In this document: positions 1 to 64,000 of the stretch, one piece after another
How positions within the stretch are numbered: position 1 is the stretch's first letter
Layout of the letters: each line of letters starts with the position of its first letter
Virus record (IMG/VR): IMGVR_UViG_3300029999_000001
Span: 3,557 to 67,556 of that record
Reading direction: 5' to 3' (one strand)
DNA: 64,000 bases
Origin: a virus
Position numbers and translations under genes: made by a program
Notes under the pieces: model-generated
Database searches by the model: none
Seen by the model: the letters and a program-made list of their open reading frames with translations, nothing else
What the model was told of the DNA's origin: nothing

Positions 1-2
1 GG

Positions 3-734
3 GAAGCCCGCGAAGCCTTCAAGCAGGCCCTCGCCGCCTACGAACGGGAAGGCATCCTCGACCCCAATCAGACCCGCCCCGAACCACCATCCATACAGCC
101 CATACTGGGCGACCCCGTATGGTGCGGCCGGTGCGCGTCCCGTATCCGCAGCAGCCTCGCCGATCTCGATGAGCTCGCCGCGATGCTCGGCTGGGTCGCT
201 GACGGGCACGCCACCTCCGCTGGCAGCGACGCCGGCCGCGTGTCCGGCACCGCCGAAATCATGTCCCCATCCGATGCGGCCGATGAACTGGCCGACCTGA
301 TGAACGTCCTGTCCGAGCATGAGAACGCCTACCGGGAACAGGTACTCGCGATCGGCACCCCACCGCGGCGCGGATACCTCGCCGCCACCTCCACCCAGTG
401 CATCGCCTGGCTCGGCCACCACCTCGATGACATCCTCACCTCCGGGATCGCCGAAGGGTTCGGTGCTGACGTGCTCGCCTGGCACAAGGTATGGAAACGC
501 CAGGCCAAGGCGGGGGCCCGGAAGCTGACGAAGCCGATGCGCTGCCCCTCCTGCCAGCTGCTGATGCTCGTCTGGCAGGAGGGTGAGAACCGGGTGGACT
601 GCGCGAACCCTTCTTGCGGGCGGATCCTGTCCTACGCCGACTACGACGCCGAGGTGGCGGCGCAGGCTGAAGCGATCACGCCGGGGAAAGGCAGCGAACC
701 ACTGACATCGTTAGTCCCGCGAGTCGCTGCCTGA
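3..734 (+). CDS. 5'-truncated zinc-finger protein, possible late-transcription regulator
   Basis: Frame of the 183..734 ORF is open back to base 3 (EAREAFKQ...WCGRC...). CxxC near the N-terminus and CPSC...CANPSC zinc ribbon at the C-terminus; lies just before the late operon. Confidence 0.6.
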   Translation, partial: EAREAFKQALAAYEREGILDPNQTRPEPPSIQPILGDPVWCGRCASRIRSSLADLDELAAMLGWVADGHATSAGSDAGRVSGTAEIMSPSDAADELADLMNVLSEHENAYREQVLAIGTPPRRGYLAATSTQCIAWLGHHLDDILTSGIAEGFGADVLAWHKVWKRQAKAGARKLTKPMRCPSCQLLMLVWQEGENRVDCANPSCGRILSYADYDAEVAAQAEAITPGKGSEPLTSLVPRVAA

Positions 735-781
735 CCAGGTACTGCTCCTGTGTAGTATTCGTGGTGGATTTCCATACCCAG

Positions 782-809
782 AGCCGCCCCCTAACCGGGC
801 GGCTTTTTT
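782..809 (+). terminator. Intrinsic terminator
   Basis: AGCCGCCC-7 nt loop-GGGCGGCT followed by a T run. Confidence 0.8.
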
Positions 810-828
810 GCGTGCGCGGGAGGCTTGT

Positions 829-1098
829 GTGGATGAGGCAGTGCTGAACGTCAACGCCCTGCTCACGGCCACCGAAGCTGCCACCTGCGCCGGGGTAACC
901 GTCGCTGCGATCTGCAACTGGCGCGCCCGGGGCTGGCTCCCCGTGGCCACCGATGAGCAGGGCCGGGAAATCCGGGACCGCCGCGGCCGGCCGAAGTACC
1001 GGCTGCTTGATGTGGCCAAGGCGGAGAAGGCGACAAAGGAGCGCGCCGAGAAGATGGCTCAGGGCCTGGGGCGGCGTGCGTTTCCCGCAGCAGCGTGA
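829..1098 (+). CDS. MerR/excisionase-like HTH DNA-binding protein
   Basis: LLTATEAATCAGVTVAAICNWRARGWL helix-turn-helix; GGGAGG RBS before GTG 829. Confidence 0.75.
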   Translation: MDEAVLNVNALLTATEAATCAGVTVAAICNWRARGWLPVATDEQGREIRDRRGRPKYRLLDVAKAEKATKERAEKMAQGLGRRAFPAAA

Positions 1099-1157
1099 CC
1101 GATAGGCTTTGACGTGGGCAATTCGCCCCCTCCAAGCCTCGCCCGATCGGTTCCGCC

Positions 1158-1325
1158 ATGCTTCACGCTGCCCTCATCGCTGCCTGCTTTCTCATGTTCC
1201 CCGTCTTCACCGCCGCTGTGCTCCTGCTGACGGCATCCCACGAGAGCGAACCCGGGCGTGAGAGCGAACCTGAGCGTGATGAGGTTCCGGTCGCGGCCGT
1301 GCCGGCTTTCCCACTGAGATCCTGA
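1158..1325 (+). CDS. Small single-pass membrane protein (55 aa)
   Basis: Hand translation MLHAALIAACFLMFPVFTAAVLLLTASHESEPG...; below the ORF-track cutoff. Confidence 0.5.
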   Translation: MLHAALIAACFLMFPVFTAAVLLLTASHESEPGRESEPERDEVPVAAVPAFPLRS

Positions 1326-1371
1326 CTCCGGCCCCGGGGTTCAGGCCAGCCCCGCCCGGAAGGATCCTGCA

Positions 1372-1692
1372 ATGACCAGCCCCACGCCTGTCTCGCCGAC
1401 GCTCTCACTGTCCACCGACGCCCCCGTGTACAACGTCGGTGACACGCTGACCCTCACCGCGGACTACAGTGACGCCTCGTCCGCGCCGCTGACGCTGACG
1501 ATCAGCGCGACCGCGACCGACGCGAACGGGGTGTCGGTATCCGCCACCACCACCGCGACGGTAAACACCGGCGTCCAGCTGCCGATGACCGTCGTCCCGT
1601 CCGACAGCTTCTCCGACACCTACGCCGAGGTGCCGAGCGCGGCCGGGACCGCAGTGTTCACCACCACGATCCAGGCCCCGCCCGCGTCGTGA
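1372..1692 (+). CDS. Thr-rich beta-sandwich (Ig-like) small protein
   Basis: GGAAGG RBS; alternating beta-strand pattern YNVGDTLTLTADY...LTISATATDANG. Confidence 0.6.
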   Translation: MTSPTPVSPTLSLSTDAPVYNVGDTLTLTADYSDASSAPLTLTISATATDANGVSVSATTTATVNTGVQLPMTVVPSDSFSDTYAEVPSAAGTAVFTTTIQAPPAS

Positions 1693-1814
1693 GCGCGCTG
1701 CTCATCACGGCGACTGTGACGGATGCGTTCGGGCAGGAAGCTACCGCATCGGTCACCGTCGATGTCCTCACGGACCCGGCCAGCGAGCCGCCCGCGCCCG
1801 CCCAGGGCCTGTAA
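1689..1814 (+). CDS. 41-aa peptide resembling a beta-hairpin of the upstream protein
   Basis: GTGA overlap; MSALLITATVTDAFGQEATASVTVDV resembles LTISATATDANGVSVSATTTATV. Confidence 0.5.
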   Translation: MSALLITATVTDAFGQEATASVTVDVLTDPASEPPAPAQGL

Positions 1815-1920
1815 GCCGCCGCGTTCCTGGCGCTCGCACGTCCTCACCCATGTGCTCAGGCGCAGCAGCGCCAGGAACAGCGGCATCCCAGCAGCCGAGT
1901 TGCGAGAGGAGGTGAAAGCC

Positions 1921-2079
1921 ATGGGTAATGTCACTGTCGGCCGGTACGATGACCCCGCCAGTGCCGGCTACCAGGGATGGATTGAGCCAGACGACAGGAC
2001 GTGGATCATGTTCGTCGCCAATGACGGGCATCCGGTCGCGTTCCTGAACCGTGACCCGGAAACCGGCGCGGTGCTGTGA
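1921..2079 (+). CDS. Hypothetical protein (52 aa)
   Basis: Strong RBS GAGGAGG before ATG 1921; MGNVTVGRYDDP... Confidence 0.65.
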   Translation: MGNVTVGRYDDPASAGYQGWIEPDDRTWIMFVANDGHPVAFLNRDPETGAVL

Positions 2080-2149
2080 CCGGCTGGCCGCTGCGGGATG
2101 AGCAGCGCGCCAGGGTCCTGGCCTTCACCTTGGCCGCGAGGAGCACCTG

Positions 2150-2434
2150 ATGGCCAGCGGCGAACTACCGGTCTGCGCCCACGGCGTGCTCATCAGCGCC
2201 ATGTACTGCGAGGCCTGTTACGGCCTTGGCCATGGCTCATGGACGCCGGGAACGGCTCCGTACTCCACGTCCGCGCCCGTGTTCCCGACGCACGTAGTGG
2301 CCGAAGCATTGCAGGGCTGGGAATGCCCGAAGTGCCGCCACGTCTTCGCCCCGTTCATGGTGGCCTGCACCTACTGCCCCGGCGATCAGGTGTTCACGAA
2401 CACCAGCACGGGAACCGCGCCGCAGGCAGGCTGA
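2150..2434 (+). CDS. Cys-rich hypothetical protein
   Basis: GAGGAG RBS; CEAC, CPKC and CTYC motifs. Confidence 0.6.
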   Translation: MASGELPVCAHGVLISAMYCEACYGLGHGSWTPGTAPYSTSAPVFPTHVVAEALQGWECPKCRHVFAPFMVACTYCPGDQVFTNTSTGTAPQAG

Positions 2435-2601
2435 CGGGAGGCGTGATGCCTCTCCAGCCCGGCGGCGATTGACCTCAGGCGGCGGCCCGGCATGGAGCCG
2501 GTGAGTATCTGACCAAGATCGTTCTTACGCAAAGATGCAGGCCGCATTCGCCAGACATGGACAAACCGGACATCTGAACCTCATGGATACACAGGCTGGC
2601 G

Positions 2602-3222
2602 GTGACCCTCATGAACACCGGCAAGGAAAAGTGCACTGGCACCGCCAAGCAGACCGGCAAGCGCTGCAAGCGTAAGCCGGCGATCGGCCTGGACAAGTGC
2701 GCCATCCACTGCGGGCTGTCCAAGGCTGAGCGTGACCGGATCGCCGCCGGGCACCTCGCCGAGCAGGAAGCCCGCAAGGCGGTCATCACCTTTGGCCTGC
2801 CGCGGGACATCTCAGCGACGGACGCCTTGATGGAAGAGGTCCGCTACACCGCCGGTCATGTCGTGTGGCTCCGTGAGCAGGTACAGGCGATCACCCCGGC
2901 CGACCTGGTGTGGGGCATGACAGAGCAGGCCGAGAAGAATGCCACGGAGTTCAGCGGCACAGACACGACCTATGCGGCGAAACCGAACATTTGGCTGGAG
3001 CTCTACTACCGGGAACGCAAGCACCTGCTGGATGTGACCAAGGCTGCTGTCGCCGCGGGGATCGAGGAGCGGCGGGTCCGGCTGGAAGAGTCCAAGGGCC
3101 AGCTTGTCGCGGAGATCATCAAGCGGATCACCGGGCGCCTGGACTTGTCCGCGGCGCAGGCGGCTTTGCTGCCGAGGGTGGCGAGCGAGGAACTGCGCCG
3201 CGCCGCGTCCGCCATGAACTGA
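2602..3222 (+). CDS. terS: Terminase small subunit
   Basis: N-terminal C-x-A-K-x-T-G-x-R-C...C-x-x-H-C-G (HGGxSTG-like) zinc knuckle; directly upstream of terL. Start may be ATG 2611. Confidence 0.75.
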   Translation: MTLMNTGKEKCTGTAKQTGKRCKRKPAIGLDKCAIHCGLSKAERDRIAAGHLAEQEARKAVITFGLPRDISATDALMEEVRYTAGHVVWLREQVQAITPADLVWGMTEQAEKNATEFSGTDTTYAAKPNIWLELYYRERKHLLDVTKAAVAAGIEERRVRLEESKGQLVAEIIKRITGRLDLSAAQAALLPRVASEELRRAASAMN

Positions 3223-3235
3223 CCTGGGAGCGGCC

Positions 3236-4768
3236 GTGGCGGTGACGTGGCTTGAGGCTGCCGCGGCAGAGTTCGAGCCCCCGCCAGATGACGTGTTCGA
3301 GAAGCTGGGCTTTACTCCCAACCCTGGCCCGCAGACCCGGTTCCTGTCGCTGCCGGACGAGAACATCGATGTCCTCTACGGCGGCGCGGCCGGTGGGTCG
3401 AAGAGCACGAGCCTTCTCCTGTACGCGCTGCGCGCCTGTGCCCGGTTCCCGGGCCTGCAGGCGTTCTGGTTCCGGCGCTCCTTCCCTGAGCTGCGGCAGT
3501 CGGTGCTGCGGCTGCTGGCCCGCTACCAGCACGCCCGCGCGCTCGGGGCCCGCTGGAACGAAGGCAACTTTGAGCTCCGGTTCTCCAACGGGTCGATCCT
3601 GACGTTCAGCCACGCCAAGAACATGATCGAAGCGTCCGCGTTCCTGTCAGCGGAGATCAATCTCCTGCTGATCGATGAGCGGACCACGATCCCGCCCGGT
3701 GTCGTGGACATGCTGTACAGCCGTGTCCGGTCCGGCGCGGCGGGGGTGCCGTGCCTGGGGATCCGCTCCGCGACGAACCCCGGGAACATCGGCCACGGCC
3801 GGGTCAAGGCCGAGTACGTGAAGGCCACCGAGCACGGCGCACGTGAGGTCATCGACCGGTACAAGCGGCGCCGCCAGTTCATTCAGGCCCGCGTCACGGA
3901 CACGCCCCAGCTGGGCGAGGAGTACCGGCTGAACCTCGCGGGTCTTGATGAGAAGCTCCGCAAGGCCATGGAGGAAGGCGACTGGGAAACCTTCGAAGGC
4001 CAGGTCTTCCCCGAGTTGTCCTGGGACCGGCACGTGGTGCAGCCGATCGAGCTGCCTGCCTCCTGGCGCCGCTATGTGGGTGTGGACTGGGGCTACACGG
4101 CCCCGTGGGCGACCGGATGGTTCGCGCTGGACGAGGATGGCCGGGTCTGGATCTACCGGGAGATTTACGAAACCCAGGTCGGTGAGGCTGATCAGGCGAA
4201 GCGTATCCTCGCGGCCGAGGACGACGGGGAGCAGATCAGCGTCCGCTATGCGGATGACGCGATGTGGGCGACCCGCGGGGACGCGAAGCCGATCGCTGAC
4301 GTGTATGCGGAGAACGGCTGCGCCCTCACCCCCGCAGGGAAGGGCCCCGGGTCGCGGGTGGCCGGCTGGCAGCGTCTGCACAGCTACCTGAAGGACGCGC
4401 CGGCGTGCCCGCATCACCGGGCGCTCGGCTGGGATATGTGCCCGAAACTGCACGTCTTCTCAACCTGCCCGAAGTGGTTCGATGAACTGTCCGAGCTGCC
4501 GCACGCGACCACAGGCGACCCTGAGGACTCCGATCCGAAGGCCCCCGACCACCTCGCGGACCTGACCCGGTACGTGCTGCTGAATCTCGACGGCGGCCCG
4601 GCGTTCCCCATCTTCGGTGACGACAAGCCCAGCCCCATCGCCGAGTTCGCTGAGCCCCTGCAGCCCCTGCACCAGTTCGCGTACCGGCCGATGGCTGATG
4701 AGCCCTCATGGTTCACCGACGACGAGGACACCGCCCGGCGGACCGTAAGGGTCGTGGATCCTGGATGA
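3236..4768 (+). CDS. terL: Terminase large subunit (Terminase_6-like)
   Basis: Walker A-like YGGAAGGSKS, Walker B LLLIDE, ATNPG coupling motif, RNase H-like GVDWGY and C-terminal DHLAD. Confidence 0.95.
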   Translation: MAVTWLEAAAAEFEPPPDDVFEKLGFTPNPGPQTRFLSLPDENIDVLYGGAAGGSKSTSLLLYALRACARFPGLQAFWFRRSFPELRQSVLRLLARYQHARALGARWNEGNFELRFSNGSILTFSHAKNMIEASAFLSAEINLLLIDERTTIPPGVVDMLYSRVRSGAAGVPCLGIRSATNPGNIGHGRVKAEYVKATEHGAREVIDRYKRRRQFIQARVTDTPQLGEEYRLNLAGLDEKLRKAMEEGDWETFEGQVFPELSWDRHVVQPIELPASWRRYVGVDWGYTAPWATGWFALDEDGRVWIYREIYETQVGEADQAKRILAAEDDGEQISVRYADDAMWATRGDAKPIADVYAENGCALTPAGKGPGSRVAGWQRLHSYLKDAPACPHHRALGWDMCPKLHVFSTCPKWFDELSELPHATTGDPEDSDPKAPDHLADLTRYVLLNLDGGPAFPIFGDDKPSPIAEFAEPLQPLHQFAYRPMADEPSWFTDDEDTARRTVRVVDPG

Positions 4769-4780
4769 CGGGGAGGTCTC

Positions 4781-6703
4781 GTGGCCTTCCGTGACTGGTT
4801 CCGGCGTGGCGGCGGCGAGATCGAAGAGGCGGCCACCAAGGCGCTGACCCCGGGCCAGGTTCCGGAGCGCGCCGGGTATTCATACGGCATCCCACGTGGC
4901 GGCCTCAACGAGGTCAACTCCAGCATGGGCGGGGCGACCGGAACCGACCGCCGCTCCCAGCTCGAACAGCTCTACGAGTCGTACCTGTCCTGCCCGTGGG
5001 CGTGGGCCTGTGTGAACGCCATCGCCCGCACCATCACCGCCGGCGGCCTGGTGATGGACTGGAACTCCGACACCGGGGAAGGCGACGAGAAACCCCCGGA
5101 CAAGCCGGAGAACGTCCTCGCGCTCGAGCGGCTGATCTCCTGGTGCAACGCCCGGCAGAACATCCGGCAGCTGATGCGGAACGTCGTCATCGACATGCTC
5201 GTCTTCGGTGATGCGTTCATCGAGGTGACCTGGTGGGGTGAGCTCCCGGTCGCCTTGTACAACCTGGATAACCCGACCACAACCCCGCTGGCTGATGAGC
5301 ACGGCAACATCACCGGGTACGTGCAGGTCACCGAATCCGGGCAGCGCGCCGAGTTCGAGCCCCGCGACGTCATCCACCTCTCCCTGGATGCGCCCCGCTC
5401 CGGGGTGTTCGGGGTGTCCCCGACGCAGGCGGCGAGCCTGCCGATCACCGCATGGCTGTTCGCCGCGGCGTGCGGGAAGGAAATGGCCCGCAAAGGCCTC
5501 CCGCCGAACGTGCACGTCGACTTCCCGGCGGGGATGCAGCCGGGTGAGATGAACCGGTGGCGGGCCCAGTACCAGGCGCAGAACGTCGGCCCCCGCAACA
5601 TTGGTGTCCCGGTGATGACCAAGGGCGGCGCCCGCATCGCCGAACTGCAGGCGGGGAAACTGCCGGACGTCCTGGCGTTTCTGGACCAGAAGCGCGACGA
5701 GATAATAGCCACCTATGGCGTCCCCCCGTCGAAGGCGTCGATCATCGAGTCCGGGAACCTGGGTGGCGGCACAGGTGAAGAGCAGGACATTTCGTACAAA
5801 GTCGACCTCTGCGCCCCGATCGGTGAGCTGATCCTGGAAGCGTTCAACTTCTCGGTCAGCAGCCAGGGTTTCGGGATCGAGAACTGGCGAGCGAAGTTCC
5901 GCGAGGTCGACTACCGGGCCTCAACGGTGGTTGAGACCATCCGGGACATGCGGCTCCGCAATGGCGCCTGGGTGCTGAACCGGTACAAGGCGGAGATCGG
6001 CGAGCCCTCGGTCGACGGGGGCGACGACGCCGTGCTGGTCGACCGGCAGAACCTCGTTCTCTGGTCGGACATGTCCGCGATGAGCAAGGCGATGATCGCC
6101 AGCAAGGGCGCCCCGGCTGTCGCGGCCGGGGAGACACCACCGGGCGGTGAGCCGATGGCCCCGGGCGCCCCGGATGCACCCGGCGGGCAGGACGGCGAGG
6201 ACGGCAAGCCGCAGGAGTCGCTGCTGGCCACGCAGATCGCCCGCTACCGGGCCCGTGTCGCCGAGGCCCTGGCCGTCACGCCCATCACCGAAGCCTCGGG
6301 CGGCACGGCAGCCGATGTCTATGACCAGCTCAGCGTTAATTTCCCCGCGTCGGCTATCGCCTGGGTGAAACCGGCGAAGTGGTCCGGCCCCCGGAAGGTG
6401 CTGGTCAAGGACGTCGACACGTCCGGCCGGGACAGCTGGGACGCCTCCCACCAGCCCGGCGAAGTCGCGGTGTTCACCAGCAAGCTCCGCAAACGGCAGC
6501 GCAAGGACCGGGAACTGAAACCGGTCGTGCTGGTGAAGCGGCCCGGTGCCGGGAAGCTCCTGATCGCGGACGGGCATCACCGGTTCCTCGCCTATGAGAA
6601 GGACGGGCAGGCGTACGTATGGGCGTACATCGGCACGGTGGGCAGCGAGCACGGGAAATGGGACGAGCTGGCCCTGTCGCAGAAGCGGGACAAGGCGGCA
6701 TGA
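4781..6703 (+). CDS. Portal protein with C-terminal ParB/Srx-like domain
   Basis: Follows terL; HK97-type portal motifs (WACVNAIA, FGDAFIEV, GVSPTQA, YGVPPS); Pro/Gly linker then KPVVLV...LIADGHHRFLA. Confidence 0.9.
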   Translation: MAFRDWFRRGGGEIEEAATKALTPGQVPERAGYSYGIPRGGLNEVNSSMGGATGTDRRSQLEQLYESYLSCPWAWACVNAIARTITAGGLVMDWNSDTGEGDEKPPDKPENVLALERLISWCNARQNIRQLMRNVVIDMLVFGDAFIEVTWWGELPVALYNLDNPTTTPLADEHGNITGYVQVTESGQRAEFEPRDVIHLSLDAPRSGVFGVSPTQAASLPITAWLFAAACGKEMARKGLPPNVHVDFPAGMQPGEMNRWRAQYQAQNVGPRNIGVPVMTKGGARIAELQAGKLPDVLAFLDQKRDEIIATYGVPPSKASIIESGNLGGGTGEEQDISYKVDLCAPIGELILEAFNFSVSSQGFGIENWRAKFREVDYRASTVVETIRDMRLRNGAWVLNRYKAEIGEPSVDGGDDAVLVDRQNLVLWSDMSAMSKAMIASKGAPAVAAGETPPGGEPMAPGAPDAPGGQDGEDGKPQESLLATQIARYRARVAEALAVTPITEASGGTAADVYDQLSVNFPASAIAWVKPAKWSGPRKVLVKDVDTSGRDSWDASHQPGEVAVFTSKLRKRQRKDRELKPVVLVKRPGAGKLLIADGHHRFLAYEKDGQAYVWAYIGTVGSEHGKWDELALSQKRDKAA

Positions 6704-6999
6704 CTGAGCACCAGAGGTCGCGCCTGATGCCCGAGGTTGGCCTCCCTCCCGGCTTCGTCCCCCCATCGGCTGCGCTGGCACCGCCAGGGGCAGCCCGCCG
6801 CGACCCGGCTGCCCTTCTCGCCGCTGTCGCCGAGGCCCTGAACGCTGCGGAACGGGCCGGCCTGATCATCGCCAGCCTGGACCATGGGGCGATCAAAACC
6901 CGCGCTGGCTATGTCGTCCCGTTCGGCACAGCCCAGCTCGGCTGCCGGTGGGTGGCCCGCTCCCGCATCCCCTACGACCCGGAAGGCGGCGAGGGGTGA
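6700..6999 (+). CDS. Hypothetical protein
   Basis: ATGA overlap with the portal stop; MTEHQRSRLM... Confidence 0.55.
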   Translation: MTEHQRSRLMPEVGLPPGFVPPSAALAPPGAARRDPAALLAAVAEALNAAERAGLIIASLDHGAIKTRAGYVVPFGTAQLGCRWVARSRIPYDPEGGEG

Positions 7000-7006
7000 C
7001 GGCGGT

Positions 7007-7447
7007 TCAGCCGCCGAGTACGCCTGCCTTCACTGCTGCCTCACGGTCCACGGGTGGCGCCCGCACGTAAACCTCCAGGATCACGACGGCCATCTGCCAG
7101 TCAGCCGACTCGGGCACCTCGTGCACATTCTCCGGGTCAAGGATTCCGCCCGTCACATAGCGGACTGTCTCATGCGGCAGTGTGACCGGCACGAATCCCT
7201 GACGGGTGACCAGTTCAAGCAAGTCGTTGCGCATGCGCTGCCGCAGGTACTCGCGGAAGCGGTCCGCCTCCCATTGCTCCCGGGGAACGGCCTGCCCGAC
7301 GTAGGTGATCTGGTCCCAGTAGGAGTTCGCCGCGTCGGCCAGCGCCCGCGCCTGGCTGTCGCTCATGTGGACGGTAACTCTCCAGTCCCGTGCGGCGTTC
7401 ATGACTGCCTCGGCTGCGCTCCGGACATTCCGCCTGTCGTTGAGCAT
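7007..7447 (-). CDS. Antisense hypothetical protein (leaderless)
   Basis: TATGGT -10 box 6 nt before ATG 7447; occupies a gap in plus-strand coding. Confidence 0.65.
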   Translation of the reverse strand: MLNDRRNVRSAAEAVMNAARDWRVTVHMSDSQARALADAANSYWDQITYVGQAVPREQWEADRFREYLRQRMRNDLLELVTRQGFVPVTLPHETVRYVTGGILDPENVHEVPESADWQMAVVILEVYVRAPPVDREAAVKAGVLGG

Positions 7448-7487
7448 GGTCACACCATAGAGCGGCAGCGAAGGGCGGTGAGCGCCA

Positions 7488-7706
7488 GTGAGCGGTGATG
7501 TCCTACGCGATTACATCGCGATCCGTGACGCCGATGACCCGGACCTAGCTCGCGCGCTGATCGAGAACCGGCGGCTGAGGGCGGAGAACAGCGCACAGGG
7601 CACGCAGGTCCGCCAGCTGACGGCACAGAACCGCGCTCAGGCCGCAGAGATCAGGGCGCAGGCCAACGAGATCGGGCGGTTGCGGGGAGCGGGCGGCAAT
7701 GCCTGA
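7488..7706 (+). CDS. Coiled-coil hypothetical protein
   Basis: Heptad-like ALIENRRLRAENSAQGTQVRQLTAQNRAQ. Confidence 0.55.
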   Translation: MSGDVLRDYIAIRDADDPDLARALIENRRLRAENSAQGTQVRQLTAQNRAQAAEIRAQANEIGRLRGAGGNA

Positions 7707-7827
7707 CGAGCCGCACCTGGACGGCGACACGGACGCGCCTGTCGTCGCGCTTGAGCCCGACACCCTGCCGAACCGGCCGCTGACGGCCGAGGAGGCCTCG
7801 CCCTTCCTCGAAAAGGAGATCGGATAG
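7699..7827 (+). CDS. Small acidic hypothetical protein (42 aa)
   Basis: Coupled to both neighbours; MPDEPHLDGD...EKEIG. Confidence 0.5.
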   Translation: MPDEPHLDGDTDAPVVALEPDTLPNRPLTAEEASPFLEKEIG

Positions 7828-7997
7828 TGGCCGAGATGGCCCCCGTCGTTGTGCCCATTGAAGCCGACCCCGGCAAGCTCATCCAGGTCGCCCGCATCCT
7901 CCAGAAGCATTTCGGGGCGCTGGCCGATGACCTTGAGGGCCTCCGCAGTGGCGAGCCTGCCGAGCCGCAGGCCGAGATCAGGGAGAGCGTGCTGTGA
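7827..7997 (+). CDS. Hypothetical protein (56 aa)
   Basis: TAGTG overlap, AAGGAG upstream; MAEMAPVVVPIEADPGKL...IRESVL. Confidence 0.5.
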   Translation: MAEMAPVVVPIEADPGKLIQVARILQKHFGALADDLEGLRSGEPAEPQAEIRESVL

Positions 7998-8293
7998 AGC
8001 CAAGCGTTGGGTGCGGCGTCCACTACGTTAGCTACGGGACACCCGCAGGCGAGTACAAGAGCGAGTGCCGCGCCGCTGTGGTCACGGAGGTTGGTGCGGT
8101 GTGGGTACCGGCCGGCGAGGAGGTCCCGCCGGGGACGCCCGTCAGCCTCGCCGTGCTGAATCCGGAGGGGATGTTCTTCAACCGAGGCGTCATGCAGCAT
8201 GACGGCGACGTTGGCCACGACCACGCGGGAGACGAGATTCCGGCCAGGTCATACCCGGGTGGCACCTGGCATTGGCCGGAACGGGTGGAGTAG
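7994..8293 (+). CDS. Hypothetical phage protein
   Basis: GTGA overlap; VHYV...CRAAVVTEV...GTWHWP pattern recalled from actinophage proteins. Confidence 0.65.
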   Translation: MKPSVGCGVHYVSYGTPAGEYKSECRAAVVTEVGAVWVPAGEEVPPGTPVSLAVLNPEGMFFNRGVMQHDGDVGHDHAGDEIPARSYPGGTWHWPERVE

Positions 8294-8394
8294 TGAAGCA
8301 CTGCCCGGTGACTGGTGAACTGGTCGCCACCTGCGGCTGCGGGGCCTGCGACGAAGACGACCAGGACGGGCCCGAGCTGGACGAGGACCGCTGA
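8293..8394 (+). CDS. Tiny Cys/acidic peptide (33 aa)
   Basis: MKHCPVTGELVATCGCGACDEDDQDGPELDEDR, coupled at both ends. Confidence 0.45.
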   Translation: MKHCPVTGELVATCGCGACDEDDQDGPELDEDR

Positions 8395-8621
8395 TGCTCG
8401 CCAAGATCATTGCCCTGGTCGCTCACGAGATCGTGACCGAGTACCGGAAGCTCGACGCCCCGCCTGCTGTACCCGCCGAGCCGCCGGCAGCACCGCAGGC
8501 CGATGAGATGCCCCGCTACGACACGTCATCAACGCTCAGCGCATCCACCGAGCGTGCCGGGGCCTGGGACCACGACACCAAGCCGCCAGTGCGCGCGTTC
8601 GGGTTCGGGAAGGCAGACTAG
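8394..8621 (+). CDS. Hypothetical protein
   Basis: TGATG coupling; ORF track. Confidence 0.55.
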   Translation: MLAKIIALVAHEIVTEYRKLDAPPAVPAEPPAAPQADEMPRYDTSSTLSASTERAGAWDHDTKPPVRAFGFGKAD

Positions 8622-8630
8622 GCTCGGGTC

Positions 8631-9044
8631 ATGAGTCATGCTGGGCAGATCATCGAGGACTACTTCCAGCGCAAGGGCCAGCCGCGCGACTCGGCGCTGG
8701 ACGCGGCCTACCAGTTCGAGATGACCATGCTGCGGGACATGCTCTCACGGCTGGAAGTCATCCTTGACGACGAGGGCGTCGGCCCGGATACCCGCGAGCG
8801 GGTGATCCGCTGCATGCTGTACGGCTCCCCGTCACCCGCCGCGGCCGAAATGAGGATGCGGCAGGAGCAGGAGATGGTGGATCTGCTCAACCGCACGTCG
8901 CTGACAGTCCACGTTGACGGCATCCATGACGGGGAGTTCGGCCAGCTTCTGGCCGAGACGAAGCGCGCAAGGCGCAGCGCGAAGCCTGCCGGTCTCAGGC
9001 CAGGTCCGATCGCCAGCATGTTCTTGCCGGATGGCGGCAAGTGA
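8631..9044 (+). CDS. Hypothetical protein
   Basis: ORF track; collinear with neighbours. Confidence 0.6.
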   Translation: MSHAGQIIEDYFQRKGQPRDSALDAAYQFEMTMLRDMLSRLEVILDDEGVGPDTRERVIRCMLYGSPSPAAAEMRMRQEQEMVDLLNRTSLTVHVDGIHDGEFGQLLAETKRARRSAKPAGLRPGPIASMFLPDGGK

Positions 9045-9295
9045 GCTATCCCTACGACCCCGGGCCCGCCTGTCATCCGTCCGGCGAACCGTTCAGGAAC
9101 ATCTTCCCGCGGCGTCCCAATTGCCGGTGCTCGCTGACACCAGCAGACGAACCTGCCGACGCGCTCTACGCCATCCTCCTGTGCGGATGCAGGATCCGCA
9201 TCAGTGCCGAGATAGCGAACGAGCCGGTACTGCGCTGCCTCTATCGTCATGGCGGCATAGCTGTCCCGTTCGTAGTGGAGACCGAACCGCAGTAG
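9041..9295 (+). CDS. Cys-rich hypothetical protein
   Basis: GTGA overlap; CHPS, CRC, CGC, CLYRH. Confidence 0.5.
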   Translation: MSYPYDPGPACHPSGEPFRNIFPRRPNCRCSLTPADEPADALYAILLCGCRIRISAEIANEPVLRCLYRHGGIAVPFVVETEPQ

Positions 9296-9320
9296 CCGCG
9301 CTGGCAGCGCCGTGATCGCT

Positions 9321-9563
9321 TTAAGCGCGCTGGATCTCCGGCAGGTACCTGAGCGTCTCCCGGTCGAAGATCCGCATCGTCCCCCGTGTGATCCCGAGTG
9401 ACGTCTTCACAGGCGCCCCGGCGAAGTTGGCTGGCTGGCCGATCTCCGCCCAGTCCGCCGGATGCAGGAACACTTCCGGGTCAGGCGGGTAGTACCGCGT
9501 CCAGACTTCTTCCCAGGTGAAGTTCATCGTCCGCCACAGCGGGTGGCTCGTGTCGGGCACCAT
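9321..9563 (-). CDS. Antisense hypothetical protein (leaderless)
   Basis: CATCCT -10-like box 6 nt before ATG 9563 (MVPDTSHPLW...). Confidence 0.55.
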   Translation of the reverse strand: MVPDTSHPLWRTMNFTWEEVWTRYYPPDPEVFLHPADWAEIGQPANFAGAPVKTSLGITRGTMRIFDRETLRYLPEIQRA

Positions 9564-9589
9564 ACGCTCAGGATGCCAGCGGAGGGCAG

Positions 9590-9877
9590 GTGAGCGTGAC
9601 CCCGTGCCCGTCGCTCCCAACGGCCTATTGCGCGCCCGGTCAGCGGGTCTACGCCGGGATCATCCTCGCGCTCAAAGGCGAGCAGGTCGCAGACATCGTG
9701 GAGCATCCGTGGCTGGACGGCCGGACGGATGTCCTAATCGTCAATCCGGCCGTGTTTGACCTGCCCAAATTCGAGCCGGGCGACTTCCGGGTGACCGAGG
9801 GCAGGTGGCCGTGGCCTCGCCCCCTCACCTGTTCTGCGACATCGACGGCGTGCTGGCCTTCCAGCCCGAGGGCCTGA
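9590..9877 (+). CDS. Hypothetical protein
   Basis: ORF track; 3' end overlaps the HAD gene. Confidence 0.45.
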   Translation: MSVTPCPSLPTAYCAPGQRVYAGIILALKGEQVADIVEHPWLDGRTDVLIVNPAVFDLPKFEPGDFRVTEGRWPWPRPLTCSATSTACWPSSPRA

Positions 9878-10377
9878 TCCTCGCGATCAACGCCCGCTTC
9901 GGAACCTCCCATCTCGTCCCCGAGGCGACGACCTACCCGTTCTATGCCACCCTCCCGCCACGGCAGCAGGTGTGGGCGCAGGCGAACCGGGCCCTGATCG
10001 CCGCGAACCTGGCCCCGGACACGATCGCTGTCCGCGCTATCCAGAAGGCGGCCAAGGCCGGTATCCCGGTCACCATCTGCACGGAACGCCCCCCGGTCAT
10101 GGAAGCGCTGACCCGCGCTTGGCTGGCTTACTGGGGCGTTCCCGGCGCCGATGACGCGCAAGTGGCCGGGCCGGGCGGCAAAGAGGTGCTTCTGGAGCCG
10201 TACGGGGACACCGCGCCCGCCGTGCTGATTGATGACAAACCCGGCAACGAGGCGCTCGCCCGGCCCGGCGTGCAGGTGTGGGTGCCCTCCCGGCCATGGA
10301 CGCCGGACGGTGACCCGCCAGCCGGTGTATGGCGGTTCACCGACTGGCGGGACGTTAAGAAGAAGCTCAAGCTCTAG
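9805..10377 (+). CDS. HAD-superfamily hydrolase (nucleotidase-like)
   Basis: Motif I FCDIDGVL, motif II ICTER, motif IV LIDDKPGN. Confidence 0.8.
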   Translation: MAVASPPHLFCDIDGVLAFQPEGLILAINARFGTSHLVPEATTYPFYATLPPRQQVWAQANRALIAANLAPDTIAVRAIQKAAKAGIPVTICTERPPVMEALTRAWLAYWGVPGADDAQVAGPGGKEVLLEPYGDTAPAVLIDDKPGNEALARPGVQVWVPSRPWTPDGDPPAGVWRFTDWRDVKKKLKL

Positions 10378-10553
10378 CGTGATCGGCGCCTCCGCCGCTG
10401 GCCCACCGGGCCGCCCACACTGAGCCAGCCACGCCGGCCCACCCGCCTACCCGCCGACACCCACGGGCGGCCACGGCCATTCAACGGCACACTGCCCCGG
10501 ATGCGAATGCCGCCGACCCTGAACGAGTCGCTGATCCTGAGTCCCATTACCGG

Positions 10554-10718
10554 TCACCTTTTCCTGATGCCTTCTATGTGCTCGCGGTATCTCGCGAGCG
10601 CCTCGTCAAGAACCACCTTGAGGGAAACGCCGCGATGTTCGGCCTCTGCCCGCGCCCACGCCGAAAGCTCGGCGGGCGGATGCCAGCCGAGCATCGGGGT
10701 CTTGTGCTTGTTCGGCAT
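10554..10718 (-). CDS. Ribbon-helix-helix DNA-binding protein (54 aa)
   Basis: Hand translation MPNKHKTPMLGWHPPAELSAWARAEAEHRGVSLKVVLDEALARY...; RHH pattern. Confidence 0.7.
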   Translation of the reverse strand: MPNKHKTPMLGWHPPAELSAWARAEAEHRGVSLKVVLDEALARYREHIEGIRKR

Positions 10719-10894
10719 CAGCGCTCGTCGGGGATGAGGTCGCGCGTCGCGATCGTGGTGCGGTTGCCGTATGGCTTGTCCCAGCGCACGTCGACCACGA
10801 GGCCGAATCCGCCATTGTCCGGCAGGTATGGCCCGGCCACGATGGTGCCGCTGCGGTTGATCAAGGTGTTGTAGACGCGCTGCCCGACCTTCAT
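10718..10894 (-). CDS. Small beta-rich protein (58 aa)
   Basis: MKVGQRVYNTLINRSGTIV...VDVRWD...; GAGGGAG RBS; TGATG coupling to the RHH gene. Confidence 0.6.
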   Translation of the reverse strand: MKVGQRVYNTLINRSGTIVAGPYLPDNGGFGLVVDVRWDKPYGNRTTIATRDLIPDER

Positions 10895-10910
10895 TCCGTC
10901 TCCCTCGCTA

Positions 10911-10952
10911 GGTGGTAAGCACCACTCTAGCCAAGGTGCTAACCACCGTCAA
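10911..10952 (-). promoter_or_regulatory. Sigma70-type promoter with inverted operator pair
   Basis: Minus strand TTGACG-17-TAGAGT; GGTGGTAAGCACC (10911-10923) and GGTGCTAACCACC (10935-10947) flank the -10 box as an inverted repeat. Confidence 0.7.
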
Positions 10953-10972
10953 GCGACACACGGAGGTCAGCG

Positions 10973-12106
10973 TTGCCGACCCTCCGGGATGCCGCCGCTG
11001 AAGCATTCGCTGCCGGCTGGGTCCTGTCGTTCGCCCCCCTCGCCAGCGACTACAAGCCCCGCGCCCTCGCCGCCATCGAACTCGCCTGCGAACGGCCCGA
11101 CGACCCGGCCATCCTCGAAGCCACCCTCCAGCTAGGGCACCTCGAAGGCATCTGGAAGACGGTCTACGACCGCCGCGACCGCCTCGTGGCCACCCACCTG
11201 AAGCGGATCACCGCCGCATGGAACGCGATCGTCTCCGGCCTGGACATCGGCCAGCTCGTCACCCGGTTCCGTTCCGCCGCCTACCTCACCGATGATGCGG
11301 CCGAATCGGAACTGGACGCGCTCACCGCGCACCTCGCCGAAGGCCGCCCGATCGGCGCCTGGCAGCCCCGCCATATCCCCGGTGCCGTCATGGCCGCGAT
11401 CAGTGAGGACCTCACCAAGAACCTCACGATCACGGAGTCGGTGAACCCGCACCGCCAGTTCTGGCGGGACACCGCCATCACGGCCGCCCTGGCCTGGCTG
11501 CGGCAGGTGTACACCGCAGACGGCTATAACGAGCTGGTCACCGCGGTTGAGGACGCGATCCGGGCCGGGATGGCTGAAGGGGAAGCCGGGGCCCTCGCTC
11601 TCGCCGCCAGCAAGCAGGGCAAGACGGGGTTTGACATCGCCGCCGCGTTCAAGGCCGCTTACGCGAAGGCCGGGAAAGGCTTCCGCATCCCCAGCCAGGC
11701 CCAGGATGTGGTGACCCGGATCATCGACGGGGCAGGCGGGGACGCAGGCCGGAAACTCGCCTCCCTCGCCGGAAACGGCGCGAGCAAGGCGGACATGGCG
11801 GATGCCGCCAGCGATGTCGTGAGCGGCCCGGATGTGCCGTCCGTGACTACCTGGACGGACTGGGGAATCTGGGCAGCGATGGGGGCGGGGGCACTAGACC
11901 TCTACGCATCCGCTGACGCCCAGACCGTCCAATGGATAACCGCCGGGGATGCGAACGTCTGCGAAAGCTGCCAGGACAACGAGGACAACAGCCCGTACCC
12001 GGTCGGCGAGGTGCCCTCGTATCCCGATCACCCTCGCTGCCGCTGTTATCTCGACTCGGACGATCCCGGGCTGTCGGCTCAGCTCATGGCCTATTACTTC
12101 GGGTGA
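10973..12106 (+). CDS. MuF-like minor head protein
   Basis: C-terminal WITAGDANVCESC...P.YPDHPRCRC MuF signature; lies between portal and protease. Confidence 0.85.
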   Translation: MPTLRDAAAEAFAAGWVLSFAPLASDYKPRALAAIELACERPDDPAILEATLQLGHLEGIWKTVYDRRDRLVATHLKRITAAWNAIVSGLDIGQLVTRFRSAAYLTDDAAESELDALTAHLAEGRPIGAWQPRHIPGAVMAAISEDLTKNLTITESVNPHRQFWRDTAITAALAWLRQVYTADGYNELVTAVEDAIRAGMAEGEAGALALAASKQGKTGFDIAAAFKAAYAKAGKGFRIPSQAQDVVTRIIDGAGGDAGRKLASLAGNGASKADMADAASDVVSGPDVPSVTTWTDWGIWAAMGAGALDLYASADAQTVQWITAGDANVCESCQDNEDNSPYPVGEVPSYPDHPRCRCYLDSDDPGLSAQLMAYYFG

Positions 12107-12369
12107 GGCTGACTGCGGGGCCTGCCTCCGCCAGCACCTTGGCCGGGCAGCGACTTCCGCCACTCCCGGATCTCTTCGAGGCGCCCGGGGAGCCAGCCGG
12201 GAATGGCGCGCTCGTCTTCCTCGCCGTCCCCGATCCACGCATCCGGCTGGGGGAACGGTGTGGGTGAGTTGCGGTAGCGGTTGCGCCACGTCGCGACTTG
12301 ATGGCGGCTGACGCCGAGTCTGCGGCCGATGGCGGCTTGCCCGAGGTAGCGGGCTGGCTCGCTCAGCAC
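12094..12369 (-). CDS. HTH DNA-binding protein (AlpA/MerR-like)
   Basis: YLGQAAIGRRLGVSRHQVATWRNRY...FPQPD...PGW; probable GTG start at 12369. Confidence 0.75.
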   Translation of the reverse strand: MLSEPARYLGQAAIGRRLGVSRHQVATWRNRYRNSPTPFPQPDAWIGDGEEDERAIPGWLPGRLEEIREWRKSLPGQGAGGGRPRSQPHPK

Positions 12370-12707
12370 CGGTTGCACCATGAGTCGCGCGTGTCGTTGT
12401 GCTCGCCGCGCTCGTGGGCCTGAAGCCGCTCAAGATCGCGCTGGGCGTGGCCCGCAGCCACATACGCGCGGCAGCTGCGAAGGTTCCCGCCCATGCTCAC
12501 CATGATGCGGCTGGCCTTGTGGATGATCAGCCAAGGCGTACCGGACGAGTCTTCGCGGTCGAACGCCCACACGCCGTCCGCCGTCTCGGCACCCCAGCAC
12601 TCGGCCTTCTCGGTGACCGCTGTTCCGCGGCGGATGAACCGCTTGTGCATCCGGGTCTTGATGATCGGGGCGAGCGGAGTGCTGGTCTTGGTAGCCATGG
12701 TGGTCAC
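12363..12707 (-). CDS. Hypothetical protein
   Basis: ORF track; part of a three-gene antisense cassette. Confidence 0.6.
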   Translation of the reverse strand: MTTMATKTSTPLAPIIKTRMHKRFIRRGTAVTEKAECWGAETADGVWAFDREDSSGTPWLIIHKASRIMVSMGGNLRSCRAYVAAGHAQRDLERLQAHERGEHNDTRDSWCNRC

Positions 12708-12958
12708 CGTCCTGCGATGAGGCCGGGGATGCCGGGGCCGGCGAGGTGAGTGAAGGTGGTCAGGGCGTCGTCGCCGTCCTCGGTGCTGACGGCCCAGGTG
12801 TTGGGGCCGGTGGTGTCGACGCCGGCGGGGCGGCTGGTGCGGGGGGCGGGCTGCGGCTTGGCGGCCTGCATGGCGCGGAACTTGGCGCGGGCGGCCTGCT
12901 CGGCGTCGCTGATCTGGCCGTTCACCAGGTTCGTGATCCAGGCCTCGTAGCTCTCCAC
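12704..12958 (-). CDS. Hypothetical protein
   Basis: TAAGGAGG RBS before GTG 12958. Confidence 0.65.
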   Translation of the reverse strand: MESYEAWITNLVNGQISDAEQAARAKFRAMQAAKPQPAPRTSRPAGVDTTGPNTWAVSTEDGDDALTTFTHLAGPGIPGLIAGR

Positions 12959-12991
12959 TGCCGCCTCCTTACCTCGTTTGCTTATGTCTCA

Positions 12992-13021
12992 AGGTTAACG
13001 CCGGGCACGAAACCTTGTCAA
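12992..13021 (-). promoter_or_regulatory. Sigma70-type promoter of the antisense cassette
   Basis: TTGACA-18-TAACCT on the minus strand, with nearby AAACCT/AGGTTT inverted repeats. Confidence 0.7.
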
Positions 13022-13087
13022 CACTTGTCATGAGGTTTCCCGTGTCCTTCCTTTCCTGACCGCTGACCGACGAAAGGGAGGCTGATT

Positions 13088-13516
13088 GTGGGCCAGGTCG
13101 CTGACCGCGCAACCCTCATCTGGAGCCTCACCAACTCCGGTATCGGCACGACCATCACCACCAGCGGGAACAGCGGTGGCTACTCGTCCGCCACCCCGAA
13201 CGCCCGCACAGCCGTGGATCTCCGCTACGGGTGGGCCGATGACGTAGAGATCATGGTCTACGTGGCCGGCAAGACCTCCACGCCGACGCTGATGGTCGGT
13301 CTCGGTGTCTACGACGACCAGGGGAACCTGTACCAGCCGACCGCGCTTCAGCTCACACCGATACTCACGAGCGTTCCGATCGGGTCACTGCTCGCGGCCG
13401 GCCGGCACGCCGGGACGGCTGGCACCTACATCTCGCTCCCGGAATGGGGGCAGATCTACTGGACCTGCTCCGGCGGGACCTGTACTGGCGTCGAGATCGC
13501 GCTGTACGGACGGTGA
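13088..13516 (+). CDS. Beta-rich hypothetical (possibly structural) protein
   Basis: GGGAGG RBS; Gly/Thr/Ser-rich beta pattern; in the head module. Confidence 0.65.
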   Translation: MGQVADRATLIWSLTNSGIGTTITTSGNSGGYSSATPNARTAVDLRYGWADDVEIMVYVAGKTSTPTLMVGLGVYDDQGNLYQPTALQLTPILTSVPIGSLLAAGRHAGTAGTYISLPEWGQIYWTCSGGTCTGVEIALYGR

Positions 13517-13520
13517 CGGG

Positions 13521-14060
13521 CTACGCTGCCGCGTGGTCCAGGCGGCAGCGGTCACCGTCACGCTTGGAGTTGTTGCGCGGCTGGCAGAGCGTCTGGTAGC
13601 CCTCGGGGAATCCGCTCCTGATCAGCCAGTTGTACATGCCTGAGCCGCCCTTGGTGCCGAGTTCCCGGCGGTGGGCCTCTCCGCCGCCATTGACGTGATC
13701 GATTGCGGGGGCATCGGCGGTACCGCAGCAGGCACAGGACCAGCCGTAATGATCGAACACGGCCGCCCGGTTCTTTTGATTCCGCTCCCGGTCTACCTCG
13801 CGACAGCGCTCAAGGTTCTCATCCCGCCACTGACGGCTGGCCTCGCGCTGGCGCTCAGGGTTCTCCTGCCGCCATCGGCGGGTGGCCTCGTTCGTGCGTG
13901 CCCGGTTCGCCTGCCTGTGGTGGCGAGAAGCCTCGGTGTGACAAGCGCGGCACCAGCTGTCGATCCCGTCGCGGTTCCTGGCCGCCCGCGGAAACTGATC
14001 TAGCGGCTTAGTCTCGCCGCATTTGGTGCAGGTCTTCTGCTGGGCCATAGGCTCAGTCAT
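13521..14060 (-). CDS. HNH-type endonuclease, possibly degenerate
   Basis: KTCTKCGETKP...CRAC zinc finger; CACC...IDHVNGGG...TLCQPRNNSK, where the second Cys of the usual CxxC-N is Arg. Confidence 0.75.
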   Translation of the reverse strand: MTEPMAQQKTCTKCGETKPLDQFPRAARNRDGIDSWCRACHTEASRHHRQANRARTNEATRRWRQENPERQREASRQWRDENLERCREVDRERNQKNRAAVFDHYGWSCACCGTADAPAIDHVNGGGEAHRRELGTKGGSGMYNWLIRSGFPEGYQTLCQPRNNSKRDGDRCRLDHAAA

Positions 14061-14093
14061 TAGGTCATCCCCTGGTTGCTCAGGTGGTGGCTA

Positions 14094-14135
14094 GGCCCGC
14101 CCGGTGTTTCCGCACTAGGCGGGCCGTTTGCTTTT
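14094..14135. promoter_or_regulatory. Hairpin upstream of the HNH gene (terminator or structured leader)
   Basis: GGCCCGCC...GGCGGGCC stem followed by GTTTGCTTTT on the plus strand. Confidence 0.5.
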
Positions 14136-14194
14136 GATCTTACCAAACGTGCAGGTCAGTATGCTGACCGACACCATTGAGAGGCTGCGCGACT

Positions 14195-14506
14195 ATGAGC
14201 TACAGCGTCTTCCTCACGGGCCCCCTGAGTCAGGGCGCCTCCGTACCGGGATCTCCTTGGAGTAACGGCAACACCTTTGTAAACACCACCTGGACCTTTG
14301 AGTGGAGCGACCCCACTGACTCTTCGGCAACGGCCATTCTGTATGGATCTACCGACGGCGGGTCGACTTGGTTTGTGCTCGGCTCTGTCGTTAGCGGTTC
14401 GCCGAGTCCGCAGTTCTTCACTGGCAAGCCGATCAATCAGGTCAAGGTGATGGTTCTAGCGGCGGCGTCCGGCAACACCCTCACATCGCAGATCGCCGGC
14501 CTGTAG
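14195..14506 (+). CDS. Small beta-rich protein
   Basis: GAGAGG RBS; MSYSVFLTGP...; beta-sandwich-like pattern. Confidence 0.6.
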   Translation: MSYSVFLTGPLSQGASVPGSPWSNGNTFVNTTWTFEWSDPTDSSATAILYGSTDGGSTWFVLGSVVSGSPSPQFFTGKPINQVKVMVLAAASGNTLTSQIAGL

Positions 14507-14580
14507 TCACAGGATCAGCCTGTACGGCCGCTGAGGGCCGCCTCTTCCGCATCTACCAAGCCCGAAAGGGGCGCTTTGCA

Positions 14581-14913
14581 GTGGCTAAGGATTGGATCAT
14601 CACGCCGTATGACGACAACGGATACTGCTCCGTCGCCCGGCTGACGAACACACTCACCTACACCGGCGGCGTTGTCAGCGCCAGCGCTGGACGCCTGCTC
14701 AAGGTCACCGTCACCACCGCGTTCGTGGGTGCCAGCGGCGTCCTCACCTTCTACGACAACGCGGGTGCCGCATCCGGCACTCCGCTGCTGGCCATCCCCG
14801 TCGCCCAGGGCGTCTCCGGCGCGGTCTTCACCATCGATCTGCCTGTCGTGAACGGCATCTTCGCCGGCAACGCGAGCCTCACGGCCGGCGGCGTCACCGT
14901 CGGCTACGCCTGA
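14581..14913 (+). CDS. Small beta-rich protein, paralogue 1
   Basis: Shares YDD.G, GRL.KV.VT, TFYDNA.A.SGT.L and GYA C-terminus with 14980..15294. Confidence 0.75.
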   Translation: MAKDWIITPYDDNGYCSVARLTNTLTYTGGVVSASAGRLLKVTVTTAFVGASGVLTFYDNAGAASGTPLLAIPVAQGVSGAVFTIDLPVVNGIFAGNASLTAGGVTVGYA

Positions 14914-14979
14914 TCGTCCCTGGCCGCTGAGGCCACATCAGACCGGACCCGCGACAAGCCCGAGAGGGGCACTTCCGTC

Positions 14980-15294
14980 ATGGCCAAGAACCAGCTTGCC
15001 ACCGAGTACGACGACGCTGGATTCCCCGCGTCAGCCACGTTCACCTACCCGATCTCGGCCGCAGGCACTTTCACGGTCAAGGCCGGCCCCGGGCGGCTTG
15101 TGAAGGTGTCCGTCACCGCAAGCAGCACGGGTGCGGTCACCATCTACGACAACGCCTCTGCGGGTTCCGGCACGATCCTCTGGTCTGGCACGAGCCCCGT
15201 CGTCGGCGTGTACGACGTGAACCTGCCCGCCGTCAACGGGATCACCGTTGTGGCCGCCGCATCGCCGTCCACGGTGACTCTCGGCTACGCCTGA
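14980..15294 (+). CDS. Small beta-rich protein, paralogue 2
   Basis: See paralogue 1; conserved upstream motifs. Confidence 0.75.
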   Translation: MAKNQLATEYDDAGFPASATFTYPISAAGTFTVKAGPGRLVKVSVTASSTGAVTIYDNASAGSGTILWSGTSPVVGVYDVNLPAVNGITVVAAASPSTVTLGYA

Positions 15295-15297
15295 GCC

Positions 15298-15537
15298 ATG
15301 GCCGCATCCCGTGGCCTGCAGCGGCAGGCGCAAGCCAACGCTGAGGCTGAGCGGCGCACAGAGTTCGTTGCCCGGCTGCTGCTGGCCATGGAAGACCCGG
15401 AAGTCGCTCAGGCTGTCGCGGACGCCCTCCGCGTCGTACAGGCCCGGAAAGCGCGCCGTACTGGCTCGTCCGTCACGTCCGCGGGGGCCGCGAGGGACCT
15501 GAAAGCACAGCGGCTCGCGGCACGAGGGAGGCGCTGA
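15298..15537 (+). CDS. Hypothetical protein
   Basis: ORF track; coupled to the next gene. Confidence 0.55.
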   Translation: MAASRGLQRQAQANAEAERRTEFVARLLLAMEDPEVAQAVADALRVVQARKARRTGSSVTSAGAARDLKAQRLAARGRR

Positions 15538-16016
15538 TGGACGGCGAACGCACGATGACACAGACCGCGCCGTTCCCCAGTGCGCTGGCCTACCTGGTGA
15601 AGTGCTTCCGGTACCGGCCCGGATGGAAATTTCACCTGGCCGACATGGACCGCGGGCAGGGCAGCGCGGGCCTGACGCTCGACATCATCACTCTCGGGTA
15701 CGACAGCTACCACCCGGATCGTGGCGAGAACTACCGGGTCCACCACTACATGATCGTGCCGGCCGCCTCCTACGGCTACGAGTCGTGGCAACGGTGGCTG
15801 TTCGATCAGTGCCTTGAGGTTGAGCGGCACGAGGCGATGGAGTTCTTCGCCGTCAGCGACAGCCCTGGCAGTGAGCATTTCGTGCGGCCGTTCGCGCCGA
15901 ACCATGGCCACGGTGAGAACCCGTACGTCGTTCATGACCTGACTACCGGCGAGGCCAGGCGCACGTCGTTCCGGAATGTGGTCGACGATGACGGCACCGG
16001 GCGCAGCAAGTCATGA
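15537..16016 (+). CDS. Hypothetical phage protein
   Basis: GGGAGG RBS; YRPGW, ERHEAMEFF and PFAPNHG motifs. Confidence 0.65.
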   Translation: MDGERTMTQTAPFPSALAYLVKCFRYRPGWKFHLADMDRGQGSAGLTLDIITLGYDSYHPDRGENYRVHHYMIVPAASYGYESWQRWLFDQCLEVERHEAMEFFAVSDSPGSEHFVRPFAPNHGHGENPYVVHDLTTGEARRTSFRNVVDDDGTGRSKS

Positions 16017-16028
16017 TCGGCAGGTCTG

Positions 16029-17966
16029 ATGGCTAAGACGATCGCGACCGTCTCCGGTGTCGCTCTCGCACCCGGCGTGTCCAGGAACGGCCGGCTCTAC
16101 ACCCGCGAGGCCATCGCCAAAGCGATCGTGCGGGCACAGGGCCGTCTCGCCGATGGCGAAACAGTCGACTTGACCTATCGCGATGAGCCGATGACTCAGC
16201 TGACCCATCACGCGGCCGAGGATGACAGTTCGCGGATCGTCGGGCGGATCACCTCCCTGAGCCTCGGTGAAGACGGGAAGGCCCACTATTCGGCCGCCAT
16301 TGCGGACACGCCGCACGGGCACACCATCGCGAACTTGCTGGACACCAGCGACGGCCAGCCGCCGTTCCTCAAGGGTGTCTCGATCCGCGGTGCATGGCTA
16401 GGCAAGGTCCGCCGCATAAAGGGCCCGGACGGCTCAGCCGTAGAAACCGCCGATGACCTGGAACTCGATGGCCTGGACTACACCCGCAAGCCGGGTGTCC
16501 CTGGCGCGGGCGTTGAGACCTTCGCCTGGGCCAGGGACGGAGCCAATGAGACCACCGAGCGCGTGCTCATCACTGAAAGCGCGGAGGCGTGCGTGACAAC
16601 CCTCACCGAAGAGACCGCGCCGGTAAGCGAGGTCATGCCCGCAGACGTGCGGGAGGCGACGCGGGAACTGCTGCCGCTGGAGCGCCCGCACCTGCTCGCC
16701 AACGGCCTGTGCGAGACCTGCACGGAGATCGGCGAGGCCGCCACGGTCGCCCTGTCGAAACGCAGCGCCGGACTGCAGGGCAAGAGCGGCACCACCTACG
16801 CGGACCCCGGCTACCAGCCGGACAAGAAGCAGCGGTATGAGCTGGACACCAAAGCTCACGTCAGGGCCGCCTGGTCGTTCATCAGCCAGGCGAGCAACGC
16901 CAAGCTGTACACCCCCGCGCAGCTCAAGCGGATCAAGGGCCGGATCAAGGCCGCAGCCGGGAAGTTCGGCATCACGATCGCGACGGAAGGCTGGACGATC
17001 GACCCGGCTCTCCAGCTCACTGAGGCCGTGACCGAGTTCTACGGCGGTGACCCGGAAACCGCGGGCTCCTACACCCTCACCGCCTCCAACGGGCCGACCA
17101 CGGTCACCGTGTGCTCCTACGGCCTTGACCCCGCCGACCTCGCCGTGATCCTGCAGAAGGCCTGCGATGGTGCCGGAAGCGCGCTGGCGTCCCTGGACCC
17201 GGACATGGACGGCGACATTGACGTGCCCGGTGCGGACGCTGAGGACACCGACGGTGACATGAACGGTGACGGGATCGATGACCTCGCCACCCGGCTCGCC
17301 GCCGCATTCAAGGGCGAGTCCGGCGAGGATCCGAAGACGGTTCTCGCCGAGGCCTTCGCCAATCCCCCCGCGGCCGAGGCCGCACCCGCTGAACCCCCGG
17401 CGCCGGACGCCGGACCGCACACAGAAACGGAGGATCCCGCCATGGGCGAGACCACCACGCAGGAGGCGGTCGTGCAGGCCCCGGCCGCCGCACCCGCTGT
17501 CAGTGTCCCCGAGGATCTGGTCGCCAGGTACCAGAAGAAGCTGGCGAAGAAGGAAGCGAAGAAGCGGCTCGCCGCGGCCAAGCCGGCCGAGTCCGCCCCG
17601 GCCGCACCCGTCGCCGAGACCACCACCGAGACCGCCGATGAGCGGATCGCCCGCCTCGTTGAGGAGAAGGTCACCGCGAAGCTCGCGGAGACGGCCGTCA
17701 CCGAGACCGAGGACCAGCGCATCGAGCGGCTCGTCAGCGAACGGCTCGTGGCGGAGAAGCAGGGCGCTGTCGCTGGCGGTGGCGGCCCGGGACGCAAGGG
17801 CCTGGTCACCGAGCACACGGCTGCCCGCACGGGCGGTGAGATCCCCGAGGGCTACCCGATGAAAGACGGCGTGATGAAGCCGATGGAGCAGTGGACCGAG
17901 GATGAGCGCCGCGTCGCCGGCGCGGTCCTGCAGCAGCACGTCCTCGGCGACCGCGCCGTCTACTGA
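16029..17966 (+). CDS. Prohead protease-scaffold fusion with DUF6582-like domain
   Basis: SRNGRLY, His cluster and GVSIRG (compare T4 gp21 GVSSRG); central YADPGYQ.DKKQRYELDT..HVRAAWSFI; acidic coiled-coil C-terminus. Confidence 0.85.
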   Translation: MAKTIATVSGVALAPGVSRNGRLYTREAIAKAIVRAQGRLADGETVDLTYRDEPMTQLTHHAAEDDSSRIVGRITSLSLGEDGKAHYSAAIADTPHGHTIANLLDTSDGQPPFLKGVSIRGAWLGKVRRIKGPDGSAVETADDLELDGLDYTRKPGVPGAGVETFAWARDGANETTERVLITESAEACVTTLTEETAPVSEVMPADVREATRELLPLERPHLLANGLCETCTEIGEAATVALSKRSAGLQGKSGTTYADPGYQPDKKQRYELDTKAHVRAAWSFISQASNAKLYTPAQLKRIKGRIKAAAGKFGITIATEGWTIDPALQLTEAVTEFYGGDPETAGSYTLTASNGPTTVTVCSYGLDPADLAVILQKACDGAGSALASLDPDMDGDIDVPGADAEDTDGDMNGDGIDDLATRLAAAFKGESGEDPKTVLAEAFANPPAAEAAPAEPPAPDAGPHTETEDPAMGETTTQEAVVQAPAAAPAVSVPEDLVARYQKKLAKKEAKKRLAAAKPAESAPAAPVAETTTETADERIARLVEEKVTAKLAETAVTETEDQRIERLVSERLVAEKQGAVAGGGGPGRKGLVTEHTAARTGGEIPEGYPMKDGVMKPMEQWTEDERRVAGAVLQQHVLGDRAVY

Positions 17967-18140
17967 CGGCCCCGGCCCGGTGACGGGCCGCCCCTAGCTG
18001 TACTGACCGCCAGCCTTCCGGGCTGGTGCCGCTGGTGACGGCGGACGGCAGAAATGGTCGGTCGACCCCTGGCCCCGTGCCTGACGCGCGGGGCCTTTCG
18101 CATGCCCAGACCACATTTCCCCAGCCCGGAAGGCACAGCC
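17967..18140 (+). promoter_or_regulatory. Structured leader of the major capsid gene
   Basis: Several hairpins; 18013-18026 is the exact reverse complement of 18121-18134, which contains the GGAAGG RBS. Confidence 0.65.
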
Positions 18141-19523
18141 ATGCCTAGTGAACTGAGGGAGGCGCTGACCGCCGCTGGCGCGTCCGCCCTCATCCCCAAG
18201 ATCATCGACCCGCAGCTCCTGGAGTACATGCGGCGCTTCTCACCCATGGTGCGGGCGATCCCCATGACCAAATGGGACGCGGACGTCTATTACTTCAACC
18301 AGCGCACCACCCTCGCGACCGGCGGGTTCGTGTCCGACGGCGGCGCAGTCCCCGTCTCCACCAGCACGTACGTGCAGAACAACTTCCAGATGAAGCACCT
18401 GCAGGTCGTCGGCGCGGTCACCGGCTACGCGCAGCAGGTCACCCGGCAGGTCATCGACGACCTGAGGCAGACTGAAATCGAGGGGGCCATTCAGGGTCTC
18501 CTGTGGGACATCGAAACCGGCATCGACTGGGGCAACTCCGCGTCCACGATCAACGGCGCCCGCCCCCAGTTCGACGGCTTGGACACCCTGGTGTCCACCT
18601 TCTCCGGGGCGACGCAGAACGCGCAGGACAAGGGCGGCAACACGCTCACCACGGCCATGTTCGATGAGGTCATCGACATGGTGCAGCAGAACGTGGCCAT
18701 GCCGATCCTCGGCTCCAACTGGATGTTCGTCGCATCGTCCACCGCGCAGAGCAAGATCTCGCAGTTGCTGCAGAACCAGCAGCGGTTCAACGACAAGGTG
18801 GAGGTCGCGCCGGGTCTCATGGTCGACTCGTACCGCAACATCCCGATCGTGCTGACGTCGTTCCTGTCGCCGCGGTCCTACCAGATGGGCACCGTGACCC
18901 CCGGCACCTCCAGCGCCGGGACGTGGGGCGGCTCGTACACGCTGAACGCCACCTACCGGTACGTCATCAGCCCGGTCATCGCCCGCCAGGGTGAGATCCT
19001 GCCGGCCGTTGAGGTTTCGCAGGCGGTCACGACCGGCAACGCGCTGACTCTGACGTTCTCGACGCCGAGCGGCTCGGACGGCGGCCAGCCGATCTCCTAC
19101 AAGGTCTACCGGACCGCAGCCGGCGGCGCGGCAGGCTCGGAGACGTTCCTCGGCTACGTCGATGGCACGGTCGGTCTCGCGGCTGACATGGTGACCCCGA
19201 TCCTGACGACCGGGATCGCGGACACCGGCACAGCCCTGGTTCCCTACAACGGGTCCACGGTGCCCGGCACCCTGCCGACGGCGTACTACGGCACCAACAC
19301 CGGCCTGTATCCGCTCGCGGCGGGCCTGGAGAACATCTACCTGATCTCCAGGGACCGGAACTTCGTGATCCGCCCGTACGTGCGTGAGTGCACTCCGCTC
19401 GATGTCTACCCGACCACGAGCAGCCCGGATACACTTCCTTTCGCTCTAGTCGATGACACCTGCCTGGCTGTCCGGGGCCCGAAGTACCTTGGCAGGCTGG
19501 CCCGGGTCGCGACTAGCGTCTGA
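18141..19523 (+). CDS. Major capsid protein with inserted beta-sandwich domain
   Basis: Follows the scaffold; MPSELREAL...IPKIID, QFDGL, YRNIPIV HK97-fold-like pattern; Thr/Gly-rich insertion YRYVI...SYKVYR. Confidence 0.85.
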   Translation: MPSELREALTAAGASALIPKIIDPQLLEYMRRFSPMVRAIPMTKWDADVYYFNQRTTLATGGFVSDGGAVPVSTSTYVQNNFQMKHLQVVGAVTGYAQQVTRQVIDDLRQTEIEGAIQGLLWDIETGIDWGNSASTINGARPQFDGLDTLVSTFSGATQNAQDKGGNTLTTAMFDEVIDMVQQNVAMPILGSNWMFVASSTAQSKISQLLQNQQRFNDKVEVAPGLMVDSYRNIPIVLTSFLSPRSYQMGTVTPGTSSAGTWGGSYTLNATYRYVISPVIARQGEILPAVEVSQAVTTGNALTLTFSTPSGSDGGQPISYKVYRTAAGGAAGSETFLGYVDGTVGLAADMVTPILTTGIADTGTALVPYNGSTVPGTLPTAYYGTNTGLYPLAAGLENIYLISRDRNFVIRPYVRECTPLDVYPTTSSPDTLPFALVDDTCLAVRGPKYLGRLARVATSV

Positions 19524-19544
19524 CCTGCGGTTTTAGCGGTTCCG

Positions 19545-19585
19545 GGTGTCCCTCGCAGTGGCTACTCCGCATTGCGAGGGACACC
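19545..19585. terminator. Long hairpin after the capsid gene
   Basis: GGTGTCCCTCGCAGTG...CATTGCGAGGGACACC; no clear U tract. Confidence 0.55.
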
Positions 19586-19610
19586 TCATTCCCCCTGAAG
19601 GAGGCCGCTG

Positions 19611-19829
19611 ATGTGGCTCAGCAAGCACGAGGTCGGCGGCGGCTGCGCGGTCGGCCCGCATGAGTGGAAGAACGACGGCGACGTGACAGAGGTCCCCGAC
19701 GACCTCGGTAACGACCTGCTGCGCCTCGGCGGGTACCAGGTCGCGGAAGCACCAAAACCAGCCAGCAAGGGGCGCGGCAAGGCGGTCAGCGACGAGGGAG
19801 ACGGCAAGAAGGACGACGTGAGCAGCTAG
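19611..19829 (+). CDS. Small head-associated hypothetical protein
   Basis: GAAGGAGG RBS; position immediately after the capsid gene. Confidence 0.65.
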   Translation: MWLSKHEVGGGCAVGPHEWKNDGDVTEVPDDLGNDLLRLGGYQVAEAPKPASKGRGKAVSDEGDGKKDDVSS

Positions 19830-20143
19830 TCCTGCGGGTAGTCCGGGTGGTCGCTGTAGACGGCGGCATCGGTGGTCAGTACTTCCTCTAGCGCCTCGCG
19901 CTTAGCGAACTCGAACTCGGTTTCATCGATGTGGGTGAAGTTCACCGCGAATGTCTCCCACATGCGGATGTGTGCCCGCTTGGCCTCGACCTCGCGGAGC
20001 ACGCGGGCCGGGTAGCCGCAGTCGCACGGGAACTCAATCCGGCCATGAGTGGGCAGTGATTCGCAGGTCCGGGCATGGATCTCGCACCGGTCGCGATCGT
20101 CCTCGTCTAGCCGGGCAGCAATAAAGCCGGCAAGATCCGTCAT
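19826..20143 (-). CDS. DUF6221-like protein
   Basis: MTDLAGFIAARLDED...PARVLREVEAKR...YSDHPDY pattern. Confidence 0.75.
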   Translation of the reverse strand: MTDLAGFIAARLDEDDRDRCEIHARTCESLPTHGRIEFPCDCGYPARVLREVEAKRAHIRMWETFAVNFTHIDETEFEFAKREALEEVLTTDAAVYSDHPDYPQD

Positions 20144-20274
20144 GCAGCAATCTCCTTCAAGACGGCCTGCACTGTCGACAGGTTACGGCTGACTTCCTTC
20201 GCGATCTTGCGGTGCGACAAGCCGTCCCGGCGTAGGGCGACAATTGCCGCCCGCTCGTCGGCCGCTGTCGTCAC
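20140..20274 (-). CDS. Small HTH protein (44 aa, leaderless)
   Basis: ERAAIVALRRDGLSHRKIAKEVSRNLSTVQAVL; AAGGCT 6 nt before GTG 20274. Confidence 0.7.
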   Translation of the reverse strand: MTTAADERAAIVALRRDGLSHRKIAKEVSRNLSTVQAVLKEIAA

Positions 20275-20309
20275 GCCGCTAGCCTTCCACACCTGGCCGG
20301 GGGTGAGCC

Positions 20310-20975
20310 GTGGCCGACAGTGTGACACCTCTCTGCTCGGCCGCTCAGTTCACCGAAGGCGCGTTCGGTGACCTCGTGAAGGACTACAGCACTCAGGCTC
20401 TCAGCGACCTTCTGGTGGAGGCCACCCGGGAGTGCGAGTCGGAGACCGGCCGCCGCCTGGCTCCGTTCACGGGCCTGACGGAAACACACCGCGCCTCAGC
20501 CGTGGACCCCGACGAGTACACCGACTCAACGAACGTCCCCATGGACATTTACGGGACGCTCGGCCAGTCCTATGCCGCCAGCCTGGCCGTGACCAGCCTG
20601 GTGCGGCATTGCTGGCTGAACGAGTACGCGGTCCGCTACCCGGACCTGTGGCAGTACACCAGCGTCGACCAGCTCACGATCGTCCGGTCGTTCGGCGGGA
20701 CCGAGAACCTGTCATCGTTCCAGTACCAGGGCCCCGAACTCGACTCGGGGCATGTGTGGTTCAACCTGGGCATGTTCATCCCGATCGGCTCCCTGATCCG
20801 GGTCACCTACTCGGGTGGCTACACCATCGCGACCCCGGCGGATCTGGTGCGCGCCAACAAGCTGATGGCGGCGTGGCTGGTGGTGCGGGAACTGGACCCG
20901 GAAGCCACCAACCACGACCCGGACCAGCTGCACACCGACGCGCTGATGATCTTGAGCAACTACGACCGGGCCTGA
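20310..20975 (+). CDS. Head-tail adaptor/connector
   Basis: Position; LLVEATRECESETGRRL and RVTYSGGY...PADLVRA adaptor patterns. Confidence 0.75.
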   Translation: MADSVTPLCSAAQFTEGAFGDLVKDYSTQALSDLLVEATRECESETGRRLAPFTGLTETHRASAVDPDEYTDSTNVPMDIYGTLGQSYAASLAVTSLVRHCWLNEYAVRYPDLWQYTSVDQLTIVRSFGGTENLSSFQYQGPELDSGHVWFNLGMFIPIGSLIRVTYSGGYTIATPADLVRANKLMAAWLVVRELDPEATNHDPDQLHTDALMILSNYDRA

Positions 20976-20977
20976 CC

Positions 20978-21463
20978 GTGGCGACCGGCTGGAAACCACG
21001 CAAGTCAGCCCGGCGCCGGACTCACTCGTCGCGGGTGTGGGCGCACCGGGGCAGCAGGTCCAGCACAACGTTCATGGCGCACCGGGGCCGCAGCCAGTCA
21101 GTGTTCAGCGCGCACGGCTCCCGCGCCCTGACACCGATCACCGCGGCGTCCCTGGCCCGCGCCTCGGTAGCCGCGGCCAAGACGACGGCCAGCAGCAGCT
21201 ACAAGATGTCCGCGGCGTCGAAAGCGAAACTGCGCGCCGAACTCCGCGCGGACGTCAAGGCGAAGATCGACAAGAAACTCAAGGGCAAGCACTACAAGGC
21301 CAGGCACTACAAGATGTCCGCGGCGTCCAAGGCGAAGATCCGCGCGGAGGTCAAGGCAGACATCAGCAGGAAGCTCAAGGGTCACCACCTGTCGGCCGCA
21401 GCGAGAGCGAGCATCCGGGCGAAGATCCGGGCGGACATGAAGAAGAAGTACGGCTACTACTGA
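20978..21463 (+). CDS. Highly basic repeat protein (161 aa)
   Basis: GTG 20978 is in frame with the 20432..21463 ORF; K/R/H/S/A-rich; YKMSAASKAK repeated twice. Confidence 0.7.
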   Translation: MATGWKPRKSARRRTHSSRVWAHRGSRSSTTFMAHRGRSQSVFSAHGSRALTPITAASLARASVAAAKTTASSSYKMSAASKAKLRAELRADVKAKIDKKLKGKHYKARHYKMSAASKAKIRAEVKADISRKLKGHHLSAAARASIRAKIRADMKKKYGYY

Positions 21464-21681
21464 CCGGGCTCCCGGTGGCGGCGTTTCCACCGCCACACCT
21501 CAAGCCGGCTCATCGGATACCAGCCGCCTGCGCGTATCAGGCTGACAGGGCAGCGCTTCCAGAGGGCACTGCAGCCACCGCATCGCCAGATACTCCCGAT
21601 GGGCCCCTTAGCAGTCCACGTCTCGCACATGTGGCGCTCTGGCGCGGCGTAAGCAGTGCTGCCGCTCTCGTTGTCGTTCAC
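21457..21681 (-). CDS. Antisense hypothetical protein (leaderless)
   Basis: CATTCT 7 nt before GTG; HMC, CGGC. Confidence 0.5.
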   Translation of the reverse strand: MNDNESGSTAYAAPERHMCETWTAKGPIGSIWRCGGCSALWKRCPVSLIRAGGWYPMSRLEVWRWKRRHREPGQ

Positions 21682-21714
21682 GCAGCCAAGAATGCCAGCG
21701 TGAGGCGGTGACCC

Positions 21715-22215
21715 GTGGCCTACACCGGCATCAGCACCGTAGAGACCCGCGAAGCGGCCTGGCTGTGCGTCTCAACGGACTCGCTTCCGTCGCTGCTGAC
21801 CGCCAGCGGCGGCCCGTGGGACGTGATCCAGGCCTTCTGGACGAGGACCCCGGCGACGCAGAAGACGCAGGTCTACGTCATGTCACTGGACCTCCAGGAC
21901 GTCCGGTCGGCGAACATCCGGATCATGCCGCACTACGAGATCACCCTCGAACTGCACTGGCCGGTCCGGCAAACGTCCAGCCCGGTCGCGGAGCAGGAAC
22001 AGCAGGCGTTCAGGAACGCTATCGACCTGCTGATCCAGCGGATCAGGGGCCCGCTCGGGGATAAGACGCACGGCGGGTTCCTGTCCGTCGGCGAGGATCC
22101 GCGCTCCCCGGGCGTGCGTGTGGTGATCGAGCCGCCGTGGACGACGATCCCGGCCGGCAAGGAACTCCGCGCGCTCATCACGTACTACGCAGACGACTTG
22201 GAGATCAACGACTGA
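21715..22215 (+). CDS. Tail completion/terminator-like protein
   Basis: Position before the tail tube; size; GAGG RBS. Confidence 0.6.
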   Translation: MAYTGISTVETREAAWLCVSTDSLPSLLTASGGPWDVIQAFWTRTPATQKTQVYVMSLDLQDVRSANIRIMPHYEITLELHWPVRQTSSPVAEQEQQAFRNAIDLLIQRIRGPLGDKTHGGFLSVGEDPRSPGVRVVIEPPWTTIPAGKELRALITYYADDLEIND

Positions 22216-22368
22216 CCCGCCGTTCCGGCGCCGGATCGTAGCGGGTGCCAGCTCCCCGGCACCGGCCGGAACGACGTGGCCGGCGGCAGGCGTGACTCTG
22301 ACCGCCGCCCTTGCACCGGCACACGGCCACGCGAATGGCCGGCCCGATCGACCTTACAAGGAGATCCC

Positions 22369-22572
22369 GTGCCTGACGTGCTCGACGTGTCGGTGCCGCT
22401 CTCGCAAACCACCAACGGCTCCGCAACCACCGTCACCTGGACCGTCATCTATGGCCCGGATGATCCGCCGACTGCTGCGGTGCCTGCCCGGCCCGGGCCG
22501 CCCCGCCCATTCTTTCCGCCTATCGAGGAGGCCGCATGCCCCGACAGCGAAACGACACCGGCAGCGTGCTAG
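22369..22572 (+). CDS. Hypothetical protein
   Basis: AAGGAG RBS before GTG 22369. Confidence 0.5.
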   Translation: MPDVLDVSVPLSQTTNGSATTVTWTVIYGPDDPPTAAVPARPGPPRPFFPPIEEAACPDSETTPAAC

Positions 22573-22754
22573 TGGCCTTCGACCTGGACGGCGAGGCACG
22601 GAACATCGGACCGGGTGATGAGTTCGACTGCTCTCTCCCAGTGCCCGGCTGCACACCCGTGGACCCCCCCGGGGCGCGGGTACCGCCGGTCATCCGGCCT
22701 TCCGTCCCGGCCACTAAAGTGCACGACGACCCGGAGACGGGGGACCCGCGATGA
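22536..22754 (+). CDS. Hypothetical protein
   Basis: GAGGAGG RBS; ATGA coupling to the tail tube gene. Confidence 0.6.
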   Translation: MPRQRNDTGSVLVAFDLDGEARNIGPGDEFDCSLPVPGCTPVDPPGARVPPVIRPSVPATKVHDDPETGDPR

Positions 22755-23911
22755 CCTATCTGTCCCGGCTCGCCAAGCTCGGCGGCGCCAAGGAAGGCAC
22801 CCAGTACCAGTACACGGCGCCTGCCTTCAGCGTCCCGTTCACCAGCGCAAAGTTCAACGACAACATCGTCCCCATCCGGGACGAGTCGATGCGGGCGAAC
22901 GATGTGAAGCTCCAGGGCATCAACCAGGGCCCGTGGACAACCTCATGGGAGATCGAGGCGAACGGCTACCCGGACCTGCTCGGGTATTTCCTCCGCGCCA
23001 TCATCGGCCCCGACACGGTGACCGCTGGTGTGTCAACCACGCTGGCCTCAAACTGCGTGGCCGGGGCGACGTCGCTGTCGATGACCGCGAACCCGGGCAG
23101 CAACAGCATCATCCAGATCAATGATGCGACCGGCATCAACCTGGAATGGGTGCAGCTCGGCACCGTCACCGGAACCGGCCCCTACACCTGCCCCGTGGCC
23201 ACGCCGGCCACAGGCACACGGTTCGCGCACACCGCCGCCGGCGGGGCTGTGCTGTCCCAGAGCACGCATGTGTTCACCCAGAACCGGACCTTCACCACGG
23301 TCTGGCCGACCTACAGCTTCACCACCGATGACGGTCAGGATCAGCTCGGCTGGCCCGGCTGTGTCATGTCCGAACTCGGCATCAAGATCGACCCGAAGGG
23401 GTTCATCACCTGCTCCCCGAAGTACATGGGGTTCCCGTCGATCACCGAGGCGACGTTCTCGTATGCGGCGTCGGCGGTGCAGCCGGTCGTCGGCTGGGGC
23501 TGGACCGTGAGCAACCCGGGTGCCTCAACGCGCGGGCTGACGATGGACATCACCCTCAAACGGGAGATCGAGGCCATCCAATCGTCGGATGGGACGCAGG
23601 CACCGCGGGAGATCTTCCCCGGCCCGCTGGAGCTGGACGGCTCCTACAAGGCGGTTTACGACAACGCCAACGACATGGCCAACTTCAGGCAGTACCTGCA
23701 GACCGGGACGACGCATCTGCTGACGCAGCCGGTCACCTCGGGCGGGCAGTCGCTGCAGATCGAGATGGCCAAGTCCGGCTACACCACCGGTGAGGCGGAT
23801 CTGGGCTCGCTGTACGTGTCGCTGTCGCAGGCCGTCTCGGCGATCGGGAACACGAGTGACGGCGGCCTGACCACCGTGACCCTGAAGAACTACGTCAGCA
23901 CCTCCTACTAG
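22751..23911 (+). CDS. Tail tube (major tail) protein with inserted beta domain
   Basis: LGGAKEGTQY, YPDLLGYFLRAIIG, TFTT, LELDGSY tube-type motifs; no sheath gene nearby. Confidence 0.8.
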   Translation: MTYLSRLAKLGGAKEGTQYQYTAPAFSVPFTSAKFNDNIVPIRDESMRANDVKLQGINQGPWTTSWEIEANGYPDLLGYFLRAIIGPDTVTAGVSTTLASNCVAGATSLSMTANPGSNSIIQINDATGINLEWVQLGTVTGTGPYTCPVATPATGTRFAHTAAGGAVLSQSTHVFTQNRTFTTVWPTYSFTTDDGQDQLGWPGCVMSELGIKIDPKGFITCSPKYMGFPSITEATFSYAASAVQPVVGWGWTVSNPGASTRGLTMDITLKREIEAIQSSDGTQAPREIFPGPLELDGSYKAVYDNANDMANFRQYLQTGTTHLLTQPVTSGGQSLQIEMAKSGYTTGEADLGSLYVSLSQAVSAIGNTSDGGLTTVTLKNYVSTSY

Positions 23912-23929
23912 CAGGAAGTTTTCCTTACC

Positions 23930-24358
23930 GTGGCATACGCCAACCGCGTCATCACGAAGCACTTCACTGAGCTTGTGGAGCCCGGCGATGACATCTGGGT
24001 GACCATCCGCAACCCGCAGCTCATGTCCCCCGGCGAGTTCACGTCCAGCGAGGCAGACCTGGAGACCGGGCCGGACGGGCAGCCGGTCGCGAACGAGGCG
24101 AACAAGCGGGCCGTGAACCGGCTCGGCGCCAAGCTGATCATCGGGATGCGGGTGTATGACCCGACCGCCCCGATCGAACTGGACGACCACGGCAACCCGC
24201 TGCCCACCGCAGAACCGGTGCTGCTGCCGGCCAAGCCGGCAGCCGAGGACGTCGCGAAGTTGCCGATGGGAATCATCAACTGGCTGGCTCAGGAGCTGGC
24301 CAGGGTAAACCCTCAGCAGACCCCGGAGAGCCCGGGGGCTACTGGGAATCCGTCCTAG
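23930..24358 (+). CDS. Tail assembly chaperone (G)
   Basis: Directly after the tail tube; slippery heptamer near the 3' end. Confidence 0.8.
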   Translation: MAYANRVITKHFTELVEPGDDIWVTIRNPQLMSPGEFTSSEADLETGPDGQPVANEANKRAVNRLGAKLIIGMRVYDPTAPIELDDHGNPLPTAEPVLLPAKPAAEDVAKLPMGIINWLAQELARVNPQQTPESPGATGNPS

Positions 24359-24567
24359 CACCCGCCGAGTCGATTTACGACGGGACGTGGGCGCAGGACT
24401 GGATACCGGCGGAGGTCCGCGACTTCGAGCTGATGGGCGGCCTGCGGATCGCCTGGTCCTGGTCGGAGCTGCAGGAGACCCCGGTGTATGTGCGGCGGTT
24501 CTGCTGGGACCTCAAGCAGATCAAGCAGCGGTGCATCAACCAGCGGACGGAGCGCGGCCGTGGTTAA
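23930..24567 (+). CDS. Tail assembly chaperone G-T (-1 frameshift product)
   Basis: C CCG GGG heptamer at 24331-24337; the -1 frame reads PGGYWESVLAPAESIYDG...WSWSELQETPVYVRR to TAA 24567. Confidence 0.8.
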
Positions 24568-25057
24568 CAACGCTGCTGCGGAGGTGGCCGCGAACCTGCG
24601 GGCCATCCAGGCGCGCGCCCAGTCCGACGCCCCTATCGCCGCGGTGAAAGCGCTGACGGCAGCCGCTGAGACGACGGTGAAACTGGCGCTCACCGCCCGG
24701 TCCCACGCCAAGGGCGTGGGCATCCGGACAAACTCGCCGCCGGGCGCCCCGCCCGCGAAGGTGTCCGGGGACCTGGTGAAAGGCATCCACCGGACCCCGG
24801 CGGAGGCCATGGGGGCGGGCATGGCCTCCCAGGTGCTCGGTTCCACGACGGCCTACGGGGCTGTGCACGAGTTCGGGCCGGTCACGATCCGGGCGAAGAA
24901 CTTTCCCCAGCTCGGCAACCCGGAGGTGGGGTTTTTCGGCCCGGTCGTGAAGATCCCGAAACGGCCATGGATGAAGCCGTCCGTGGAACTGCTGATCACC
25001 TCCGGGGCGGGCTCGAAAGCCTGCATGACCGCCTGGGCAGCCGCCATCTTCGCTTAG
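24560..25057 (+). CDS. HK97 gp10-like neck/tail protein
   Basis: PGAPPA.VSGDLVKGI, YGAVHEFG, IPKRPWMKPS; GTG 24560. Confidence 0.75.
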   Translation: MVNNAAAEVAANLRAIQARAQSDAPIAAVKALTAAAETTVKLALTARSHAKGVGIRTNSPPGAPPAKVSGDLVKGIHRTPAEAMGAGMASQVLGSTTAYGAVHEFGPVTIRAKNFPQLGNPEVGFFGPVVKIPKRPWMKPSVELLITSGAGSKACMTAWAAAIFA

Positions 25058-25070
25058 CTTCCCGGGGGCG

Positions 25071-27827
25071 GTGGGCGTCATCCCGAGTCTCCCCCCGGTC
25101 GAGCAGGTCTTCACAGTCTCCGCCGGCGAGTTCATGGCCGGCATCAGCGAGATGCTGGAAGGGGTCGAAAAGCTAGCCGCCGGGATCGATGAGGTGGCAG
25201 CTGCGGCGGACCGGCTGAGCGCGGCCGCGGATGTGGCCGGGGAGGCTGACGACCGGCTCGCGGCGGGGATCGATGAAGTCGCCGCGTCCGCTGACCGGCT
25301 GGCCGTGGCCGCGGACATCGCCGCCGATGCTGACGAGCGGCTGTCGGCGGCGGAGCAGCTCGCGGCGATCGACGCGGAACGCCAGGCCGCCGCGGTTGAC
25401 GCGCTGGTCGCCTCGTGTGAGGAGACCGTCGCCGCAGTCGATGAGGCCACGGTTGCGATCGACCGGGAAACGGTCGCGCTGGAAGAATCCGGCGACGCCG
25501 CCAAAGACACCGGGGCGGAAGGCCTGGCCTTCGGCGGCATGATGAAGACTGCGCTGCTCGGGGTCGCTATCGCGGCCGGGATCGGGATCGAGCAGGCCGG
25601 GAAGTTCCAGCAGGGAATCACGCAGCTCCACACCCAGGCGGGGGTTGCCACCAGCCAGCTGGGCACCCTCAGCCAAGGGGTACTGAAGCTGGCGGGGGCG
25701 GTCGGGCAGGGCCCGGAGTCGCTGACCGAATCCCTGTACCACGTCGAAAGCAACATGGCGTCGCTGGGGATCTCCAGCGCGAAGGCCCTGAACATGGTTC
25801 AGGTCGCGGCCGAAGGCGCCGATGTGGGCCGCGCGTCCCTGGTCGACGTCACCAACGCCCTCACCGCCGCCGTCGCGTCCGGCATCCCCGGCGTACAGAA
25901 TTACCAGCAGGCAATGGGCGCCCTGAATGCCACCGTCGGTGCCGGTGACATGCAAATGCAAGACCTGGCCGACGCGATGGGCACTGGAATGCTCGCCGTC
26001 GTGAAAGGCTACGGCCTTTCATTGACCGATGTTGGCGCCGCGCTGGCGACATTTGGCGACAATAACATTAGAGGGGCTAAGGCAGGCACCGATTTGCGGA
26101 TGTCTGTGCAGGCCCTGGCTGTGCCGATGGCAACCGCAGGAGCGCAGCTCAGCGCACTGGGCATGAACAGCAAAACGCTCTCCACTGACATGGAGAACGG
26201 CGGGCTCATGAAAGCCCTAGACGACCTTACCAACCGGTTCCATAAAGCGGGAATAACCGCTAAAACCGAAGGTGAGGTAATCACCACCCTCTTTGGCAAG
26301 AAGGCCGGGGCGGGTGTGTCGATCCTGCTGGAGCAGATGAGCCGTCTCCAGTCCAAATACCCGCAGATCGAAAAGGCCGCTGGTGATTTCGGGAACGCCT
26401 GGCAGGGCCAGCAGAAGACTCTTTCCCAGCAGTGGGCCGACCTCAAAAACGGGGTGGACGCGCTTGCGATCTCGTTCGGGGAGAAGCTTCTGCCTGTGGC
26501 CACGAAGGTGGTCGGCGCGCTGGCTAAGTTTGCGAACTTCCTGGAGAAGAATCCGGCACTGGCTGCGTTCGCGGGGGCGCTCCTCGCGGTCGCAGCCGCG
26601 TTCAAACTCGTTGCTACCGCTGAGGCACTGTTCGACGCAGTCACCGATGCGAACCCGGTGATGCTGGTCCTCATGGCCGTGATCCTGCTTGCGGCCGGCC
26701 TGTACGAGCTGTACAAGCATTGCAAGCTGGTCCGGGATGCCGTGGCCGACGTCGGGAAGTTCTTCAAAGCCGCTGGCCACGACATAGCAGACGCCACCGA
26801 TGCTGTCCGGGAAACGGCCATACGGGCCGGTCACGACATAGAAGCAGCCTGGCATGACATAAAAAACGGCGTTGATGCTGTCCGGGAAACCTTCATCCGG
26901 GCCGGTCACGATATAGAGGCGGCCCTCAATGCGGTAGCGAAATGGATTTCCGGTCACTGGAAGGAAATCCTCGCCTGGCTGGTCGATCCGGTCGGCATGG
27001 CGGTCTTCGAAATCCGGACCCACACGCACGAAATCGCGCAGGCGTTCGATAAAATGCGTCATGATGTCGCCGCAATTCTTGACGACGCGCGCCACGACGT
27101 TTCCGCCGCATTCGATGATGTGCGCCATGATATCGCGGCATTCGCTGACTGGGTGCCGCGGGAAATAGAGGACGCCTGGGATACAGCCCGCCACGACACC
27201 ATGTCATTCCTCGATGGGCTGCGCCACGACATTTCCGCCGCGTTCGACTGGCTGGGCAGCACAACACGCTCGGTGATATCCGACGTGGTCGGCTTCTTTT
27301 CGAAGCTGCCGGGGGAGGCGCTACGTGAGCTGGAGGCCCTTCCCGGGCAGATGCTCACGGCCGGGAAGAACATTATCAACGGGCTGATTAATGGGATAAA
27401 GAACGCTGCGGCGGCCATTCCGGGCATTATGAAGGGCCTGGCGTCCGACGTGGAGAGCTACTTCACCGACCCGCTGAAGATGTTCTCCCCGTCGCGGGTG
27501 TTCTTCCAGCACGGCGTCAACACCCTCCAGGGGTACATCAACGGGCTGCGGTCGATGACCCCGCAGGTGCTTGCCGCGATGCACGAGATCGGCGGCCATG
27601 TCGCCAGCGGCGGGATCGGTGCTGCGGGCCTGGCCGTCGCCGGCGGCACTGCGGCCGGCGGGGGGACCGGGGGCGGGACGTCGATCGGGCCGATCACTCT
27701 GACCGTCAACGGGTTCGTCGGCAACCAGCAGGAACTGATGCAGCAGCTCTACTACCAGTTCCAGCAGATCGTGCTTCAGCAAAATCGGCGCAATAGCGTC
27801 AACGGCCTGTCCCTCACGCACCCGTAA
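25071..27827 (+). CDS. Tape measure protein (TP901-type core)
   Basis: 918 aa, Ala-rich; GAALATFGDNNIRGAKAGTDLR core; membrane segments; aromatic-spaced repeats. Confidence 0.95.
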   Translation: MGVIPSLPPVEQVFTVSAGEFMAGISEMLEGVEKLAAGIDEVAAAADRLSAAADVAGEADDRLAAGIDEVAASADRLAVAADIAADADERLSAAEQLAAIDAERQAAAVDALVASCEETVAAVDEATVAIDRETVALEESGDAAKDTGAEGLAFGGMMKTALLGVAIAAGIGIEQAGKFQQGITQLHTQAGVATSQLGTLSQGVLKLAGAVGQGPESLTESLYHVESNMASLGISSAKALNMVQVAAEGADVGRASLVDVTNALTAAVASGIPGVQNYQQAMGALNATVGAGDMQMQDLADAMGTGMLAVVKGYGLSLTDVGAALATFGDNNIRGAKAGTDLRMSVQALAVPMATAGAQLSALGMNSKTLSTDMENGGLMKALDDLTNRFHKAGITAKTEGEVITTLFGKKAGAGVSILLEQMSRLQSKYPQIEKAAGDFGNAWQGQQKTLSQQWADLKNGVDALAISFGEKLLPVATKVVGALAKFANFLEKNPALAAFAGALLAVAAAFKLVATAEALFDAVTDANPVMLVLMAVILLAAGLYELYKHCKLVRDAVADVGKFFKAAGHDIADATDAVRETAIRAGHDIEAAWHDIKNGVDAVRETFIRAGHDIEAALNAVAKWISGHWKEILAWLVDPVGMAVFEIRTHTHEIAQAFDKMRHDVAAILDDARHDVSAAFDDVRHDIAAFADWVPREIEDAWDTARHDTMSFLDGLRHDISAAFDWLGSTTRSVISDVVGFFSKLPGEALRELEALPGQMLTAGKNIINGLINGIKNAAAAIPGIMKGLASDVESYFTDPLKMFSPSRVFFQHGVNTLQGYINGLRSMTPQVLAAMHEIGGHVASGGIGAAGLAVAGGTAAGGGTGGGTSIGPITLTVNGFVGNQQELMQQLYYQFQQIVLQQNRRNSVNGLSLTHP

Positions 27828-27851
27828 CCAGGCAGAGGGGGCGGGGCCGCC

Positions 27852-30800
27852 GTGACGTCTGTGATCAGCCAGTGGACTGGCGGGTTCTCCTACCTGTCCG
27901 GCTATTTCACCCCGGAGCCGGCTGGCCAGTCCGTTGACGTGCCGGTAAGCAACACAGGCGACAGTGACAACTGGCTGTTCGCGGTGTGCGCGTGGCAGAC
28001 CCCCGCCACGTTCGGGTCCACCGTCGCGGTCGGCGACGACGCGCACAACTGGTGGGAACCATTGGGTGCACCCACCGGGACGAGTCCGGATGATGGGATC
28101 ACCCGCTGCTCGGTGTGGGCGGCCCCGAACCCATCCGTGGCCGGGAACGTCTTCGTAAGCCCCAACGGGTACTGCCAGGCCCTCATCGCGTTCGTGTTCG
28201 AGGTTCAGGGCATGAGCCCGTGGCTGGACGTGCCCGGCGTGGTCACCGCGTACGCGAACGATGCCACCGCGCTGTCCGGGCTGGCGCTGGCCGCCCCGGG
28301 GTCGCAGGCGCTGGTGCTGTCGGTGTGCGCGACGGACAAGACCACCGCGACCGTCACCGGGCCGGGCGCCGGGTGGACGGCGCTGCCTGCACAGTCGTGG
28401 AGCAACGGTGTTGACCACACCTCCGACATCACCATCGCCACCAGCTATCAGGTCACGTCCGCTGCGACCGCCGCAGCGTACACAACAAGCGGGACCGCGG
28501 ACCTGGCCGGCCTGATGGCCGCGGTGCTGATCAGCCCGGCGGCACCGTTCGCCCCGTCCCAGACCTGGCCGCACATTCAGTTCCAGCTCGGCTTCGGGGC
28601 CGGGGTGCAGACCCCATGGGATCAGGTCACCTGGACGGATGTAACCGGCCGGTTCCGGGGCATGACCACCCAGCGCGGCAAGCAGTACGAGCTCGATTCG
28701 GTGCAGGCGGGGACGGTCAACATGACCCTCTCCAACAATGACGCTGCGCTGACCCCCGAAAACAGTGCGTCCCCGTACTGCCCGGATGTCACCGTCTACA
28801 CGCCGGTCCGGGTGCTGGCGACCTGGCCGCCGCCCCCGGCCGCCGGCGCGAAAACCTATGTGGTGTTCCGCGGGTTCATGGAACGCTGGCCCCTCGCCCT
28901 GACCAGCAGCCGGTATCAGAACACGGCCGGGGTCGCCACCGACGTGTGGGCGCTGATGACGCCGCTGCTGAACACGATCACCCGCGCGGAGATCCTCCTC
29001 GATCAGCCGTTCGCCTACTGGACGATGAGCGACGCCGCCGGGGCACCGTACGCGGCGAACCTGGCCCCCGGCAACATGAACCCGCTGCAGGTCATCCAGT
29101 CCAAGTACGGGATCGGGTCAAGCACTGTCAGCTTCGGGAACGACCCATCGGATCTGATCATCGGTGACCCGTCCGGCACCGTGTGGGCCCAGTCGGGGCT
29201 GACCAGCGGGCAGGGAAGCGACGGGTACGCCCTCGTCTACAGCGACTCCGGGCTCCCGTCCCTCGCTGGCGGGGTGACGGCCGAAGGCTGGTTCCAGGTC
29301 TCGAACTCCAACCCGGCAGTGGTCGGGTGGACGCTGATCATCCTGAAGAACACCGCCACCCCCATGTTCAAGGTGTGGGTCCGGGCATCCGACGGCGCGA
29401 TGATGGTCACCGCCTGGGACAAAACCACCCACGTGAGCACGAACACTGTCGTCAACAGCGCCCAGTCGTGGGCGGACAGCACCTTCACGCATGTTGCGCT
29501 GCTGCTGACGCAGACGACATGGCAGGTCATCCTCGACGGGGGGGCGTTCCCCGGCGCGTCCGGGTCCTGCAACCTGGGCAGCACCTGGGCGTTCACCGAC
29601 TTCGGTGGTGAAGCTGACCGGCTGTTCAGCGGGAACATGTTCAACGGGCAGGTCGCGCATCTGGCGATCTTCCCCCGGCTGCTGCCGAACGCCCGGATCG
29701 TCTCCCACTTCTACGGGACCACCGCCGGGTTCGGCAGCGGGCAGGAACTCGCCGGGGCGCGGATCGAGCGGATCCTCGCTGACTCCGGATGCTTGCAGCC
29801 GCGCAGCATCGGGGTGACCGTTGACGCGGTGCAAGGCGCCCTTGACATTCAGGGGCAGGCCACCGGGCAGAACGTCACCAACATCGCCGAGTCGGAGAGC
29901 GGGCTGCTGTACGCGGACGCGGCCGGGTACCTGTGCTACACACCCCGCCGCGCCGGATACAACCTCGGGTCGTTGTGGACTGCTGGGGAGATGGCCGGGC
30001 AGCCGTTCAACCTCAACCCAACGTTCGCGGGCCTGCTCGCGCCGTGGACCGCCTACCAGGGGACGATCACGCTGACGCAGGCGCAGGTGTACGGCGCCCC
30101 CTACTCGGCGCTGCTCACCCCCAGCCCCAGCGTCACGTTCTGCGAGATCCTCGACGCGCCGGTGCTGGTCACCGCCGGGGAGGAATACACCGCCTCCGCA
30201 TGGGTGTACTCGCCGGCAGGGTGGGGAAGCGTCCAGATCGGTTTCGACTGGCAGGCCGCCGGCGGCGGGTACCTGTCCACCTCAACGGAACTGTTCCCGG
30301 TGCAGGCCGGGCAATGGACATACCTGACCACCACCCAGACCGCCCCAGCCGGGGCGGTGAGCGGGGAAATCCGGGTCGGGGAAGCGGGCAGCCCGGCACC
30401 AGCGAACATCCTGTACGTGTCACAGGCGGCCATGACGGCCGCGTTCCAGACCGAAGCGCCGTACCAGGCTGACATCCAGTTCGACTACGACCCCAGCCAG
30501 GTTTACAACGACATCACGCTGACCCAGTTCGGGGCGCCGCAGGAGATCGGCGGGGCGGACATCTCCACCGTCACCGCGATCACATCCCCCGCCTCGATCA
30601 GCGCCTACGGTGACCAGACGCTGCAGGAAACGATCTACCTGTTCAGCGCGGCCACCCAAGGGGACCTCGCGAACTGGATCCTGGGCACCAGCGACCAGCC
30701 GTACATCCGGGTGTCGCAAATGACGTTTGACCCGAGCGCGAACCCGGCGTTGTGGCCGATCGTGCTGTCCGCTGAGGTCGGGCAGGTGATCACCGTCAAC

Positions 30801-30983
30801 CGGCGGCTCGGCGGGACCCTCACCGAGATCAGCGGCCAGTTCCAGATCCTCAACGTCGCCCACTCGACCGCACCCGGGCGGTGGACGACCCGGATCATGG
30901 CGGTCGCCTACCTGAGCAACGTCCTAACCTGCGATGACCCGGACCGGGGTCAGCTTTCGGGCTCCAACGTCCTAGGTTTCTGA
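27852..30983 (+). CDS. Minor tail/hub protein with LamG-like and CBM-like domains
   Basis: Follows the tape measure; WTDVTGRFRG...RGKQYEL; TAEGWF...FNGQVAHLAIF (LamG-like); YTASAWV...GQWTYL (CBM4/9-like). Confidence 0.8.
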   Translation: MTSVISQWTGGFSYLSGYFTPEPAGQSVDVPVSNTGDSDNWLFAVCAWQTPATFGSTVAVGDDAHNWWEPLGAPTGTSPDDGITRCSVWAAPNPSVAGNVFVSPNGYCQALIAFVFEVQGMSPWLDVPGVVTAYANDATALSGLALAAPGSQALVLSVCATDKTTATVTGPGAGWTALPAQSWSNGVDHTSDITIATSYQVTSAATAAAYTTSGTADLAGLMAAVLISPAAPFAPSQTWPHIQFQLGFGAGVQTPWDQVTWTDVTGRFRGMTTQRGKQYELDSVQAGTVNMTLSNNDAALTPENSASPYCPDVTVYTPVRVLATWPPPPAAGAKTYVVFRGFMERWPLALTSSRYQNTAGVATDVWALMTPLLNTITRAEILLDQPFAYWTMSDAAGAPYAANLAPGNMNPLQVIQSKYGIGSSTVSFGNDPSDLIIGDPSGTVWAQSGLTSGQGSDGYALVYSDSGLPSLAGGVTAEGWFQVSNSNPAVVGWTLIILKNTATPMFKVWVRASDGAMMVTAWDKTTHVSTNTVVNSAQSWADSTFTHVALLLTQTTWQVILDGGAFPGASGSCNLGSTWAFTDFGGEADRLFSGNMFNGQVAHLAIFPRLLPNARIVSHFYGTTAGFGSGQELAGARIERILADSGCLQPRSIGVTVDAVQGALDIQGQATGQNVTNIAESESGLLYADAAGYLCYTPRRAGYNLGSLWTAGEMAGQPFNLNPTFAGLLAPWTAYQGTITLTQAQVYGAPYSALLTPSPSVTFCEILDAPVLVTAGEEYTASAWVYSPAGWGSVQIGFDWQAAGGGYLSTSTELFPVQAGQWTYLTTTQTAPAGAVSGEIRVGEAGSPAPANILYVSQAAMTAAFQTEAPYQADIQFDYDPSQVYNDITLTQFGAPQEIGGADISTVTAITSPASISAYGDQTLQETIYLFSAATQGDLANWILGTSDQPYIRVSQMTFDPSANPALWPIVLSAEVGQVITVNRRLGGTLTEISGQFQILNVAHSTAPGRWTTRIMAVAYLSNVLTCDDPDRGQLSGSNVLGF

Positions 30984-31105
30984 GCTGGCAAGTGGCTCAC
31001 TGAGTGCCACTTGCCAGCAGATCTCTGTGCCGTCGTCTGCACTCGCGCGTTCCCGATCTTCGCGCCCTCGGGGAGCCTTTCGCGGAACACCTCCACGTAG
31101 CCCAT
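30950..31105 (-). CDS. Possible small antisense ORF (51 aa)
   Basis: MGYVEVFRERLPEG...; GAGAAT 6 nt before ATG; same start context as 32991 and 42527. Confidence 0.35.
   Translation of the reverse strand: MGYVEVFRERLPEGAKIGNARVQTTAQRSAGKWHSVSHLPAQKPRTLEPES
30984..31018. repeat. Perfect 13-bp inverted repeat
   Basis: GCTGGCAAGTGGC-9-GCCACTTGCCAGC. Confidence 0.8.
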
Positions 31106-31142
31106 CCCGTCATTCTCTCACCGCGGCCGGGGGTGATGCGGG

Positions 31143-32300
31143 ATGCCGATTCCCCCGTACCCGGTCATCCCGAACCCGCGCACCTGGGGGCTGAATGGCC
31201 CGGAACCCGTGCTCGTGCCCGAGCTCCGCAGCGACGTAACCAACGCGGTCACCCTGCTGGAAAACCCGCCGCTAGTGATGCTCGGGCAAGGCGGCACCGG
31301 CCAGAACATCACCAACATCACCGAAACCGCTGTCGCGATGACAGAAGAACTGACCGACCCGTGGGGGATGCACAACGGGGCGACCACCGCCCAGGTGTAC
31401 CCGCCGCTGCCCGGCTGGTACCTAGTGTCCTCAGCGGTCCCGACCAGCGACATGACCGCCGGCGGTATCCAGGTCGCCGGGATCGTGGCTGTCCAGGGCG
31501 GCGGGGCCGCCACCTATTTCGACGGCGGCAAAACCCAAATGGAGACCGGGTTCTCAGCGCACCCGACCGCCAGCAAACTCGTCAAGATCACCGACCTGGG
31601 CACGGATTATTTCGCGGCCTCCACCTACCAGTCGTCCGGGTCAGCGCAAGTCCTTGAAATCACCACAACGAAGTTCCCGATGCTGCACGCCCAGTGGGTC
31701 GCCGCGGTCACCGGGACGACCGGGCTGCCGGTGCCGGACCCGTCAGCGTGGCCCGTGCCCCCGGCGTACGTGACCAGCTCGTTCCTGAACACGAACATCC
31801 GGGACACGATCAGATTCCTGAGCTACCCGCCGATCGTGGAGGTCTCCAGCGCCGGCAGCCAGGCGATCCCGAACGGGGGGATCGGCGTGACCGGGACCGC
31901 GCTGACGATCCTCACCAGTGAGCTGATCGACAACTACAGTGCCTTCGCCGCCAGCACGTTCACAGCCCCGGTCGCGGGCTTGTACTGGATGTACGGGCAG
32001 GTCTGTTTCGCTGAGGCGGGGGTGACGACGGGGATCAGCCGCGGTGCTGGCCTGACGGTCACCAGCTCGAACTATGGCGGGTCCGCGGTCACCCTGTGGG
32101 GATCATCGGAGACCCCGTCAACAGGGTCGAATGCGGCGATGAACCTGGGTCATACGTCGATCGTCCGCCGGTATCTGCGGCTCAACGCCGGGGACACGGT
32201 GCAGCTCGCCGCGTACAGCAACGATTCCGGCGGGTCCCGGACGGCTGGCACATCAGGGAACTCGGTGTGCCGGTTCATCGCGGTGTGGAGGGGTGCCTGA
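31143..32300 (+). CDS. Minor tail protein (two related beta domains)
   Basis: Repeated P.P.W...N.NIRD/LRSD...PP.V units; AGLYW/PGWY motifs. Confidence 0.7.
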   Translation: MPIPPYPVIPNPRTWGLNGPEPVLVPELRSDVTNAVTLLENPPLVMLGQGGTGQNITNITETAVAMTEELTDPWGMHNGATTAQVYPPLPGWYLVSSAVPTSDMTAGGIQVAGIVAVQGGGAATYFDGGKTQMETGFSAHPTASKLVKITDLGTDYFAASTYQSSGSAQVLEITTTKFPMLHAQWVAAVTGTTGLPVPDPSAWPVPPAYVTSSFLNTNIRDTIRFLSYPPIVEVSSAGSQAIPNGGIGVTGTALTILTSELIDNYSAFAASTFTAPVAGLYWMYGQVCFAEAGVTTGISRGAGLTVTSSNYGGSAVTLWGSSETPSTGSNAAMNLGHTSIVRRYLRLNAGDTVQLAAYSNDSGGSRTAGTSGNSVCRFIAVWRGA

Positions 32301-32839
32301 TGGCCGCGCCGCCCGGCCCGCCGTCGTTTGTGGCCGGGTCCGGGCCCGAACCGCCTGACTTCAATAATCTGATCCAGGCGCCCTTGCTGTTCTGCACCGC
32401 GAAAACGGTGCTGCGGGTCGCCCAGCCGACCGGGGGGCAGTCCGTTTCCGGGGGCGGTTACACATCCCCGGTCCAGTTCACGCAGGTGCTGGAAGACCCG
32501 TACAGCGGCTGGTCGGCGGTGGCCACGGGCAGTCAGCCTGCGTACTCCTACCTTGTGCCGTACGACGGCTGGTACGACATCACCCTTGTGATTGCCTGCG
32601 GTAATGTCACCGGGCACCTGGAACCGGCGATCGAGATCAGTAACACCACGACGTTTGAGCTGGCTGCTGTGGCTGTGGGCGGGTCAACACCACCGATCTC
32701 TACCGGGAGTGTCAAGGCTGGGCTGATCGGTGGCCTGGATTATGTGACGGCCCGGATCGCGTCGTCGGTGGCTGCTACCACCTCCGGATCAGCCCCCGGC
32801 CGTAACTGTGCGATGGAGATCGTCTACACCGGGGAATGA
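32300..32839 (+). CDS. Minor tail protein
   Basis: TGATG coupling; resembles domains of the previous gene (EDPYSGW, DGWYDI). Confidence 0.7.
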   Translation: MAAPPGPPSFVAGSGPEPPDFNNLIQAPLLFCTAKTVLRVAQPTGGQSVSGGGYTSPVQFTQVLEDPYSGWSAVATGSQPAYSYLVPYDGWYDITLVIACGNVTGHLEPAIEISNTTTFELAAVAVGGSTPPISTGSVKAGLIGGLDYVTARIASSVAATTSGSAPGRNCAMEIVYTGE

Positions 32840-32991
32840 CGCGGCCGGAAGCCGTGGTCGTGGCAGCACCACCAGCAGTAGGTCTCGTAGACAGGGCCGG
32901 ATGCTGTAGTGCCTTGATCCGCTTCCCGGATCATGAGGGCGCTTCCGCACAGATAGCAGTGCCCCCAGAGGTTGCCGGTCTCGCCGCTCAT
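32824..32991 (-). CDS. Small antisense zinc-ribbon protein (55 aa)
   Basis: MSGETGNLWGHCYLCG...YCWWCCHDH; GAGGAT 6 nt before ATG. Confidence 0.6.
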   Translation of the reverse strand: MSGETGNLWGHCYLCGSALMIREADQGTTASGPVYETYCWWCCHDHGFRPRHSPV

Positions 32992-33029
32992 CCCGTCATC
33001 CTCTCACTGCCACCCGGGGGTGATCCGGG

Positions 33030-34799
33030 ATGGCGATACCAGCGGACAGCCCGGGAGGGGCATCAAGCGCCTCCCAGTTCGCCGCGCTGCTCGCACAGAA
33101 ACCCGGCAGCAGCTACCAGGCGTTCGACCCGGCTCAATGGCGGCTGGCCCGCTTCTCGGCGCCGGGCCCAGCATCCGGCACCGCATCAGTCACCAACACC
33201 TACCCGGCCACCTATGAGGCCACCTACGGGACAACCGTTGACGTCCCCTCCGACACGGAGGCCTTCTGGGAGACGGTGGCCATGACCCGAAGCGCCTACC
33301 TCGACGGCGACGTCGAAATCAGCGGGAACCTCCAGGTCGACGGGACCAGCAACATCCCCGGGACGACCGACTGGACGGTGGTCGAGCCGTCAGGAGACAC
33401 GACCGGGGCGACGGACACGGCATCGATCCAGGCGGCGATCAACGCGGCCCCCGGCGGCGGGACAGTGTACCTGGAAACCGGGATCTTCTACACGAACGCA
33501 CCGATCGTGTTCGGGGCGAAAGTCGTGCTGCAAGGCTCGGACTCCTCATTCAACTGGGGGTCCTACAACGGCGGGTACGGGAACAGCGCGACCGCGCCGA
33601 CCGGCTTCCAGTCCACACCACCGACCCCGCCGTCCGGTGCGGTGATCAGGCCAGTCGCGGGCTGGGCGCAGGGGGCTGCGGTCGCCGCGGCGGTGCTGCT
33701 GTTCACCGCGCCGACCCACTACATCACTGAAGGCCCGGTCCTCCGCAACATCTGCGTCGACGGGGTCAGCCTGGTCGCGACCGCTGACGGGATTCAGGGG
33801 TACGGCGCGGTCGCCGACGTGATGATGACCAACGTCTACGTCATGCGGTGCACCGGGTGGGGCATCAACACCGCCGCCGACCCGTCCGCGCCGGCCGGGT
33901 ACTCGATCAACACGCCGGGGACGTGGAAAGTTCACCATTCCGAGGTGTGGAAATGCGCCGCGGGCGGCATCAACCTGAACTTCGTCTCCGACTCCGACTG
34001 GATCGATGTCCTTGTCGAAGGATGCAACGGCAACGGCTGGTCGATCACCTCCTGCGACAACTCCCACTGGATCGGCTGCCGTGCTGAATGGTCCAACGGG
34101 CACGGTTTCCACCTGACCGGCACCTGGCTGTCCGCCGCAGGGTACGGGGTCCTGCAATGCGTGTTCAGCGGGTGCACGACGGATGCGAACTTTGAGCACG
34201 GGTTCTTCATTGACGCGAGCACGGGCACGGCGGTTGTCGTGCTGGCGGGATGCTCGTTCCACCGGGACGGCAACAACGCGACCCCGGCGAGCTGGGCTGG
34301 GCTGGCGATCAGCCAGGCGGCGGCCGGGAACCTGCACTTCCAGGTGATCGTGCGGGGCCTGGTGACCTCCGCGACGACGGGCCAGGCTGGTGTCGGCCCC
34401 GCCTACGGGCTGTCCCTGGCCGGGACCGGTGTGTGGCTCGACATCGACGGCGCGAGGCTGATCGGCAACACGGGTGCCGTCCTGCTGTCCGGGACGCCCG
34501 CCCGCCTCCAGGTCGGCCCCGGCATGAGCTACGCGACCGGCGACTCGAGCGGGCCGGCGGTGGCAACCCCCGCGAACTGGAAGTCCGGCACGGCCACCCT
34601 CGCGGCGGGGACGGTCACCGTGGCGAACACGTGCGTGACCGCAGCGTCGCGGATCTGGCTGTCCGTGCTGACTCCGGGCGGAACGCCGGGAGCGCCGTAC
34701 GTCTCGGCGGTCACCGCAGGAACGAGTTTCACGATCAAATCGACGGCGGGTGCCTCCGATACGTCCGTGATCGCTTACCGGATGGATGAGCCGGGATGA
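33030..34799 (+). CDS. Tail spike/fibre with pectate-lyase-like beta-helix
   Basis: DTTGATDTASIQAAINAA...GTVYL.G.F entry motif; GCNGNGW/NGHGF helix coils. Confidence 0.8.
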   Translation: MAIPADSPGGASSASQFAALLAQKPGSSYQAFDPAQWRLARFSAPGPASGTASVTNTYPATYEATYGTTVDVPSDTEAFWETVAMTRSAYLDGDVEISGNLQVDGTSNIPGTTDWTVVEPSGDTTGATDTASIQAAINAAPGGGTVYLETGIFYTNAPIVFGAKVVLQGSDSSFNWGSYNGGYGNSATAPTGFQSTPPTPPSGAVIRPVAGWAQGAAVAAAVLLFTAPTHYITEGPVLRNICVDGVSLVATADGIQGYGAVADVMMTNVYVMRCTGWGINTAADPSAPAGYSINTPGTWKVHHSEVWKCAAGGINLNFVSDSDWIDVLVEGCNGNGWSITSCDNSHWIGCRAEWSNGHGFHLTGTWLSAAGYGVLQCVFSGCTTDANFEHGFFIDASTGTAVVVLAGCSFHRDGNNATPASWAGLAISQAAAGNLHFQVIVRGLVTSATTGQAGVGPAYGLSLAGTGVWLDIDGARLIGNTGAVLLSGTPARLQVGPGMSYATGDSSGPAVATPANWKSGTATLAAGTVTVANTCVTAASRIWLSVLTPGGTPGAPYVSAVTAGTSFTIKSTAGASDTSVIAYRMDEPG

Positions 34800-36382
34800 C
34801 GCTGAAGGCTTTCACACTCCCGCCGGACACGCGCTACACCGACGGCCCGAGCCCGGCTGAGGACATGAACGGCGTGGTCGACACGGCCAACGCACTGGGC
34901 GCGGGCGTCAGCGTGCTGAACACGGCGTTCGCCGGCGGCGCTGACGCGTCCGGTGCCACCGACTCGGCCACCGCGTTCCAGGGCGCCGTGACCGCGGGCG
35001 CGGGCGGCCCCGTCTACGTGCCGCCCGGCACGTACAAGATCGGCAGCACGGTGACCAGCACCACGCCGGGCACGCTGATCGTGTGCGCGCCCGGCGTGGT
35101 CATCAACTACACCGGCTCCGGTCCCTGCATCCGCATGTACTCCACGGCCTCGTACACCAGCGGCTGGGGCGGCGGGATCATCGGCCGCCCCATCATCGAC
35201 GGCACCAGCGCCAGCGCCGGGGCGTGCGGCGTGCACGCCGGGGACATCTACCAGCTGCAATGGGACGTCGCGGTGCGCAACTTCCAGGGCACCGGCTCCA
35301 AGGGTGTCTGGCTCGACAACCAGTACAGCTACACAGAGGACATGAACGGTCACATCTGGGCTGAGGAGAACACGCAGAACGTCGTCTTCGACAACTCCGC
35401 GAACCCCGGCGGCGGCGCGACCACCAGCTTCGCCCGGGCGCTGCTGGACATCGTGCTCGACTGCAAGGGCGCCGGCGACGGGGTGACCCTGCTGAACGGG
35501 GCCACCGTCTACGACTCCCGGCTGACCATCGTCGGCAACATGGACTATGGGGCGGCGCAGCATTACGCGGTGAACCTCACCGGGGCCCCCAGCTACTCAT
35601 TCACCGCCACGAACGCCTCACCGTGCGTGTTCACCGCGACCGGCTCCTACTACTACGACGGCGCCACCGTCACCATCTCCGGCGGCTCCCTGCCCACCGG
35701 GTTCACCGCGGGCACCTACTACGTCGTCAACGCCTCCGGCGCCACATTCGAGCTGGCCGCCACCTCCGGCGGGACGGCGATCAACTCGACGTCGACCGGC
35801 TCCGGGACGGTGCAGGGAGGCTTCAGCCAGATCAAAAACAGCTTCCTGATGATCGGCATGGAATGCAACGCCACGAGCAGCACCTATCAGCCGATCACGA
35901 TCAACTTCGGCACGGCGGGCAGCAACCAGATCCGCGACTGCGGCGGCATCATCGACTTCAGTGCCGCCAGCGCGTTCGCCAGCGCGGTCAACTGGAATGG
36001 CTCGTTCCAGTTCGACGGCATCTGCATCGGCGACTCCGACCTGTTCCGGTCCGTTGGCACCGGCCAGGGCGCCTACTCCAACGGGGCGATCAGCAACGGG
36101 GCGTTCATCACAACCCGGTACAACAACCTGGCGACCGCAGCGCCCACCTCGAACGTGACCGGGGTGATCCTGGGCACCAACGACCCCGGCACGGGCGGGA
36201 GCAGCGGCAGCCACTGGTCCAACACGACGTTCACCCTGGTCAACGATGGCACCGGCAGCATCACGTTCGCGGCCCTGGCCACGTCGCATGTTTCCACCGG
36301 GACCGCCTGCGTGATTCCCGCGGGCGAGGCCATGACGTTCGTGTGGATCTCGAACAGCAGCACCTGGTACCCGGTGGCTTAA
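34796..36382 (+). CDS. Tail spike/fibre with beta-helix and inserted beta-sandwich
   Basis: GADASGATDSATAFQGAV...VYVPPGTY; ASPCVFTATG...GTYYVV insert. Confidence 0.8.
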   Translation: MTLKAFTLPPDTRYTDGPSPAEDMNGVVDTANALGAGVSVLNTAFAGGADASGATDSATAFQGAVTAGAGGPVYVPPGTYKIGSTVTSTTPGTLIVCAPGVVINYTGSGPCIRMYSTASYTSGWGGGIIGRPIIDGTSASAGACGVHAGDIYQLQWDVAVRNFQGTGSKGVWLDNQYSYTEDMNGHIWAEENTQNVVFDNSANPGGGATTSFARALLDIVLDCKGAGDGVTLLNGATVYDSRLTIVGNMDYGAAQHYAVNLTGAPSYSFTATNASPCVFTATGSYYYDGATVTISGGSLPTGFTAGTYYVVNASGATFELAATSGGTAINSTSTGSGTVQGGFSQIKNSFLMIGMECNATSSTYQPITINFGTAGSNQIRDCGGIIDFSAASAFASAVNWNGSFQFDGICIGDSDLFRSVGTGQGAYSNGAISNGAFITTRYNNLATAAPTSNVTGVILGTNDPGTGGSSGSHWSNTTFTLVNDGTGSITFAALATSHVSTGTACVIPAGEAMTFVWISNSSTWYPVA

Positions 36383-36402
36383 CCGCACCCACCCGCTGTG
36401 AC

Positions 36403-36445
36403 GTTCTGCTGCCAGCACCGGCCGCCCTGGTGCTGGCAGCAGAAC
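36403..36445. repeat. Perfect 17-bp inverted repeat
   Basis: GTTCTGCTGCCAGCACC-9-GGTGCTGGCAGCAGAAC. Confidence 0.85.
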
Positions 36446-36520
36446 AGGGCGGGAATCCGAGCATGATCGCCTACCGGGCAAACGAGCCAGAGTGACCCGC
36501 TCACAGGCAGGGGGCAGGCG

Positions 36521-38059
36521 ATGACATCGCTCAGCTATGTCCAGATCACGGGCACGTTCGAAGATGGCACCGGCAGCCCGCTTACCGGGACGGTGACGTT
36601 CACCCCCTCGGCGACGGTGTACGCGGGCGGGGTGCCGGTCCTGGCCCCCGACGTCCCGATCCGCGCGCTGATCAACGCGGGGCAGCTCGGGAACCTGGCC
36701 GGCGGGACGCTGCAGCTGCTTGCCACCAATAATGCGGGCCTGACGATCGAGGGGCTGACCGGGTTCTGGTTCTGGACTGTGCAGGTCACCCTCGGCGGGC
36801 AAATCCAGGACCCGTGGTCGTTTTTCCTGCCATCATCCCCATCCACGGTTGACCTTTACAGCCTGGCGGACACTGCCGCCAGCGGTGGCGGAACCTCGGT
36901 CAACGGGCTGACCGGTGGCACGATCACCAGCTCCGTGGCGGTGACGGGGTCGCTGGGCACGACCCCGGTGACACTGACGGACGCGCCCACGATCACCGTC
37001 AACGCCGCGCTGTCCAATGTGCAGCGGGTCACGCTCGGCGGGAACCGCACGCTGGCCAGCCCCACGAAGCCCGCGGACGGGCAGCCGCTCACTTTCGAGG
37101 TGATCCAGCCGGCCTCAGGAGGCCCGTACACCCTGTCCTACGGCGCCGCGTATTCGTTCACGGCCAGCACGCCGCAGCCGTCCCTGTCCACTGCGGCCGG
37201 GGACCGGGACCTGATCTCGTTCCTGTACGACGCTGGCACAGCGCTATGGATCTGCACGGGCTACGTCCTGGCGCAAAACGGCGTGCTGGTGATGATCGCG
37301 CAGGGCGGCACCGGGGCGACCACCCAGCAGGGCGCGATCAACGCGCTGACCGGTGTGCAGACCGCCGGGCAGTACCTGCGGTCGAACGGCACGAACGCGG
37401 GGCTGAGCGCGCTCCTGGCGGCTGACCTGCCGTACGACACAACCGCCGCGCACATCCTCGGCGAAGGCACCCAGACCGCGGGCGGCAACGCTCAGCCCGC
37501 CGACTCCGGGCACATCCACCCGGCGAGCAGCATCGTGCCGTCTGATCATGGCCTGCTGGCCTGGTCGATGGACCTTGACTCGGCAGTCAGCGGGACGACG
37601 CTGATCGCGGGAACCGTGTACCTCGTCAAGGTCCCGATCCGGTACGCGCTGACCGCCACATACCTATGGTTCTCTCTCACCGTCGCCGGGGTCGGCACCT
37701 CGACGGGCAGCTACGTCGGCCTGTACTCAAGCGCCGGGTCTCTGCTGACCGGCTCGGCCGACCTGGGTACGGCTATCGCCATCGGTAACCATCAGGTCGC
37801 GCTAACGACGCCACAGGCCCTGACCGCCGGATCGTTCGTGTGGGCCGCGATGGTCACGAACCAGTCGAGCAGCCAGCCCGCGGTACGGTCCCCGTTCAAC
37901 TTCACCAGCCCCGCGTCGCCGAACATCGGCCTGACCGCCGCGACGTACCGGATAGCGGTTCCCGCTGGGGGCACTACTCAGACCGCCCTGCCCGGGTCGT
38001 TCACGCCCTCATCGAATACGAATACCGGCGCCGCGCAGCTCTGGTTCGGGATCTCCTGA
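36521..38059 (+). CDS. Tail-fibre-like protein
   Basis: N- and C-terminal modules shared with 45267..47384; IAQGGTGATT fibre motif. Confidence 0.7.
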   Translation: MTSLSYVQITGTFEDGTGSPLTGTVTFTPSATVYAGGVPVLAPDVPIRALINAGQLGNLAGGTLQLLATNNAGLTIEGLTGFWFWTVQVTLGGQIQDPWSFFLPSSPSTVDLYSLADTAASGGGTSVNGLTGGTITSSVAVTGSLGTTPVTLTDAPTITVNAALSNVQRVTLGGNRTLASPTKPADGQPLTFEVIQPASGGPYTLSYGAAYSFTASTPQPSLSTAAGDRDLISFLYDAGTALWICTGYVLAQNGVLVMIAQGGTGATTQQGAINALTGVQTAGQYLRSNGTNAGLSALLAADLPYDTTAAHILGEGTQTAGGNAQPADSGHIHPASSIVPSDHGLLAWSMDLDSAVSGTTLIAGTVYLVKVPIRYALTATYLWFSLTVAGVGTSTGSYVGLYSSAGSLLTGSADLGTAIAIGNHQVALTTPQALTAGSFVWAAMVTNQSSSQPAVRSPFNFTSPASPNIGLTAATYRIAVPAGGTTQTALPGSFTPSSNTNTGAAQLWFGIS

Positions 38060-40068
38060 TGGCGATCGACACGCAGCCGGTCCTGGCCAACAGCTTCGCG
38101 GGCGAGACGAACGGGGCGACGGTGGCCGCGTCGGCGTCGCCCGGGTATCAGTCGCTGGGGACCGCGGACGGGATGCTGTTCGACCTGGTGACGATATCCA
38201 GCGGCCAGGCGATGACGATTGATACCACAACCGCGCCTATCCCGATGGCGAAGATCGTCACGACTGCCACGACCACTTGCTATGGCGCCTGGCTGAACAG
38301 CGGCCTGCTGGTCAACGCCGCCGCCCAGCAGTGGTTTGAGCTGTTCCTGTACCAGACGGCGAACCCGTCCGCCGTGCACCAGGTGTTTGCGTTCGTGGTC
38401 TCCGGCACCCGCGCCGCGGACGTGGTGATCAACGCGAACGGCACGCTGAGCGTACGGAACACCAGCGGCAGCGTCATCGTGACCACGACGAACACGGTCC
38501 CGCTGAACCAGCTCTTCCGCATCGAGGGCTACGTCACATCGAGCGCCACTGTCGGCCAGGTGGAGCTGAAGCTGTTTAGCAGCCCCTGGTCGGCCACGCC
38601 CACCGAGACACAGACGTCCGGGGCGAATCAGAACACGCTCGGCGGCGTGCTGAATGCCGCCCGGTTCGGTGCGGCGACCGGCGCCGTGTCCGGGCTCACA
38701 TTCTGGCTCGGGCGCCCCGCGGTGTCGGTGTCCGGGTACATCGGCCCCGGCGCGATCGTGCAGCAGATGGTCTGCGGTGCCCCGACCCCGTCCGGCTTCA
38801 CGGTGATCAGCAAGCCGACCGGCGGGACTAGCCTGCGGCTGAAGCTGGCCACCAACTCAGGCATGACGCAGAACGTCTCCTACGTCGCGGCGCAGGCCCC
38901 GGACTCCTACGGCTACGTCAAGCATGTTGTGACCGGGCTCAGCCCGTTCACCCGCTACTGGTGCCAGCTCGCCGACACCCCGCCCGGCGGCACGGAGATG
39001 CTCGTCGGCAACGTGGGCACATGCAAGACGCTGGCCACGCCCGGCACCCCGCAGAGCTTCACGTTCGCCGTCGCCAGCTGCGTCAACACCGCCGACGAGA
39101 CGCCGGGCCCGGACACCGCCCTGAACGACTGGATCGCCTGGGGCGCCGACCTGAACATCTTCACGGGGGACTACAGCTACCAGAACCCCGCCTTCACCGA
39201 CCAGCCCAGCCAGATCGGCACCTGGGAGTACCAGACCTGGTTCTACGGCATGGAGCCGATCACCCGGCAGGCGTGGGGCTACTACCTCCGCTCCAACCAC
39301 GACAGCACGTCGGACACCTACTACTGCGACAGCGACAACACCTGGACCGCGGCGAACCTGGTGGCCGCGCAGGAGATCTTCCCCCAGGGGACGCTGGGCG
39401 ACACGGTGAACAGCCCCGTGCACGGCCTGTTCCAGACCTGGGTGACCGGCCGGGTCCGGTTCATCATGCTCGACATCCGCAACATAGACCGGTCCCCGGG
39501 AACGAACACCGACAACAGCTCCAAGACGATGCTCGGGCCGGCCCAGCTCGCATGGCTGCAGGCGCAGCTCATCCAGCCGGAACCACTGAAGATCATCGTG
39601 ACGGACACGCAATGGCTCGGCTCGACGGTCCCGTCGCTTGGCGTAGACGACGAGCTGGGCAAATGGTGGAGCTACCAGACCGAGCGGGCCTCGATCGTCA
39701 GCTACATGATCGAGTCGTGGTCCCGGATGCGGAACGTCGCCCTGATCCACGGCGACTTCCACGGTGTCGCTGTCGCCTACGCCTCCGAAAACGCGGCCTG
39801 GGGCGGGTTCCCGGTCTACGGTGCCGCCCCGATGCGGCAGACCGGCGCCTCAACCAACAACCCGAACACGTTCACCCGGTATTACAACAACAGCGGCGGG
39901 GAGTGCCGCCAGTACGGGCGGGTCACCGTCACGGACTCCGGCTCGGCGATCACCGTGAACTTCCAGGGCTGGGATGCGGTCAACCAGGTCGCGCAAGTCA
40001 GCCAGACCGACGTGTTCAGCGTCGCCGCCGGGAACGTGCCCGCCCGCGGCCTGATGGGAGCCTTGTGA
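38059..40068 (+). CDS. Lectin-like domain fused to a PhoD-like metallophosphoesterase
   Basis: VTGLSPFTRY (Fn3-like), FAVASC, FTGDYSY, SNHD, LDIR, TMLGPAQLAWL, HGDFH; no Tat or Sec signal. Confidence 0.85.
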   Translation: MAIDTQPVLANSFAGETNGATVAASASPGYQSLGTADGMLFDLVTISSGQAMTIDTTTAPIPMAKIVTTATTTCYGAWLNSGLLVNAAAQQWFELFLYQTANPSAVHQVFAFVVSGTRAADVVINANGTLSVRNTSGSVIVTTTNTVPLNQLFRIEGYVTSSATVGQVELKLFSSPWSATPTETQTSGANQNTLGGVLNAARFGAATGAVSGLTFWLGRPAVSVSGYIGPGAIVQQMVCGAPTPSGFTVISKPTGGTSLRLKLATNSGMTQNVSYVAAQAPDSYGYVKHVVTGLSPFTRYWCQLADTPPGGTEMLVGNVGTCKTLATPGTPQSFTFAVASCVNTADETPGPDTALNDWIAWGADLNIFTGDYSYQNPAFTDQPSQIGTWEYQTWFYGMEPITRQAWGYYLRSNHDSTSDTYYCDSDNTWTAANLVAAQEIFPQGTLGDTVNSPVHGLFQTWVTGRVRFIMLDIRNIDRSPGTNTDNSSKTMLGPAQLAWLQAQLIQPEPLKIIVTDTQWLGSTVPSLGVDDELGKWWSYQTERASIVSYMIESWSRMRNVALIHGDFHGVAVAYASENAAWGGFPVYGAAPMRQTGASTNNPNTFTRYYNNSGGECRQYGRVTVTDSGSAITVNFQGWDAVNQVAQVSQTDVFSVAAGNVPARGLMGAL

Positions 40069-40478
40069 ACCCGGAGTGGGTCGCCGCGCTCACCGCCTTC
40101 ACTGTCGCTGTCGTCACCGGTATGGCATGGGGGACCCGGCGGGCGTGGCACGCCACCCGCTGGCTGTGGCACATCGGCCGCCGCACCAGCCGCTTCCTCG
40201 ACGACTACTTCGGTGAACCGGCACGCGACGGTCTCCCAGCCAGGCCCGGCATCATGGGCCGCCTCAAATCCGTCGAGGATGCAGTTGGCCATGTCGCCAG
40301 CGAAATAGCCAAGGTCGCCGTAGAGACCATGCCGAACGACGGCACGTCAATGCATGACGTCCTGGCCCGCACTGAGCAGTCCGTGGACGAGATCAGGAGT
40401 GAGCAGGTGAAGATGCGGGCCCGGATGGAACTGTTCGAGACCCAGCGCGGCGAACGCGAGGACGAAGAGAGCCCGTGA
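40065..40478 (+). CDS. Membrane protein of the lysis region
   Basis: N-terminal TM helix; RFLDD.FGEPARDG.PARPGIM.RL then coiled coil. Confidence 0.7.
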   Translation: MNPEWVAALTAFTVAVVTGMAWGTRRAWHATRWLWHIGRRTSRFLDDYFGEPARDGLPARPGIMGRLKSVEDAVGHVASEIAKVAVETMPNDGTSMHDVLARTEQSVDEIRSEQVKMRARMELFETQRGEREDEESP

Positions 40479-40912
40479 GCGCCAGGCTGGCCCGCCCGGC
40501 GATCTTCGGTTTGGCCGACGGCATGATGAGCCTGCTCGGCGTGGTGCTGTACCTGCTCGGCCACGAGGCCCTGATCTTCCCGGCCGCGCTGTCCGGCGGC
40601 ATCTCAAGCGCGCTGTCCATGGCCGGCGGGGAATGGCTGTCCGACAGCGACAACGGTCTCGGCGCGTCCTGCGTGATGGGTGCGGCGACCGGGGTCGGTG
40701 CGATCCTCCCCGCCATCCCGTACGCCGTCACGAGCGGCACAACAGCGCTCGCCTGCTCCATCGTGATATGCGTCCTCATCGCCGCGGTCGTGGCCCTGAT
40801 GCGGCCCATGCGCAGCCAGACGCTGGCCTTCGCCGAGACATACGCGATCCTCGGTGCGATCTTCCTCGTCGTCCTGGCCTGCGGGCTGTTTTTGCCAGGA
40901 AGCGCAGCCTGA
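40475..40912 (+). CDS. Minimal VIT1/CCC1-family-like membrane protein
   Basis: IFGLADG, ALSGGISSALSMAGGEWLS and GAILPAIPY motifs; about five TM helices. Confidence 0.75.
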   Translation: MSARLARPAIFGLADGMMSLLGVVLYLLGHEALIFPAALSGGISSALSMAGGEWLSDSDNGLGASCVMGAATGVGAILPAIPYAVTSGTTALACSIVICVLIAAVVALMRPMRSQTLAFAETYAILGAIFLVVLACGLFLPGSAA

Positions 40913-41244
40913 TGTGGTGGTGGCACTGCTGGCTTCCGTTCCAGCACTGGCTCGCCATCCACACCGGCACCGACAACGAGGCCGCCGACTTCTACGGGTT
41001 CTTCTCGGGATTCGGCAGCGACATCGGTGAGGTCACGATCGTCGGCGGCCTGCTCGCCATCTACAAGAAGCACACCTGTCATCAGCGCTGGTGCTGGCGT
41101 TTCGGCCACTACGACTTCACCGACGAGGCGACGGGGCTCACCTACCGCCTGTGCCGCAAGTGTCATCCCGGGCATCCGGGCCGCCATCTTACGGGGCAGC
41201 ACATCGCCCGGATCCACGCCAGTAATCGCGGGAAGGAAACGTGA
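40912..41244 (+). CDS. His/Cys-rich small membrane protein
   Basis: TGATG coupling; MWWWHC...HTCHQRWCWRFGH...CRKCHP. Confidence 0.65.
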   Translation: MWWWHCWLPFQHWLAIHTGTDNEAADFYGFFSGFGSDIGEVTIVGGLLAIYKKHTCHQRWCWRFGHYDFTDEATGLTYRLCRKCHPGHPGRHLTGQHIARIHASNRGKET

Positions 41245-41248
41245 TCGA

Positions 41249-42193
41249 GTGACTCGTATGTTCCGCGCCGGCGGCCTTAATCGTGGCCCGGCCAGCGTCG
41301 GGGTCGTCTCCGCCGGGCCGGAAGTGCTCCTCGCGGACATCAGCGAGTATCAGGCCGACATCAACGATGCCCTCTACCTGCATTGGTCGCAGGCGGTGGT
41401 CATCCGCGCGCTGTTCGGTGACGCCCATGATGATGCCGCCTGGTACGGGGGCGCGCGGCGGACTGCGCTGCACGAGGGTGGCGCCCAGTTCCTCGGGATC
41501 TACCAGTACCTTGTGGCCGGGCAGGACGGGGCGGCGCAAGCCCAGGCGTTCCATCAGCTCGTCGGCGCCATCGAGGCCGGCGAGGTGTTCATCGCGGACT
41601 TCGAGGAAGGCGATCACGCGATGCTGACCGCCTGGTACAACGAGATGCTCTCGCTGCATGGGGAGGGGATCGGCCCGTACCTGTGGACCTACACCGGCCT
41701 GGACTTCGGGGAAGCCCTGGGGTTCCTGCCGGTCCAGTGGCTGGCCGGCTACACCGCCGACGAACCAGCCTCACCGCACACGCTGTGGCAGTTCACGAAC
41801 TCGTATCAGGTGCCCGGCGTGGGCGTGGCTGACTGCTCGGTCTTCCACGGGACCATCAGCGAGCTGGCGGCGCTCGCCTACGCCGTGCCGAAGGGCTGGA
41901 CGTTCCCGGCCCCCGGTGGCCTGCATCTGGTGAGGCAGACCCGCGAGGGCTACTCGTTCGCATGGGACGCGGTGACCGGCCCGGCCGGGCAGAAGCCGTC
42001 CGGGTACAGCGCCTTCACCTACAACGAGGCCGGGGACCTGGCGAACCATCAGGTTGTGACCGGCCTGAGCGCATCCGAGTACGGGCCCGCCGGGAAAGGC
42101 CTGCCCGCAGGGACGTACCGGACCAACGTGTGGGCCAACGGCGGCGAAGTTGGGCCAAGCCATGCCACCTTGACCGTCACCCTGACCCGCTAG
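41249..42193 (+). CDS. Endolysin, GH25 muramidase with C-terminal Fn3-like domain
   Basis: ADISEYQ, IADFE (DxE), LWQFT and ADCS GH25 motifs. Confidence 0.85.
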   Translation: MTRMFRAGGLNRGPASVGVVSAGPEVLLADISEYQADINDALYLHWSQAVVIRALFGDAHDDAAWYGGARRTALHEGGAQFLGIYQYLVAGQDGAAQAQAFHQLVGAIEAGEVFIADFEEGDHAMLTAWYNEMLSLHGEGIGPYLWTYTGLDFGEALGFLPVQWLAGYTADEPASPHTLWQFTNSYQVPGVGVADCSVFHGTISELAALAYAVPKGWTFPAPGGLHLVRQTREGYSFAWDAVTGPAGQKPSGYSAFTYNEAGDLANHQVVTGLSASEYGPAGKGLPAGTYRTNVWANGGEVGPSHATLTVTLTR

Positions 42194-42527
42194 CGCCCCG
42201 GATTACCCAGGCGTACTCGCGCTCATGGCCGAACGGAGTCCCCTGGCGCTCCTCGTGCTGCTTCGGATGATCCCAGGCTGAGGCGATGGTCACATCATGG
42301 CCCAGGATGCCGGACAGCTTCTCTGTCATGTCCGGCATCTCCAGTTCGTCGCTGATGCCGTCCAGGTCTTTGCTCAGGAACGCGACCGCGCGAATCCTGC
42401 CGCCGCTCAGCCTTACCGGCACGACCTCGGCGAAGAAATCGAGCGCCGCGGCGGCGTTGATAAACCGCTCGATCACCCGTTCATCGTCGTACAGGAGCCC
42501 CGTGATGTGCATGTGGCGGTCGCTCAT
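42177..42527 (-). CDS. Antisense hypothetical protein (leaderless)
   Basis: TAAGCT 6 nt before ATG 42527. Confidence 0.65.
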   Translation of the reverse strand: MSDRHMHITGLLYDDERVIERFINAAAALDFFAEVVPVRLSGGRIRAVAFLSKDLDGISDELEMPDMTEKLSGILGHDVTIASAWDHPKQHEERQGTPFGHEREYAWVIRGASGSG

Positions 42528-42705
42528 CCCGTCAGCTTAATGACTTCATCCCTGCAGGCCCCGGTGCAGGCCGAGGACATTTACCGGCGTTTCGGGTACA
42601 CGACGACGCTCGGGTCCGCGATCTGCACGTGGGCGCTCATCGCCGGGCTCGGCAGCCAGGGGGCTCCCGCAGCCCTGACCAGGCCGTTCTGTCCCTTTTC
42701 CCTCC

Positions 42706-42737
42706 GTCCCCTTCGCCGCCCGGCGCGGGGGCTTTTT
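42706..42737 (+). terminator. Terminator-like hairpin
   Basis: GC stem plus TTTTT followed by CATGCC. Confidence 0.55.
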
Positions 42738-42756
42738 CATGCCGGGAGGCAACCAG

Positions 42757-43236
42757 ATGGCAATAAGCGACCTTTTCGTGGCCGACTCGGGGATGGTGTC
42801 ACTCGGGACCAGCACCCAGACCGGCCTGATCGCGTTCAACACCCCGTCAACGAAGCGGATCTGGGTCGTCGGTGTCCGTCTCGCTGTCGGGGTGACCTCG
42901 GCGGCGGCGGGGAACTGCGTGCAGTTCACCCTCGCCCGGGTCGCCAACACCCCGTCCACGACCAACACGGTGAACATCCGCGCGCAGGACGCTTCCGCCC
43001 CCGCCTCGCTGATCGGCACCACGGCCATGATCGACCCCTGGACGACCACGGCCCCGACGCTCGGGAACATTCTCGGTGAGTGGGAACTGCCGCAGGTCAC
43101 CGGCAGCGCATGGGAGGAGTTCCCGCCGCTGGGATACGAGTTCGGTATCGCCGTGTCCTCGGGCGTGGGCATCTTCGTGACGCCCTCGGTGAACACCACG
43201 ACGCTACTGCAGGCACAGATCATCTGGTCCGAGTAA
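42757..43236 (+). CDS. Beta-rich hypothetical (possibly virion) protein
   Basis: GGGAGG RBS before ATG 42757; jelly-roll-like strand pattern. Confidence 0.65.
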   Translation: MAISDLFVADSGMVSLGTSTQTGLIAFNTPSTKRIWVVGVRLAVGVTSAAAGNCVQFTLARVANTPSTTNTVNIRAQDASAPASLIGTTAMIDPWTTTAPTLGNILGEWELPQVTGSAWEEFPPLGYEFGIAVSSGVGIFVTPSVNTTTLLQAQIIWSE

Positions 43237-43263
43237 CCGCACCGCCCGCCAGCCCCAGGAGGA

Positions 43264-43300
43264 TGCACCCGGGCCCGTGATCACTGCGGGCCCGGGTGCA
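43264..43300. repeat. Perfect 14-bp inverted repeat
   Basis: TGCACCCGGGCCCG-9-CGGGCCCGGGTGCA. Confidence 0.8.
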
Positions 43301-43346
43301 CGACCACGGCTAACGCACTGACGGCCGGGGCGGACGGAGGTGTCCG

Positions 43347-45254
43347 GTGGGCTTCGGGACGCCGTACCTGATCGGCCACAGCACAGCCGGGTCAGGTCAG
43401 ACGCAGACCATCACCGCCGGCACGGCCACCAGCCCCGGCGACGCGATCATCGTCGCGCATTCGAGCTCGTCGACGAGCGGCGCGACGATCAGCAGCATGT
43501 CCGATTCGGCGGGCAACTCCTACAGCCGGATCATCCCCGCCGCGAACACGACCAACGAGTTCGGGGACCTGTGGGCGGCGCTGCCGCAGAACAACGGCGG
43601 CACCACCGCCGCGCTGACCACCAGTAACACGATCACCGTCAACTGGTCGACGTCGACCGGGGAGAAGCTCAGCGTCGCCGCCGGCGTCCCCGGCGTCAAC
43701 GTCACCTCGGCGGTGGACCAGGACCCGGCCCCAGGGCACGGCACCAGCACGTCGCCGACGGTCAGCACCAGCACGCTCGCCCAGTCCACTGAGATGGCGA
43801 TCGGTGTCCTGAACAACCCGGACACCGATGCGCCGAGCAGTGTCAACCTGACCCAGCTGACACAGCAGCAGTCCGCCACCAGCCCTTATGTGACGATCTG
43901 CTACGAGCAGACCAGCTCCACCACTGCGGTGACGTTCGGCGGTACGCTTCCCGCGAGCCTGAACTGGTGCGCGATGCTGGTCACACTGCTGCCCGCCGCG
44001 CCTGCCGTGACAGCGGCGGCACCTGCGCAGGTGCCGCCCCCGCGGCCGCGGGGCTCGAGCCGGGCGGTCATCCGCGGTCTCACTGTCGCCCCGCTCATCG
44101 CCGCTGCGCTGACCGGCGGCCACGCCTATCAGCGGGCCAGCCCGCCGCATCGCCTGGTGTGGCACGGCACGACCGTGACGACGGTCAACGTGAGCGGGCC
44201 GTCGGGGACGGTCCAGCCCCGCGCCACGATCCCTGTCCCGCGCCGGGCCGCGGCACGGGCGGTGTGGGCGCGGGAGACCGGGCCGGGGAACGCGCACGGC
44301 CCGTCAGGCATCCCGCCGCTCCCGCATCCTCAGCCACGCCGGCAGCCGGCGCGGGCAGTATGGCGGGGGACCGTCACCCGGGGCAGTAACGCCACCACGA
44401 TCGGCACGCCTGCACTGGTGTTCCCGCGGCAGCAGCCGCGGCGGCAGCCATCCCGGGCGGTGTGGCACGGCACCATCACCGCGGGCAGTAACGCTGCGGC
44501 GATCGGCACGCCTGCGGTGATACGGCCACCTGCCCCGCTGCGGCGGCAGCCGGCGCGGGCCCTGTGGCGGGGGATGACCGCTGCCGTACAGCACGGGGTT
44601 CCCGGCACCGGGAAGCTGCCGGCGGCCCGGCGCATCCCGGGCCGGGCGGTCTGGCGGGGGACGCTCACCCCCGGCACGGTCGCACCGGGCCCCGCACCGC
44701 GGCAGCGGCCACCCATCCCGCGCCGCACCCCCGTACGGGCTGTGTGGACCGGTATCCGTACGGCCACGGTCAACGCCCTGCCGGTTGCTGTCCCGCCACC
44801 AGCCCAGCGGCCCGCCATCCCGCGCCGCACCACTGCGCGGGCTGTGTGGGCGGGGACGATCACGCCGGGCACGCTGCGGGCGCCCGGGATAACCACGATC
44901 ACCGTCACCGGCACCTGCCTGGACTACCGGGGTGCCCCACTGCCAGGGCCGGTGGTGTTCGACCCGGGCGGGGTGATCATCGACGCGGCCGGCCGGGTGA
45001 TCCTGGGAGGCCCGGTCACCGTGCCCCTCTCCACGGCGGGAACGTTTTCGGTGGTCCTGCCATGCACCGACAACGCTGGTCTCAGCCCGGCCGGATGGCA
45101 GTACACGGTCAGCATCACGCTCACCGTCCCAGCAGCGGCCTGGACCCCGGCGACGCTGGTCCAGGACCTGCCGGTTCCCGTGCCGCCCGCCTCGTTCCGG
45201 ACCGGGCTGCCGTCCGCCCTCGGCCCGGCCACCGACCTCAGCGCACTCGTCTAA
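43347..45254 (+). CDS. Virion-like protein: beta domain, RRxPARAVWxG repeats, shared adaptor-like module
   Basis: Ser/Thr-rich N-domain; about nine Arg/Pro/Trp repeats; C-terminus homologous to the N-termini of 36521 and 45267. Confidence 0.75.
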   Translation: MGFGTPYLIGHSTAGSGQTQTITAGTATSPGDAIIVAHSSSSTSGATISSMSDSAGNSYSRIIPAANTTNEFGDLWAALPQNNGGTTAALTTSNTITVNWSTSTGEKLSVAAGVPGVNVTSAVDQDPAPGHGTSTSPTVSTSTLAQSTEMAIGVLNNPDTDAPSSVNLTQLTQQQSATSPYVTICYEQTSSTTAVTFGGTLPASLNWCAMLVTLLPAAPAVTAAAPAQVPPPRPRGSSRAVIRGLTVAPLIAAALTGGHAYQRASPPHRLVWHGTTVTTVNVSGPSGTVQPRATIPVPRRAAARAVWARETGPGNAHGPSGIPPLPHPQPRRQPARAVWRGTVTRGSNATTIGTPALVFPRQQPRRQPSRAVWHGTITAGSNAAAIGTPAVIRPPAPLRRQPARALWRGMTAAVQHGVPGTGKLPAARRIPGRAVWRGTLTPGTVAPGPAPRQRPPIPRRTPVRAVWTGIRTATVNALPVAVPPPAQRPAIPRRTTARAVWAGTITPGTLRAPGITTITVTGTCLDYRGAPLPGPVVFDPGGVIIDAAGRVILGGPVTVPLSTAGTFSVVLPCTDNAGLSPAGWQYTVSITLTVPAAAWTPATLVQDLPVPVPPASFRTGLPSALGPATDLSALV

Positions 45255-45266
45255 GGGAGGCCGGTC

Positions 45267-47384
45267 ATGCCGCTGCCCGGCGACCTGAACCTGATCACCG
45301 TCACCGGCACCTACCTGGACATGCAAGGCAACCCGCTGTCCGGGTCGGTCACCTTCACCCCGTCAACCGCGCCGCTCGCCGACACGACAGGGGAGGTGAC
45401 TCTCGCCGGGATCCCGGTCGCCGCCAGTCTGACGGCTGAAGGCACGATCAGCGTCGTACTGCCGTGCACCGACCAGATGCCCGCCGCCGGCTACTGGGTG
45501 TGGCAGGTCACCGAAAACATCACCGGCAGCCCGGCCCGCACCTACGGCATCGCCCTCCCGCATTCGCTCGGCTCCACCGTGGACCTGTCCACGCTGGCGC
45601 CTGTGACCCCGCCGGCCGCGTTCGCGTCACCGAACGTCTGGGCAGCCACCCAGACGTTCGGCGGGACCCCTGCGATCGTCGTGCCCGCAGGCGCCGGAAA
45701 CGGGTACATCTGGACGTCCGACGCTGACGGCAACGGCTCCTGGCAGCCAGCAGCCCCGCTGGCATGGGTCAACGTCAAATCCTATGGGGCCACCGGGAAC
45801 GGGGTCACCGACGACTCAGCCGCGATCCAGGACGCCATCAACGCAGCCAGCGCCGTCAGCGGGACGGTTTACTTCCCGGCCGGAACCTACTACTCGGCGG
45901 GCACCGCCCTGACGGTCACCGCGCCGATCCGGCTCACCGGCACCTCCGCCTCAGTGCTCTTGTTCGCCAGCTCCGGCGGCATCAACTTCAGTAACACCTA
46001 CATTTCCGCCGGCAGTTTCAACAACGGCGGCACGGTGGGCCTGGAAATCGATCACCTGGTGTTCGACGTGACCGGCGGGGACATCTTCTACAACTGCAAC
46101 TGGAACAACTTCAGCCTGCATGACCTGCGGCTGATCCAGCGCAGCGCCGGGCATGCGGTGTGGTCCTGCTCGGGCAGCGTCAGCCTGCTCGCCGGGCTCG
46201 TGTCCAACGTTGTCTCCAACGTCGCCGGGACAGGCCGGACGGTCCCCGGCTGGAACCTGGTCTCGTCCATCGGCGGCGGCATCGCCCTGCTGACCTTCCT
46301 CAACTGCCACTTCGGGAACCTCAGCCACGACAATGCCCAGCCTGCCGTGTGGATCGAATGCAACGGCACCCACAACTACACCGCGAGCATCAAATGGGTG
46401 GGCTGCACGTGGGACTCGGCTTACGGCGGGGCGGTGCACGCCCTGTCGGCCAAATACTGGTCGTTCGACACATGCGAGATCATCGACACCAGCACGTACA
46501 CCGTCGCGGCGAGCATGTTCTACCTCGGGGCCAGCACCGGCGGCTCCCAGTGGCCATCCGATCACGTCACCTTCCGGGACTGCTCCCGTGACCTGCAAGG
46601 ACCCAACGGCTCGTCCTACTGGGACATCTACTGCGAATCCACCTGCGACACCATCACCGTCGCCAGCTACGGTGTCCGCGACATTCCCGGCGTGTCAATC
46701 TTCTACCCGTACTTCAACTTCAGCGGCTGCACGAACGTTCTCATCGAGAACTGCCCGGGCGCCGTGGTCACCAGCGCTCCCAGCTCGGGGGTGACGCTCG
46801 GGCCGGGCGGGAACATCTCCTACACCGGGACGCTGGCCGGTGCGGCATTCCCGGACACGACTCTCCCGGGCGACCTCGGGTTCCAGGCGTGGACGTCCGA
46901 CCCAGCCGAAGCATCCGGTGGCGGCACGCTCGCGGTGGGCGGCACGGTCTACCTCGCCGCCATATACACGCGCGGCAGCATCACCATCAACTACCTGTAC
47001 TTCTCGCTGACCAACGCCGCTTCCGGTGCGGTCTCCGGGGAGAACTACATCGGGATCTACAGCTCATCAGGCACCCTGCTCGGCTCGGTGGAGGTGACGT
47101 CGGCTCTCGGGACCACCGACAAGATGATCAAGGCGACGCTCTCGTCGTCTCTGACCCTCAGCGCGGGCTACTACTGGGTCGCTGTCGTGTTCAACGCCTC
47201 CACCACCGAGCCGCAGCTCATGCGCGCGAACAACACCAACTTCGGTGTCTACAACGGTGAGCTCGGAACCTCATCCCTCCGGTACACGTCGAACGGGACC
47301 GGTCAGACCTCGCTGCCGTCATCGATCACCCCGTCGGGCAACAGCACGACCACCGGCATCCCGTTCTGGGCAGCGGCCGGCTAG
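45267..47384 (+). CDS. Tail spike with pectate-lyase-like beta-helix
   Basis: WVNVKSYGATGNGVTDDSAAIQDAINAA...VYFPAGTY. Confidence 0.85.
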   Translation: MPLPGDLNLITVTGTYLDMQGNPLSGSVTFTPSTAPLADTTGEVTLAGIPVAASLTAEGTISVVLPCTDQMPAAGYWVWQVTENITGSPARTYGIALPHSLGSTVDLSTLAPVTPPAAFASPNVWAATQTFGGTPAIVVPAGAGNGYIWTSDADGNGSWQPAAPLAWVNVKSYGATGNGVTDDSAAIQDAINAASAVSGTVYFPAGTYYSAGTALTVTAPIRLTGTSASVLLFASSGGINFSNTYISAGSFNNGGTVGLEIDHLVFDVTGGDIFYNCNWNNFSLHDLRLIQRSAGHAVWSCSGSVSLLAGLVSNVVSNVAGTGRTVPGWNLVSSIGGGIALLTFLNCHFGNLSHDNAQPAVWIECNGTHNYTASIKWVGCTWDSAYGGAVHALSAKYWSFDTCEIIDTSTYTVAASMFYLGASTGGSQWPSDHVTFRDCSRDLQGPNGSSYWDIYCESTCDTITVASYGVRDIPGVSIFYPYFNFSGCTNVLIENCPGAVVTSAPSSGVTLGPGGNISYTGTLAGAAFPDTTLPGDLGFQAWTSDPAEASGGGTLAVGGTVYLAAIYTRGSITINYLYFSLTNAASGAVSGENYIGIYSSSGTLLGSVEVTSALGTTDKMIKATLSSSLTLSAGYYWVAVVFNASTTEPQLMRANNTNFGVYNGELGTSSLRYTSNGTGQTSLPSSITPSGNSTTTGIPFWAAAG

Positions 47385-47400
47385 ACCCCCGTCCAGCCCT

Positions 47401-47424
47401 GCCCGCCAGCGTGCGGGCTTTTTT
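47401..47424 (+). terminator. Intrinsic terminator
   Basis: GCCCGC-6-GCGGGC plus six T. Confidence 0.75.
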
Positions 47425-47442
47425 CATGCCCAGGAGGCAAAT

Positions 47443-48300
47443 GTGACCAGTCCCGTTCGCGTCGCGGGGAAGCTTGGCGCCCGTCCTGCCGTCTTCCCGG
47501 CCGGCCTGCGTGACCTCACCCACTACGTCGCCGGGTCGCTGCCGAAGGCGCCGGCGAGCGTGCCCATCCCCGACGTGAGCGACTGGGAGATGCTCGGGAA
47601 TGACACATATGGCGACTGTGGCGTTGCGGGCTGTGAGCATCTGTTCATGGCCGACGCTGCCGACGCCAAGGAAACCGAGTCGTTCCCCAGCGACAAGCAG
47701 GCCGTCGCCTATTACCTGAAATACACGGGCGGCCAGGACAGCGGCGTCGTCCTGAGCCAGTACCTGACCTACGTCCGCGCCCACGGCTACTACGGCCACT
47801 CGGTGAAGGCATTCGCGCCCGTCTCCGTGCACGACGTGCCGGTCCTCCAGTCTGCGATTTACCTGTACGACGCCGTCTACACCGGCATCGCGGTCACGCA
47901 GGCCATGATGGACGCCTTCGGGCAGGGTGAGCCGTGGACGCTGGAAATGGCGCAGGGCGAGCCGATCGGCGGGCACTGCATCCCGCTGGTGGCCTTCGAT
48001 TCCAAGACGCTCACGGCGGTGACGTGGGGCGGCACGCAGCAGATCGAGTACGCCGCCTGGCACGCCATGAGCTCCGAAGCGTGGGCTGTCATCCCCGGCG
48101 AGCTAGCCGCTGGTGACGGGCACGGCGTGAACCTCGCTGCGCTTGAGGCCGACCTGGACCGGCTCGACGTCCCGGCGCCCGCGCCGGCCGCGCACAAGGG
48201 CCTGCTTGAGGAGTTCGCCGACGTCGTGCGCACCGTGGCCGCCTCAGCCGACCGGGACATCAGCGAGGCCGTTGCCTGGCTGGCCAGCCACGGGCTGTAG
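47443..48300 (+). CDS. Papain-like cysteine peptidase
   Basis: LGNDTYGDC (catalytic Cys context), GGHC (His), VTWG; AGGAGG RBS. Confidence 0.75.
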   Translation: MTSPVRVAGKLGARPAVFPAGLRDLTHYVAGSLPKAPASVPIPDVSDWEMLGNDTYGDCGVAGCEHLFMADAADAKETESFPSDKQAVAYYLKYTGGQDSGVVLSQYLTYVRAHGYYGHSVKAFAPVSVHDVPVLQSAIYLYDAVYTGIAVTQAMMDAFGQGEPWTLEMAQGEPIGGHCIPLVAFDSKTLTAVTWGGTQQIEYAAWHAMSSEAWAVIPGELAAGDGHGVNLAALEADLDRLDVPAPAPAAHKGLLEEFADVVRTVAASADRDISEAVAWLASHGL

Positions 48301-48309
48301 GAGGCCACC

Positions 48310-48525
48310 ATGCCCGCATCGAAGCTCGTCTACGCCTTCGGCCTGCTCCAGGCGGTCGTCGTCGCGGTCGGCGCCTACCTGTCCCAGCCGGACGACCCAA
48401 CGGGACGGCCACTGGTGATCGCGCTGATCGGGGTCGCGGTGTCAGCGGCGGTCAGTTTCCTGGCCGGCCGGAAGGTCAACACTGCGGTCGCCCGGGAAGT
48501 CAAGAAGGCGCAGGTGTTCCCGTGA
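48310..48525 (+). CDS. Holin-like two-TM protein
   Basis: 71 aa, two hydrophobic helices, basic C-terminus; follows the peptidase. Confidence 0.65.
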   Translation: MPASKLVYAFGLLQAVVVAVGAYLSQPDDPTGRPLVIALIGVAVSAAVSFLAGRKVNTAVAREVKKAQVFP

Positions 48526-48662
48526 GTGGCCCCGGCCAGTACCGGCCTCCGGGGCGGCTGCGGCTCCTGGTCATGTTCCTCGGCGAGCAGGTGTATGAGT
48601 TCCTGACCGCGCTCGGATGGCAGCCGAAGGAACAGCGCGACGAGGAGAAGCCGCCCGGCTGA
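48522..48662 (+). CDS. Small hypothetical protein (46 aa)
   Basis: GTGA overlap; MSGPGQYRPPGRLRLLVMFLG... Confidence 0.4.
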   Translation: MSGPGQYRPPGRLRLLVMFLGEQVYEFLTALGWQPKEQRDEEKPPG

Positions 48663-48772
48663 CCCTCGCCGTCAGCCTCGTCTGGGCCATCGCTGCCGTG
48701 GCCATCACGGTCACCGTGTGCGCCACGGTCATCGTCACGGCACGGATGCGGGAGCGTCATTACGTGAACTGA
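48617..48772 (+). CDS. Small single-TM protein (51 aa)
   Basis: MAAEGTARRGEAARLTLAVSLVWAIAAVAITVTVCATVIVTARMRERHYVN. Confidence 0.45.
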   Translation: MAAEGTARRGEAARLTLAVSLVWAIAAVAITVTVCATVIVTARMRERHYVN

Positions 48773-48787
48773 GCGCAGGTAAACGAA

Positions 48788-48837
48788 ACGCCCGTCCGGC
48801 TCTGGTCCTTCGGGACCGGGCCGGGCGGGCGTCTTTC
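48788..48837. terminator. Long UUCG-capped hairpin between convergent operons
   Basis: ACGCCCGTCCGGCTCTGGTCC-TTCG-GGACCGGGCCGGGCGGGCGT. Confidence 0.75.
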
Positions 48838-48944
48838 GCATGCCCAGGTTTCGCGGTCTCGCCGCTGCGGGTATCACCTATGTGACCGGGGCTGAGCGCT
48901 GGCCTTGGGGAAGGTAACTCCGGGCACACCGATCGGTGTCACTC

Positions 48945-50816
48945 TCAGAGATTACCCTCCAGGGCACCGAGAGAGTCAATCTCCCGGTCGAGTTCTTCAG
49001 TAAGCCACTGAACGGCATTCTCCTGTTCCCGTGTATCACGGGACAGTTTTCCTGATATGACGCTGACGTAATGCACGGCTATCGGGGAACCGGCGATAAG
49101 ACCCGTGATGGACGCCCACACCAGGAGTCCCGCCCAGGTGGAGGCAAGCCCCGCAAAAGCCAGGGCAAGTACCGCCACACTCCATACCACCCAGATCAGG
49201 TGGGAACGGAATGTGCGGAGACTGTCCGGGCTGGCAAGATCACCTTTCGGGGTGACCTTGTACACCAGTTTCCGGCCGGACAGGCTCGCTGCCGCCGCTG
49301 ACACATACACGGGAATTGTCATCAGCATGAGCGCCATTCCCGGCATTCCCCATTCGCGTCGCTCATGGTCTGCGAGGTTGAATTTCCGCAGCCACATGAA
49401 CAGTGCGAGACTGAACACCATGGAACTCGCCCACAGTGGCGCCCAGTAAGAGATAGGCAGTTCCAGGGACACCCGGGACACCATGTACAGGGATGTCAGG
49501 GCAATCGACAGCATCCAGGACAGCGCGGTCAGCGGGTAAAACGACTGGATCAGCGCGTACGCGAACTTGTGGGACAGTTTCGTTCTCGGCAGCACACGCG
49601 GGGAATCATGCAGGACAATCTCCCAGATGCCGTACGCCCATCGTTTCTGCTGAATGAACCAGTCAGTGAACGATGTCGGGCCCGTCCCGAGAGCTACCAC
49701 GTCAGGGGTGTACACACCCTTCCACCGGTTCCCGGTGCGGGGGTTGAACTGGGTGTACATCTCCATCGCGGTGAGGTGGTCTTCCACGATGGCGTCCTGG
49801 TAGCCGCCCATCTGCTCCCAGCAGGAAACCCGGCACAGGTGGTTCGTGCCGATGAGCAGCGGTGCGTCCAGCCCGTTGAGACCATGCTGCACGGACCCGT
49901 GGAACACGTATGCGAGCTGCGCTGAGGCGCGGGCAATCCAGGATTCTTCCACGTTCCCGTACACCTGAGGGGCAACGACGAACCCGGTGTCAGGGTCGTT
50001 GAAATATCCCAGGGTCCGGGTCAGGAAATCGGGGAACGGAACATGGTCCGGGTCCATCTGCGCCACAATGTCGTAGTCTTCACCATGCTGGTCGTGCCAC
50101 GAATTGTGGTTCCCGGCCTTGCTTTTCGTCCGGAACGGCCCGCTGGGCTGATGGTATCGTTCGATACCGTTCCGGCTGAAATGGTTCACGCCGATCCGGG
50201 CGCACATTTCCCGGACCTCAGGTGAGTTCCCCTCATCCAGCAGCCACACATCAAACGTGCCGTGCATGGCCCTCATTGCCCGGAGAGTATTTTCCACCAT
50301 TCCGGTAGGTTCTTTCCCCGGCACGATGGTGGTCATCACTGCGACCCGCAGCCCCAGTGACTTGTCGGCCCGCAAGGGGATGGGAACCCGCGCCCTGGTG
50401 GTGAAGACAGCCAGGGAAACAGAACCCACGAAGCGGGTGGCTTCCAGTGCGACCATCAGCACAAGCAGCGACACAGCAGCTGCCCCGCTGAGGGTGGCCG
50501 CTGCGACAAGCCATGCCATGAGCGCCAGGCCGGCGGCGGTGACAGTCCCCGCGAGAGCGGCAAGAATGAGGCTCTGGCCCCGGGACAGCAGTGGCCGGTA
50601 AAGCACCTTGTTCCCGCTGGTGAGGGGACCGGTGTTTGTGCTGGTCCCCTTGTACTGGTGGTCTGGGGGAAGAAAATGGTTTACTTCCCTGGGTTTGCTC
50701 TGGGCCTGCTGGATCAGGTCGAGGAACATGGCGGAGGTATCTTCCCCGACCGTGTTCCTGTCCAGCACAGACCGCGCTGACCTGCCCAGGCCCGTAGCGC
50801 TGTGGCGGCCCGTCAT
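48945..50816 (-). CDS. Processive GT2 glycosyltransferase (cellulose-synthase-like)
   Basis: LLDEG, KAGN, MDPDH (DxD), VEDH, QQKRW (QxxRW), YKVTPKG; N- and C-terminal TM helices; no PilZ-like tail. Confidence 0.92.
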   Translation of the reverse strand: MTGRHSATGLGRSARSVLDRNTVGEDTSAMFLDLIQQAQSKPREVNHFLPPDHQYKGTSTNTGPLTSGNKVLYRPLLSRGQSLILAALAGTVTAAGLALMAWLVAAATLSGAAAVSLLVLMVALEATRFVGSVSLAVFTTRARVPIPLRADKSLGLRVAVMTTIVPGKEPTGMVENTLRAMRAMHGTFDVWLLDEGNSPEVREMCARIGVNHFSRNGIERYHQPSGPFRTKSKAGNHNSWHDQHGEDYDIVAQMDPDHVPFPDFLTRTLGYFNDPDTGFVVAPQVYGNVEESWIARASAQLAYVFHGSVQHGLNGLDAPLLIGTNHLCRVSCWEQMGGYQDAIVEDHLTAMEMYTQFNPRTGNRWKGVYTPDVVALGTGPTSFTDWFIQQKRWAYGIWEIVLHDSPRVLPRTKLSHKFAYALIQSFYPLTALSWMLSIALTSLYMVSRVSLELPISYWAPLWASSMVFSLALFMWLRKFNLADHERREWGMPGMALMLMTIPVYVSAAAASLSGRKLVYKVTPKGDLASPDSLRTFRSHLIWVVWSVAVLALAFAGLASTWAGLLVWASITGLIAGSPIAVHYVSVISGKLSRDTREQENAVQWLTEELDREIDSLGALEGNL

Positions 50817-51853
50817 GCGACGTACGGTCCGGCAGGGCTGTACACCCGCACCCAGTCAACCGCCATGACCTCGTGCGGCAGTGAACCAGCAGCCGGGGTG
50901 CTGCCCACGACGCTCTGATTGACTGCGCAGTTCATGACAATGCACAGTCCCTCGCCGGGCTGGTTGTAGGGCCATTCCTGCCCGCCGAACTGGGCGCTGA
51001 TTCCCGTCTGCGCCCCGAATGCGGCATTCACCTGCGCCTGCGTGATCGTGTACTGGAGCACGCCGTCGATGTATGCGTTCAGGTGATCGGTGAAGTAGTC
51101 CAGCCGGTAGGTGTGGTAGTTCCCGTCACCCAGATTGAATGGGGTCCGGGCGGCGCCGACCTTGGTGCTCAGGTTCTGCTGTGCGGTTGCGCCCGGCCCC
51201 CATGCGGTGTTCTGGGTGAGCGCCGGGTTGCCGTCGAAAATCCCGGATTCCATCAGGTCGAACTCGTAGTAGTCGGCGGGGTATGCGCCGCCGACGGCAC
51301 CGGGGCTGGTGAACCACAGGGACGGCCACAGCCCCTCCAGCGGCATGGTTTTCGCGGAGAACTCCACCGACTGCCCTGGGAGCACGGCGACCTTGGGAGT
51401 CTTCCCGTGCGTGATGAACACCCCGTCATCGAACTGCCCGGGGCTAGCGAACGTGTCCACCCTGGGGGCGGGCCAGTATCCTGCCTGCGCGCCGAGACTG
51501 CCCGGCGCGCCGACCGTGAAGATCAGGTTCGTGTCACCGTCCTGCGCGACCAGTGCCGGGTTCGCAAGGTACTGCTCCTGGTCCCCATTTCCGAACGCTT
51601 CCGGGTTCTGCGGGCCGGATGTCGTGTTGATGACGTTCCAGTTCGCCGAGTTGGGCAGGCTCCCGGCCGGGGCAGTGAAATCATCGAAGAAGACAGTGGT
51701 CGACATCCCGGACGGGGGTGGCGTCACGGGTGGCGGGACTACCGGGGGATCCACGGTGATGGGGCCGTCGGATGTGACAGTGACGGTCATACCGTCGCTC
51801 GTTGACACCGTGACGGTCGATGCGGTGGCGGTTCCCGCAGTGGGCTGGGACAT
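50813..51853 (-). CDS. GH16 glycoside hydrolase
   Basis: FFDDF, EQY, GLWPSLW, EFDLME (ExDxxE), YHTYRLDY, VDWVRVY. Confidence 0.9.
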   Translation of the reverse strand: MSQPTAGTATASTVTVSTSDGMTVTVTSDGPITVDPPVVPPPVTPPPSGMSTTVFFDDFTAPAGSLPNSANWNVINTTSGPQNPEAFGNGDQEQYLANPALVAQDGDTNLIFTVGAPGSLGAQAGYWPAPRVDTFASPGQFDDGVFITHGKTPKVAVLPGQSVEFSAKTMPLEGLWPSLWFTSPGAVGGAYPADYYEFDLMESGIFDGNPALTQNTAWGPGATAQQNLSTKVGAARTPFNLGDGNYHTYRLDYFTDHLNAYIDGVLQYTITQAQVNAAFGAQTGISAQFGGQEWPYNQPGEGLCIVMNCAVNQSVVGSTPAAGSLPHEVMAVDWVRVYSPAGPYVA

Positions 51854-51855
51854 TC

Positions 51856-52041
51856 TTAACTGGCTCCTTCAGGTGGGGAACTTCTCTCATCGCGCCGGGA
51901 ACGGATCCGGTGCATGACGGTGACCACGCCATTGATGGCCGCGTAAACGAGCAGGGAGGCGCCCGCCCAGAGAATGACAACGGCAACAGCGAAGACACCC
52001 AGCGCGGCGAAGGCGGCGATCACGGCGAGAACACCGGTCAC
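51856..52041 (-). CDS. Small membrane protein
   Basis: Hydrophobic N-terminal 40 aa; ATGA coupling. Confidence 0.6.
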   Translation of the reverse strand: MTGVLAVIAAFAALGVFAVAVVILWAGASLLVYAAINGVVTVMHRIRSRRDERSSPPEGAS

Positions 52042-52574
52042 GGCTGCCCGGCCTCTCCGGGGGCCGCGGGCTCATGTGTCTCGGCGAACACATCAGGGCG
52101 GCACGGGTAGAACTCGTTCCGGATGCCCTTGATGATCCAGTCGCCGTCGTATACGCGAACCCAGGTGCTGTGCAGCTTGTCCAGGACCGCAGCGGTCTGG
52201 TCAGGATCTTCGCCGCGGTCTTCCGGGTCAACGGCGTAAAAGTGCCCCGTCCCCGTCAGCTCCTGAACCTCCCGGAGGTTCGCGCCGGTCCACTGGACAG
52301 CCTTTATGACCACGGGCTTCTTGCGGTAGCGCCCGGGTTCTGCGGTCGCGTCCGATTCCCCTTCCGCGTCCCCGGTGATGGCCTCACACTGGCGGGTGAT
52401 CTCCGCATCCTTCGCCTCAAGCACCGGGCCGACCACGGTCATGACCGCGGAAATCAGATCGGGGTTGATCAGAACGGGGTCATCTGCGGTGAAGCCACGC
52501 TTGAGGAACTCGCGGCAGATGCCCTGCTCAACCTCGGCGGGAGAAGCAGCGAGGAGAGGGTCCGGGCCGGTCAT
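52038..52574 (-). CDS. Phage protein with YRKKPVVIxAVQW domain
   Basis: YRKKPVVIKAVQWTG...GDWIIKG..NEFYPCRPDVF, a widespread phage family pattern. Confidence 0.75.
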   Translation of the reverse strand: MTGPDPLLAASPAEVEQGICREFLKRGFTADDPVLINPDLISAVMTVVGPVLEAKDAEITRQCEAITGDAEGESDATAEPGRYRKKPVVIKAVQWTGANLREVQELTGTGHFYAVDPEDRGEDPDQTAAVLDKLHSTWVRVYDGDWIIKGIRNEFYPCRPDVFAETHEPAAPGEAGQP

Positions 52575-52840
52575 GCGGCATCGCCATGGCTGGTCTCAGG
52601 GAACGGCTCGCCGGTCACGGTGAGGCCGAGCTCGTGCATCAGGTCAGCCTTGCGTACCCGGTAGAACCGGCCGATCCGCATCACCCGGCACGGGAACTCC
52701 CCGGCGCGGGCCATCTCGTGGGCCTTGGTGCGCCCGAGACCGAACGCCCGGCCCGCAGCCGGCAAGTCCATCGTCACCGGCAGGCCGAGCAGTTCCTCCA
52801 GGCTCATCCGCAGTGACTGCGGTTCCTGATCTTTCGCCAT
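52571..52840 (-). CDS. xis: Excisionase-like HTH protein
   Basis: LPAAGRAFGLGRTKAHEMARAGEFP..V.RIGRFYRV; divergent from the repressor and integrase. Confidence 0.8.
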   Translation of the reverse strand: MAKDQEPQSLRMSLEELLGLPVTMDLPAAGRAFGLGRTKAHEMARAGEFPCRVMRIGRFYRVRKADLMHELGLTVTGEPFPETSHGDAA

Positions 52841-52859
52841 CACATCTACCCCACGCCAG

Positions 52860-52997
52860 GTCGGCACTGAACCCGGAAAGTCGGCACTGATGCCGTCCCG
52901 GGTGGCTGGGCCCTAGATTGCCCCACCCGTACCGCGCTGTCAAGCCTCATGCCGATCCGTCTGGACTCATGCCGACCCGTGCGGCTAAGCTCGCGGT
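52860..52997. promoter_or_regulatory. Lysis-lysogeny switch: divergent promoters and four operator-like repeats
   Basis: Leftward TTGACA-17-CAATCT; rightward TGGACT-18-TAAGCT-6-GTG (leaderless repressor); GTCGGCACTGA at 52860 and 52880; CTCATGCCGAYCCGT at 52946 and 52966. Confidence 0.75.
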
Positions 52998-53606
52998 GTG
53001 GACAACGAAAACGGCAGGCCGCCAGACGCTGACCAGCTACCCGTGCGGCGCATCTCGATCAATCAGGTCGTCGCCTGGAACATGGCCTACTTCCGCCGGA
53101 TAGCGGACATCACCCAGGAAGGACTCGGCGAGCTGATCGGCGGCAGGCCCAAGACCGCCGTCTCCGCCGATGAGCGCTCATGGGACGGGAAACGGACCCG
53201 CGAGTTCGACGCCCACAGCATCACGCTCATCGCCGAGGCGCTCGGTGTGCCGATCATCGCCCTGTTCCTGCCGCCCGAAGACGACGGCCTCAGCGAGCAG
53301 TACGTCTACGACGCCGGCACCGGGCAGGGCTTCATGACCGACCTGATGCAGGCCGTACTCCCCAACACCGGAGACCGGACACCTGTCATGGACGCCTACC
53401 GGAAACGATTTCAGAACGCCGTCACCTACTATGCGGACCCGACGTTCGGTGAGCAGGTCGCCCGGTTCCTGCGGGACGCCACCGACGACGAGCTGCGCGC
53501 CGACCGCGCTTCGCGGATCCGCCAGCGGCAAGCCGACCTTGAGGGAGTGGCCGCCGAGCTCGGGGAGATCGCGGAAGCACTGGAGAACCCGGAGGCTGGC
53601 CAGTGA
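52998..53606 (+). CDS. XRE-type immunity repressor
   Basis: VAWNMAYFRRIADITQEGLGELIG...AVSADER HTH; coupled to the integrase. Confidence 0.75.
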   Translation: MDNENGRPPDADQLPVRRISINQVVAWNMAYFRRIADITQEGLGELIGGRPKTAVSADERSWDGKRTREFDAHSITLIAEALGVPIIALFLPPEDDGLSEQYVYDAGTGQGFMTDLMQAVLPNTGDRTPVMDAYRKRFQNAVTYYADPTFGEQVARFLRDATDDELRADRASRIRQRQADLEGVAAELGEIAEALENPEAGQ

Positions 53607-54991
53607 GCGAACCGGTCTACAAGCGCTGCAAATGCCGCGACGCTGACGGCAAGGACATCGGCGTGTCCTGCCCGAAGCTGAAACGGGCCGACGGGTCATG
53701 GAATCCGAAGCACGGGACGTGGTACTTCGCGCTCGAGCTGCCGCCCGGCCCCGGCGGCAAGCGGCGGCCGAGGCTGCGCCGCGGTGGGTACGAAACACGC
53801 GAGGCGGCGGCGGATGCCCGGGATCAGGCCAGGGCCACGCTCCGCAGGGGCGTTGACCCGTCCGTCAAGACGATGACCGGCAAGTACCTCACCACCTGGC
53901 TCGCTGGCCGCCGCGACCTCAAGCCGACCACCCGGCACAACTACGAGGTCAGCATCAGCACCTACCTGGTCCCGCTGCTGGGGCACATTGAGCTGAGCAG
54001 GCTTCAGCCGGAGCACATCGCGGACGCCTTCGCCACGATCAGGGAATGGAACGACCTGCTTCTCTCGGGGCAGCCGGTCCGCAAGTACCAGCGGCACGTC
54101 GGGCCCGCAGCGATGCAGCGGATCCGCAACGTCCTTCAGTCCGCGCTGCGGGATGCGATCAAGGCACGGATGATCGAGTTCAACGCCGCGAAGCTCGTCA
54201 GCATGGACCCGGTAACGTCCCAGAAGCCGATGATGTGGACGGCTGAGCGGGCACGGAAGTTCTGGGCCGGCTACGAGGAAGCACTCGAAGCCTCTCCGCT
54301 GACCCGCGGGGACAGGGCTTTCCTGGTGTGGCGGTCCGTCGCGCTGCGGCCCTTCCCGGTGATGGTGTGGAATCTGAGCGACCTCGGGGCCTTCCTCGAC
54401 TACGCCGCTGGGCATCGCCTCTCCCCCGTGTTCGAGCTTGCCGCCGGCACGGGGATGCGCCGCGGTGAGCTGTGCGGGCTGCGCTGGACGGATGTGGACC
54501 TGGATCAGAGCATCCTCTACATCACGCCGGGCGGGGTGCGTGTCCAGGCCGGATGGGAAGTCTTCGAAGGCGGCCCGAAGACAGAAGCGGGCGGCCGGGA
54601 GGTCCCGCTCATCGACCAGGACACCGGGACGCTCCGGGCGTGGAAGCGGCAGCAGAACCGGGAGCGGCTCTCCTGGGGCAGCGACTGGCAGGACAGCGGC
54701 CTTGTCTTCACCCATGAGGACGGGTCGGCATGGCACCCGGAGGCTGTGACTGATGCTTTCGAGCGGCTCGCGTTCGCCGCGCATCTCCCGCCGGTCCGGC
54801 TGCATGACATCCGGCACGCGCACATCTCCCAGTTGCTTGCCGCCGGGGTCGATGTCCGGATCGTTTCGGAGCGGGTCGGTCACTCCGGGAGCAAGATGAC
54901 CCGCGACTACGCGGCGGTGGCGGCTGAGGTCTCCCGGCAGGCCGCCGCGACGATTGTCGGGATGATCCCGAGGAAAGCAGGTGGGCAATGA
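53603..54991 (+). CDS. int: Tyrosine integrase
   Basis: GMRRGELCGLRW, PKT, LHDIRH, GHS and DY catalytic residues; N-terminal arm-binding region. Confidence 0.95.
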   Translation: MSEPVYKRCKCRDADGKDIGVSCPKLKRADGSWNPKHGTWYFALELPPGPGGKRRPRLRRGGYETREAAADARDQARATLRRGVDPSVKTMTGKYLTTWLAGRRDLKPTTRHNYEVSISTYLVPLLGHIELSRLQPEHIADAFATIREWNDLLLSGQPVRKYQRHVGPAAMQRIRNVLQSALRDAIKARMIEFNAAKLVSMDPVTSQKPMMWTAERARKFWAGYEEALEASPLTRGDRAFLVWRSVALRPFPVMVWNLSDLGAFLDYAAGHRLSPVFELAAGTGMRRGELCGLRWTDVDLDQSILYITPGGVRVQAGWEVFEGGPKTEAGGREVPLIDQDTGTLRAWKRQQNRERLSWGSDWQDSGLVFTHEDGSAWHPEAVTDAFERLAFAAHLPPVRLHDIRHAHISQLLAAGVDVRIVSERVGHSGSKMTRDYAAVAAEVSRQAAATIVGMIPRKAGGQ

Positions 54992-55200
54992 GCAACAGCC
55001 GCAGTTTCCGCCGCCGCCTGGAGGCGAGCCGCAATGACCGGCGGTCACGGCGCGGCCTGGCGATGACCTCCACGCCATCGCTTAGCACCACGCGCCGATG
55101 GCTGAAGGCGGCTGAAGCCGAAGGCGTCGTGAGGCGCGCGGAGGATCGGCGCACGGGGAAGCCCGGCCGGCCCGCGCATATGTGGGAGCTGGCGCAGTGA
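54988..55200 (+). CDS. Small basic protein (winged-helix fragment-like)
   Basis: LSTTRRWLKAAEAEGVVRR...GRPAHMWEL. Confidence 0.4.
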   Translation: MSNSRSFRRRLEASRNDRRSRRGLAMTSTPSLSTTRRWLKAAEAEGVVRRAEDRRTGKPGRPAHMWELAQ

Positions 55201-55215
55201 TTGGCGTGATTCCGG

Positions 55216-55497
55216 GCGGACTCCAAATGGACTCCCCCGCACCGCTCCGGGTGGGGGGCCGGAAAACGGCAGATGCGCGGCCGCATGCCCAGGGCCTATG
55301 GGTGGGAGCCGGTGAGCGGATTCGAACCGCTGACCTGCCGTTTACAAGACGCCGGGAGTTCATGTCGCCCGAAATAGACTCATGTCGGGCACATGGAGTT
55401 CGCGCAGGTCAGGGGAGAGGCAGATCAGCTTTCCGGGTCATCTCGTATCGCCTCAAAAGGCCCAACTCCAGGCCGTGCGGACTCCAAATGGACTCCC
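55216..55497. mobile_element. attP site with arm-type repeats
   Basis: Perfect 21-bp direct repeat GCGGACTCCAAATGGACTCCC at 55216-55236 and 55477-55497, flanking a tRNA-derived core, immediately downstream of int. Confidence 0.85.
55303..55351 (-). other. att core: 3' half of tRNA-Thr(UGU)
   Basis: Minus strand CGT-CTTGTAA-ACGGC-AGGTC-AGCGG-TTCGAAT-CCGCT-CACCGGCTCC; no D-arm or 5' acceptor strand upstream. Confidence 0.88.
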
Positions 55498-55525
55498 AGA
55501 GCGCAGAAATCAGAAGGGGGGAGTC

Positions 55526-55738
55526 GTGACCGGGAAAGTGATCACCGAGGGGACTCCTGTCGTCATCACGGACGCCTTCGGGAAAGAATGGCCGACGACC
55601 GCACTCAGCGGCGTCGAAATCAAGGGCCACAGCTTCCCGGTGATATGGGTCAAGCGCCCGCTGACGGCAGGCGGCTGGGACAAGGCTCCATGGCCGGCCG
55701 AATCGGTCCGGCTGGCCCGGCCTAGTGAGACCCGGTGA
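55526..55738 (+). CDS. Small hypothetical protein
   Basis: GAAGGGGGGAG RBS before GTG 55526. Confidence 0.6.
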   Translation: MTGKVITEGTPVVITDAFGKEWPTTALSGVEIKGHSFPVIWVKRPLTAGGWDKAPWPAESVRLARPSETR

Positions 55739-55813
55739 GGCAGCGGCCCGCGGTCACGTCAGCGTGACCAGCTCGCATGAGCTAGGCGTCTTGCGTACCG
55801 GGGCCGCTGCCTC
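55737..55813 (-). ncRNA. Candidate structured RNA 1 (multibranch)
   Basis: 13-bp closing stem GAGGCAGCGGCCC/GGGCCGCTGCCTC enclosing GGTCACG/CGTGACC and AGCTC/GAGCT hairpins. Confidence 0.5.
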
Positions 55814-55816
55814 TTC

Positions 55817-55917
55817 TGGTGGCGGGGAGACAGGGACCAGCCTTCCGGGCCGCTGGCGCCCGCCGGCACTGGCCGCTTACGCGGGGGCCGGGCAATCCCA
55901 TCCCTGAACGTCTCCCC
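55817..55917 (-). ncRNA. Candidate structured RNA 2 ending in GCCACCA
   Basis: GGGGAGAC/GTCTCCCC plus AGGGA/TCCCT closing stems; GTAA and GGAA (GNRA) loops on the minus strand. Confidence 0.55.
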
Positions 55918-55933
55918 AAACGGGAATTCTGTG

Positions 55934-56041
55934 AGTGCCGGGTGAGGCTGCCGCCCGGGCCATTTGTGTCGGACACTCCAGCCGTGCACTGCCTCGGCGT
56001 CCAGCTACCGCACTGCGAAGTGCGTGCACCTTCCCGGCACT
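55934..56041 (-). ncRNA. Candidate structured RNA 3
   Basis: 9-bp closing stem AGTGCCGGG/CCCGGCACT; internal TGCAC/GTGCA and GCACT/AGTGC helices; starts 3 nt after the tRNA. Confidence 0.5.
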
Positions 56042-56044
56042 ACG

Positions 56045-56118
56045 TGGCGGAGACGTGATTTGAACACGCGACCTCTGAGTTATGAGCCCAGCGAGCTACC
56101 GAACTGCTCCACTCCGCT
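56045..56118 (-). tRNA. tRNA-Met(CAU), initiator (fMet)-type
   Basis: AGCGGAG-TG-GAGC-AGTTCGGTA-GCTC-G-CTGGG-CTCATAA-CTCAG-AGGTC-GCGTG-TTCAAAT-CACGT-CTCCGCC-A; 1:72 mismatch; CCA not encoded. Confidence 0.93.
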
Positions 56119-56127
56119 GTGATCATC

Positions 56128-56514
56128 TTACCGATGCCGTCTCCGCTTCGCCCGCAATGACGGCTTGACGTGCAGCGCCGGGCCGGAGTTCGCGCACGGG
56201 TTGCAGGTGGCGCAGCGGATGTGAGCGCTGGGGTTGCTGGCCGCGTGATAGTCGTGGGCGGCGAAAAGGGGCTGCAGCGTCGCCGCCATCCGCTGAAAGC
56301 CCCGCATGAGCGAGGTTACTTCCGGGATGACGATCACGTTGTAGTAGTAGGTGCTGTGCCGCAGAACGCTCCACCGTTCCGGCCAGATTGCGCCGCCCCC
56401 GTCGCAGATGATCCGTCCGGCGTCCGGGTTCCACCGCATCGCGTCGCTGCTGGTCGTGGAGTCCTCAAGGGCGCCGTCGATCGCGGCGAGGACGCCGGGA
56501 GTGTCAGTGGTCAC
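56128..56514 (-). CDS. Hypothetical protein (leaderless)
   Basis: CAGAAT 7 nt before GTG 56514; HIRCATCNPCAN near the C-terminus. Confidence 0.55.
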   Translation of the reverse strand: MTTDTPGVLAAIDGALEDSTTSSDAMRWNPDAGRIICDGGGAIWPERWSVLRHSTYYYNVIVIPEVTSLMRGFQRMAATLQPLFAAHDYHAASNPSAHIRCATCNPCANSGPALHVKPSLRAKRRRHR

Positions 56515-56603
56515 GGCTACCATTCTGCACGGCAACGGCCCGGAACCAGCGCTCTGGGCGCGATCCCGGGCCGCTCAGGGCCGTGGTGGGCGCGGCCCTG
56601 GTC

Positions 56604-56945
56604 TCAGCCGGTTAAAACGAGGCGTTTGCCTAGCGCGCACTCAAGCGGGATGGTGTCCGGGGCCCTGGGGAGCAGGCCCGCGTAGGAGGCCAGGTCGTAC
56701 GGAAGCCTGCTGAACTCTCCGGTGGTGATAATGAGCTCGGGGACGCCCGCTTCTAGCCGGCGGTGATGCCGGAGCCGCACGTGAGTCTCGTTCTCGGTGA
56801 CGTCCAGGCAGCCGATGCGTGTCATCGCAGTGGCATCGCCATGGCGATCCCACCGCCGACACTGCGCTGAAGGACACCGGCCGGGGGTGTGAGGATCTCT
56901 GGCTGCTCGATGCTGTTGGAGAAGCTGTTGCCGTACACAGGTCAC
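56604..56945 (-). CDS. Hypothetical protein (start probably MTRIGCLDV, ~56825)
   Basis: ORF track; the 3' half looks protein-like. Confidence 0.45.
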   Translation of the reverse strand: MTCVRQQLLQQHRAARDPHTPGRCPSAQCRRWDRHGDATAMTRIGCLDVTENETHVRLRHHRRLEAGVPELIITTGEFSRLPYDLASYAGLLPRAPDTIPLECALGKRLVLTG

Positions 56946-56990
56946 ACTCCTGTCGTTGCGGGCGGTCAGCGGGTTGCGGATCCGCCATGC

Positions 56991-57179
56991 TCAGCCTTCG
57001 TAAACATAGTTGGGCTTGACGCCGTTGTGGAGGTAGGCACCATAGTGGGCCACGCCGCCGTACCGCAGCGCCACCACGACGGCGGCAGTCATGGCCAGGG
57101 CGATCAGGGCCAGCATGGCTAGGCGCATGGCGGGGGCTAGGCGCATGGCGGGGATTGTGTGCAGGACTCCGGGCTTCAT
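56991..57179 (-). CDS. Small secreted or membrane-anchored peptide (62 aa)
   Basis: GAAGGAGA RBS; basic N-region, hydrophobic MLALIALAMTAAVVVAL, polar C-tail ...NGVKPNYVYEG. Confidence 0.7.
   Translation of the reverse strand: MKPGVLHTIPAMRLAPAMRLAMLALIALAMTAAVVVALRYGGVAHYGAYLHNGVKPNYVYEG
57117..57152. repeat. 18-bp tandem duplication
   Basis: GGCTAGGCGCATGGCGGG twice (encodes PAMRLA twice). Confidence 0.9.
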
Positions 57180-57216
57180 GGTTCTCCTTCGCGGGATGTC
57201 CCTTATGCCCGCAGGA

Positions 57217-57633
57217 TCACTTGTTCCCGGGATGTCCGGAAGCGGGAACATTCACGGGAACCACCGACAGGCCAATATGGGCGACCTGGCCGAGCTCGTT
57301 GTGGCAGTACGGGCAGCGTGCGAGAGAAGTTACCGTCAGCATTGGCCCGGCATCCTCCCCCGGGGGCAGTGGCGGCAGGTGCCGGGTGCCGGCCATCGCC
57401 TCGATAGCAGCATGAGCCTTGATGAACACGCCGCCCGCGGCGAGCTCACGGTCCATCACCTGCCAGAACCGCGCAGACCGGCGGGCACCGGTTTCCGCGT
57501 TCGCGATCGTGGTCCGCTTGAACGGGGTCCGTGCGGCGAGCTGGTCTTGTGTCAGCCCGGCGGCGTGGCGGCGGTCCGCGAGCTGGTGGCCGAGATCCGC
57601 GAGCGCGGCGTCAACCTCGGCGGGGGTGGCCAC
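57217..57633 (-). CDS. XRE-family HTH regulator
   Basis: LGHQLADRRHAAGLTQDQLAARTPFKRTTIANAETG; C-terminal CPYC. Confidence 0.85.
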   Translation of the reverse strand: MATPAEVDAALADLGHQLADRRHAAGLTQDQLAARTPFKRTTIANAETGARRSARFWQVMDRELAAGGVFIKAHAAIEAMAGTRHLPPLPPGEDAGPMLTVTSLARCPYCHNELGQVAHIGLSVVPVNVPASGHPGNK

Positions 57634-57761
57634 TGCGCTCTGTCTTGGTGCGTGGAAGCATGCGCATACGGGTGATGTCCCTTCCGGGGTCTACGCGGTT
57701 CCTGTGGGACTGATCCCTAGGCCGGGTCCGTGTTCGCTGCACGGGCCCGGCCGCCTTCGGG

Positions 57762-57977
57762 TTATCCGGGTGGGGTGTCTGGAACGTCGGCCTCGGTGGC
57801 CGACTCGCCGTGGCTGCACCCGTCATCCCAGACCTGAGACAGCACATCCGTCAGCCTGGCACGCTGCTGCGCGTCCAGGCCGCACGGAACAATGTCGCTG
57901 ATACGGGTGTGGGCTCTGGCGATGCAGTCACCGCGGGCGTGCTTGCGCATGATCTCAGGGTCAGGCATGGGGCTCAT
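57762..57977 (-). CDS. Hypothetical protein
   Basis: ORF track; ATGA-type coupling. Confidence 0.5.
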   Translation of the reverse strand: MSPMPDPEIMRKHARGDCIARAHTRISDIVPCGLDAQQRARLTDVLSQVWDDGCSHGESATEADVPDTPPG

Positions 57978-58216
57978 TCTGAGTAGGGGTCTGGGATTCC
58001 ACCAGGCAGCAACGTGATCAGAGCCATTATCTCGTCAGAGAGGTCGTCAATTGTCTGGCCGGGAACGAGAGCGGCCAAGCGACTATCCAGCAGGCGGACG
58101 ATCGCGTCATGCAGATCGCTCGCGCCGACCCACTTGACGCCCTTCTCTGTCGTCATGCCGGCGCGTATCACGATCAGGAGATCATTCGGCTTCTGCTCGG
58201 GTTGGTCGTCACTCAT
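57974..58216 (-). CDS. Hypothetical protein
   Basis: GAGGAG RBS before ATG 58216 (MSDDQPEQ). Confidence 0.55.
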   Translation of the reverse strand: MSDDQPEQKPNDLLIVIRAGMTTEKGVKWVGASDLHDAIVRLLDSRLAALVPGQTIDDLSDEIMALITLLPGGIPDPYSE

Positions 58217-58230
58217 TGCCGCTCCTCTCG

Positions 58231-58425
58231 CTAGAAGGGTGGTTCGTCGCTGTAGACCACGCCGGCAGTAGGCCACTCGGGCTGCGGGCAGTCGCATTTC
58301 TTGCCACCGTGCGCGTCGTCGCAGTGCTCCCAGTACTCCTCTTCAGCGCGTCTCTCCTCGTAGTCGCTGGGGTCAGGCTCATGGCCGTCGTAGGTGGGGT
58401 CGCTCCAGTCGTTGACGTCGGTCAC
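58231..58425 (-). CDS. Acidic hypothetical protein
   Basis: ORF track; ends YSDEPPF. Confidence 0.55.
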   Translation of the reverse strand: MTDVNDWSDPTYDGHEPDPSDYEERRAEEEYWEHCDDAHGGKKCDCPQPEWPTAGVVYSDEPPF

Positions 58426-58652
58426 GGCCTTCCCCCTGCCGTCACGCCGCGCAGCACGGCGGGGACATCGGCTGGCTTAGGGGCCGGGTGAACCAGCTCA
58501 GCGAACTTGCCGACCTTATCCAGCACGGCGAGGATGAACTCGCGGTCATGCTCGTCAAGGTCAAGGCGTGCGTTGACGTGCAGCTCAACCCGGCCGTTAC
58601 CGGATATCGGCAGCACGTAGGCCACGGACATCGATCCCGGCGCCTCGCTCAT
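58422..58652 (-). CDS. Hypothetical protein
   Basis: ORF track; coupled. Confidence 0.6.
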   Translation of the reverse strand: MSEAPGSMSVAYVLPISGNGRVELHVNARLDLDEHDREFILAVLDKVGKFAELVHPAPKPADVPAVLRGVTAGGRP

Positions 58653-58909
58653 CGCTGGTCCTCTCCCGCCTGTTCGATGCGGGCCACCACGTCACGCAGG
58701 GACGGCCCGCCGTTCGGCTGCGCCCGTTCCCGCTCGGAACGCTGCGCCTGATAGGCGTCGTGCCCACCTTCGCTGTAGCCCTGCTCAAAGCCTTCGGCGC
58801 GCTCCTTGGCGAGTACCCGGCGGACGATCATGCGGGTGTTGATGTCACCGGCCGGGTACCGCTCGAAGGCCCGGACGACCTCCTCGATGCGGCCGTTGAA
58901 GTCGCCCAT
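58649..58909 (-). CDS. Hypothetical protein
   Basis: GAGGAG before ATG 58909 (MGDFNGR). Confidence 0.55.
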   Translation of the reverse strand: MGDFNGRIEEVVRAFERYPAGDINTRMIVRRVLAKERAEGFEQGYSEGGHDAYQAQRSERERAQPNGGPSLRDVVARIEQAGEDQR

Positions 58910-58911
58910 GG

Positions 58912-59190
58912 CTACTCCTCTCCCGTCAGCGCCGGGAGCCCGCACGCGGCGGCGCGCTCGGCATTGATCCGGTCCGCGTACTCCTCGTCGCCCTCGTCGG
59001 CGAGGGCGGTCGCGCAGCGCCCATCCCCGGGCGCGAACTCGATGTCACAACCGGTCCCGCACTGCATGCAGCAACGGCCCCGGCAGCCGGGAGCGTCGCA
59101 GCCGGTGTCATACAGGGGCTCACCACATCCCCCGCATTCGTCGGGGGCAATGGCGAAACCCTCGGCCTCGGTGTCGTAGTAAACGGCCAT
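58912..59190 (-). CDS. Cys-rich zinc-finger-like protein
   Basis: CGGC, CDAPGC, CCMQCGTGC; start ATG 59190. Confidence 0.6.
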   Translation of the reverse strand: MAVYYDTEAEGFAIAPDECGGCGEPLYDTGCDAPGCRGRCCMQCGTGCDIEFAPGDGRCATALADEGDEEYADRINAERAAACGLPALTGEE

Positions 59191-59194
59191 TGGG

Positions 59195-59452
59195 TCAGTC
59201 CTCTCCCGCCTGTACGGCGCCGATGTCGTCCAGCTGCGCACGCACCCATTCCGGGTTGCGGCGAATGAACTCCTGAACCTGCGGGGTTACGTCGTGGCGC
59301 TCGCTGGCGGCGAACGTGGCCGTCGTCCCGTCCTCGCTCTCACTCACGACCCGCCGCCTGGTGACGGCGAACACCTGCCCGCTGAAGTCAGCGAGGTAGA
59401 GGTTTATCGGGTAGTGGCGTCGGCAGTCTGGCTCCGTGCAGCATCCGCTCAC
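59195..59452 (-). CDS. Hypothetical protein
   Basis: GTGA coupling; MSGCCTEPDC... Confidence 0.55.
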   Translation of the reverse strand: MSGCCTEPDCRRHYPINLYLADFSGQVFAVTRRRVVSESEDGTTATFAASERHDVTPQVQEFIRRNPEWVRAQLDDIGAVQAGED

Positions 59453-59760
59453 CGCCCTGTCTCCTTCGGGAGGTAGATCAGGAAAGACGCACCGAGGAAA
59501 GCGGCGAACTCTTCCAGCCACCGCTCAGCCTCAGCCTTGAGCCGGTCCTGGGCATCGTCGTCCCAGCCGCCGTACCGCACCTGCTCCGTTGAGCCGGGGA
59601 ACGTGGTGCAGAGCGCCCACTCATTGAAGCGGCGGCCCGTGATGTTGGCCACGGGGTGCAGGATCTGGAACAGGGCCGTCGTCACGGTGCCGACGTAGCC
59701 GAACCACTCGACGACGGTCCCGTCTACGTGGTGCCAGCGGATGCGCTTGACCTCGTTCAC
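59449..59760 (-). CDS. Hypothetical protein
   Basis: ORF track; coupled. Confidence 0.55.
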   Translation of the reverse strand: MNEVKRIRWHHVDGTVVEWFGYVGTVTTALFQILHPVANITGRRFNEWALCTTFPGSTEQVRYGGWDDDAQDRLKAEAERWLEEFAAFLGASFLIYLPKETGR

Positions 59761-60086
59761 TGCCCTGCCTCCCTTGCCATCTCCGCGTACCGGCGCTCCA
59801 GCTCGCCCCAGATCACCTCGTCATCGAACCCGGCCCGGGCCCACGCCAGGCTCAGATGCCAGCCGTCGTAGCCGGACCCGGACGGGTAGCAGGGGCCTTC
59901 AAGAATGTCGCAGCGGTCCGGTTCGTCACCGTTATACAGGGGGCGGGGCGAGTGATACTCGACGCCGAGGGCATCGCCGTTGCGGCGCAGGGCGTGGTAC
60001 TCGACCGCGCCAGCTGCACCCGCGACGATGTAGCGCCACTGGCGGTCATCGTCGCGGTGGATGCGGTGGATTGCGGTGGCGGTCAC
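59757..60086 (-). CDS. Hypothetical protein
   Basis: GAGGAG before GTG 60086; YHSP.PLY...CDIL.GPCY. Confidence 0.6.
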   Translation of the reverse strand: MTATAIHRIHRDDDRQWRYIVAGAAGAVEYHALRRNGDALGVEYHSPRPLYNGDEPDRCDILEGPCYPSGSGYDGWHLSLAWARAGFDDEVIWGELERRYAEMAREAGQ

Positions 60087-60211
60087 CGTCCTGGCTCCTC
60101 GTCGTCCTCGGGCTCGCTGCACGGGCAGTCAGGGCTGTTGCAGTCGCAGCCCCAGGCGTCATTGGGGTCACAGCCGCACTCGGGGCATGGCTTCGGGCGC
60201 CCGGGGGTCAC
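60083..60211 (-). CDS. Metallothionein-like mini-protein (42 aa)
   Basis: MTPGRPKPCPECGCDPNDAWGCDCNSPDCPCSEPEDDEEPGR; GTGA-coupled at both ends. Confidence 0.55.
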   Translation of the reverse strand: MTPGRPKPCPECGCDPNDAWGCDCNSPDCPCSEPEDDEEPGR

Positions 60212-60546
60212 GAGAACTCCACGGGAACGAACCGGTTACCCGCCTCGTCACGGAAGTCACTGCCGTACGTGTCGTCCAGGCCGCCGCGCTGGGTCTCGAT
60301 CAGCGCCAGCAGGTCAGCCAGCACGACATGCCGGCCGTACTCGTCAAAGACGCCGCCGAGGTCCAGCAGTTGCCGCCAGGAGGCGAAGTCGGTCACGGGC
60401 CACGTCACAGCAGGCGGGGCGGTGTCCGGATCCGGGTAGGCGCGGAAGGTGAACGTCCATCCGATGCTGGACTTGCCGAGGTGCACCCAGTTGCTGCACT
60501 GGGACTCGCAGGCACCGGTAGGGCGCAGGTAGAAGTTGGTGGGCAC
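60208..60546 (-). CDS. Hypothetical phage protein
   Basis: M.TNFY...VHLGKSSIGW.F.FRAY...DEYG pattern. Confidence 0.7.
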   Translation of the reverse strand: MPTNFYLRPTGACESQCSNWVHLGKSSIGWTFTFRAYPDPDTAPPAVTWPVTDFASWRQLLDLGGVFDEYGRHVVLADLLALIETQRGGLDDTYGSDFRDEAGNRFVPVEFS

Positions 60547-60549
60547 GGG

Positions 60550-60822
60550 TCAGCCCTCCATCGCTGTCACGAGCAGGCGGCCGGTTCGGCCCTCCCTGAC
60601 CAGCCAGCCCTTGCGGCGGAGCACGGCGGTCATTTCCTTCAGCGCTAGCAGCCGCAAGCTCTCATCGTCGTTGGCCTCGTAGCTGACACGAACAGCCGAC
60701 GCGCCAGGTGTGCCGTGCCACTCCACGACGTAACCTTCGCGGTCATCGCGGGCCGCTGGGAGGTCAGCCGCGCGCAGGGTCGCGGAGACGGACCGGGCAG
60801 TGGGGGGCTTGGGGGTGCGCAT
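60550..60822 (-). CDS. Hypothetical protein
   Basis: GGGAGGG RBS. Confidence 0.6.
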   Translation of the reverse strand: MRTPKPPTARSVSATLRAADLPAARDDREGYVVEWHGTPGASAVRVSYEANDDESLRLLALKEMTAVLRRKGWLVREGRTGRLLVTAMEG

Positions 60823-60825
60823 GGG

Positions 60826-60999
60826 TCAGCCCTCCCTTGTGATCTCGGCGACGGCGGACCAAGCGCCGTGGGTGGAGCAGAAGATCTCGCCGCCAGCCTT
60901 GAACCGCCATCCAGAAACGGCGTCCTCGAAGGCGATGCTGTGGCCGCATGCGAGGTGCGCGATGCGGTCCACCGGGATCTCGGCGAAGTAGTCGCTCAT
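60826..60999 (-). CDS. Small Cys/His protein (57 aa)
   Basis: MSDYFAEIP...HLACGH...FCSTHG. Confidence 0.5.
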   Translation of the reverse strand: MSDYFAEIPVDRIAHLACGHSIAFEDAVSGWRFKAGGEIFCSTHGAWSAVAEITREG

Positions 61000-61001
61000 G
61001 C

Positions 61002-61280
61002 TCACTGACCAGCCTTCCTTGCTGCCGCCACGATCGCCGCTGACGCGACGTCAGGGCATCCGCCGTCGCTCTGGGCCCACGCCTCGAAGGCGCCCTCCGC
61101 CGCCGGGCACCTCTCGCAGATCACGTCCATGAGGACGACGCGAGTGAGCCGCTCCTCATCGGTCAGTCGCCGCTCGTGTGCTCTGCGGTCCAGGGTCTCC
61201 AGCGACCAGGCGAGCAGCCGCACGGGCAGCTCCCGGCATCGCGCCTTCATCTGCTCGACGACTTCTTCGCGGGTGCTCAT
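61002..61280 (-). CDS. Hypothetical protein
   Basis: ORF track. Confidence 0.6.
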   Translation of the reverse strand: MSTREEVVEQMKARCRELPVRLLAWSLETLDRRAHERRLTDEERLTRVVLMDVICERCPAAEGAFEAWAQSDGGCPDVASAAIVAAARKAGQ

Positions 61281-61283
61281 TGC

Positions 61284-61643
61284 TCAGGCCGCCTTCCGGG
61301 CCAGGACCAGCCGCGCGGCCAGCGAGTGCTTGCAGGACACCGCAGTGAGCCGGCGCAGGCCGCTCGGGCAGTTGCAGGTCTCCCGGTGGGTCAGGTAGGT
61401 CCGTTCCCCGTCGCTGCTCACTGCACGGAACACGCCGGGGCGGGAGGTGGGGACGAGACCGCCGTCCTCGATCAGCTCGCGGGCCTTCTCAACCTGCGCG
61501 GCGGCGAAGCCCTTGACGGCCTCGGCAGCAGCGGCGGCGCGGATGCGGGCCCGGCAGACGGGGCCGTAGGTCTGCGAGACCCGGAGCTTGCGCCCGCAGC
61601 GGAGGCAGCGGGCCGGCTCGGCTGGGGTCGTGGTCAGCTCCAT
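61284..61643 (-). CDS. DUF6011-like zinc finger plus SWIM-like domain protein
   Basis: RCLRCGRKL...YGPVC; CNCPSG...CKH (CxC-xn-CxH). Confidence 0.75.
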   Translation of the reverse strand: MELTTTPAEPARCLRCGRKLRVSQTYGPVCRARIRAAAAAEAVKGFAAAQVEKARELIEDGGLVPTSRPGVFRAVSSDGERTYLTHRETCNCPSGLRRLTAVSCKHSLAARLVLARKAA

Positions 61644-61645
61644 AG

Positions 61646-61704
61646 GCCACATCGTATGGCCACAACGTGTGGCATGGCAATAGGTTTTGGCCAACTCGTA
61701 TGGC
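61646..61704. promoter_or_regulatory. Three GCCA-N7-TGGC operator-like sites
   Basis: GCCACATCGTATGGC (61646), GCCACAACGTGTGGC (61659) and GCCAACTCGTATGGC (61690) between divergent genes. Confidence 0.7.
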
Positions 61705-61716
61705 ATCATTTTGTGC

Positions 61717-61950
61717 ATGGTCGAAAGCGACGGGATCAAGCGGCTGCGACAGCTCGCCAGCAAGAGAGACCGGCTCGACGCCGACATCGACGCGCTGACG
61801 GACGACCTGCTGCGCGAGGGTGAGTTCGTAGAAGACATCGCCGCCGCACTCAGCACCTCCCGCGAGAAGGTGCGCCGCTTCCGCAAGGATCGCAACATCC
61901 CGGATGCGCGCGAGATCCGCCGCGCGAAGGGCGCACCGGGGCGCCGCTGA
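61717..61950 (+). CDS. Small HTH repressor-like protein
   Basis: FVEDIAAALSTSREKVRRFRK; lone plus-strand gene in the early region. Confidence 0.7.
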   Translation: MVESDGIKRLRQLASKRDRLDADIDALTDDLLREGEFVEDIAAALSTSREKVRRFRKDRNIPDAREIRRAKGAPGRR

Positions 61951-62292
61951 TCAGGCGGCACGGCCGTCCCGCCTCGCTGCCGTCTCCTGCACTACCGGCT
62001 CGTAGTTCCTGGTTGCCGCGTCCACACTGATCCCCACCCGCCCAGCCGCCTCCGCCACACTCACGCCCCACGACCGGAGTTCCGCGTAGTCCTCCAGCCG
62101 GTCCGCGTACGAGCCTGTGGCCCGCTGACGGCTCGGCCGGGGGCCACCCTCAGGACGGCCCTGACGCTGCCAGCGGCGGTTGCATGTGTAGCAGTAGGGG
62201 CCGCGCCAGCCCGCATAGGAGGCATCCTCGGGACGGATGGCCGGGCATGCGAGGCAGGTTGGCCCATGGATCCACCTGCCGACGAGGCTCAC
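61951..62292 (-). CDS. Zinc finger plus HTH protein
   Basis: CLAC, CYTC; DYAELRSWGVSVAEAAGRVGISVDAA. Confidence 0.65.
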   Translation of the reverse strand: MSLVGRWIHGPTCLACPAIRPEDASYAGWRGPYCYTCNRRWQRQGRPEGGPRPSRQRATGSYADRLEDYAELRSWGVSVAEAAGRVGISVDAATRNYEPVVQETAARRDGRAA

Positions 62293-62513
62293 GGTTCCTC
62301 CCCCGTGGCCTTGCCGCTGATCAGCGCGCACGCCGTCGCGTACTGGGCGACGCACTTCATCGAGCAGAACGTGGCCGCGACCGAAACCTCCGGGTTGCCG
62401 GTGAGTGCCGCCATGAACCCGGACGGCTCTCCCTGCTGAAGAAGATGCAGCCATCCGGTAGCGGGCATGGGGGCGAAGGCGCGGCAGTTGTCACACTGGA
62501 CGCCGGCGGTCAT
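62289..62513 (-). CDS. Zinc-finger hypothetical protein
   Basis: CDNC...FCSMKC. Confidence 0.6.
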   Translation of the reverse strand: MTAGVQCDNCRAFAPMPATGWLHLLQQGEPSGFMAALTGNPEVSVAATFCSMKCVAQYATACALISGKATGEEP

Positions 62514-63169
62514 CTCGGCCCCTGATCCCGTGCGGCCATCAGCAGGCGCGTCACCTCGCGGATATGGTCGGCTGTTTTCCAGCGGATCGTCTCGCGGCTG
62601 TCCGTGATGTGGAGCATGTCGCCCGCCTCGACCTCGCGGTGGTCGGTGACCCTGGCCTCATGCCAGTCGCCGCCGTGATCCTTGCCGCTTACGCACGTCA
62701 GCGTCCAGTAGCCGACGGAGCGCACCGCGCCGCACTGCCCGGCTGCCAGTGCCGCACCAAGGGCGGGGGTGACATCCTGGTCGGGTTCGGTGCTCGCCGC
62801 AGGCTGATTGCCGGACCAGATGACCCGGCCGGCGAACCCCCCGCGCTCTTCCGCCTTAGCAGCCCGCAGCTCCTCCAGCTGTGCCCGGCTGACGCCTGCC
62901 TGCCCGGCGAGGGTGTACAGCACCTCAAGGATGTCGGCGAGTTCCCCCGGGTCACCGGAGTTGAGGTATTCCTGAACCTCTTCCCGGAGTTTGTCCCGCA
63001 GCCGGATACGGTATTCCCCGGTGCCGGCTGTGTATGTGACGGGTTCCGGGCCCTGGGACCGGATGATCTCCGGGATCTTGTCGCGTACCAGCTTGCCGTG
63101 ACCATACGGTCCCGCCAGTGCCGCACCGAGGGCCGCCCGTTCGGGTGCGTCAGGCTCGGTGTCGGCCAT
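62510..63169 (-). CDS. Protein with a MazG-like (all-alpha NTP pyrophosphohydrolase) domain
   Basis: GKLVRDKIPEII, KLREEVQEY, ELADILEV, KAEERGGF. Confidence 0.8.
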   Translation of the reverse strand: MADTEPDAPERAALGAALAGPYGHGKLVRDKIPEIIRSQGPEPVTYTAGTGEYRIRLRDKLREEVQEYLNSGDPGELADILEVLYTLAGQAGVSRAQLEELRAAKAEERGGFAGRVIWSGNQPAASTEPDQDVTPALGAALAAGQCGAVRSVGYWTLTCVSGKDHGGDWHEARVTDHREVEAGDMLHITDSRETIRWKTADHIREVTRLLMAARDQGPR

Positions 63170-63582
63170 CAGAACGGGCCCTCCTCGTCATCGTCATCGG
63201 CTGCCGCTGGCAGTGCGGGGCGCTCCCACGGGCCAGGCATCTCCGGTTCGGGCGGCGTGATCAGGTGCACCGAATCAGGCGGGAACTTCGCGATCTCCCG
63301 GCCGTCGGCGTCCCGCAGGAAGGCGTACGGCTGGCCGCAGAACGTGCCCTCAGTGAGATAGCCGGTGTACTCCTGGTAGCCCTTGATCTGAACGTCGCAG
63401 TAGACACCCTCGGGCTGCGGAGCACCCGGGCCGGGGCTGCCGCAGGCCTCGATGACGGCCATTACTGCTTCAACCTGCTTGTCGCACGTCTTGCATCGGG
63501 CGCAATCGTCCATGCTCTGCTGCAGGGCCGCATCGATCCGCCGGGCCAGTTCCTCGCGGGTGATGGTCTCGCTGGTACTCAT
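63169..63582 (-). CDS. Hypothetical protein
   Basis: ORF track; CARCKTC; ends EEGPF. Confidence 0.6.
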   Translation of the reverse strand: MSTSETITREELARRIDAALQQSMDDCARCKTCDKQVEAVMAVIEACGSPGPGAPQPEGVYCDVQIKGYQEYTGYLTEGTFCGQPYAFLRDADGREIAKFPPDSVHLITPPEPEMPGPWERPALPAAADDDDEEGPF

Positions 63583-64000
63583 GCCGCATTGCCTCCGATC
63601 TGCCGCAGGTACGCCTCAGCCTCAGCACCCACGGTCGGCAGGCCGACTACTTCCCGGTAGTTTTCCGGGTCCACTGAAATCGGGACCAGCGCCGGCACCC
63701 GGTACGCTTCCGCCAGCTCGCGGAGCAGATGATGCGGTTCGGTCAGGGCCTCATCAACGAGGAGGATCGCGGCGACCCGCGCGTACTGGGCCCGGTACCC
63801 CTGCGTCGCGGGGATCACCCGGCCACCGAGCTCCACCACACCGAGGATCGGTGCTTCGCGGGACAGGTAGTGGTTGATCACGCCAAGGTCGGTGGTGGCG
63901 TAGATCCCGCACCTGCATTCCATGCCGGGCACCGGGCCGTGCTCCTCCTCGTCGTCCTTCGCCTTCTTCCTCGGCTGCCCGCATGTTGCGGTGATGAGCT
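63579..64000 (-). CDS. Hypothetical phage protein (5' end likely outside the window)
   Basis: ECRCGIYA...GVVELGGRVI...GYRAQYA pattern; continues toward the window edge. Confidence 0.6.
   Translation of the reverse strand, partial: LITATCGQPRKKAKDDEEEHGPVPGMECRCGIYATTDLGVINHYLSREAPILGVVELGGRVIPATQGYRAQYARVAAILLVDEALTEPHHLLRELAEAYRVPALVPISVDPENYREVVGLPTVGAEAEAYLRQIGGNAA

Follow-up and report, generated by a model that had tools for sequence, protein, structure and literature searches.

Synthases paired with a dedicated glycanase are known from Streptomyces, where the CslA-GlxA-CslZ(-LpmP) system for an apical cellulose-like glycan combines CslA-GlxA, which produces cellulose in vitro and in which full CslA activity requires GlxA (PMC11022532), with CslZ, a membrane-bound lipoprotein glycanase required for glycan deposition (PMC9040799). 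The proteobacterial BcsA-BcsB-BcsZ system follows the same logic of synthase plus endoglucanase. Among viruses, the chloroviruses PBCV-1 and CVK2 encode hyaluronan and chitin synthases, processive GT2 enzymes that make a host-surface polysaccharide, and co-express an early beta-1,3-glucanase whose role is unexplained (PMC5408694). Genes for surface-glycan modification are also associated with phages near int/att, as in GtrABC-type serotype conversion and the annotated phage 'cellulose synthases'; the LP-13-6-adjacent 'cellulose synthase' cluster of Listeria lies outside the prophage boundary (PMC12006667). Here, we compare these systems with a phage locus that encodes a CslA-family GT2 synthase and a GH16 beta-glucanase-like enzyme.

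The window analysed, a stretch of 64,000 nucleotides (positions 3,557 to 67,556 of IMG/VR record IMGVR_UViG_3300029999_000001), belongs to a record of 100,323 bases with a CheckV completeness of 100%. Upstream phage genes encode the major capsid protein, tape measure, minor tails, tail fibres, a GH25 lysin and a pectate-lyase-like spike; with capsid, tail and lysis genes in the same genome, the pair is indeed phage-borne, as the initial annotation had it. Its further claim of adjacency to int and attP also holds. A divergent operon of orf202 and a 462-aa tyrosine integrase (52998..54991, plus strand; PF00589, 2.5e-22; phrog_1, 3.5e-59) places the integrase gene itself at 53603-54991 (+), orf202 being 75% identical in the relative L087. 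In a site recognized from sequence as attP-like (55212..55497), direct repeats of 25 bp (55212-55236 and 55473-55497) lie on either side of a core that corresponds to the 3' half of a tRNA-Thr(TGT) gene (55303-55351). There is no second copy in the 100-kb record, and host tRNA contigs agree with the core alone and then diverge. Further along, an XRE-type (HTH_31) regulator (57217..57633, minus strand; PF13560, 9.3e-10) is the probable immunity repressor. Taken as one joint account, we consider it reasonably probable that the phage is a temperate siphovirus-like actinophage from peat, that its genome of ~100 kb, to which the window belongs, is complete and unintegrated, and that beside int/attP it carries an accessory glycan module whose enzymes change the surface glycan of the host.

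The pair closes a five-gene minus-strand operon that runs from a putative promoter region to a hairpin in the order excisionase-like HTH_17 gene, P0003, a 61-aa membrane ORF (TM61), GH16 and GT2. The DNA-binding protein at its head (52571..52867, with a likelier start at 52843/52840) scores 29.4 bits against a PF12728 cut-off of 27; its L087 counterpart, at 76% identity, also faces away from orf202-int in a divergent arrangement. P0003 (52038..52574, minus strand; 178 aa) has a C-terminal domain found in phrog_1810/phrog_419 (PHROGs, 8.8e-27), and its first 60 residues match those in the relative L088 at 88% identity. TM61 (51856..52041, minus strand), which lies between P0003 and GH16 and does not figure in the initial annotation, is predicted to form two helices, with ~40 hydrophobic residues followed by a basic tail. 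Its gene call is moderately secure (GC3 0.69); L087 and L088 have non-homologous small TM ORFs at the corresponding position.

The earlier placement of GT2 (48945-50816), GH16 (50813-51853) and the xis-like gene (52571-52867), all on the minus strand, stands, and the statement that no terminator follows xis was, if anything, understated. The junctions consist of a 4-nt overlap (xis/P0003), a GTGA in which the GTG start of TM61 overlaps the P0003 stop, a 2-nt gap (TM61/GH16) and an ATGA (GH16/GT2). Within the operon a strong Shine-Dalgarno sequence (GAAGGAG) precedes GH16 only, and translation of GT2 is, to judge from the ATGA overlap, coupled to the GH16 stop. The sole strong hairpin, terminator-like and bidirectional (48784..48836; -52.7 kcal/mol, z -5.66, 0/200 shuffles as good), lies downstream of GT2, separating the GT2 stop from the point where the plus-strand late/lysis genes end. 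The operon leaves no intergenic room for an internal promoter; one could still lie inside coding sequence. A putative promoter/operator region (52860..52943, minus strand) contains a -35-like TTGACA (52943-52938) and two TCAGTGCCGAC repeats (52890-52880 and 52870-52860) that overlap the leader of the HTH_17 gene and look operator-like. L087 keeps these three elements; assignment of a -10 element is uncertain, and a consensus promoter scan did not call the region.

The GT2 gene (48945..50816, minus strand) encodes a processive membrane synthase of 623 aa (Pfam PF13632/PF13641; TIGR03030 CelA, 1.8e-21), with a predicted layout of two N-terminal and ~4-5 C-terminal membrane helices and a YKVTPK gating loop. 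The motifs that the initial annotation described as intact are LLDEGN 192, DPDH 255, VEDH 344, QQKRW 389 and VTPKG 521, all of which are invariant in an alignment of 30 family members. An AF2 model (pLDDT 88.8, pTM 0.84) finds BcsA 4p00 by Foldseek (E 3.5e-20, TM 0.60), the structural matches being, best first, BcsA, plant CesA and chlorovirus hyaluronan synthase. BcsA therefore offers the best structural match, with the same catalytic and gating motifs; however, the phage GT2 is only ~20% identical to it and lacks the PilZ domain, BcsB and the outer-membrane BcsC, and its glycanase partner belongs to GH16 rather than GH8. The resemblance to the chlorovirus synthases extends to an exchangeable synthase slot, whereas those enzymes belong to another GT2 subfamily (~12% identity), serve an infection of a eukaryotic algal host, are not encoded in an operon and have no association with lysogeny. 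Gtr enzymes decorate an existing polymer via a lipid carrier; the phage GT2, according to its model, would instead be a channel-forming polymerase.

Streptomyces CslA, which the initial annotation named as its model, is an apt comparison: the phage GT2 is a full-length CslA homologue with catalytic and channel architecture intact. It is collinear over 572 aa, at 37% identity, with a Streptomyces GT2 whose gene overlaps one encoding a GlxA domain (that is, cslA), and it shares the GPLT N-terminal segment, the 2+4-5 TM layout, the VTPKGD gating loop and the absence of PilZ. The phage enzyme is nevertheless a paralogue rather than an orthologue of CslA, because one Streptomyces genome has both a 51% copy and a 39% cslA copy. 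Unlike the Streptomyces system, the module is phage-carried and comes without a GlxA copper oxidase or LPMO, and its glycanase is a GH16 rather than a GH6 enzyme, devoid of lipobox and signal peptide and co-transcribed upstream rather than divergent. Since CslA needs GlxA and the phage has no GlxA-like gene, the GT2 may, by analogy, depend on a partner supplied by the host or have only weak activity by itself. Its closest relatives (44-58% identity, in 298 species genomes) belong to chromosomal actinobacterial 'CslA-like 2' loci, a subfamily for which a literature search found no publication and which is apparently uncharacterised. These loci, too, habitually pair the synthase with a glycoside hydrolase (GH26 in 37/86, GH16 in 15/86 and GH12 in 13/86); most use GH26 and/or GH12, and their GH16s differ from the phage enzyme in having a signal peptide, lipobox or TM anchor.

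The GH16 gene (50813..51853, minus strand) encodes 346 aa with a catalytic domain at ~47-342. Its Pfam GH16 and SKN1 matches fall slightly below cut-offs; against the PDB, phmmer aligns residues 47-342 with the 1,3-beta-glucanase 7eo3 (1.5e-13), EFDLME being in register with EFDIME, and by sequence the enzyme most resembles beta-1,3-glucanases. The earlier reading of an intact GH16 without an obvious signal peptide is borne out in both parts: EFDLME, at 197-202, is invariant in 18 relatives (18-sequence alignment), and the protein has neither a hydrophobic N-terminus nor any recognisable export signal. Where N-terminus comparison shows a signal peptide or lipobox in the cellular versions, the phage protein has a conserved beta-hairpin and a Pro/Thr linker. 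If GH16 stays in the cytoplasm, it could not trim extruded polymer as BcsZ and CslZ do.

The pair was found in at least three phage backbones. Two of these, L002 (GC 0.567, with a Thy1/HNH backbone) and L003, have only GH16 and GT2 in common with the present phage; the pair thus behaves as a mobile module. Its accessory status is seen in two close relatives of the phage, L088 and L090: the flanks of the GT2 slot are conserved there, but the slot is filled by different DNA. The GT2s carried by phages group in a single clade (SH-aLRT 92) whose sister is a chromosomal Streptosporangiaceae copy, the sister copy L007 having a Kelch/galactose-oxidase-like neighbour. Among 50,697 isolated-phage records there was no close GT2 homologue and no GH16 homologue, the only sequenced-phage match to GT2 of any length being the annotated 'cellulose synthase' of Synechococcus phage S-CBWM1, which aligns with 49% of the query at 29% identity. 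As the pair is phage-borne, the GT2 a full-length CslA homologue of intact architecture and the GH16 intact and coupled to it, the most economical reading is that the phage encodes de novo beta-glucan synthesis.

When such synthesis would take place bears on its purpose. The initial annotation proposed that the pair is switched on at induction or early infection, and a possible if doubtful alternative builds on this: the operon would be repressed in lysogeny and fire at those times, by analogy with the chloroviruses, and the resulting glucan mat would block adsorption or clump doomed cells. Excisionase genes are classically silent in lysogens, an excisionase-like gene heads this operon, and conserved operator-like repeats overlap its leader; the HTH_17 protein is, however, only a putative Xis by sequence. 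Chlorovirus has/chs and beta-1,3-glucanase are expressed early, and has/chs exchange at one slot, like the GT2 slot here (PMC5408694). In a peat metatranscriptome, exact contigs fall on GT2, GH16 and P0003 (52130-52352) and on the immunity region (56445-57194, depth 16.4, and 57779-58180), and the same library holds no exact contig on late genes or int. This RNA evidence consists of six short contigs from one library, without strand or abundance information; were the signal DNA carry-over, the chance of the late genes being missed by luck would be ~6%. The pattern hints weakly at expression of the operon at times other than the late lytic phase, and it lends no support to switch-on at induction. 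Lysogeny-like expression suits it at least equally well; early infection would yield the same pattern.

Rather unlikely, in our estimation, is an arrangement centred on GH16, in which the signal-less enzyme attacks a CslA-type or related beta-glucan of the host, reached by release at lysis (destroying receptor or matrix and freeing progeny) or by unrecognised export, with GT2 as an optional add-on. Some 17 phage-type GH16s are 69-83% identical and share the same N-terminus, and a Pro/Thr linker is a typical feature of actinobacterial glycanases that act outside the cell. Actinomycete genomes, moreover, have GT2s of this family on the chromosome. L088 and L090 keep GH16 at 77-84% with the GT2 slot replaced, so the two genes are not obligatorily linked, nor is GH16 merely an accessory of the synthase. 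Against GT2 as an add-on, the pair enters unrelated phage backbones as a unit (L002, L003) and translation of GT2 is tied to the GH16 stop, while GH16 sits in an int-proximal operon away from the lysis genes.

The absence of any export signal also invites comparison with NdvB enzymes (GT2+GH17), which produce cyclic beta-1,3-glucans, the GH16 family itself including transglycosylases. By this analogy, GT2 and a cytoplasm-facing GH16 transglycosylase would yield short, branched or cyclic beta-glucans with an osmoprotectant or sequestering role rather than a surface polymer. We find this improbable: in the GT2 model the transmembrane channel is complete and BcsA-like and the gating loop is present, so the product should exit the cytoplasm, and where this GT2 family has a GH16 partner in cellular genomes, that partner is exported or anchored.

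Still less probable is an auxiliary metabolic gene for carbon cycling, with GH16 digesting environmental beta-glucans, or passive cargo of captured host DNA without a phage role. Peat viromes have been reported with active glycoside hydrolases read as auxiliary metabolic genes (PMC6786970), and base composition is consistent with recent acquisition in that GC3 of GT2 is below that of the rest of the phage. The A/T-richness relative to the tail genes that had been noted for both genes is clear for GT2 (GC 0.611, GC3 0.748) and only marginal for GH16 (GC 0.654, GC3 0.83), tail and capsid genes having GC3 of 0.88-0.90. However, GH16 lacks the secretion signal expected of a nutritional enzyme, the phage GT2s are conserved at 59-77% across several backbones with motifs intact, and the pair is tightly built into its operon. 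Actinophages do glycosylate virions, and in relatives of this phage additional genes for GTs and epimerases lie in this region, but decoration of capsid or tail proteins, as in some mycobacteriophages, is scarcely credible here. The GT2 model shows a synthase that crosses the membrane several times and has a translocation channel, unlike a soluble protein glycosyltransferase, and its gene lies near int in an operon that runs counter to the structural genes.

De novo beta-glucan synthesis would proceed as follows. The GT2 synthase would be placed in the host membrane and consume a host UDP-sugar, most likely UDP-glucose, with no need of c-di-GMP, as it has no PilZ domain. A beta-linked glucan would be polymerised and extruded via the synthase's own channel, and GH16 would cut or transglycosylate either this polymer or the host's own related one. 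The net effect would be an altered surface glycan, so that the module probably remodels the surface of the host cell. Since the phage tail carries several glycan-degrading spikes, the most likely benefit would be altered adsorption of other phages, which might include the receptor masking first suggested; alternatively, the polymer may change aggregation or protect the infected or lysogenic cell.

The phage appears to carry a complete CslA-type polymerase, encoded by the last gene of a minus-strand operon (52867 to 48945). The operon comprises an HTH_17 xis-like gene (52571-52867), a gene for a 178-aa phrog_1810/419 protein (P0003; 52038-52574), a 61-aa ORF (51856-52041), the GH16 gene (50813-51853; 346 aa) and the GT2 gene (48945-50816; 623 aa). 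The hydrophobic 61-aa ORF was absent from the initial annotation and brings the count from four to five. In operon order, neighbouring genes overlap by 4 nt at the first junction, through GTGA at the second and through ATGA at the fourth, and are 2 nt apart at the third, so that there is no intergenic space for a separate promoter, which could lie only inside a gene. The earlier observation that no terminator is evident behind the xis gene is thereby strengthened, since the genes overlap or abut. A strong ribosome-binding site (GAAGGAG) precedes GH16 and none precedes GT2, the translation of which must therefore depend on coupling to the GH16 stop. The first gene is predicted to be excisionase-like by virtue of its HTH_17 domain (PF12728, 29.4 bits against a cut-off of 27, in a protein of approximately 90-98 aa) and its integrase neighbourhood, as it lies 130 bp from the divergent orf202-integrase pair (52998-54991, plus strand).

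Upstream of the operon, a TTGACA element and two TCAGTGCCGAC repeats are kept in L087, a related phage contig. This conservation is the sole basis for citing TTGACA as a -35 element; a consensus promoter scan called no minus-strand promoter in the operon. Downstream, a predicted terminator-like hairpin (48784-48836; 17+7-bp, z -5.7) can end transcription of the late operon and of the GT2 operon alike.

GT2 has the motifs, channel and gating loop of a processive, membrane-integrated GT2 of the cellulose synthase superfamily. Its catalytic motifs, D194 (LLDEGN), D255/D257 (DPDH), E345-D346 (VEDH) and Q389-W393 (QQKRW), are invariant in an alignment of 30 relatives and align to those of BcsA, while T522 and K524 are invariant within the gating loop YKVTPK (residues 519-524). 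The AF2 model (pLDDT 88.8, pTM 0.84) places helices at residues 79-140 and 383-622, and Foldseek ranks BcsA first against it (E 3.5e-20, TM 0.60, 576 columns), followed by plant CesA and then chlorovirus hyaluronan synthase. The enzyme is not BcsA proper, which is marked by a C-terminal PilZ domain and a BcsB partner: Pfam and NCBIfam gave no PilZ match in GT2 (TIGR03030 scored 75.9 against a cut-off of 699) and profile searches found no BcsB domain in the other four operon genes. It also differs from Gtr-type serotype conversion, which employs the flippase GtrA, the bactoprenol glucosyltransferase GtrB and a serotype-specific GtrC, in being of the channel-forming polymerase type; no GtrA (PF04138) or GtrB-type match occurs among the operon genes.

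The link to CslA comes from Streptomyces. GT2 matches a protein of Streptomyces sp. NBC_00191 at 37% over 572 residues (E 3e-121; query 51-597 against 40-604), and the gene downstream of that protein overlaps it and encodes a GlxA beta-barrel (PF21110) with galactose-oxidase domains. This Streptomyces genome holds two GT2 copies, 51% and 39% identical to that of the phage, and it is the 39% copy that aligns in this way and that its GlxA neighbour identifies as cslA. By these alignments, the phage GT2 is a paralogue and not an orthologue of CslA. Together with GlxA, CslA makes cellulose in vitro (PMC11022532). The phage enzyme shares full-length homology with Streptomyces CslA, but the GlxA partner and the GH6 CslZ are missing from the phage ORFs searched: neither Pfam nor PHROGs reported a Kelch, GlxA or GH6 domain in the selected ORFs of the window that were covered, namely the operon genes, the genes divergent from them, the main genes for structure, tail and lysis, and ORFs to the right of attP.

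The GT2 family is large, with more than 1000 database proteins and members in 298 species genomes, mostly of Actinoplanes, Kitasatospora, Streptomyces, Geodermatophilaceae and Micromonospora, with some in Saccharibacteria. At 86 chromosomal loci, the gene that follows GT2 encodes GH26 (37/86), GH16 (15/86) or GH12 with a ricin domain (13/86). A glycoside hydrolase is thus a typical neighbour, and the pairing of a synthase with a dedicated glycanase is a trait of the family. GH26, GH12 and GH16 all have documented activity on mixed-linkage beta-1,3-1,4-glucan, which provides a lead to this polymer as the putative product. Our literature search, the coverage of which was incomplete, returned nothing relevant on this GH26/GH12/GH16-linked subfamily.

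Several loci of the family deserve separate description. In a Streptosporangiaceae MAG contig, the chromosomal GT2 that is sister to the phage-borne clade (L007:12013-13659) is followed by a Kelch/galactose-oxidase-like protein and no glycoside hydrolase, a layout that stands midway between CslA-GlxA and GT2-GH loci. Kitasatospora, Streptomyces and Yinghuangia loci (L033, L038 and others) have DUF2510 upstream and GH26 directly downstream, often with GH12 and a ricin lectin domain. In three Candidatus Saccharibacteria MAG contigs (L014, L023 and L082), GT2 genes with 47-49% identity adjoin exported GH16 genes, which suggests gene exchange between epibionts and their actinobacterial hosts. Two further GT2 homologues (P0044 and P0072; 721-723 aa) possess an additional GtrA-like PF04138 domain.

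The GH16 protein is probably a divergent member of its family, a call based on alignments to PDB entries. It falls below the Pfam cut-offs (PF00722, 21.4 bits against 22; PF03935, 24.7 against 30), and residues 47-342 align over the full domain with the 1,3-beta-glucanase 7eo3 (E 1.5e-13), with its EFDLME (197-202) in register with EFDIME of that enzyme. E197, D199 and E202 are invariant in an 18-sequence alignment. Its closest solved relatives are exclusively 1,3-beta-glucanases or laminarinases, a lead towards a putative beta-1,3 or beta-1,3-1,4 glucan specificity. The AF2 model, built from the shallow 18-row alignment, has a pLDDT of 49 and is too poor for a fold search or for the N-terminal motif; the complex prediction for GT2 with GH16 scored 0.00, which speaks neither for nor against binding.

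The first 46 residues of GH16 contain no signal peptide and consist of a two-strand motif, rich in Thr and Val, and then a (V)TPP linker. This N-terminus is common to about 17 metagenomic relatives, which are 69-83% identical; the GH16s that adjoin cellular members of the GT2 family mostly have a signal peptide, a lipobox or a membrane anchor at their start. The apparent swap of an export signal for a beta-hairpin/linker N-terminus is thus a conserved feature of the phage-type GH16. The motif might have been a shared module for docking to the virion, but a search for it in the rest of the phage returned low-complexity noise only. A GH16 that lacks a signal yet otherwise looks extracellular poses a concrete question of protein localization.

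The window is 64 kb of an IMG/VR virus record of 100,323 b, complete by CheckV; overall GC is approximately 0.67. On the plus strand, a siphovirus-type late region includes the major capsid protein (18054-19523), the tape measure (25071-27827), minor tail and fibre genes, a pectate-lyase-like spike (45267-47384), a GH25 lysin-like gene and a small lysis-like set. Beyond the orf202-integrase pair, an attP-like core equal to the 3' half of tRNA-Thr(TGT) lies at 55303-55351, in a single copy in the record, and host tRNA-Thr contigs from metagenomes and metatranscriptomes agree with this core alone and diverge beyond it. The partial tRNA, the lack of a second copy and the match of host contigs to the core only lead us to read the site as attP, and hence the record as the genome of an unintegrated temperate phage. 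Direct repeats of 25 bp flank the core (55212-55236 and 55473-55497, one mismatch between copies) and are candidate integrase arm-binding sites.

At least 23 metagenome runs from peat contain the phage. The closest chromosomal GT2 is that of the Streptosporangiaceae MAG, and no prophage relative of the capsid protein was found in 201 genomes of the order to which this MAG belongs. Among 50,697 records of isolated phages there is neither a close GT2 homologue nor a GH16 homologue. A single-sequence scan of IMG/VR recovered only L005 for GT2, to which an alignment scan added L006, and gave no match for GH16.

Comparison of phage-like contigs shows that the pair moves as a module. GH16 and GT2 are the sole genes that our phage has in common with L002 (GC 0.567) and L003, two contigs of different backbones, and a 120-kb viral contig (L004/L005) encodes a GT2 with 59% identity preceded by a different type of GH16. 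In a maximum-likelihood tree, the four phage-borne GT2s form one clade (SH-aLRT 92) with the chromosomal Streptosporangiaceae copy as sister, and the remainder largely tracks host taxonomy. The GC3 of GT2, 0.748 against 0.87-0.90 elsewhere in the phage, is consistent with import from a lower-GC phage. Two relatives, L088 and L090, have 80-88% nucleotide identity to our phage, in patches, and keep GH16, which other DNA separates from the intergenic region conserved downstream (48846-48938 of the window). GT2 is thus an accessory gene that can be exchanged, and GH16 is useful without it.

L087 has the same int-orf202-xis-GH16-GT2 layout, together with an extra GH16/GT2/epimerase set. Its GT2 is spread across four frames in a contig that resembles a long-read assembly, and we make no claim of pseudogenization because assembly error may be responsible. 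L089, considered as a natural GT2 deletion, proved by DNA alignment to be a copy of the L002 phage truncated where its contig stops. Low depth over GT2 in one DNA run (X5) and short-sided joints (48546>51321 and others) were unusable as evidence for GT2-less variants.

The int-proximal region of the relatives is a variable glycan island (L087:7859-10687; L088:14971-18533; L090:4804-9941) encoding a GH16_XgeA-type enzyme, a small GT2, GT4 enzymes, Gly_transf_sug, methyltransferases and an NAD-dependent epimerase/dehydratase. On an ENA contig of 6788 b, the gene for a phage-type GH16 of 361 aa precedes those for a 586-aa protein that matches nothing in Pfam and for a different, 521-aa processive-type GT2, in that order, an arrangement which indicates that the phage-type GH16 can pair with other synthases. 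The L004/L005 contig (IMGVR_UViG_3300032805_000001) also encodes an FtsK/SpoIIIE-like translocase, an NlpC/P60 hydrolase and a DUF3631 protein, all of them features that integrative conjugative elements of actinomycetes typically have as well, so that it may be either a phage or a conjugative element.

The reading that we favour, with somewhat better than even confidence, is that of a phage-borne, mobile surface-glycan module. The CslA-family GT2 would polymerize beta-glucan from a host UDP-sugar and extrude the product, and GH16 would then process this polymer or a related one. The main rival readings differ from it over the timing of expression, over GH16 as the primary function and over GH16 acting in the cytoplasm.

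On timing, some RNA evidence is available. In one peat metatranscriptome, zero-mismatch contigs cover 49061-49263 (GT2), 51345-51495 (GH16) and 52130-52352 (P0003), and no exact contig falls on int or on the late-gene sequence (6.9 kb). Taken from a small sample in which strand and level are not given, these contigs hint weakly at transcription of the operon at times when late genes are silent, and both lysogenic and early expression are compatible with them. The initial annotation had proposed beta-glucan synthesis switched on at induction or early infection; expression at induction only gains no support from contigs that cover the operon and neither late genes nor int, though it could still apply. 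Further zero-mismatch contigs at 56445-57194 (the strongest, depth 16.4) and 57779-58180 flank an XRE-type regulator (57217-57633). The former lies just downstream of the regulator and spans an 86-aa membrane ORF (56991-57251) and sequence with no convincing ORF, and possibly represents lysogeny-expressed genes or a non-coding RNA.

Bacteriophage surface conversion is usually conceived as the decoration of existing polymers and, to our knowledge, good documentation of virus-encoded polymerizing sugar synthases is confined to the algal giant viruses. CslA-type enzymes build a protective glucan at actinomycete hyphal tips. Our search of the literature, again of incomplete coverage, found nothing relevant on a phage-borne CslA-like synthase. 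From this context we infer that the benefit to the phage may be the exclusion of other phages, or changed aggregation or protection: the tail carries several glycan-degrading enzymes, the CslA glycan of Streptomyces is protective and required for pellet formation (PMC9040799), and chloroviruses are a precedent for a virus-encoded surface-polysaccharide synthase (PMC5408694). A bolder and rather improbable version holds that the self-contained, horizontally mobile GH16 and CslA-family pair gives the hosts of temperate actinophages a new surface beta-glucan, that the beta-hairpin and Pro/Thr linker of GH16 are an unrecognized export or synthase-docking device in place of the lipobox, and that the coat serves superinfection exclusion at the growing pole.

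Our results suggest that phages of filamentous or soil actinobacteria can endow their hosts with a new wall polymer. A gene annotated in peat viromes as a 'glycoside hydrolase AMG' may, accordingly, belong to a surface-remodelling module and not to carbon degradation, and the two-gene module of the phage would offer a convenient handle on the product of its chromosomal sister family, which spans some 300 species.

Follow-up and report, generated by a model that had tools for sequence, protein, structure and literature searches.

Between a protein-coding gene on one strand and a tRNA-Met gene on the other, the phage genome studied here holds a stretch with no obvious product, and the question raised by this locus is whether it encodes structured RNA, and if so, how many RNAs and of which kind. 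The DNA analyzed, here called the window, is a stretch of 64,000 nucleotides taken from an IMG/VR phage record that is 100,323 bp long and has a GC content of 67%; near-identical DNA is found in many peat metagenome runs. A first-pass annotation had described three stem-closed units behind the minus-strand tRNA-Met gene and had proposed that these are separate RNAs, cut out of one transcript together with the tRNA and possibly belonging to undescribed classes. The three units are present as described, with corrected coordinates, all on the minus strand. Unit 1 (55737-55813) is closed by a perfect 13-bp stem (55737-55749 with 55801-55813), unit 2 (55821-55933) by an 8-bp stem (55824-55831 with 55910-55917) continued by five further pairs (55832-55836 with 55901-55905), and unit 3 (55934-56041), a spacer of 108 nt between the tRNA and unit 2, by a 9-bp stem (55934-55942 with 56033-56041). 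Read on the tRNA strand, unit 3 comes first and begins 3 bases after the discriminator of tRNA-Met, and GNRA-type loops were also found on this strand, both as had been noted. Also, the reported lack of a credible ORF was confirmed: the frames across the 305 bp of 55739-56043 do not have the GC3 bias of the real genes in this DNA, and the public gene calls on identical contigs place nothing between the convergent 70-aa gene and the tRNA. In comparison with shuffled sequences, the entire 319 nt fold with a z of about -3 on either strand, and among the single units unit 1 alone is exceptional (z -6.2; unit 3 -1.9; unit 2 -1.0). Therefore, thermodynamics alone would not pick out unit 2; it is covariation across homologues that does.

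The gene order (integrase, attP, tRNA, regulator) identifies the location as the lysogeny region of a temperate phage, in which the three units lie between convergent transcription units with attP on one flank and the repressor on the other. A tyrosine integrase gene (53603-54991, plus strand) is followed by a 70-aa ORF (54988-55200) and by the attP core (55305-55349, minus strand). The core corresponds to the 3′ half of tRNA-Thr(UGU), from the anticodon loop to the acceptor end, and all 45 of its 45 bases are matched in an actinomycete MAG contig (L012:7783-7827). It is flanked by 25-bp direct repeats CGGACTCCAAATGGACTCC (55212-55236 and 55473-55497), which are likely the arm-type sites of the integrase; one copy of this repeat was also seen just 3′ of the integrase gene in L012. 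We had considered units 1 to 3 as part of attP, and rejected this because core and arm repeats occupy 55212-55497 instead; the core is 390 bp away from the non-coding stretch, and core and repeats together keep a distance of at least 240 bp from unit 1. In two related loci (L084:1565-1640 and L095:2202-2274), tRNA-Thr is present in full length, in contrast to the 3′ half in the window phage, and since the full gene in L084 sits between the RNA motif and the integrase, the attP of that phage seems to be an entire tRNA gene.

The non-coding region is bounded on its other side by the second, convergent 70-aa gene (55526-55738, plus strand), which has a ribosome binding site, is called on identical JGI and ENA contigs and overlaps the first bases of unit 1 with its stop codon; no Pfam or PHROG match was obtained for its longer frame. 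Upstream of tRNA-Met lies a 135-aa gene (56128-56535, minus strand) and next to it a gene for an XRE-type regulator. The 135-aa protein is cysteine-rich and has no Pfam or PHROG family, no known domain, a poor Atlas model and no recognizable fold. Members of its family are often encoded just upstream of the RNA motif described below (window, L030, L047, L072 and L082; farther off in L041), and in L030:1463-3132 the family gene stands directly after a gene for the RNA ligase RtcB. At the ends of the record, one FtsK-like gene is split, with the end of the motor domain at the last bases and the gamma domain at the first bases in a shifted frame, which makes a circular or permuted molecule probable, its record lacking a few bases where the ends meet.

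For a comparative analysis, the nine public contigs of the same phage are uninformative about variation, since they agree at 100% in this region. A true relative, L030, was found via a 49%-identical homologue of the 135-aa gene; it carries units 1 and 2 at 72% identity and neither a tRNA nor unit 3. Its conserved blocks were converted into DNA patterns, by which more copies were found in viral contigs and then in soil and peat metagenome contigs. From 18 copies the covariance model R1 was built, which scores unit 2 of the window at 120.7 bits and was then used on bacterial genomes. Another viral copy, L036, is more distant; it was recovered with a pattern that leaves out the 5′ tail, is matched by the covariance model and is the one real case among eight viral matches of the 16-mer GGCGGGGAGACAGGGA. 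Altogether, 32 members were obtained from viral contigs, soil and peat metagenome contigs and actinomycete genomes. In the genomes, copies occur in 4 of 151 of the order to which the MAG matching attP belongs, in 10 of 151 of one family and in 0 of 151 of a phylum-wide sample; as far as sampled, the motif thus appears to be confined to one actinomycete order. The genome copies are located at prophage module borders, before terminase or after lysis genes, and in phage contigs the motif mostly lies 1-2 kb from an integrase. The sequence conservation of unit 2 equals that of the neighboring genes. Viral contigs scanned for exact matches to unit 1 and to the tRNA gave none, patterns for the integrase and the 135-aa gene gave no viral relatives, DNA-pattern scans of the genome collection gave chance matches only, among the matches listed, and isolated phages and plasmids gave short chance matches only and no members.

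Unit 2 consists of a 5′ tail (AUUCCCGUU), the stacked helices P1 and P1b, a three-way junction, a variable P2 and a P3 with an H-type pseudoknot, and covariation was detected in all six helices (P1, P1b, P2, P2a, P3 and the pseudoknot). In an earlier set of 19 sequences, 14 of 27 pairs showed compensatory changes, and 0 of 500 shuffles scored as high. With 30 distinct sequences, in an alignment fitted to the structure of the model as for most of the pair counts given here, 93.5% of the cells are standard-paired versus 40-55% in controls slid by 1-3 columns, and 23 of 31 pairs have changes on both sides, with 0 of 500 shuffles reaching any of these measures. P1 is formed by GGGGAGAC/GUCUCCCC in most members and by GGAGGAUC/GAUCCUCC, GGGGUGAC/GUCACCCC and others in genome copies. 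The exception with respect to the alignment is the pseudoknot, which was first spotted by eye and is not contained in the search model, so that its test is not biased by the alignment. Four junction bases before P3 pair here with the P3 loop, and all variants (GGGC/GCCC, GAGC/GCUC, AGGC/GCCU, CAGC/GCUG, CGGU/ACCG and CGGC/GCCG) are complementary; 98.6% of the cells are paired, and three of the four pairs covary, as do all four on the 30 distinct sequences. Invariant unpaired bases are CC in the 5′ tail (UCCC) and GG in the first junction. A pairing of the tail UCCC with the junction GGG was tried and set aside as unproven, the fourth pair being U-A in the majority, C-G in one member and U·U in six. 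The length of the motif ranges from 81 to 146 nt via insertions and deletions that are not multiples of three, which shows that it is not coding sequence. Judged by these comparisons, unit 2 is a real structured RNA.

The paired positions also indicate the strand, because 31 G·U cells stand against 12 A·C cells when the RNA is read on the minus strand of the window, which is that of the tRNA; relatives of unit 1 add two more G·U pairs on this sense. Relatives of the motif are present on contigs from RNA libraries of a rhizosphere study and of a viral RNA fraction, which is a weak hint of expression, taken from contigs that by their nature cannot show RNA ends or strand. The RNA runs matched only host-like tRNA pieces, unit 2 relatives and the stretch 56445-56600 of the window phage, and the units of this phage itself were not covered, which carries no weight in either direction. 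The match to 56445-56600 comes from a 750-nt contig of the only metatranscriptome with this phage, a peat sample; it is identical to the phage from 56445 onward, inside the 135-aa gene toward the XRE regulator. Expression of the lysogeny-side genes in situ is one possible reading, carry-over of DNA into the library another.

In nearly all members, a GC-rich stem-closed element soon follows P1, typically within 8-14 nt. These elements range from a simple hairpin to a branched domain, their arms are wholly different between groups yet complementary, and a few have a U-rich tail after the hairpin (L302, L297). In the window, this element is unit 1, a branched hairpin with homologues in L072, L047, L084 and L030 that have kept both arms and two interior blocks. 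Its interior of 51 nt is branched, and a U-tract is absent, which is why a consensus terminator scan returned 0 sites. Terminators without a U-tract are common in actinobacteria. Unit 1 thus shares with terminators the GC-rich stem that closes a transcription unit, here at a convergent junction, and departs from them in lacking the short loop and the U-tract. It is likely the closing hairpin of the RNA, as a bidirectional terminator or a 3′ protective domain, and would also end the convergent 70-aa gene. In three genome copies (L295, L305 and L307), a hairpin domain about 10-50 nt after the motif has a conserved core GCCGCACCACGGCUGGGC and outer stems that differ and are still complementary; it represents a second, likewise conserved form of the closing domain.

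Unit 3 behaves differently. No homologue was detected in any fetched locus, and in relatives the tRNA adjoins the motif without it. A resemblance of 17 of 20 nt to the 3′ arm of unit 1 is scored as high by 7 of 500 shuffles. Unit 3 is best seen as a phage-lineage-specific insertion or a decayed duplicate that now acts as a spacer. The idea of three separate RNAs therefore had to be given up: unit 1 is likely the terminator-like hairpin domain that closes the unit 2 RNA, and unit 3 has marginal stability and no homologue. What remains of the proposed undescribed RNA classes is a single one, with unit 2 as a family that is absent from Rfam 15 and shows strong covariation.

The tRNA-Met (CAU) gene (56045-56118, minus strand) reaches 58.6 bits with Rfam RF00005, and ARAGORN agrees. 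It is initiator-like, with an A1·C72 mismatch, A11:U24 and a G·U in the middle of the G-C run of the anticodon stem, and its CCA is not encoded. A -10-like box TAAGAT (56125-56130, minus strand) lies 6 nt before base 1 of the tRNA and overlaps the TAA stop of the upstream 135-aa gene; a consensus sigma-70 scan detected no promoter at this box. A hexamer of the form TAnnnT (TAGGCT, TAAGAT, TAGAAT and similar) is found 9-10 nt before the model start in 15 of the 32 members, and the box before the tRNA-Met of the window is of the same type. From base composition, the chance of TAnnnT at two fixed positions is estimated at about 1%. Upstream tRNAs, always on the same strand, were found in 6 of the 32 members, at distances from 2 to over 100 nt. 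Only 2-3 nt lie between the end of tRNA-Met and the motif in L081, L111 and L095, this gap is 38 nt in L068, and in L079 a tRNA-Trp is located 85 nt upstream. In the window, 3 nt separate tRNA-Met from unit 3 and more than 110 nt separate it from unit 2. Co-transcription with tRNA-Met is a recurring arrangement, as the motif stands 3′ of tRNA-Met on the same strand in four other contigs, and this agrees with the suggested polycistronic transcript; the 15 members mentioned have a TAnnnT box of their own. Thus, the RNA would be made either from its own promoter or as a tRNA trailer. As no promoter was found between unit 3 and unit 2, expression in the window phage depends on read-through of unit 3.

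We then asked whether the RNA is known under another name. With the covariance models of Rfam 15, only the tRNA passed in the window, the other matches up to E 10 on 1 kb being sub-threshold noise of the miRNA type, and no match was obtained up to E 10 in eight relatives either. A literature search did not find a published description of this RNA. Among 8,495 candidate motifs from IMG/VR (PMC10690425) are unnamed ones labeled DNAVirus_X, and the unit 2 RNA may be one of these. It resembles such orphan phage RNA motifs (Rfam; PMC10690425) in being supported by covariation, having no assigned function and occurring on contigs of uncultivated phages, and differs from those in Rfam in being absent from release 15.

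The end of unit 2, GTCTCCCC-G-CCA-CCA, had been likened to an acceptor stem with discriminator and CCA. This end is present in the window phage, but only GCC is conserved in the relatives, and the bases after it vary (ACCA, GCGA, CUGA, UGAU and others). As the first-pass annotation had noted, unit 2 has no T-loop; since, in addition, neither ARAGORN nor RF00005 gave a match in units 1 to 3, aminoacylation is left without support. With ACCA not conserved and the T-loop absent, unit 2 as a tRNA-like acceptor was rejected. A certain likeness to tRNA-like molecules and to the bacterial Y RNA YrlA consists in the 13-bp stacked closing helix, the 3′ GCC(ACCA) and the presence of RtcB nearby in one relative; in contrast to both, unit 2 lacks the T-loop and matches neither the tRNA nor the YrlA model, and RtcB is absent from the window phage. 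A retron-type array was not supported, with no RVT_1 match to a reverse transcriptase in the 100-kb record.

Of the readings considered, we favor with moderate confidence that units 2 and 1 together form one minus-strand RNA of about 200 nt, which represents a new family, is a trailer of tRNA-Met in this phage, and likely is a stable trans-acting RNA that binds a protein or a small ligand. In this reading, structure and family are the firm part; processing and function are deduced, and function is the weakest step. From its 5′ tail, the RNA would run through P1 and P1b into the three-way junction with P2 and the P3 pseudoknot, continue in a purine-rich linker of 8-14 nt and end with the unit 1 hairpin. 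In the window phage, the TAAGAT promoter would drive the initiator-like tRNA-Met with the RNA as its 3′ trailer, tRNA 3′-end processing would free the RNA, and unit 3 would be carried along as a lineage-specific leader. In most relatives, a promoter box of the same type would drive the RNA directly. Thereby, the element would be an autonomous promoter-(or tRNA-)RNA-terminator cassette at module borders, comparable to moron genes, and its most likely function would be that of a stable trans-acting RNA for a protein or a small ligand. By its distribution, the family seems to be carried by temperate phages and prophages of large-genome actinomycetes.

A small RNA derived from a tRNA 3′ external transcribed spacer is 3′ETS-leuZ of E. 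coli, a short and simply folded host sponge that is freed by tRNA processing. The RNA described here is similar in being a small RNA in the position of a tRNA trailer, and differs in its complex pseudoknotted fold, in being phage-borne and in having its own promoter more often. No partner protein or ligand was indicated, and a search in the window for trans targets with the complement of the conserved 5′ tail gave 8 matches versus 6.5 expected, i.e. no enrichment. The elaborate fold with its invariant junction bases speaks against a trans-acting RNA to some degree, as it is rather what one would expect of a ribozyme or a riboswitch aptamer than of an ordinary small RNA acting in trans, and this makes a self-cleaving ribozyme and a cis-acting read-through switch serious rivals. 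Complex pseudoknotted RNAs with such covariation are rare, and the characterized ones are mostly ribozymes, riboswitches or parts of ribonucleoproteins. A more far-reaching possibility, which we put forward tentatively, is that unit 2 represents the first known case of a new class of functional RNA, either a self-cleaving ribozyme fold or a ligand- or polymerase-binding gate for read-through at prophage borders, spread as a mobile promoter-RNA-terminator cassette that sometimes stands behind an initiator-like tRNA. The repeated coupling to an initiator-like phage tRNA-Met echoes the tRNA-ribozyme pairs of gut phages in a different phage world. As cultured genomes carry copies, the function can be tested directly in lysogens.

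Among the rivals to a trans-acting RNA, the one that survives best, although we consider it rather unlikely, regards unit 2 as a cis-acting sensor, either a riboswitch aptamer or a polymerase-modifying put-like RNA, that decides between stop and read-through at unit 1. Here, read-through would cross attP and run antisense to an xis-like gene and int; elsewhere it would enter downstream genes. The order of promoter, aptamer-like fold, short linker and strong hairpin in nearly all members is what such a gate would look like, and co-directional genes do follow the hairpin in L041 (AAA ATPase), L042, L103 and a prophage HNH-terminase module. However, the hairpin is followed by a convergent gene in about 10 of 16 contexts, and a recurring gene family downstream is missing. 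By eye, P2 segments repeat or complement a hairpin arm in several members; as these alternative pairings are short and GC-rich, they may be due to chance. A classical riboswitch was rejected, since the motif is followed by a co-directional gene in only about 6 of 16 contexts, with functions that have no relation to one another (AAA ATPase, HNH-terminase module, TnpB and others).

Somewhat less probable still is that unit 2 belongs to a new class of self-cleaving ribozymes and serves to trim either tRNA-Met on its 3′ side or itself at the 5′ end. The argument for this rests on the three members in which tRNA-Met ends 2-3 nt before the motif, on the pseudoknotted fold with invariant bases in the junction and 5′ tail, on the RtcB ligase gene two genes upstream in L030, and on the comparison with theta ribozymes, which occur within 5 nt of the 3′ ends of phage tRNAs with tRNA-Met among the commonest partners (PMC10879173). 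Like these, the motif is a structured pseudoknotted RNA that can follow immediately after a phage tRNA of the same strand, in many cases tRNA-Met, and that also occurs without a tRNA; the similarity of the context is striking. Theta ribozymes, however, form a nested double pseudoknot of P1, P1.1, P2 and P3, whereas unit 2 has a closing helix around a three-way junction with a local H-type pseudoknot, is about twice as large and occurs in soil actinomycete phages instead of gut phages. An HDV-like or theta assignment by fold (7-bp P1 from the cleavage site, P1.1, catalytic C in J4/2) was rejected, as a P3/L3 hairpin is missing from between the first two strands and the possible 5′ pairing comprises only 3-4 bp. 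No HDV or other ribozyme model of Rfam matched in the window or in the eight relatives. A location within about 5 nt of a tRNA 3′ end is seen in 3 of 32 members. Against a ribozyme also stand the limitation of upstream tRNAs to 6 of 32 members with the variable spacing given above, the promoter box in 15 members and the absence of RtcB from the window phage.

That the three units have no specific function as RNA and are merely terminators rich in GC, or palindromes that arose by chance between convergent genes, is very improbable, although the position between a plus-strand gene and a minus-strand tRNA, the stability of unit 2 no greater and that of unit 3 only marginally greater than that of shuffles, the missing homologues of unit 3 and the fit of unit 1 to an actinobacterial terminator without U-tract all agree with it: the six covarying helices including the pseudoknot and the strand asymmetry exclude it for unit 2, which moreover is as conserved as the neighboring genes. 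It stays a fair description of unit 3 and in part of unit 1. We give equally little credit to a role of the RNA in priming or controlling prophage replication, modeled on the non-coding RNA beside parABS that is needed for extrachromosomal replication of non-RepA cluster A mycobacteriophages (PMC7157519), for the similarity lies in the neighborhood, an actinophage RNA at the genome center between the integration/partition cassette and the rightward early genes, and in the possibly circular molecule with its split FtsK-like gene, but there is no sequence similarity to that RNA and no sequence match to any isolated phage, the window phage and many relatives carry an integrase and attP, and prophage copies also lie at other module borders (before terminase, after lysis genes).

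Some further observations were made along with the trans-acting RNA proposed here. A 14-mer common to the P3 arm and to 18010-18023 was considered as a conserved trans-pairing and rejected: at 18010-18023 it belongs to a separate, simple hairpin, the P3 arm covaries freely among homologues, and a genome with an identical P3 has no second copy. At 24158-24247 (minus strand), ARAGORN called a 90-nt 'tRNA-???' with a two-base anticodon, which has no Rfam confirmation and is therefore probably a false call. In L048:5284-5378, the motif breaks off within the 3′ strand of the closing helix and runs into a vWA-like coding sequence, and it is intact at this place in four other contigs; the break may stem from a rearrangement, from recombination at this point or from a chimeric assembly. 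In L078:20-1231, a TnpB gene (OrfB_IS605 / Cas12f-like) lies about 100 nt after the hairpin domain on the same strand, probably as an IS insertion beside the cassette.

What the first reader, a model, noticed from the sequence alone, without database searches (positions are those of the whole stretch)
55837..55850. A tRNA-linked structured RNA carries the exact complement of the capsid anti-SD element (candidate trans-activator)
Seen: CCAGCCTTCCGGGC occurs at 18010-18023 and at 55837-55850 on the plus strand. RNA 2, transcribed on the minus strand behind the tRNA, would therefore contain GCCCGGAAGGCTGG, complementary to the leader's anti-SD and mimicking the capsid SD region. Inference: an early-region small RNA could sequester the anti-SD and switch on capsid translation, linking the lysis-lysogeny region to morphogenesis. 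Caveat: CC-GNRA-GG hairpins recur at RBSs here (1353, 14560, 14958), so part of the match may be convergent.
Basis: partly seen in the sequence, partly recalled or inferred. Interest (0 to 1): 0.8.

Follow-up and report, generated by a model that had tools for sequence, protein, structure and literature searches.

The report
Conserved phage small RNA, chance capsid match
The repeated 14 bases are real and the second copy lies in the tip hairpin of a genuine, uncatalogued small RNA found in several soil-actinobacterial phages, but comparison with relatives gives no support for the idea that this RNA switches on capsid translation.

Summary
Observation confirmed. CCAGCCTTCCGGGC occurs exactly twice in the window and in the whole 100-kb phage record, at 18010-18023 and 55837-55850.

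"RNA 2" is real. The stretch 55824-55917 on the minus strand belongs to a family of 86-95-nt structured RNAs with no Rfam match. I found it in seven other phage, prophage or metagenome loci. The stems co-vary, every copy is followed by a terminator, one other complete phage also carries it behind a tRNA-Met, and related copies turn up in RNA libraries. The 14-mer is the loop plus 3' stem of its apical hairpin H3.

The trans-activator reading is not supported.
- The H3 loop motif is conserved across the family, including in a complete phage that lacks the capsid-leader motif.
- The leader hairpin is arm P2 of a conserved three-way junction. Its loop varies freely among relatives.
- The one other genome with both elements shows no H3:P2 complementarity.
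- A 14-nt complement somewhere in the genome arises in 25% of shuffles of RNA 2.
- Predicted folding does not favour the RNA 2-leader duplex.

The match is lineage-specific and most likely a coincidence helped by a recurrent CCGGAAGG ribosome-site word. I put a true regulatory pairing at about 0.1. RNA 2's own function is unknown.

This scan had already noted the three units behind the tRNA and the leader switch on this same window.

The parts
55837..55850 (-). The 14-mer. On the RNA strand it reads GCCCGGAAGGCTGG, which is RNA 2 nt 68-81: most of the H3 loop plus the whole 3' stem strand.
55837..55856 (-). Hairpin H3 of RNA 2. The stem is CCAGC/GCUGG and the 10-nt loop is GGCCCGGAAG. Across the family the stem co-varies and the loop motif C(C/U)G(G)AAG is kept.
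55824..55917 (-). RNA 2 core, 94 nt. Closing stem P1 is GGGGAGAC/GUCUCCCC, P1b is AGGG/CCCU, and the block CAGGGAUGGG is invariant. It belongs to a conserved family with no Rfam match.
55737..55815 (.). Long GC-rich hairpin lying between RNA 2 (minus strand) and the convergent small gene (plus strand). It is the terminator-like element that follows RNA 2, as in every family member.
55935..56043 (-). Unit 1: a structured spacer between the tRNA-Met and RNA 2. No homologue was found. It contains a 13/14 copy of the tRNA D-arm word.
56044..56118 (-). tRNA-Met (CAT), upstream of RNA 2 on the same strand. The same order (tRNA-Met, then RNA 2) is seen in the complete phage G410.
18003..18062 (+). 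Conserved three-way junction in the capsid leader: P1 GACC/GGTC, P2 CCAGCC/GGCTGG (18010-18026), P3 TGCCG/CGGCA. The first copy of the 14-mer is the P2 5' strand, the loop and part of the 3' strand.
18071..18101 (+). Terminator-like hairpin plus TTTCGC tail between the junction and the capsid ribosome site. It is conserved in relatives.
18121..18143 (+). Capsid SD region CCAGCCCGGAAGGC (SD GGAAGG at 18128-18133) and the ATG at 18141. It is the 14-nt reverse complement of 18013-18026.
55200..55500 (.). attP. It holds a tRNA-Thr(TGT) 3' fragment (about 55303-55345, minus strand) between two 25-nt arm-type repeats (55212-55236 and 55473-55497), downstream of the tyrosine integrase at 53603-54991.

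Best explanation
The second copy of the 14-mer is the apical hairpin (H3: loop plus 3' stem) of a real small RNA of about 94 nt. This RNA is made from the minus strand downstream of the phage tRNA-Met and ends at the hairpin at 55737-55815.

It belongs to an uncatalogued family carried in the lysogeny or tRNA region of several temperate phages and prophages of peat and soil Streptosporangiaceae. The family keeps a closing stem, the block CAGGGAUGGG and an exposed 9-10-nt H3 loop with C(C/U)G(G)AAG, while the H3 stem co-varies. That pattern points to the loop as the RNA's recognition surface for a partner common to all carriers. This last step is inference, and the partner is unknown.

The first copy is arm P2 of a separately conserved three-way junction in the capsid leader. 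The two hairpins happen to share the stem CCAGC/GCUGG. In this phage alone the variable P2 loop reads UUCCG, which also makes P2 complementary to this phage's own capsid ribosome site. That site is one of a recurrent CCGGAAGG type. The 14-nt identity therefore follows from two independently constrained hairpins plus a common ribosome-site word. It is most likely not a regulatory link between RNA 2 and capsid translation.
For: RNA 2 is a real family.
- BLAST over 401 Streptosporangiaceae genomes found 91% and 72% homologues covering exactly 55817-55931.
- Pattern scans added members in IMG/VR and metagenome contigs, including scans that did not require the loop motif.
- P1 pair 5 is AU, CG or UA. 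H3 has six different complementary stems. The covariation score was reached by 0 of 500 shuffles.
- A terminator hairpin follows every member.
- In the complete phage G410 the order is tRNA-Met, then RNA 2, then terminator.
- RNA-library contigs hold 46-59 nt identical to 55813-55871 with unlike flanks. An exact 750-nt contig of the upstream operon is present in a peat metatranscriptome.
- Neither RNA 2 nor the leader has an Rfam match.

P2 is independently conserved. The junction is invariant in 10 capsid relatives, while their loops and ribosome sites differ. The covariance model finds no second copy at 55.8 kb.

No co-variation is seen.
- G224 has both elements but non-complementary loops.
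- G410 has RNA 2 and no leader motif.
- G001, a complete relative, has the leader and no RNA 2 or second hairpin copy.
- G125 has the identical H3 and no partner word.

The recurrent ribosome-site word is shown.
Against: - The match falls on the two functionally most plausible spots: the exposed loop of a conserved sRNA hairpin and the anti-SD arm of the leader. The chance of a complement of 14 nt or more specifically in that leader is about 2e-4.
- The two loops (CGGAA and UUCCG) could start a kissing contact.
- The leader's sequestered ribosome site needs some way to open, given a predicted pairing probability of about 1.
- RNA 2 and the capsid-leader lineage co-occur in G224 (1 and 2 of 401 genomes), so the two elements travel in the same phage group.
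- The genomes compared are few, and several are incomplete MAGs or fragments.
- No strand-specific expression data exist for this phage.
Confidence: 0.62

Rival explanations
1. RNA 2 pairs through H3 with the P2/anti-SD arm of the capsid leader: a kissing contact between loops CGGAA and UUCCG, then a 14-bp duplex. This prevents or displaces the intramolecular anti-SD:SD helix and turns on capsid translation. It would be a recent, lineage-specific co-option of a pre-existing RNA.
For: - The exact 14-nt complement is located in the H3 loop plus stem and in the anti-SD arm.
- The leader ribosome site is predicted to be fully sequestered.
- The chance of such a match in this particular leader is about 2e-4.
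- RNA 2 is a real RNA.
Against: - No conservation or co-variation is seen in any relative.
- H3 is identical in G125 and in RNA-library variants from other habitats, so it is not tuned to this leader.
- Co-folding keeps the intramolecular helix. The forced heteroduplex scores -159.7 against -161.3 kcal/mol.
- 9 of the 14 nt are stem-paired or partly paired in RNA 2.
- RNA 2 sits in the lysogeny-side operon, which gives no obvious late timing.
- At the level of discovery, 0.8 such intergenic matches are expected.
Confidence: 0.12
2. Decoy model. The H3 loop mimics the CCCGGAAGG-type ribosome-site hairpins of this phage group. It would titrate a factor that recognises them (a protein, or the 3' end of 16S rRNA). 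The likeness of RNA 2, the capsid SD and P2 would then reflect one shared ligand rather than RNA-RNA pairing.
For: - GCCCGGAAGGC occurs 4 times in the genome, against about 0.3 expected from base composition. Two copies are at real ribosome sites (the capsid and the gene starting at 61280), one is in RNA 2, and one is the complement of P2.
- RNA 2 shares 12 nt with each of two minus-strand ribosome sites, at 61299 and 61010.
- The loop motif is conserved family-wide.
Against: - No candidate binding protein was identified.
- The family loops CUGGAAG and CCCGAAG are poor SD mimics.
- Ribosome-site motifs in the other carriers were not examined.
- The model is purely inferential.
Confidence: 0.1
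3. Mobile cassette. RNA 2 plus its terminator is a small mobile non-coding cassette, and its internal sequences are constrained by its own mobility or maintenance rather than by any target in the phage.
For: - The cassette is flanked by an exact 12-nt direct repeat in G409 and by a 17/20 repeat in the window.
- It is found in mosaic, otherwise unrelated contexts: behind tRNA-Met, behind XRE/DUF5753 genes, and next to integrases.
Against: - No flanking repeats are seen in the other five contexts.
- Its ends do not copy the neighbouring tRNA end in G410.
- Mosaicism is normal for phage lysogeny modules.
Confidence: 0.06
4. Plus-strand reading. Read-through from the small gene at 55526-55738 would give an RNA carrying CCAGCCUUCCGGGC, an anti-SD mimic. 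It could pair with 11-12 nt of CCCGGAAGG-type ribosome sites, the capsid's included, and repress them during lysogeny.
For: The plus-strand word is complementary to GCCCGGAAGGC at the capsid and 61299 ribosome sites.
Against: - Across the family the orientation is fixed by the downstream terminators and, in two phages, by the upstream tRNA-Met on the other strand.
- The hairpin at 55737-55815 lies between the small gene and the word.
Confidence: 0.03

Closest known systems
Anti-antisense activating sRNAs (DsrA, RprA, ArcZ on the rpoS leader; RNAIII on hla). Named from my own knowledge.
   Same: The target leader has an intramolecular helix that hides the ribosome site, and a trans RNA carries the complement of the inhibitory strand. 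Both features are present here in sequence.
   Different: - The pairing is not conserved in relatives.
- The complementary segment is the RNA family's own conserved hairpin.
- Actinobacteria lack Hfq.
- No expression or binding data exist.
- Predicted energetics are neutral.
Phage antisense regulators that act on ribosome sites (P1/P7 c4 RNA, P22 sar, lambda OOP). Named from my own knowledge.
   Same: These are small structured phage RNAs encoded in the immunity or lysogeny region that use loop sequences to pair with a phage mRNA.
   Different: - Those RNAs repress by covering a ribosome site, and their targets lie in the same region.
- Here the proposed effect is activation of a gene 38 kb away.
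- There was no match to the Rfam c4 model or to any other family.
Small structured cassettes behind tRNA genes, noted elsewhere in this scan (e1-718340, e1-1475805 and similar)
   Same: A non-coding, strongly folded unit with its own terminator sits directly behind a tRNA-Met gene. In two cases a short direct repeat flanks it.
   Different: - Those cassettes are framed by copies of the neighbouring tRNA's own 3' end. RNA 2 is not (G410).
- RNA 2 also occurs with no tRNA nearby.
- The host phyla are different.
Bacterial small SRP RNA (4.5S), domain IV tetraloop
   Same: The local word CC-GGAA-GG resembles the GGAA tetraloop region, and the size of about 100 nt is similar.
   Different: - Rfam's SRP models do not match, even at E up to 10.
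- RNA 2 is multi-branched.
- It was found in only 2 of 401 host-family genomes, so it is not a housekeeping RNA.

Membership tests
Trans-encoded activating sRNA (anti-antisense type) | The target 5' leader folds so that the ribosome site is sequestered by an upstream complementary strand. | tested here: met
   A 14-bp helix joins 18013-18026 to 18121-18134, with pairing probability about 1 in the predicted ensemble (-103 against -79 kcal/mol for the junction fold). This is prediction only.
Trans-encoded activating sRNA (anti-antisense type) | The sRNA carries a complement of the inhibitory strand. | tested here: met
   RNA 2 nt 68-81 are the exact complement of 18010-18023.
Trans-encoded activating sRNA (anti-antisense type) | The sRNA-target complementarity is kept or co-varies in related genomes. 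| tested here: not met
   - G224 has both elements and no extended complement.
- G410 has RNA 2 and no leader motif.
- G001 and G002 have the leader and no RNA 2 or second copy.
- G125 has the identical H3 and no partner word.
Trans-encoded activating sRNA (anti-antisense type) | The seed is accessible and the heteroduplex is energetically favoured. | tested here: inconclusive
   The loop CGGAA is largely unpaired, with the flanks paired (unpaired probability 0-0.98). The co-fold MFE keeps the intramolecular helix, and the forced duplex is 1.6 kcal/mol worse.
Trans-encoded activating sRNA (anti-antisense type) | The sRNA is expressed. | tested here: inconclusive
   Family members with the same H3 appear in two RNA libraries. 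The upstream operon of this phage appears in a peat metatranscriptome. These are contigs only, so they give no strand, ends or level.
Any Rfam 15 family (including tRNA, tmRNA, SRP, c4, Y RNA) | A covariance-model match at or near the gathering score. | tested here: not met
   Only the tRNA-Met matches. Nothing above noise at E up to 10 was found for 55650-56200, for 17900-18200, or for the homologues L112 and L113. ARAGORN, even with relaxed settings, finds no tRNA or tmRNA in RNA 2.
New RNA 2 family (defined here) | P1 GGGGNGAC/GUCNCCCC, the CAGGGAUGGG block, H3 with a C(C/U)G(G)AAG loop, CCCUGUC, and a downstream terminator. | tested here: met
   The window copy and seven other loci share all of these features, and the covariation control gave 0/500.
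tRNA-end-framed structured cassettes (earlier notes of this scan) | The ends of the element copy the neighbouring tRNA's own 3' end. | tested here: not met
   - No repeat of the tRNA-Met 3' end occurs in the region or the genome.
- In G410 the 3' end of RNA 2 is unlike the end of its tRNA.
- Five members have no tRNA nearby.

The most novel reading that the evidence does not exclude
RNA 2 is the founding example of an uncatalogued family of lysogeny-region small RNAs in temperate actinophages. In this one phage lineage the capsid leader has evolved a hairpin loop and a ribosome site that both match RNA 2's conserved recognition loop. A lysogeny-side RNA would then gate translation of the major capsid protein through a kissing-loop, strand-exchange switch.
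Probability: 0.1. Interest if true: 0.75.

Novelty: new member of a known kind. Interest (0 to 1): 0.42.

Why it matters
The proposed capsid switch would have been an unusual regulatory link in a phage, but the evidence is against it.

What remains is still useful. One result is a small structured RNA family with co-varying stems, specific to temperate phages of peat and soil Streptosporangiaceae, twice linked to a phage tRNA-Met and absent from Rfam. The other is a separately conserved three-way junction plus terminator in front of the major capsid gene of the same phage group. Both are concrete, testable candidates for RNA-based control in actinophages, a group in which very few non-coding RNAs have been characterised.

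The case also shows that a perfect 14-mer in a 67% G+C genome is weak evidence on its own.

Tried and rejected
- **Paralogue of the leader junction at 55.8 kb.** Rejected. Model R1 scores 58.6 bits at 18003-18062 and only 11.9 bits (noise) at 55846-55877.
- **tRNA-Met as the prophage boundary or attP.** Rejected. No repeat of its end occurs anywhere. The real attP is the tRNA-Thr fragment at about 55303-55345, which has arm repeats.
- **Units 1 and 2 as decayed tRNAs or a tmRNA.** Relaxed ARAGORN and the Rfam tRNA model gave nothing credible.
- **Relatives via the phage database.** Megablast of both loci found no match.
- **Relatives via neighbouring proteins.** The integrase, the ORF at 56128-56535 and the 70-aa ORF gave none in IMG/VR. 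The capsid gave none in genome contigs.
- **Other phages with the same P2 loop.** None in IMG/VR.
- **A small ORF behind the SD-like word in RNA 2.** There is no ATG, GTG or TTG within range. A CTG frame of 24 codons has unremarkable third-position G+C (my reading).
- **Conserved trans-targets of H3 in other carriers.** Only chance-level complements of 11-13 nt were found, with the 12-mer in G410 lying inside a gene.
- **Relaxed pattern hits L136, L138, L150, L151 and L158.** Judged spurious: low G+C or no P1.
- **Literature.** Two searches found no description of such an RNA. This is not exhaustive.
- **Complex prediction and protein structure tools.** Not relevant, so not used.

Full report
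**1. Observation.** CCAGCCTTCCGGGC occurs exactly twice, at 18010-18023 and 55837-55850 on the + strand. No further copy exists, even at one mismatch, in the window or in the whole 100,323-bp IMG/VR record of which the window is 3557-67556. The minus strand at the second site reads GCCCGGAAGGCTGG.

**2. Setting.** This is a temperate actinophage of about 100 kb and 67% G+C, assembled from peat metagenomes.
- The major capsid gene starts at 18141 (phrog_752, SU10_MCP).
- A tyrosine integrase lies at 53603-54991.
- attP follows it. This is a 3' fragment of tRNA-Thr(TGT) on the minus strand at about 55303-55345, flanked by two 25-nt arm-type repeats at 55212-55236 and 55473-55497. Its 44-nt core is exact in 77 stretches of peat and soil Streptosporangiaceae MAGs, which names the host family.
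- Next come a probable 70-codon gene (55526-55738, +) and a long hairpin (55737-55815).
- On the minus strand, in transcription order, lie tRNA-Met (56118-56044), a structured spacer ("unit 1") and RNA 2.

**3. The first copy.** Ten capsid relatives (43-78% protein identity; plus G224) share a leader motif.
- It is a three-way junction: P1 GACC/GGTC, with one A-U to G-C compensatory change; P2 CCAGCC/GGCTGG; and P3 TGCCG/CGGCA.
- A terminator-like hairpin with a UUUCGC tail follows it.
- The stems are invariant, but the P2 loop differs in nearly every lineage (UUCCG here; CGCCG, ACGAAGG, CACACAG, AACCU and others elsewhere). The ribosome sites differ too.
- Only in this phage is P2 complementary to its own capsid ribosome site. 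That is the 14-bp helix 18013-18026 with 18121-18134, which dominates the predicted fold.
- A covariance model of the junction (R1) finds 18003-18062 at 58.6 bits and nothing above noise elsewhere. The 55.8-kb site is therefore not a second copy of the motif.

**4. The second copy.** A BLAST search of the 304-nt tRNA-downstream region over 401 Streptosporangiaceae genomes gave two significant hits: 91% identity in G125 and 72% in G224. Both covered exactly 55817-55931, which is RNA 2 alone.

Pattern scans then added members in IMG/VR and JGI contigs. These included a scan that did not require the loop motif.

The eight loci share these features:
- closing stem P1 GGGGNGAC/GUCNCCCC, with pair 5 as A-U, C-G or U-A;
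- P1b AGGG/CCCU;
- an invariant CAGGGAUGGG block;
- a variable middle;
- hairpin H3;
- CCCUGUC;
- a terminator hairpin just downstream.

H3 has six different but always complementary stems: CCAGC/GCUGG, GCGAC/GUCGC, GCGGC/GCCGC, CAGC/GCUG, CCGC/GCGG and CCCCC/GGGGG. Its loop is 9-10 nt and reads RRMC(C/U)G(G)AAG.

MAFFT misplaces the 3' strand of H3 by one column in three sequences. Even so, the covariation score of the structure I specified was reached by 0 of 500 shuffles and exceeded all slid controls.

No Rfam family matches the window copy or the homologues. Relaxed ARAGORN sees no tRNA or tmRNA.

Contexts are lysogeny-type:
- next to tyrosine integrases and a homologue of the window's ORF at 52041-52595;
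- behind XRE/DUF5753 regulator genes;
- in the complete 56-kb phage G410, directly behind a tRNA-Met on the same strand, as in the window.

The family is rare. It was found in 2 of 401 host-family genomes, so it is an accessory RNA of mobile elements and not a housekeeping RNA.

**5. Expression evidence.** This is limited to contigs of RNA libraries.
- A peat metatranscriptome holds an exact 750-nt contig of 56445-57194, which is part of the minus-strand operon upstream of the tRNA.
- Two unrelated RNA libraries (one rhizosphere, one viral-fraction) hold short contigs identical or nearly so to 55813-55871. That stretch covers H3, the 14-mer and the 3' end of P1. The flanks differ, and where readable they look like other family members.
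- This shows that the same H3 exists in other elements and is present in RNA preparations. It does not give strand, ends or level, and DNA carry-over cannot be excluded.

**6. Is the match more than chance?**
- 14-mer repeats abound in this composition: 274 pairs in the window, against about 81 in shuffles.
- Between crude non-coding segments, 0.8 matches of 14 nt or more are expected and 4 are observed. One of the others is a terminator tail shared by the capsid leader and the terminator at 48.8 kb.
- A shuffled RNA 2 finds a perfect complement of 14 nt or more somewhere in the genome in 25% of trials, but in the capsid leader in only 0.02%.
- The word overlaps a recurrent ribosome-site motif. 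CCGGAAGG occurs 17 times in the genome, about six of them at ribosome sites. The 11-mer GCCCGGAAGGC occurs four times, against about 0.3 expected from base composition (the expectation is my arithmetic).
- RNA 2 also shares 12-mers with two genuine minus-strand ribosome sites.
- The identity of the H3 and P2 stems adds little, because each stem strand forces its partner.

**7. Comparative test of the trans-activator idea.**
- G224 is the only one of 401 genomes with the leader motif, and one of only two with RNA 2. So the two elements do travel in the same phage group. There, however, P2 is CCAGCC-CCG-GGCUGG, the ribosome site is AAAGGGA and the H3 loop is AAACCGGAA. Beyond the shared stem letters and a palindromic CCGG there is no complementarity.
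- G410 is complete, carries RNA 2 and has no leader motif.
- G001 is a complete capsid relative. It has the leader but no RNA 2, no tRNA and no second copy of its own hairpin.
- G125 has an identical H3 but no second copy of the word and no capsid homologue in the assembled part.
- In other carriers the best H3 complements are chance-sized and lie inside genes.

**8. Energetics.**
- The leader alone strongly prefers the closed helix.
- Co-folding with RNA 2 keeps that helix. Forcing the 14-bp heteroduplex gives -159.7 against -161.3 kcal/mol.
- In RNA 2 the CGGAA part of the loop is open but the flanking bases are paired.
- A kinetic, co-transcriptional route through a loop-loop kiss is conceivable but untested.

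**9. Conclusion.** The 14-mer sits in that family's own conserved hairpin, and the matching leader hairpin is separately conserved except for its loop. The evidence from relatives, statistics and energetics does not support a regulatory pairing.

I put the coincidence or shared-word explanation at about 0.6 and a real lineage-specific pairing at about 0.1. The remainder is split among a decoy model, a mobile-cassette model and a plus-strand model. RNA 2's actual function is unknown. My inference, not shown, is that its exposed and conserved H3 loop is the surface that contacts a partner common to all carriers.

**Earlier notes of this scan.**
- e1-5346215 (leader switch) and e1-5346217 (three units behind the tRNA) were made on this same window and agree with what I found.
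- The notes on tRNA-framed cassettes in other phyla gave a lead that I tested. It does not fit.

Noticed in passing
window 55200-55500: attP. A tRNA-Thr(TGT) 3' fragment (about 55303-55345, minus strand) lies between two 25-nt arm-type repeats that each contain GGACTCC twice (55212-55236 and 55473-55497). The 44-nt core is exact in 77 stretches of peat and soil Streptosporangiaceae MAGs, and some contigs carry it twice about 5 kb apart. The long ORFs listed across this stretch are probably spurious.
   Followed up: partly
window 18003-18101: The capsid leader holds a conserved three-way junction followed by a terminator-like hairpin with a UUUCGC tail. It is shared by all capsid relatives found and has no Rfam match. 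This placement, in front of the most highly expressed late gene, suggests an attenuator or an antitermination (put-like) element.
   Followed up: partly
window 18095-18109 and 48833-48847: The exact 15-mer CTTTCGCATGCCCAG follows a strong GC hairpin at both sites. It looks like a shared terminator tail, and it is one of only four intergenic matches of 14 nt or more in the window.
   Followed up: partly
window 55731-55750 and 55938-55957; G409:C1 about 29250-29450: RNA 2 plus its terminator is flanked by a 17/20 direct repeat in the window and by an exact 12-nt direct repeat (CTGTAGCCTGGC) in the provirus G409. This hints that the unit may move as a cassette. No such repeat is seen in the other members.
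   Followed up: partly
window 56044-56118: The phage tRNA-Met is 96-98% identical to bacterial tRNA-Met sequences (a host-family MAG and RNA-library contigs), with a single A/G difference at 56078. It lacks the three G-C pairs in the anticodon stem that mark initiator tRNAs, so it is an elongator tRNA-Met or a tRNA-Ile2 type.
   Followed up: no
window 56445-57194: A peat metatranscriptome holds an exact 750-nt contig of this stretch, which lies in the minus-strand genes downstream of the XRE regulator. This suggests the operon is transcribed in situ, possibly from lysogens.
   Followed up: no
window 55526-55738: A probable 70-codon gene with a GTG start and a strong ribosome site (AGAAGGGGGGAG). 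After integration it would sit at the very end of the prophage, next to the host tRNA-Thr. It has no Pfam or PHROG match and no relatives were found.
   Followed up: partly
window 1706/2097 and 40440/51997: Two further exact intergenic matches of 14-15 nt (GATGAGCAGCGCGC inverted; ACCCAGCGCGGCGAA direct). Their meaning is unknown.
   Followed up: no
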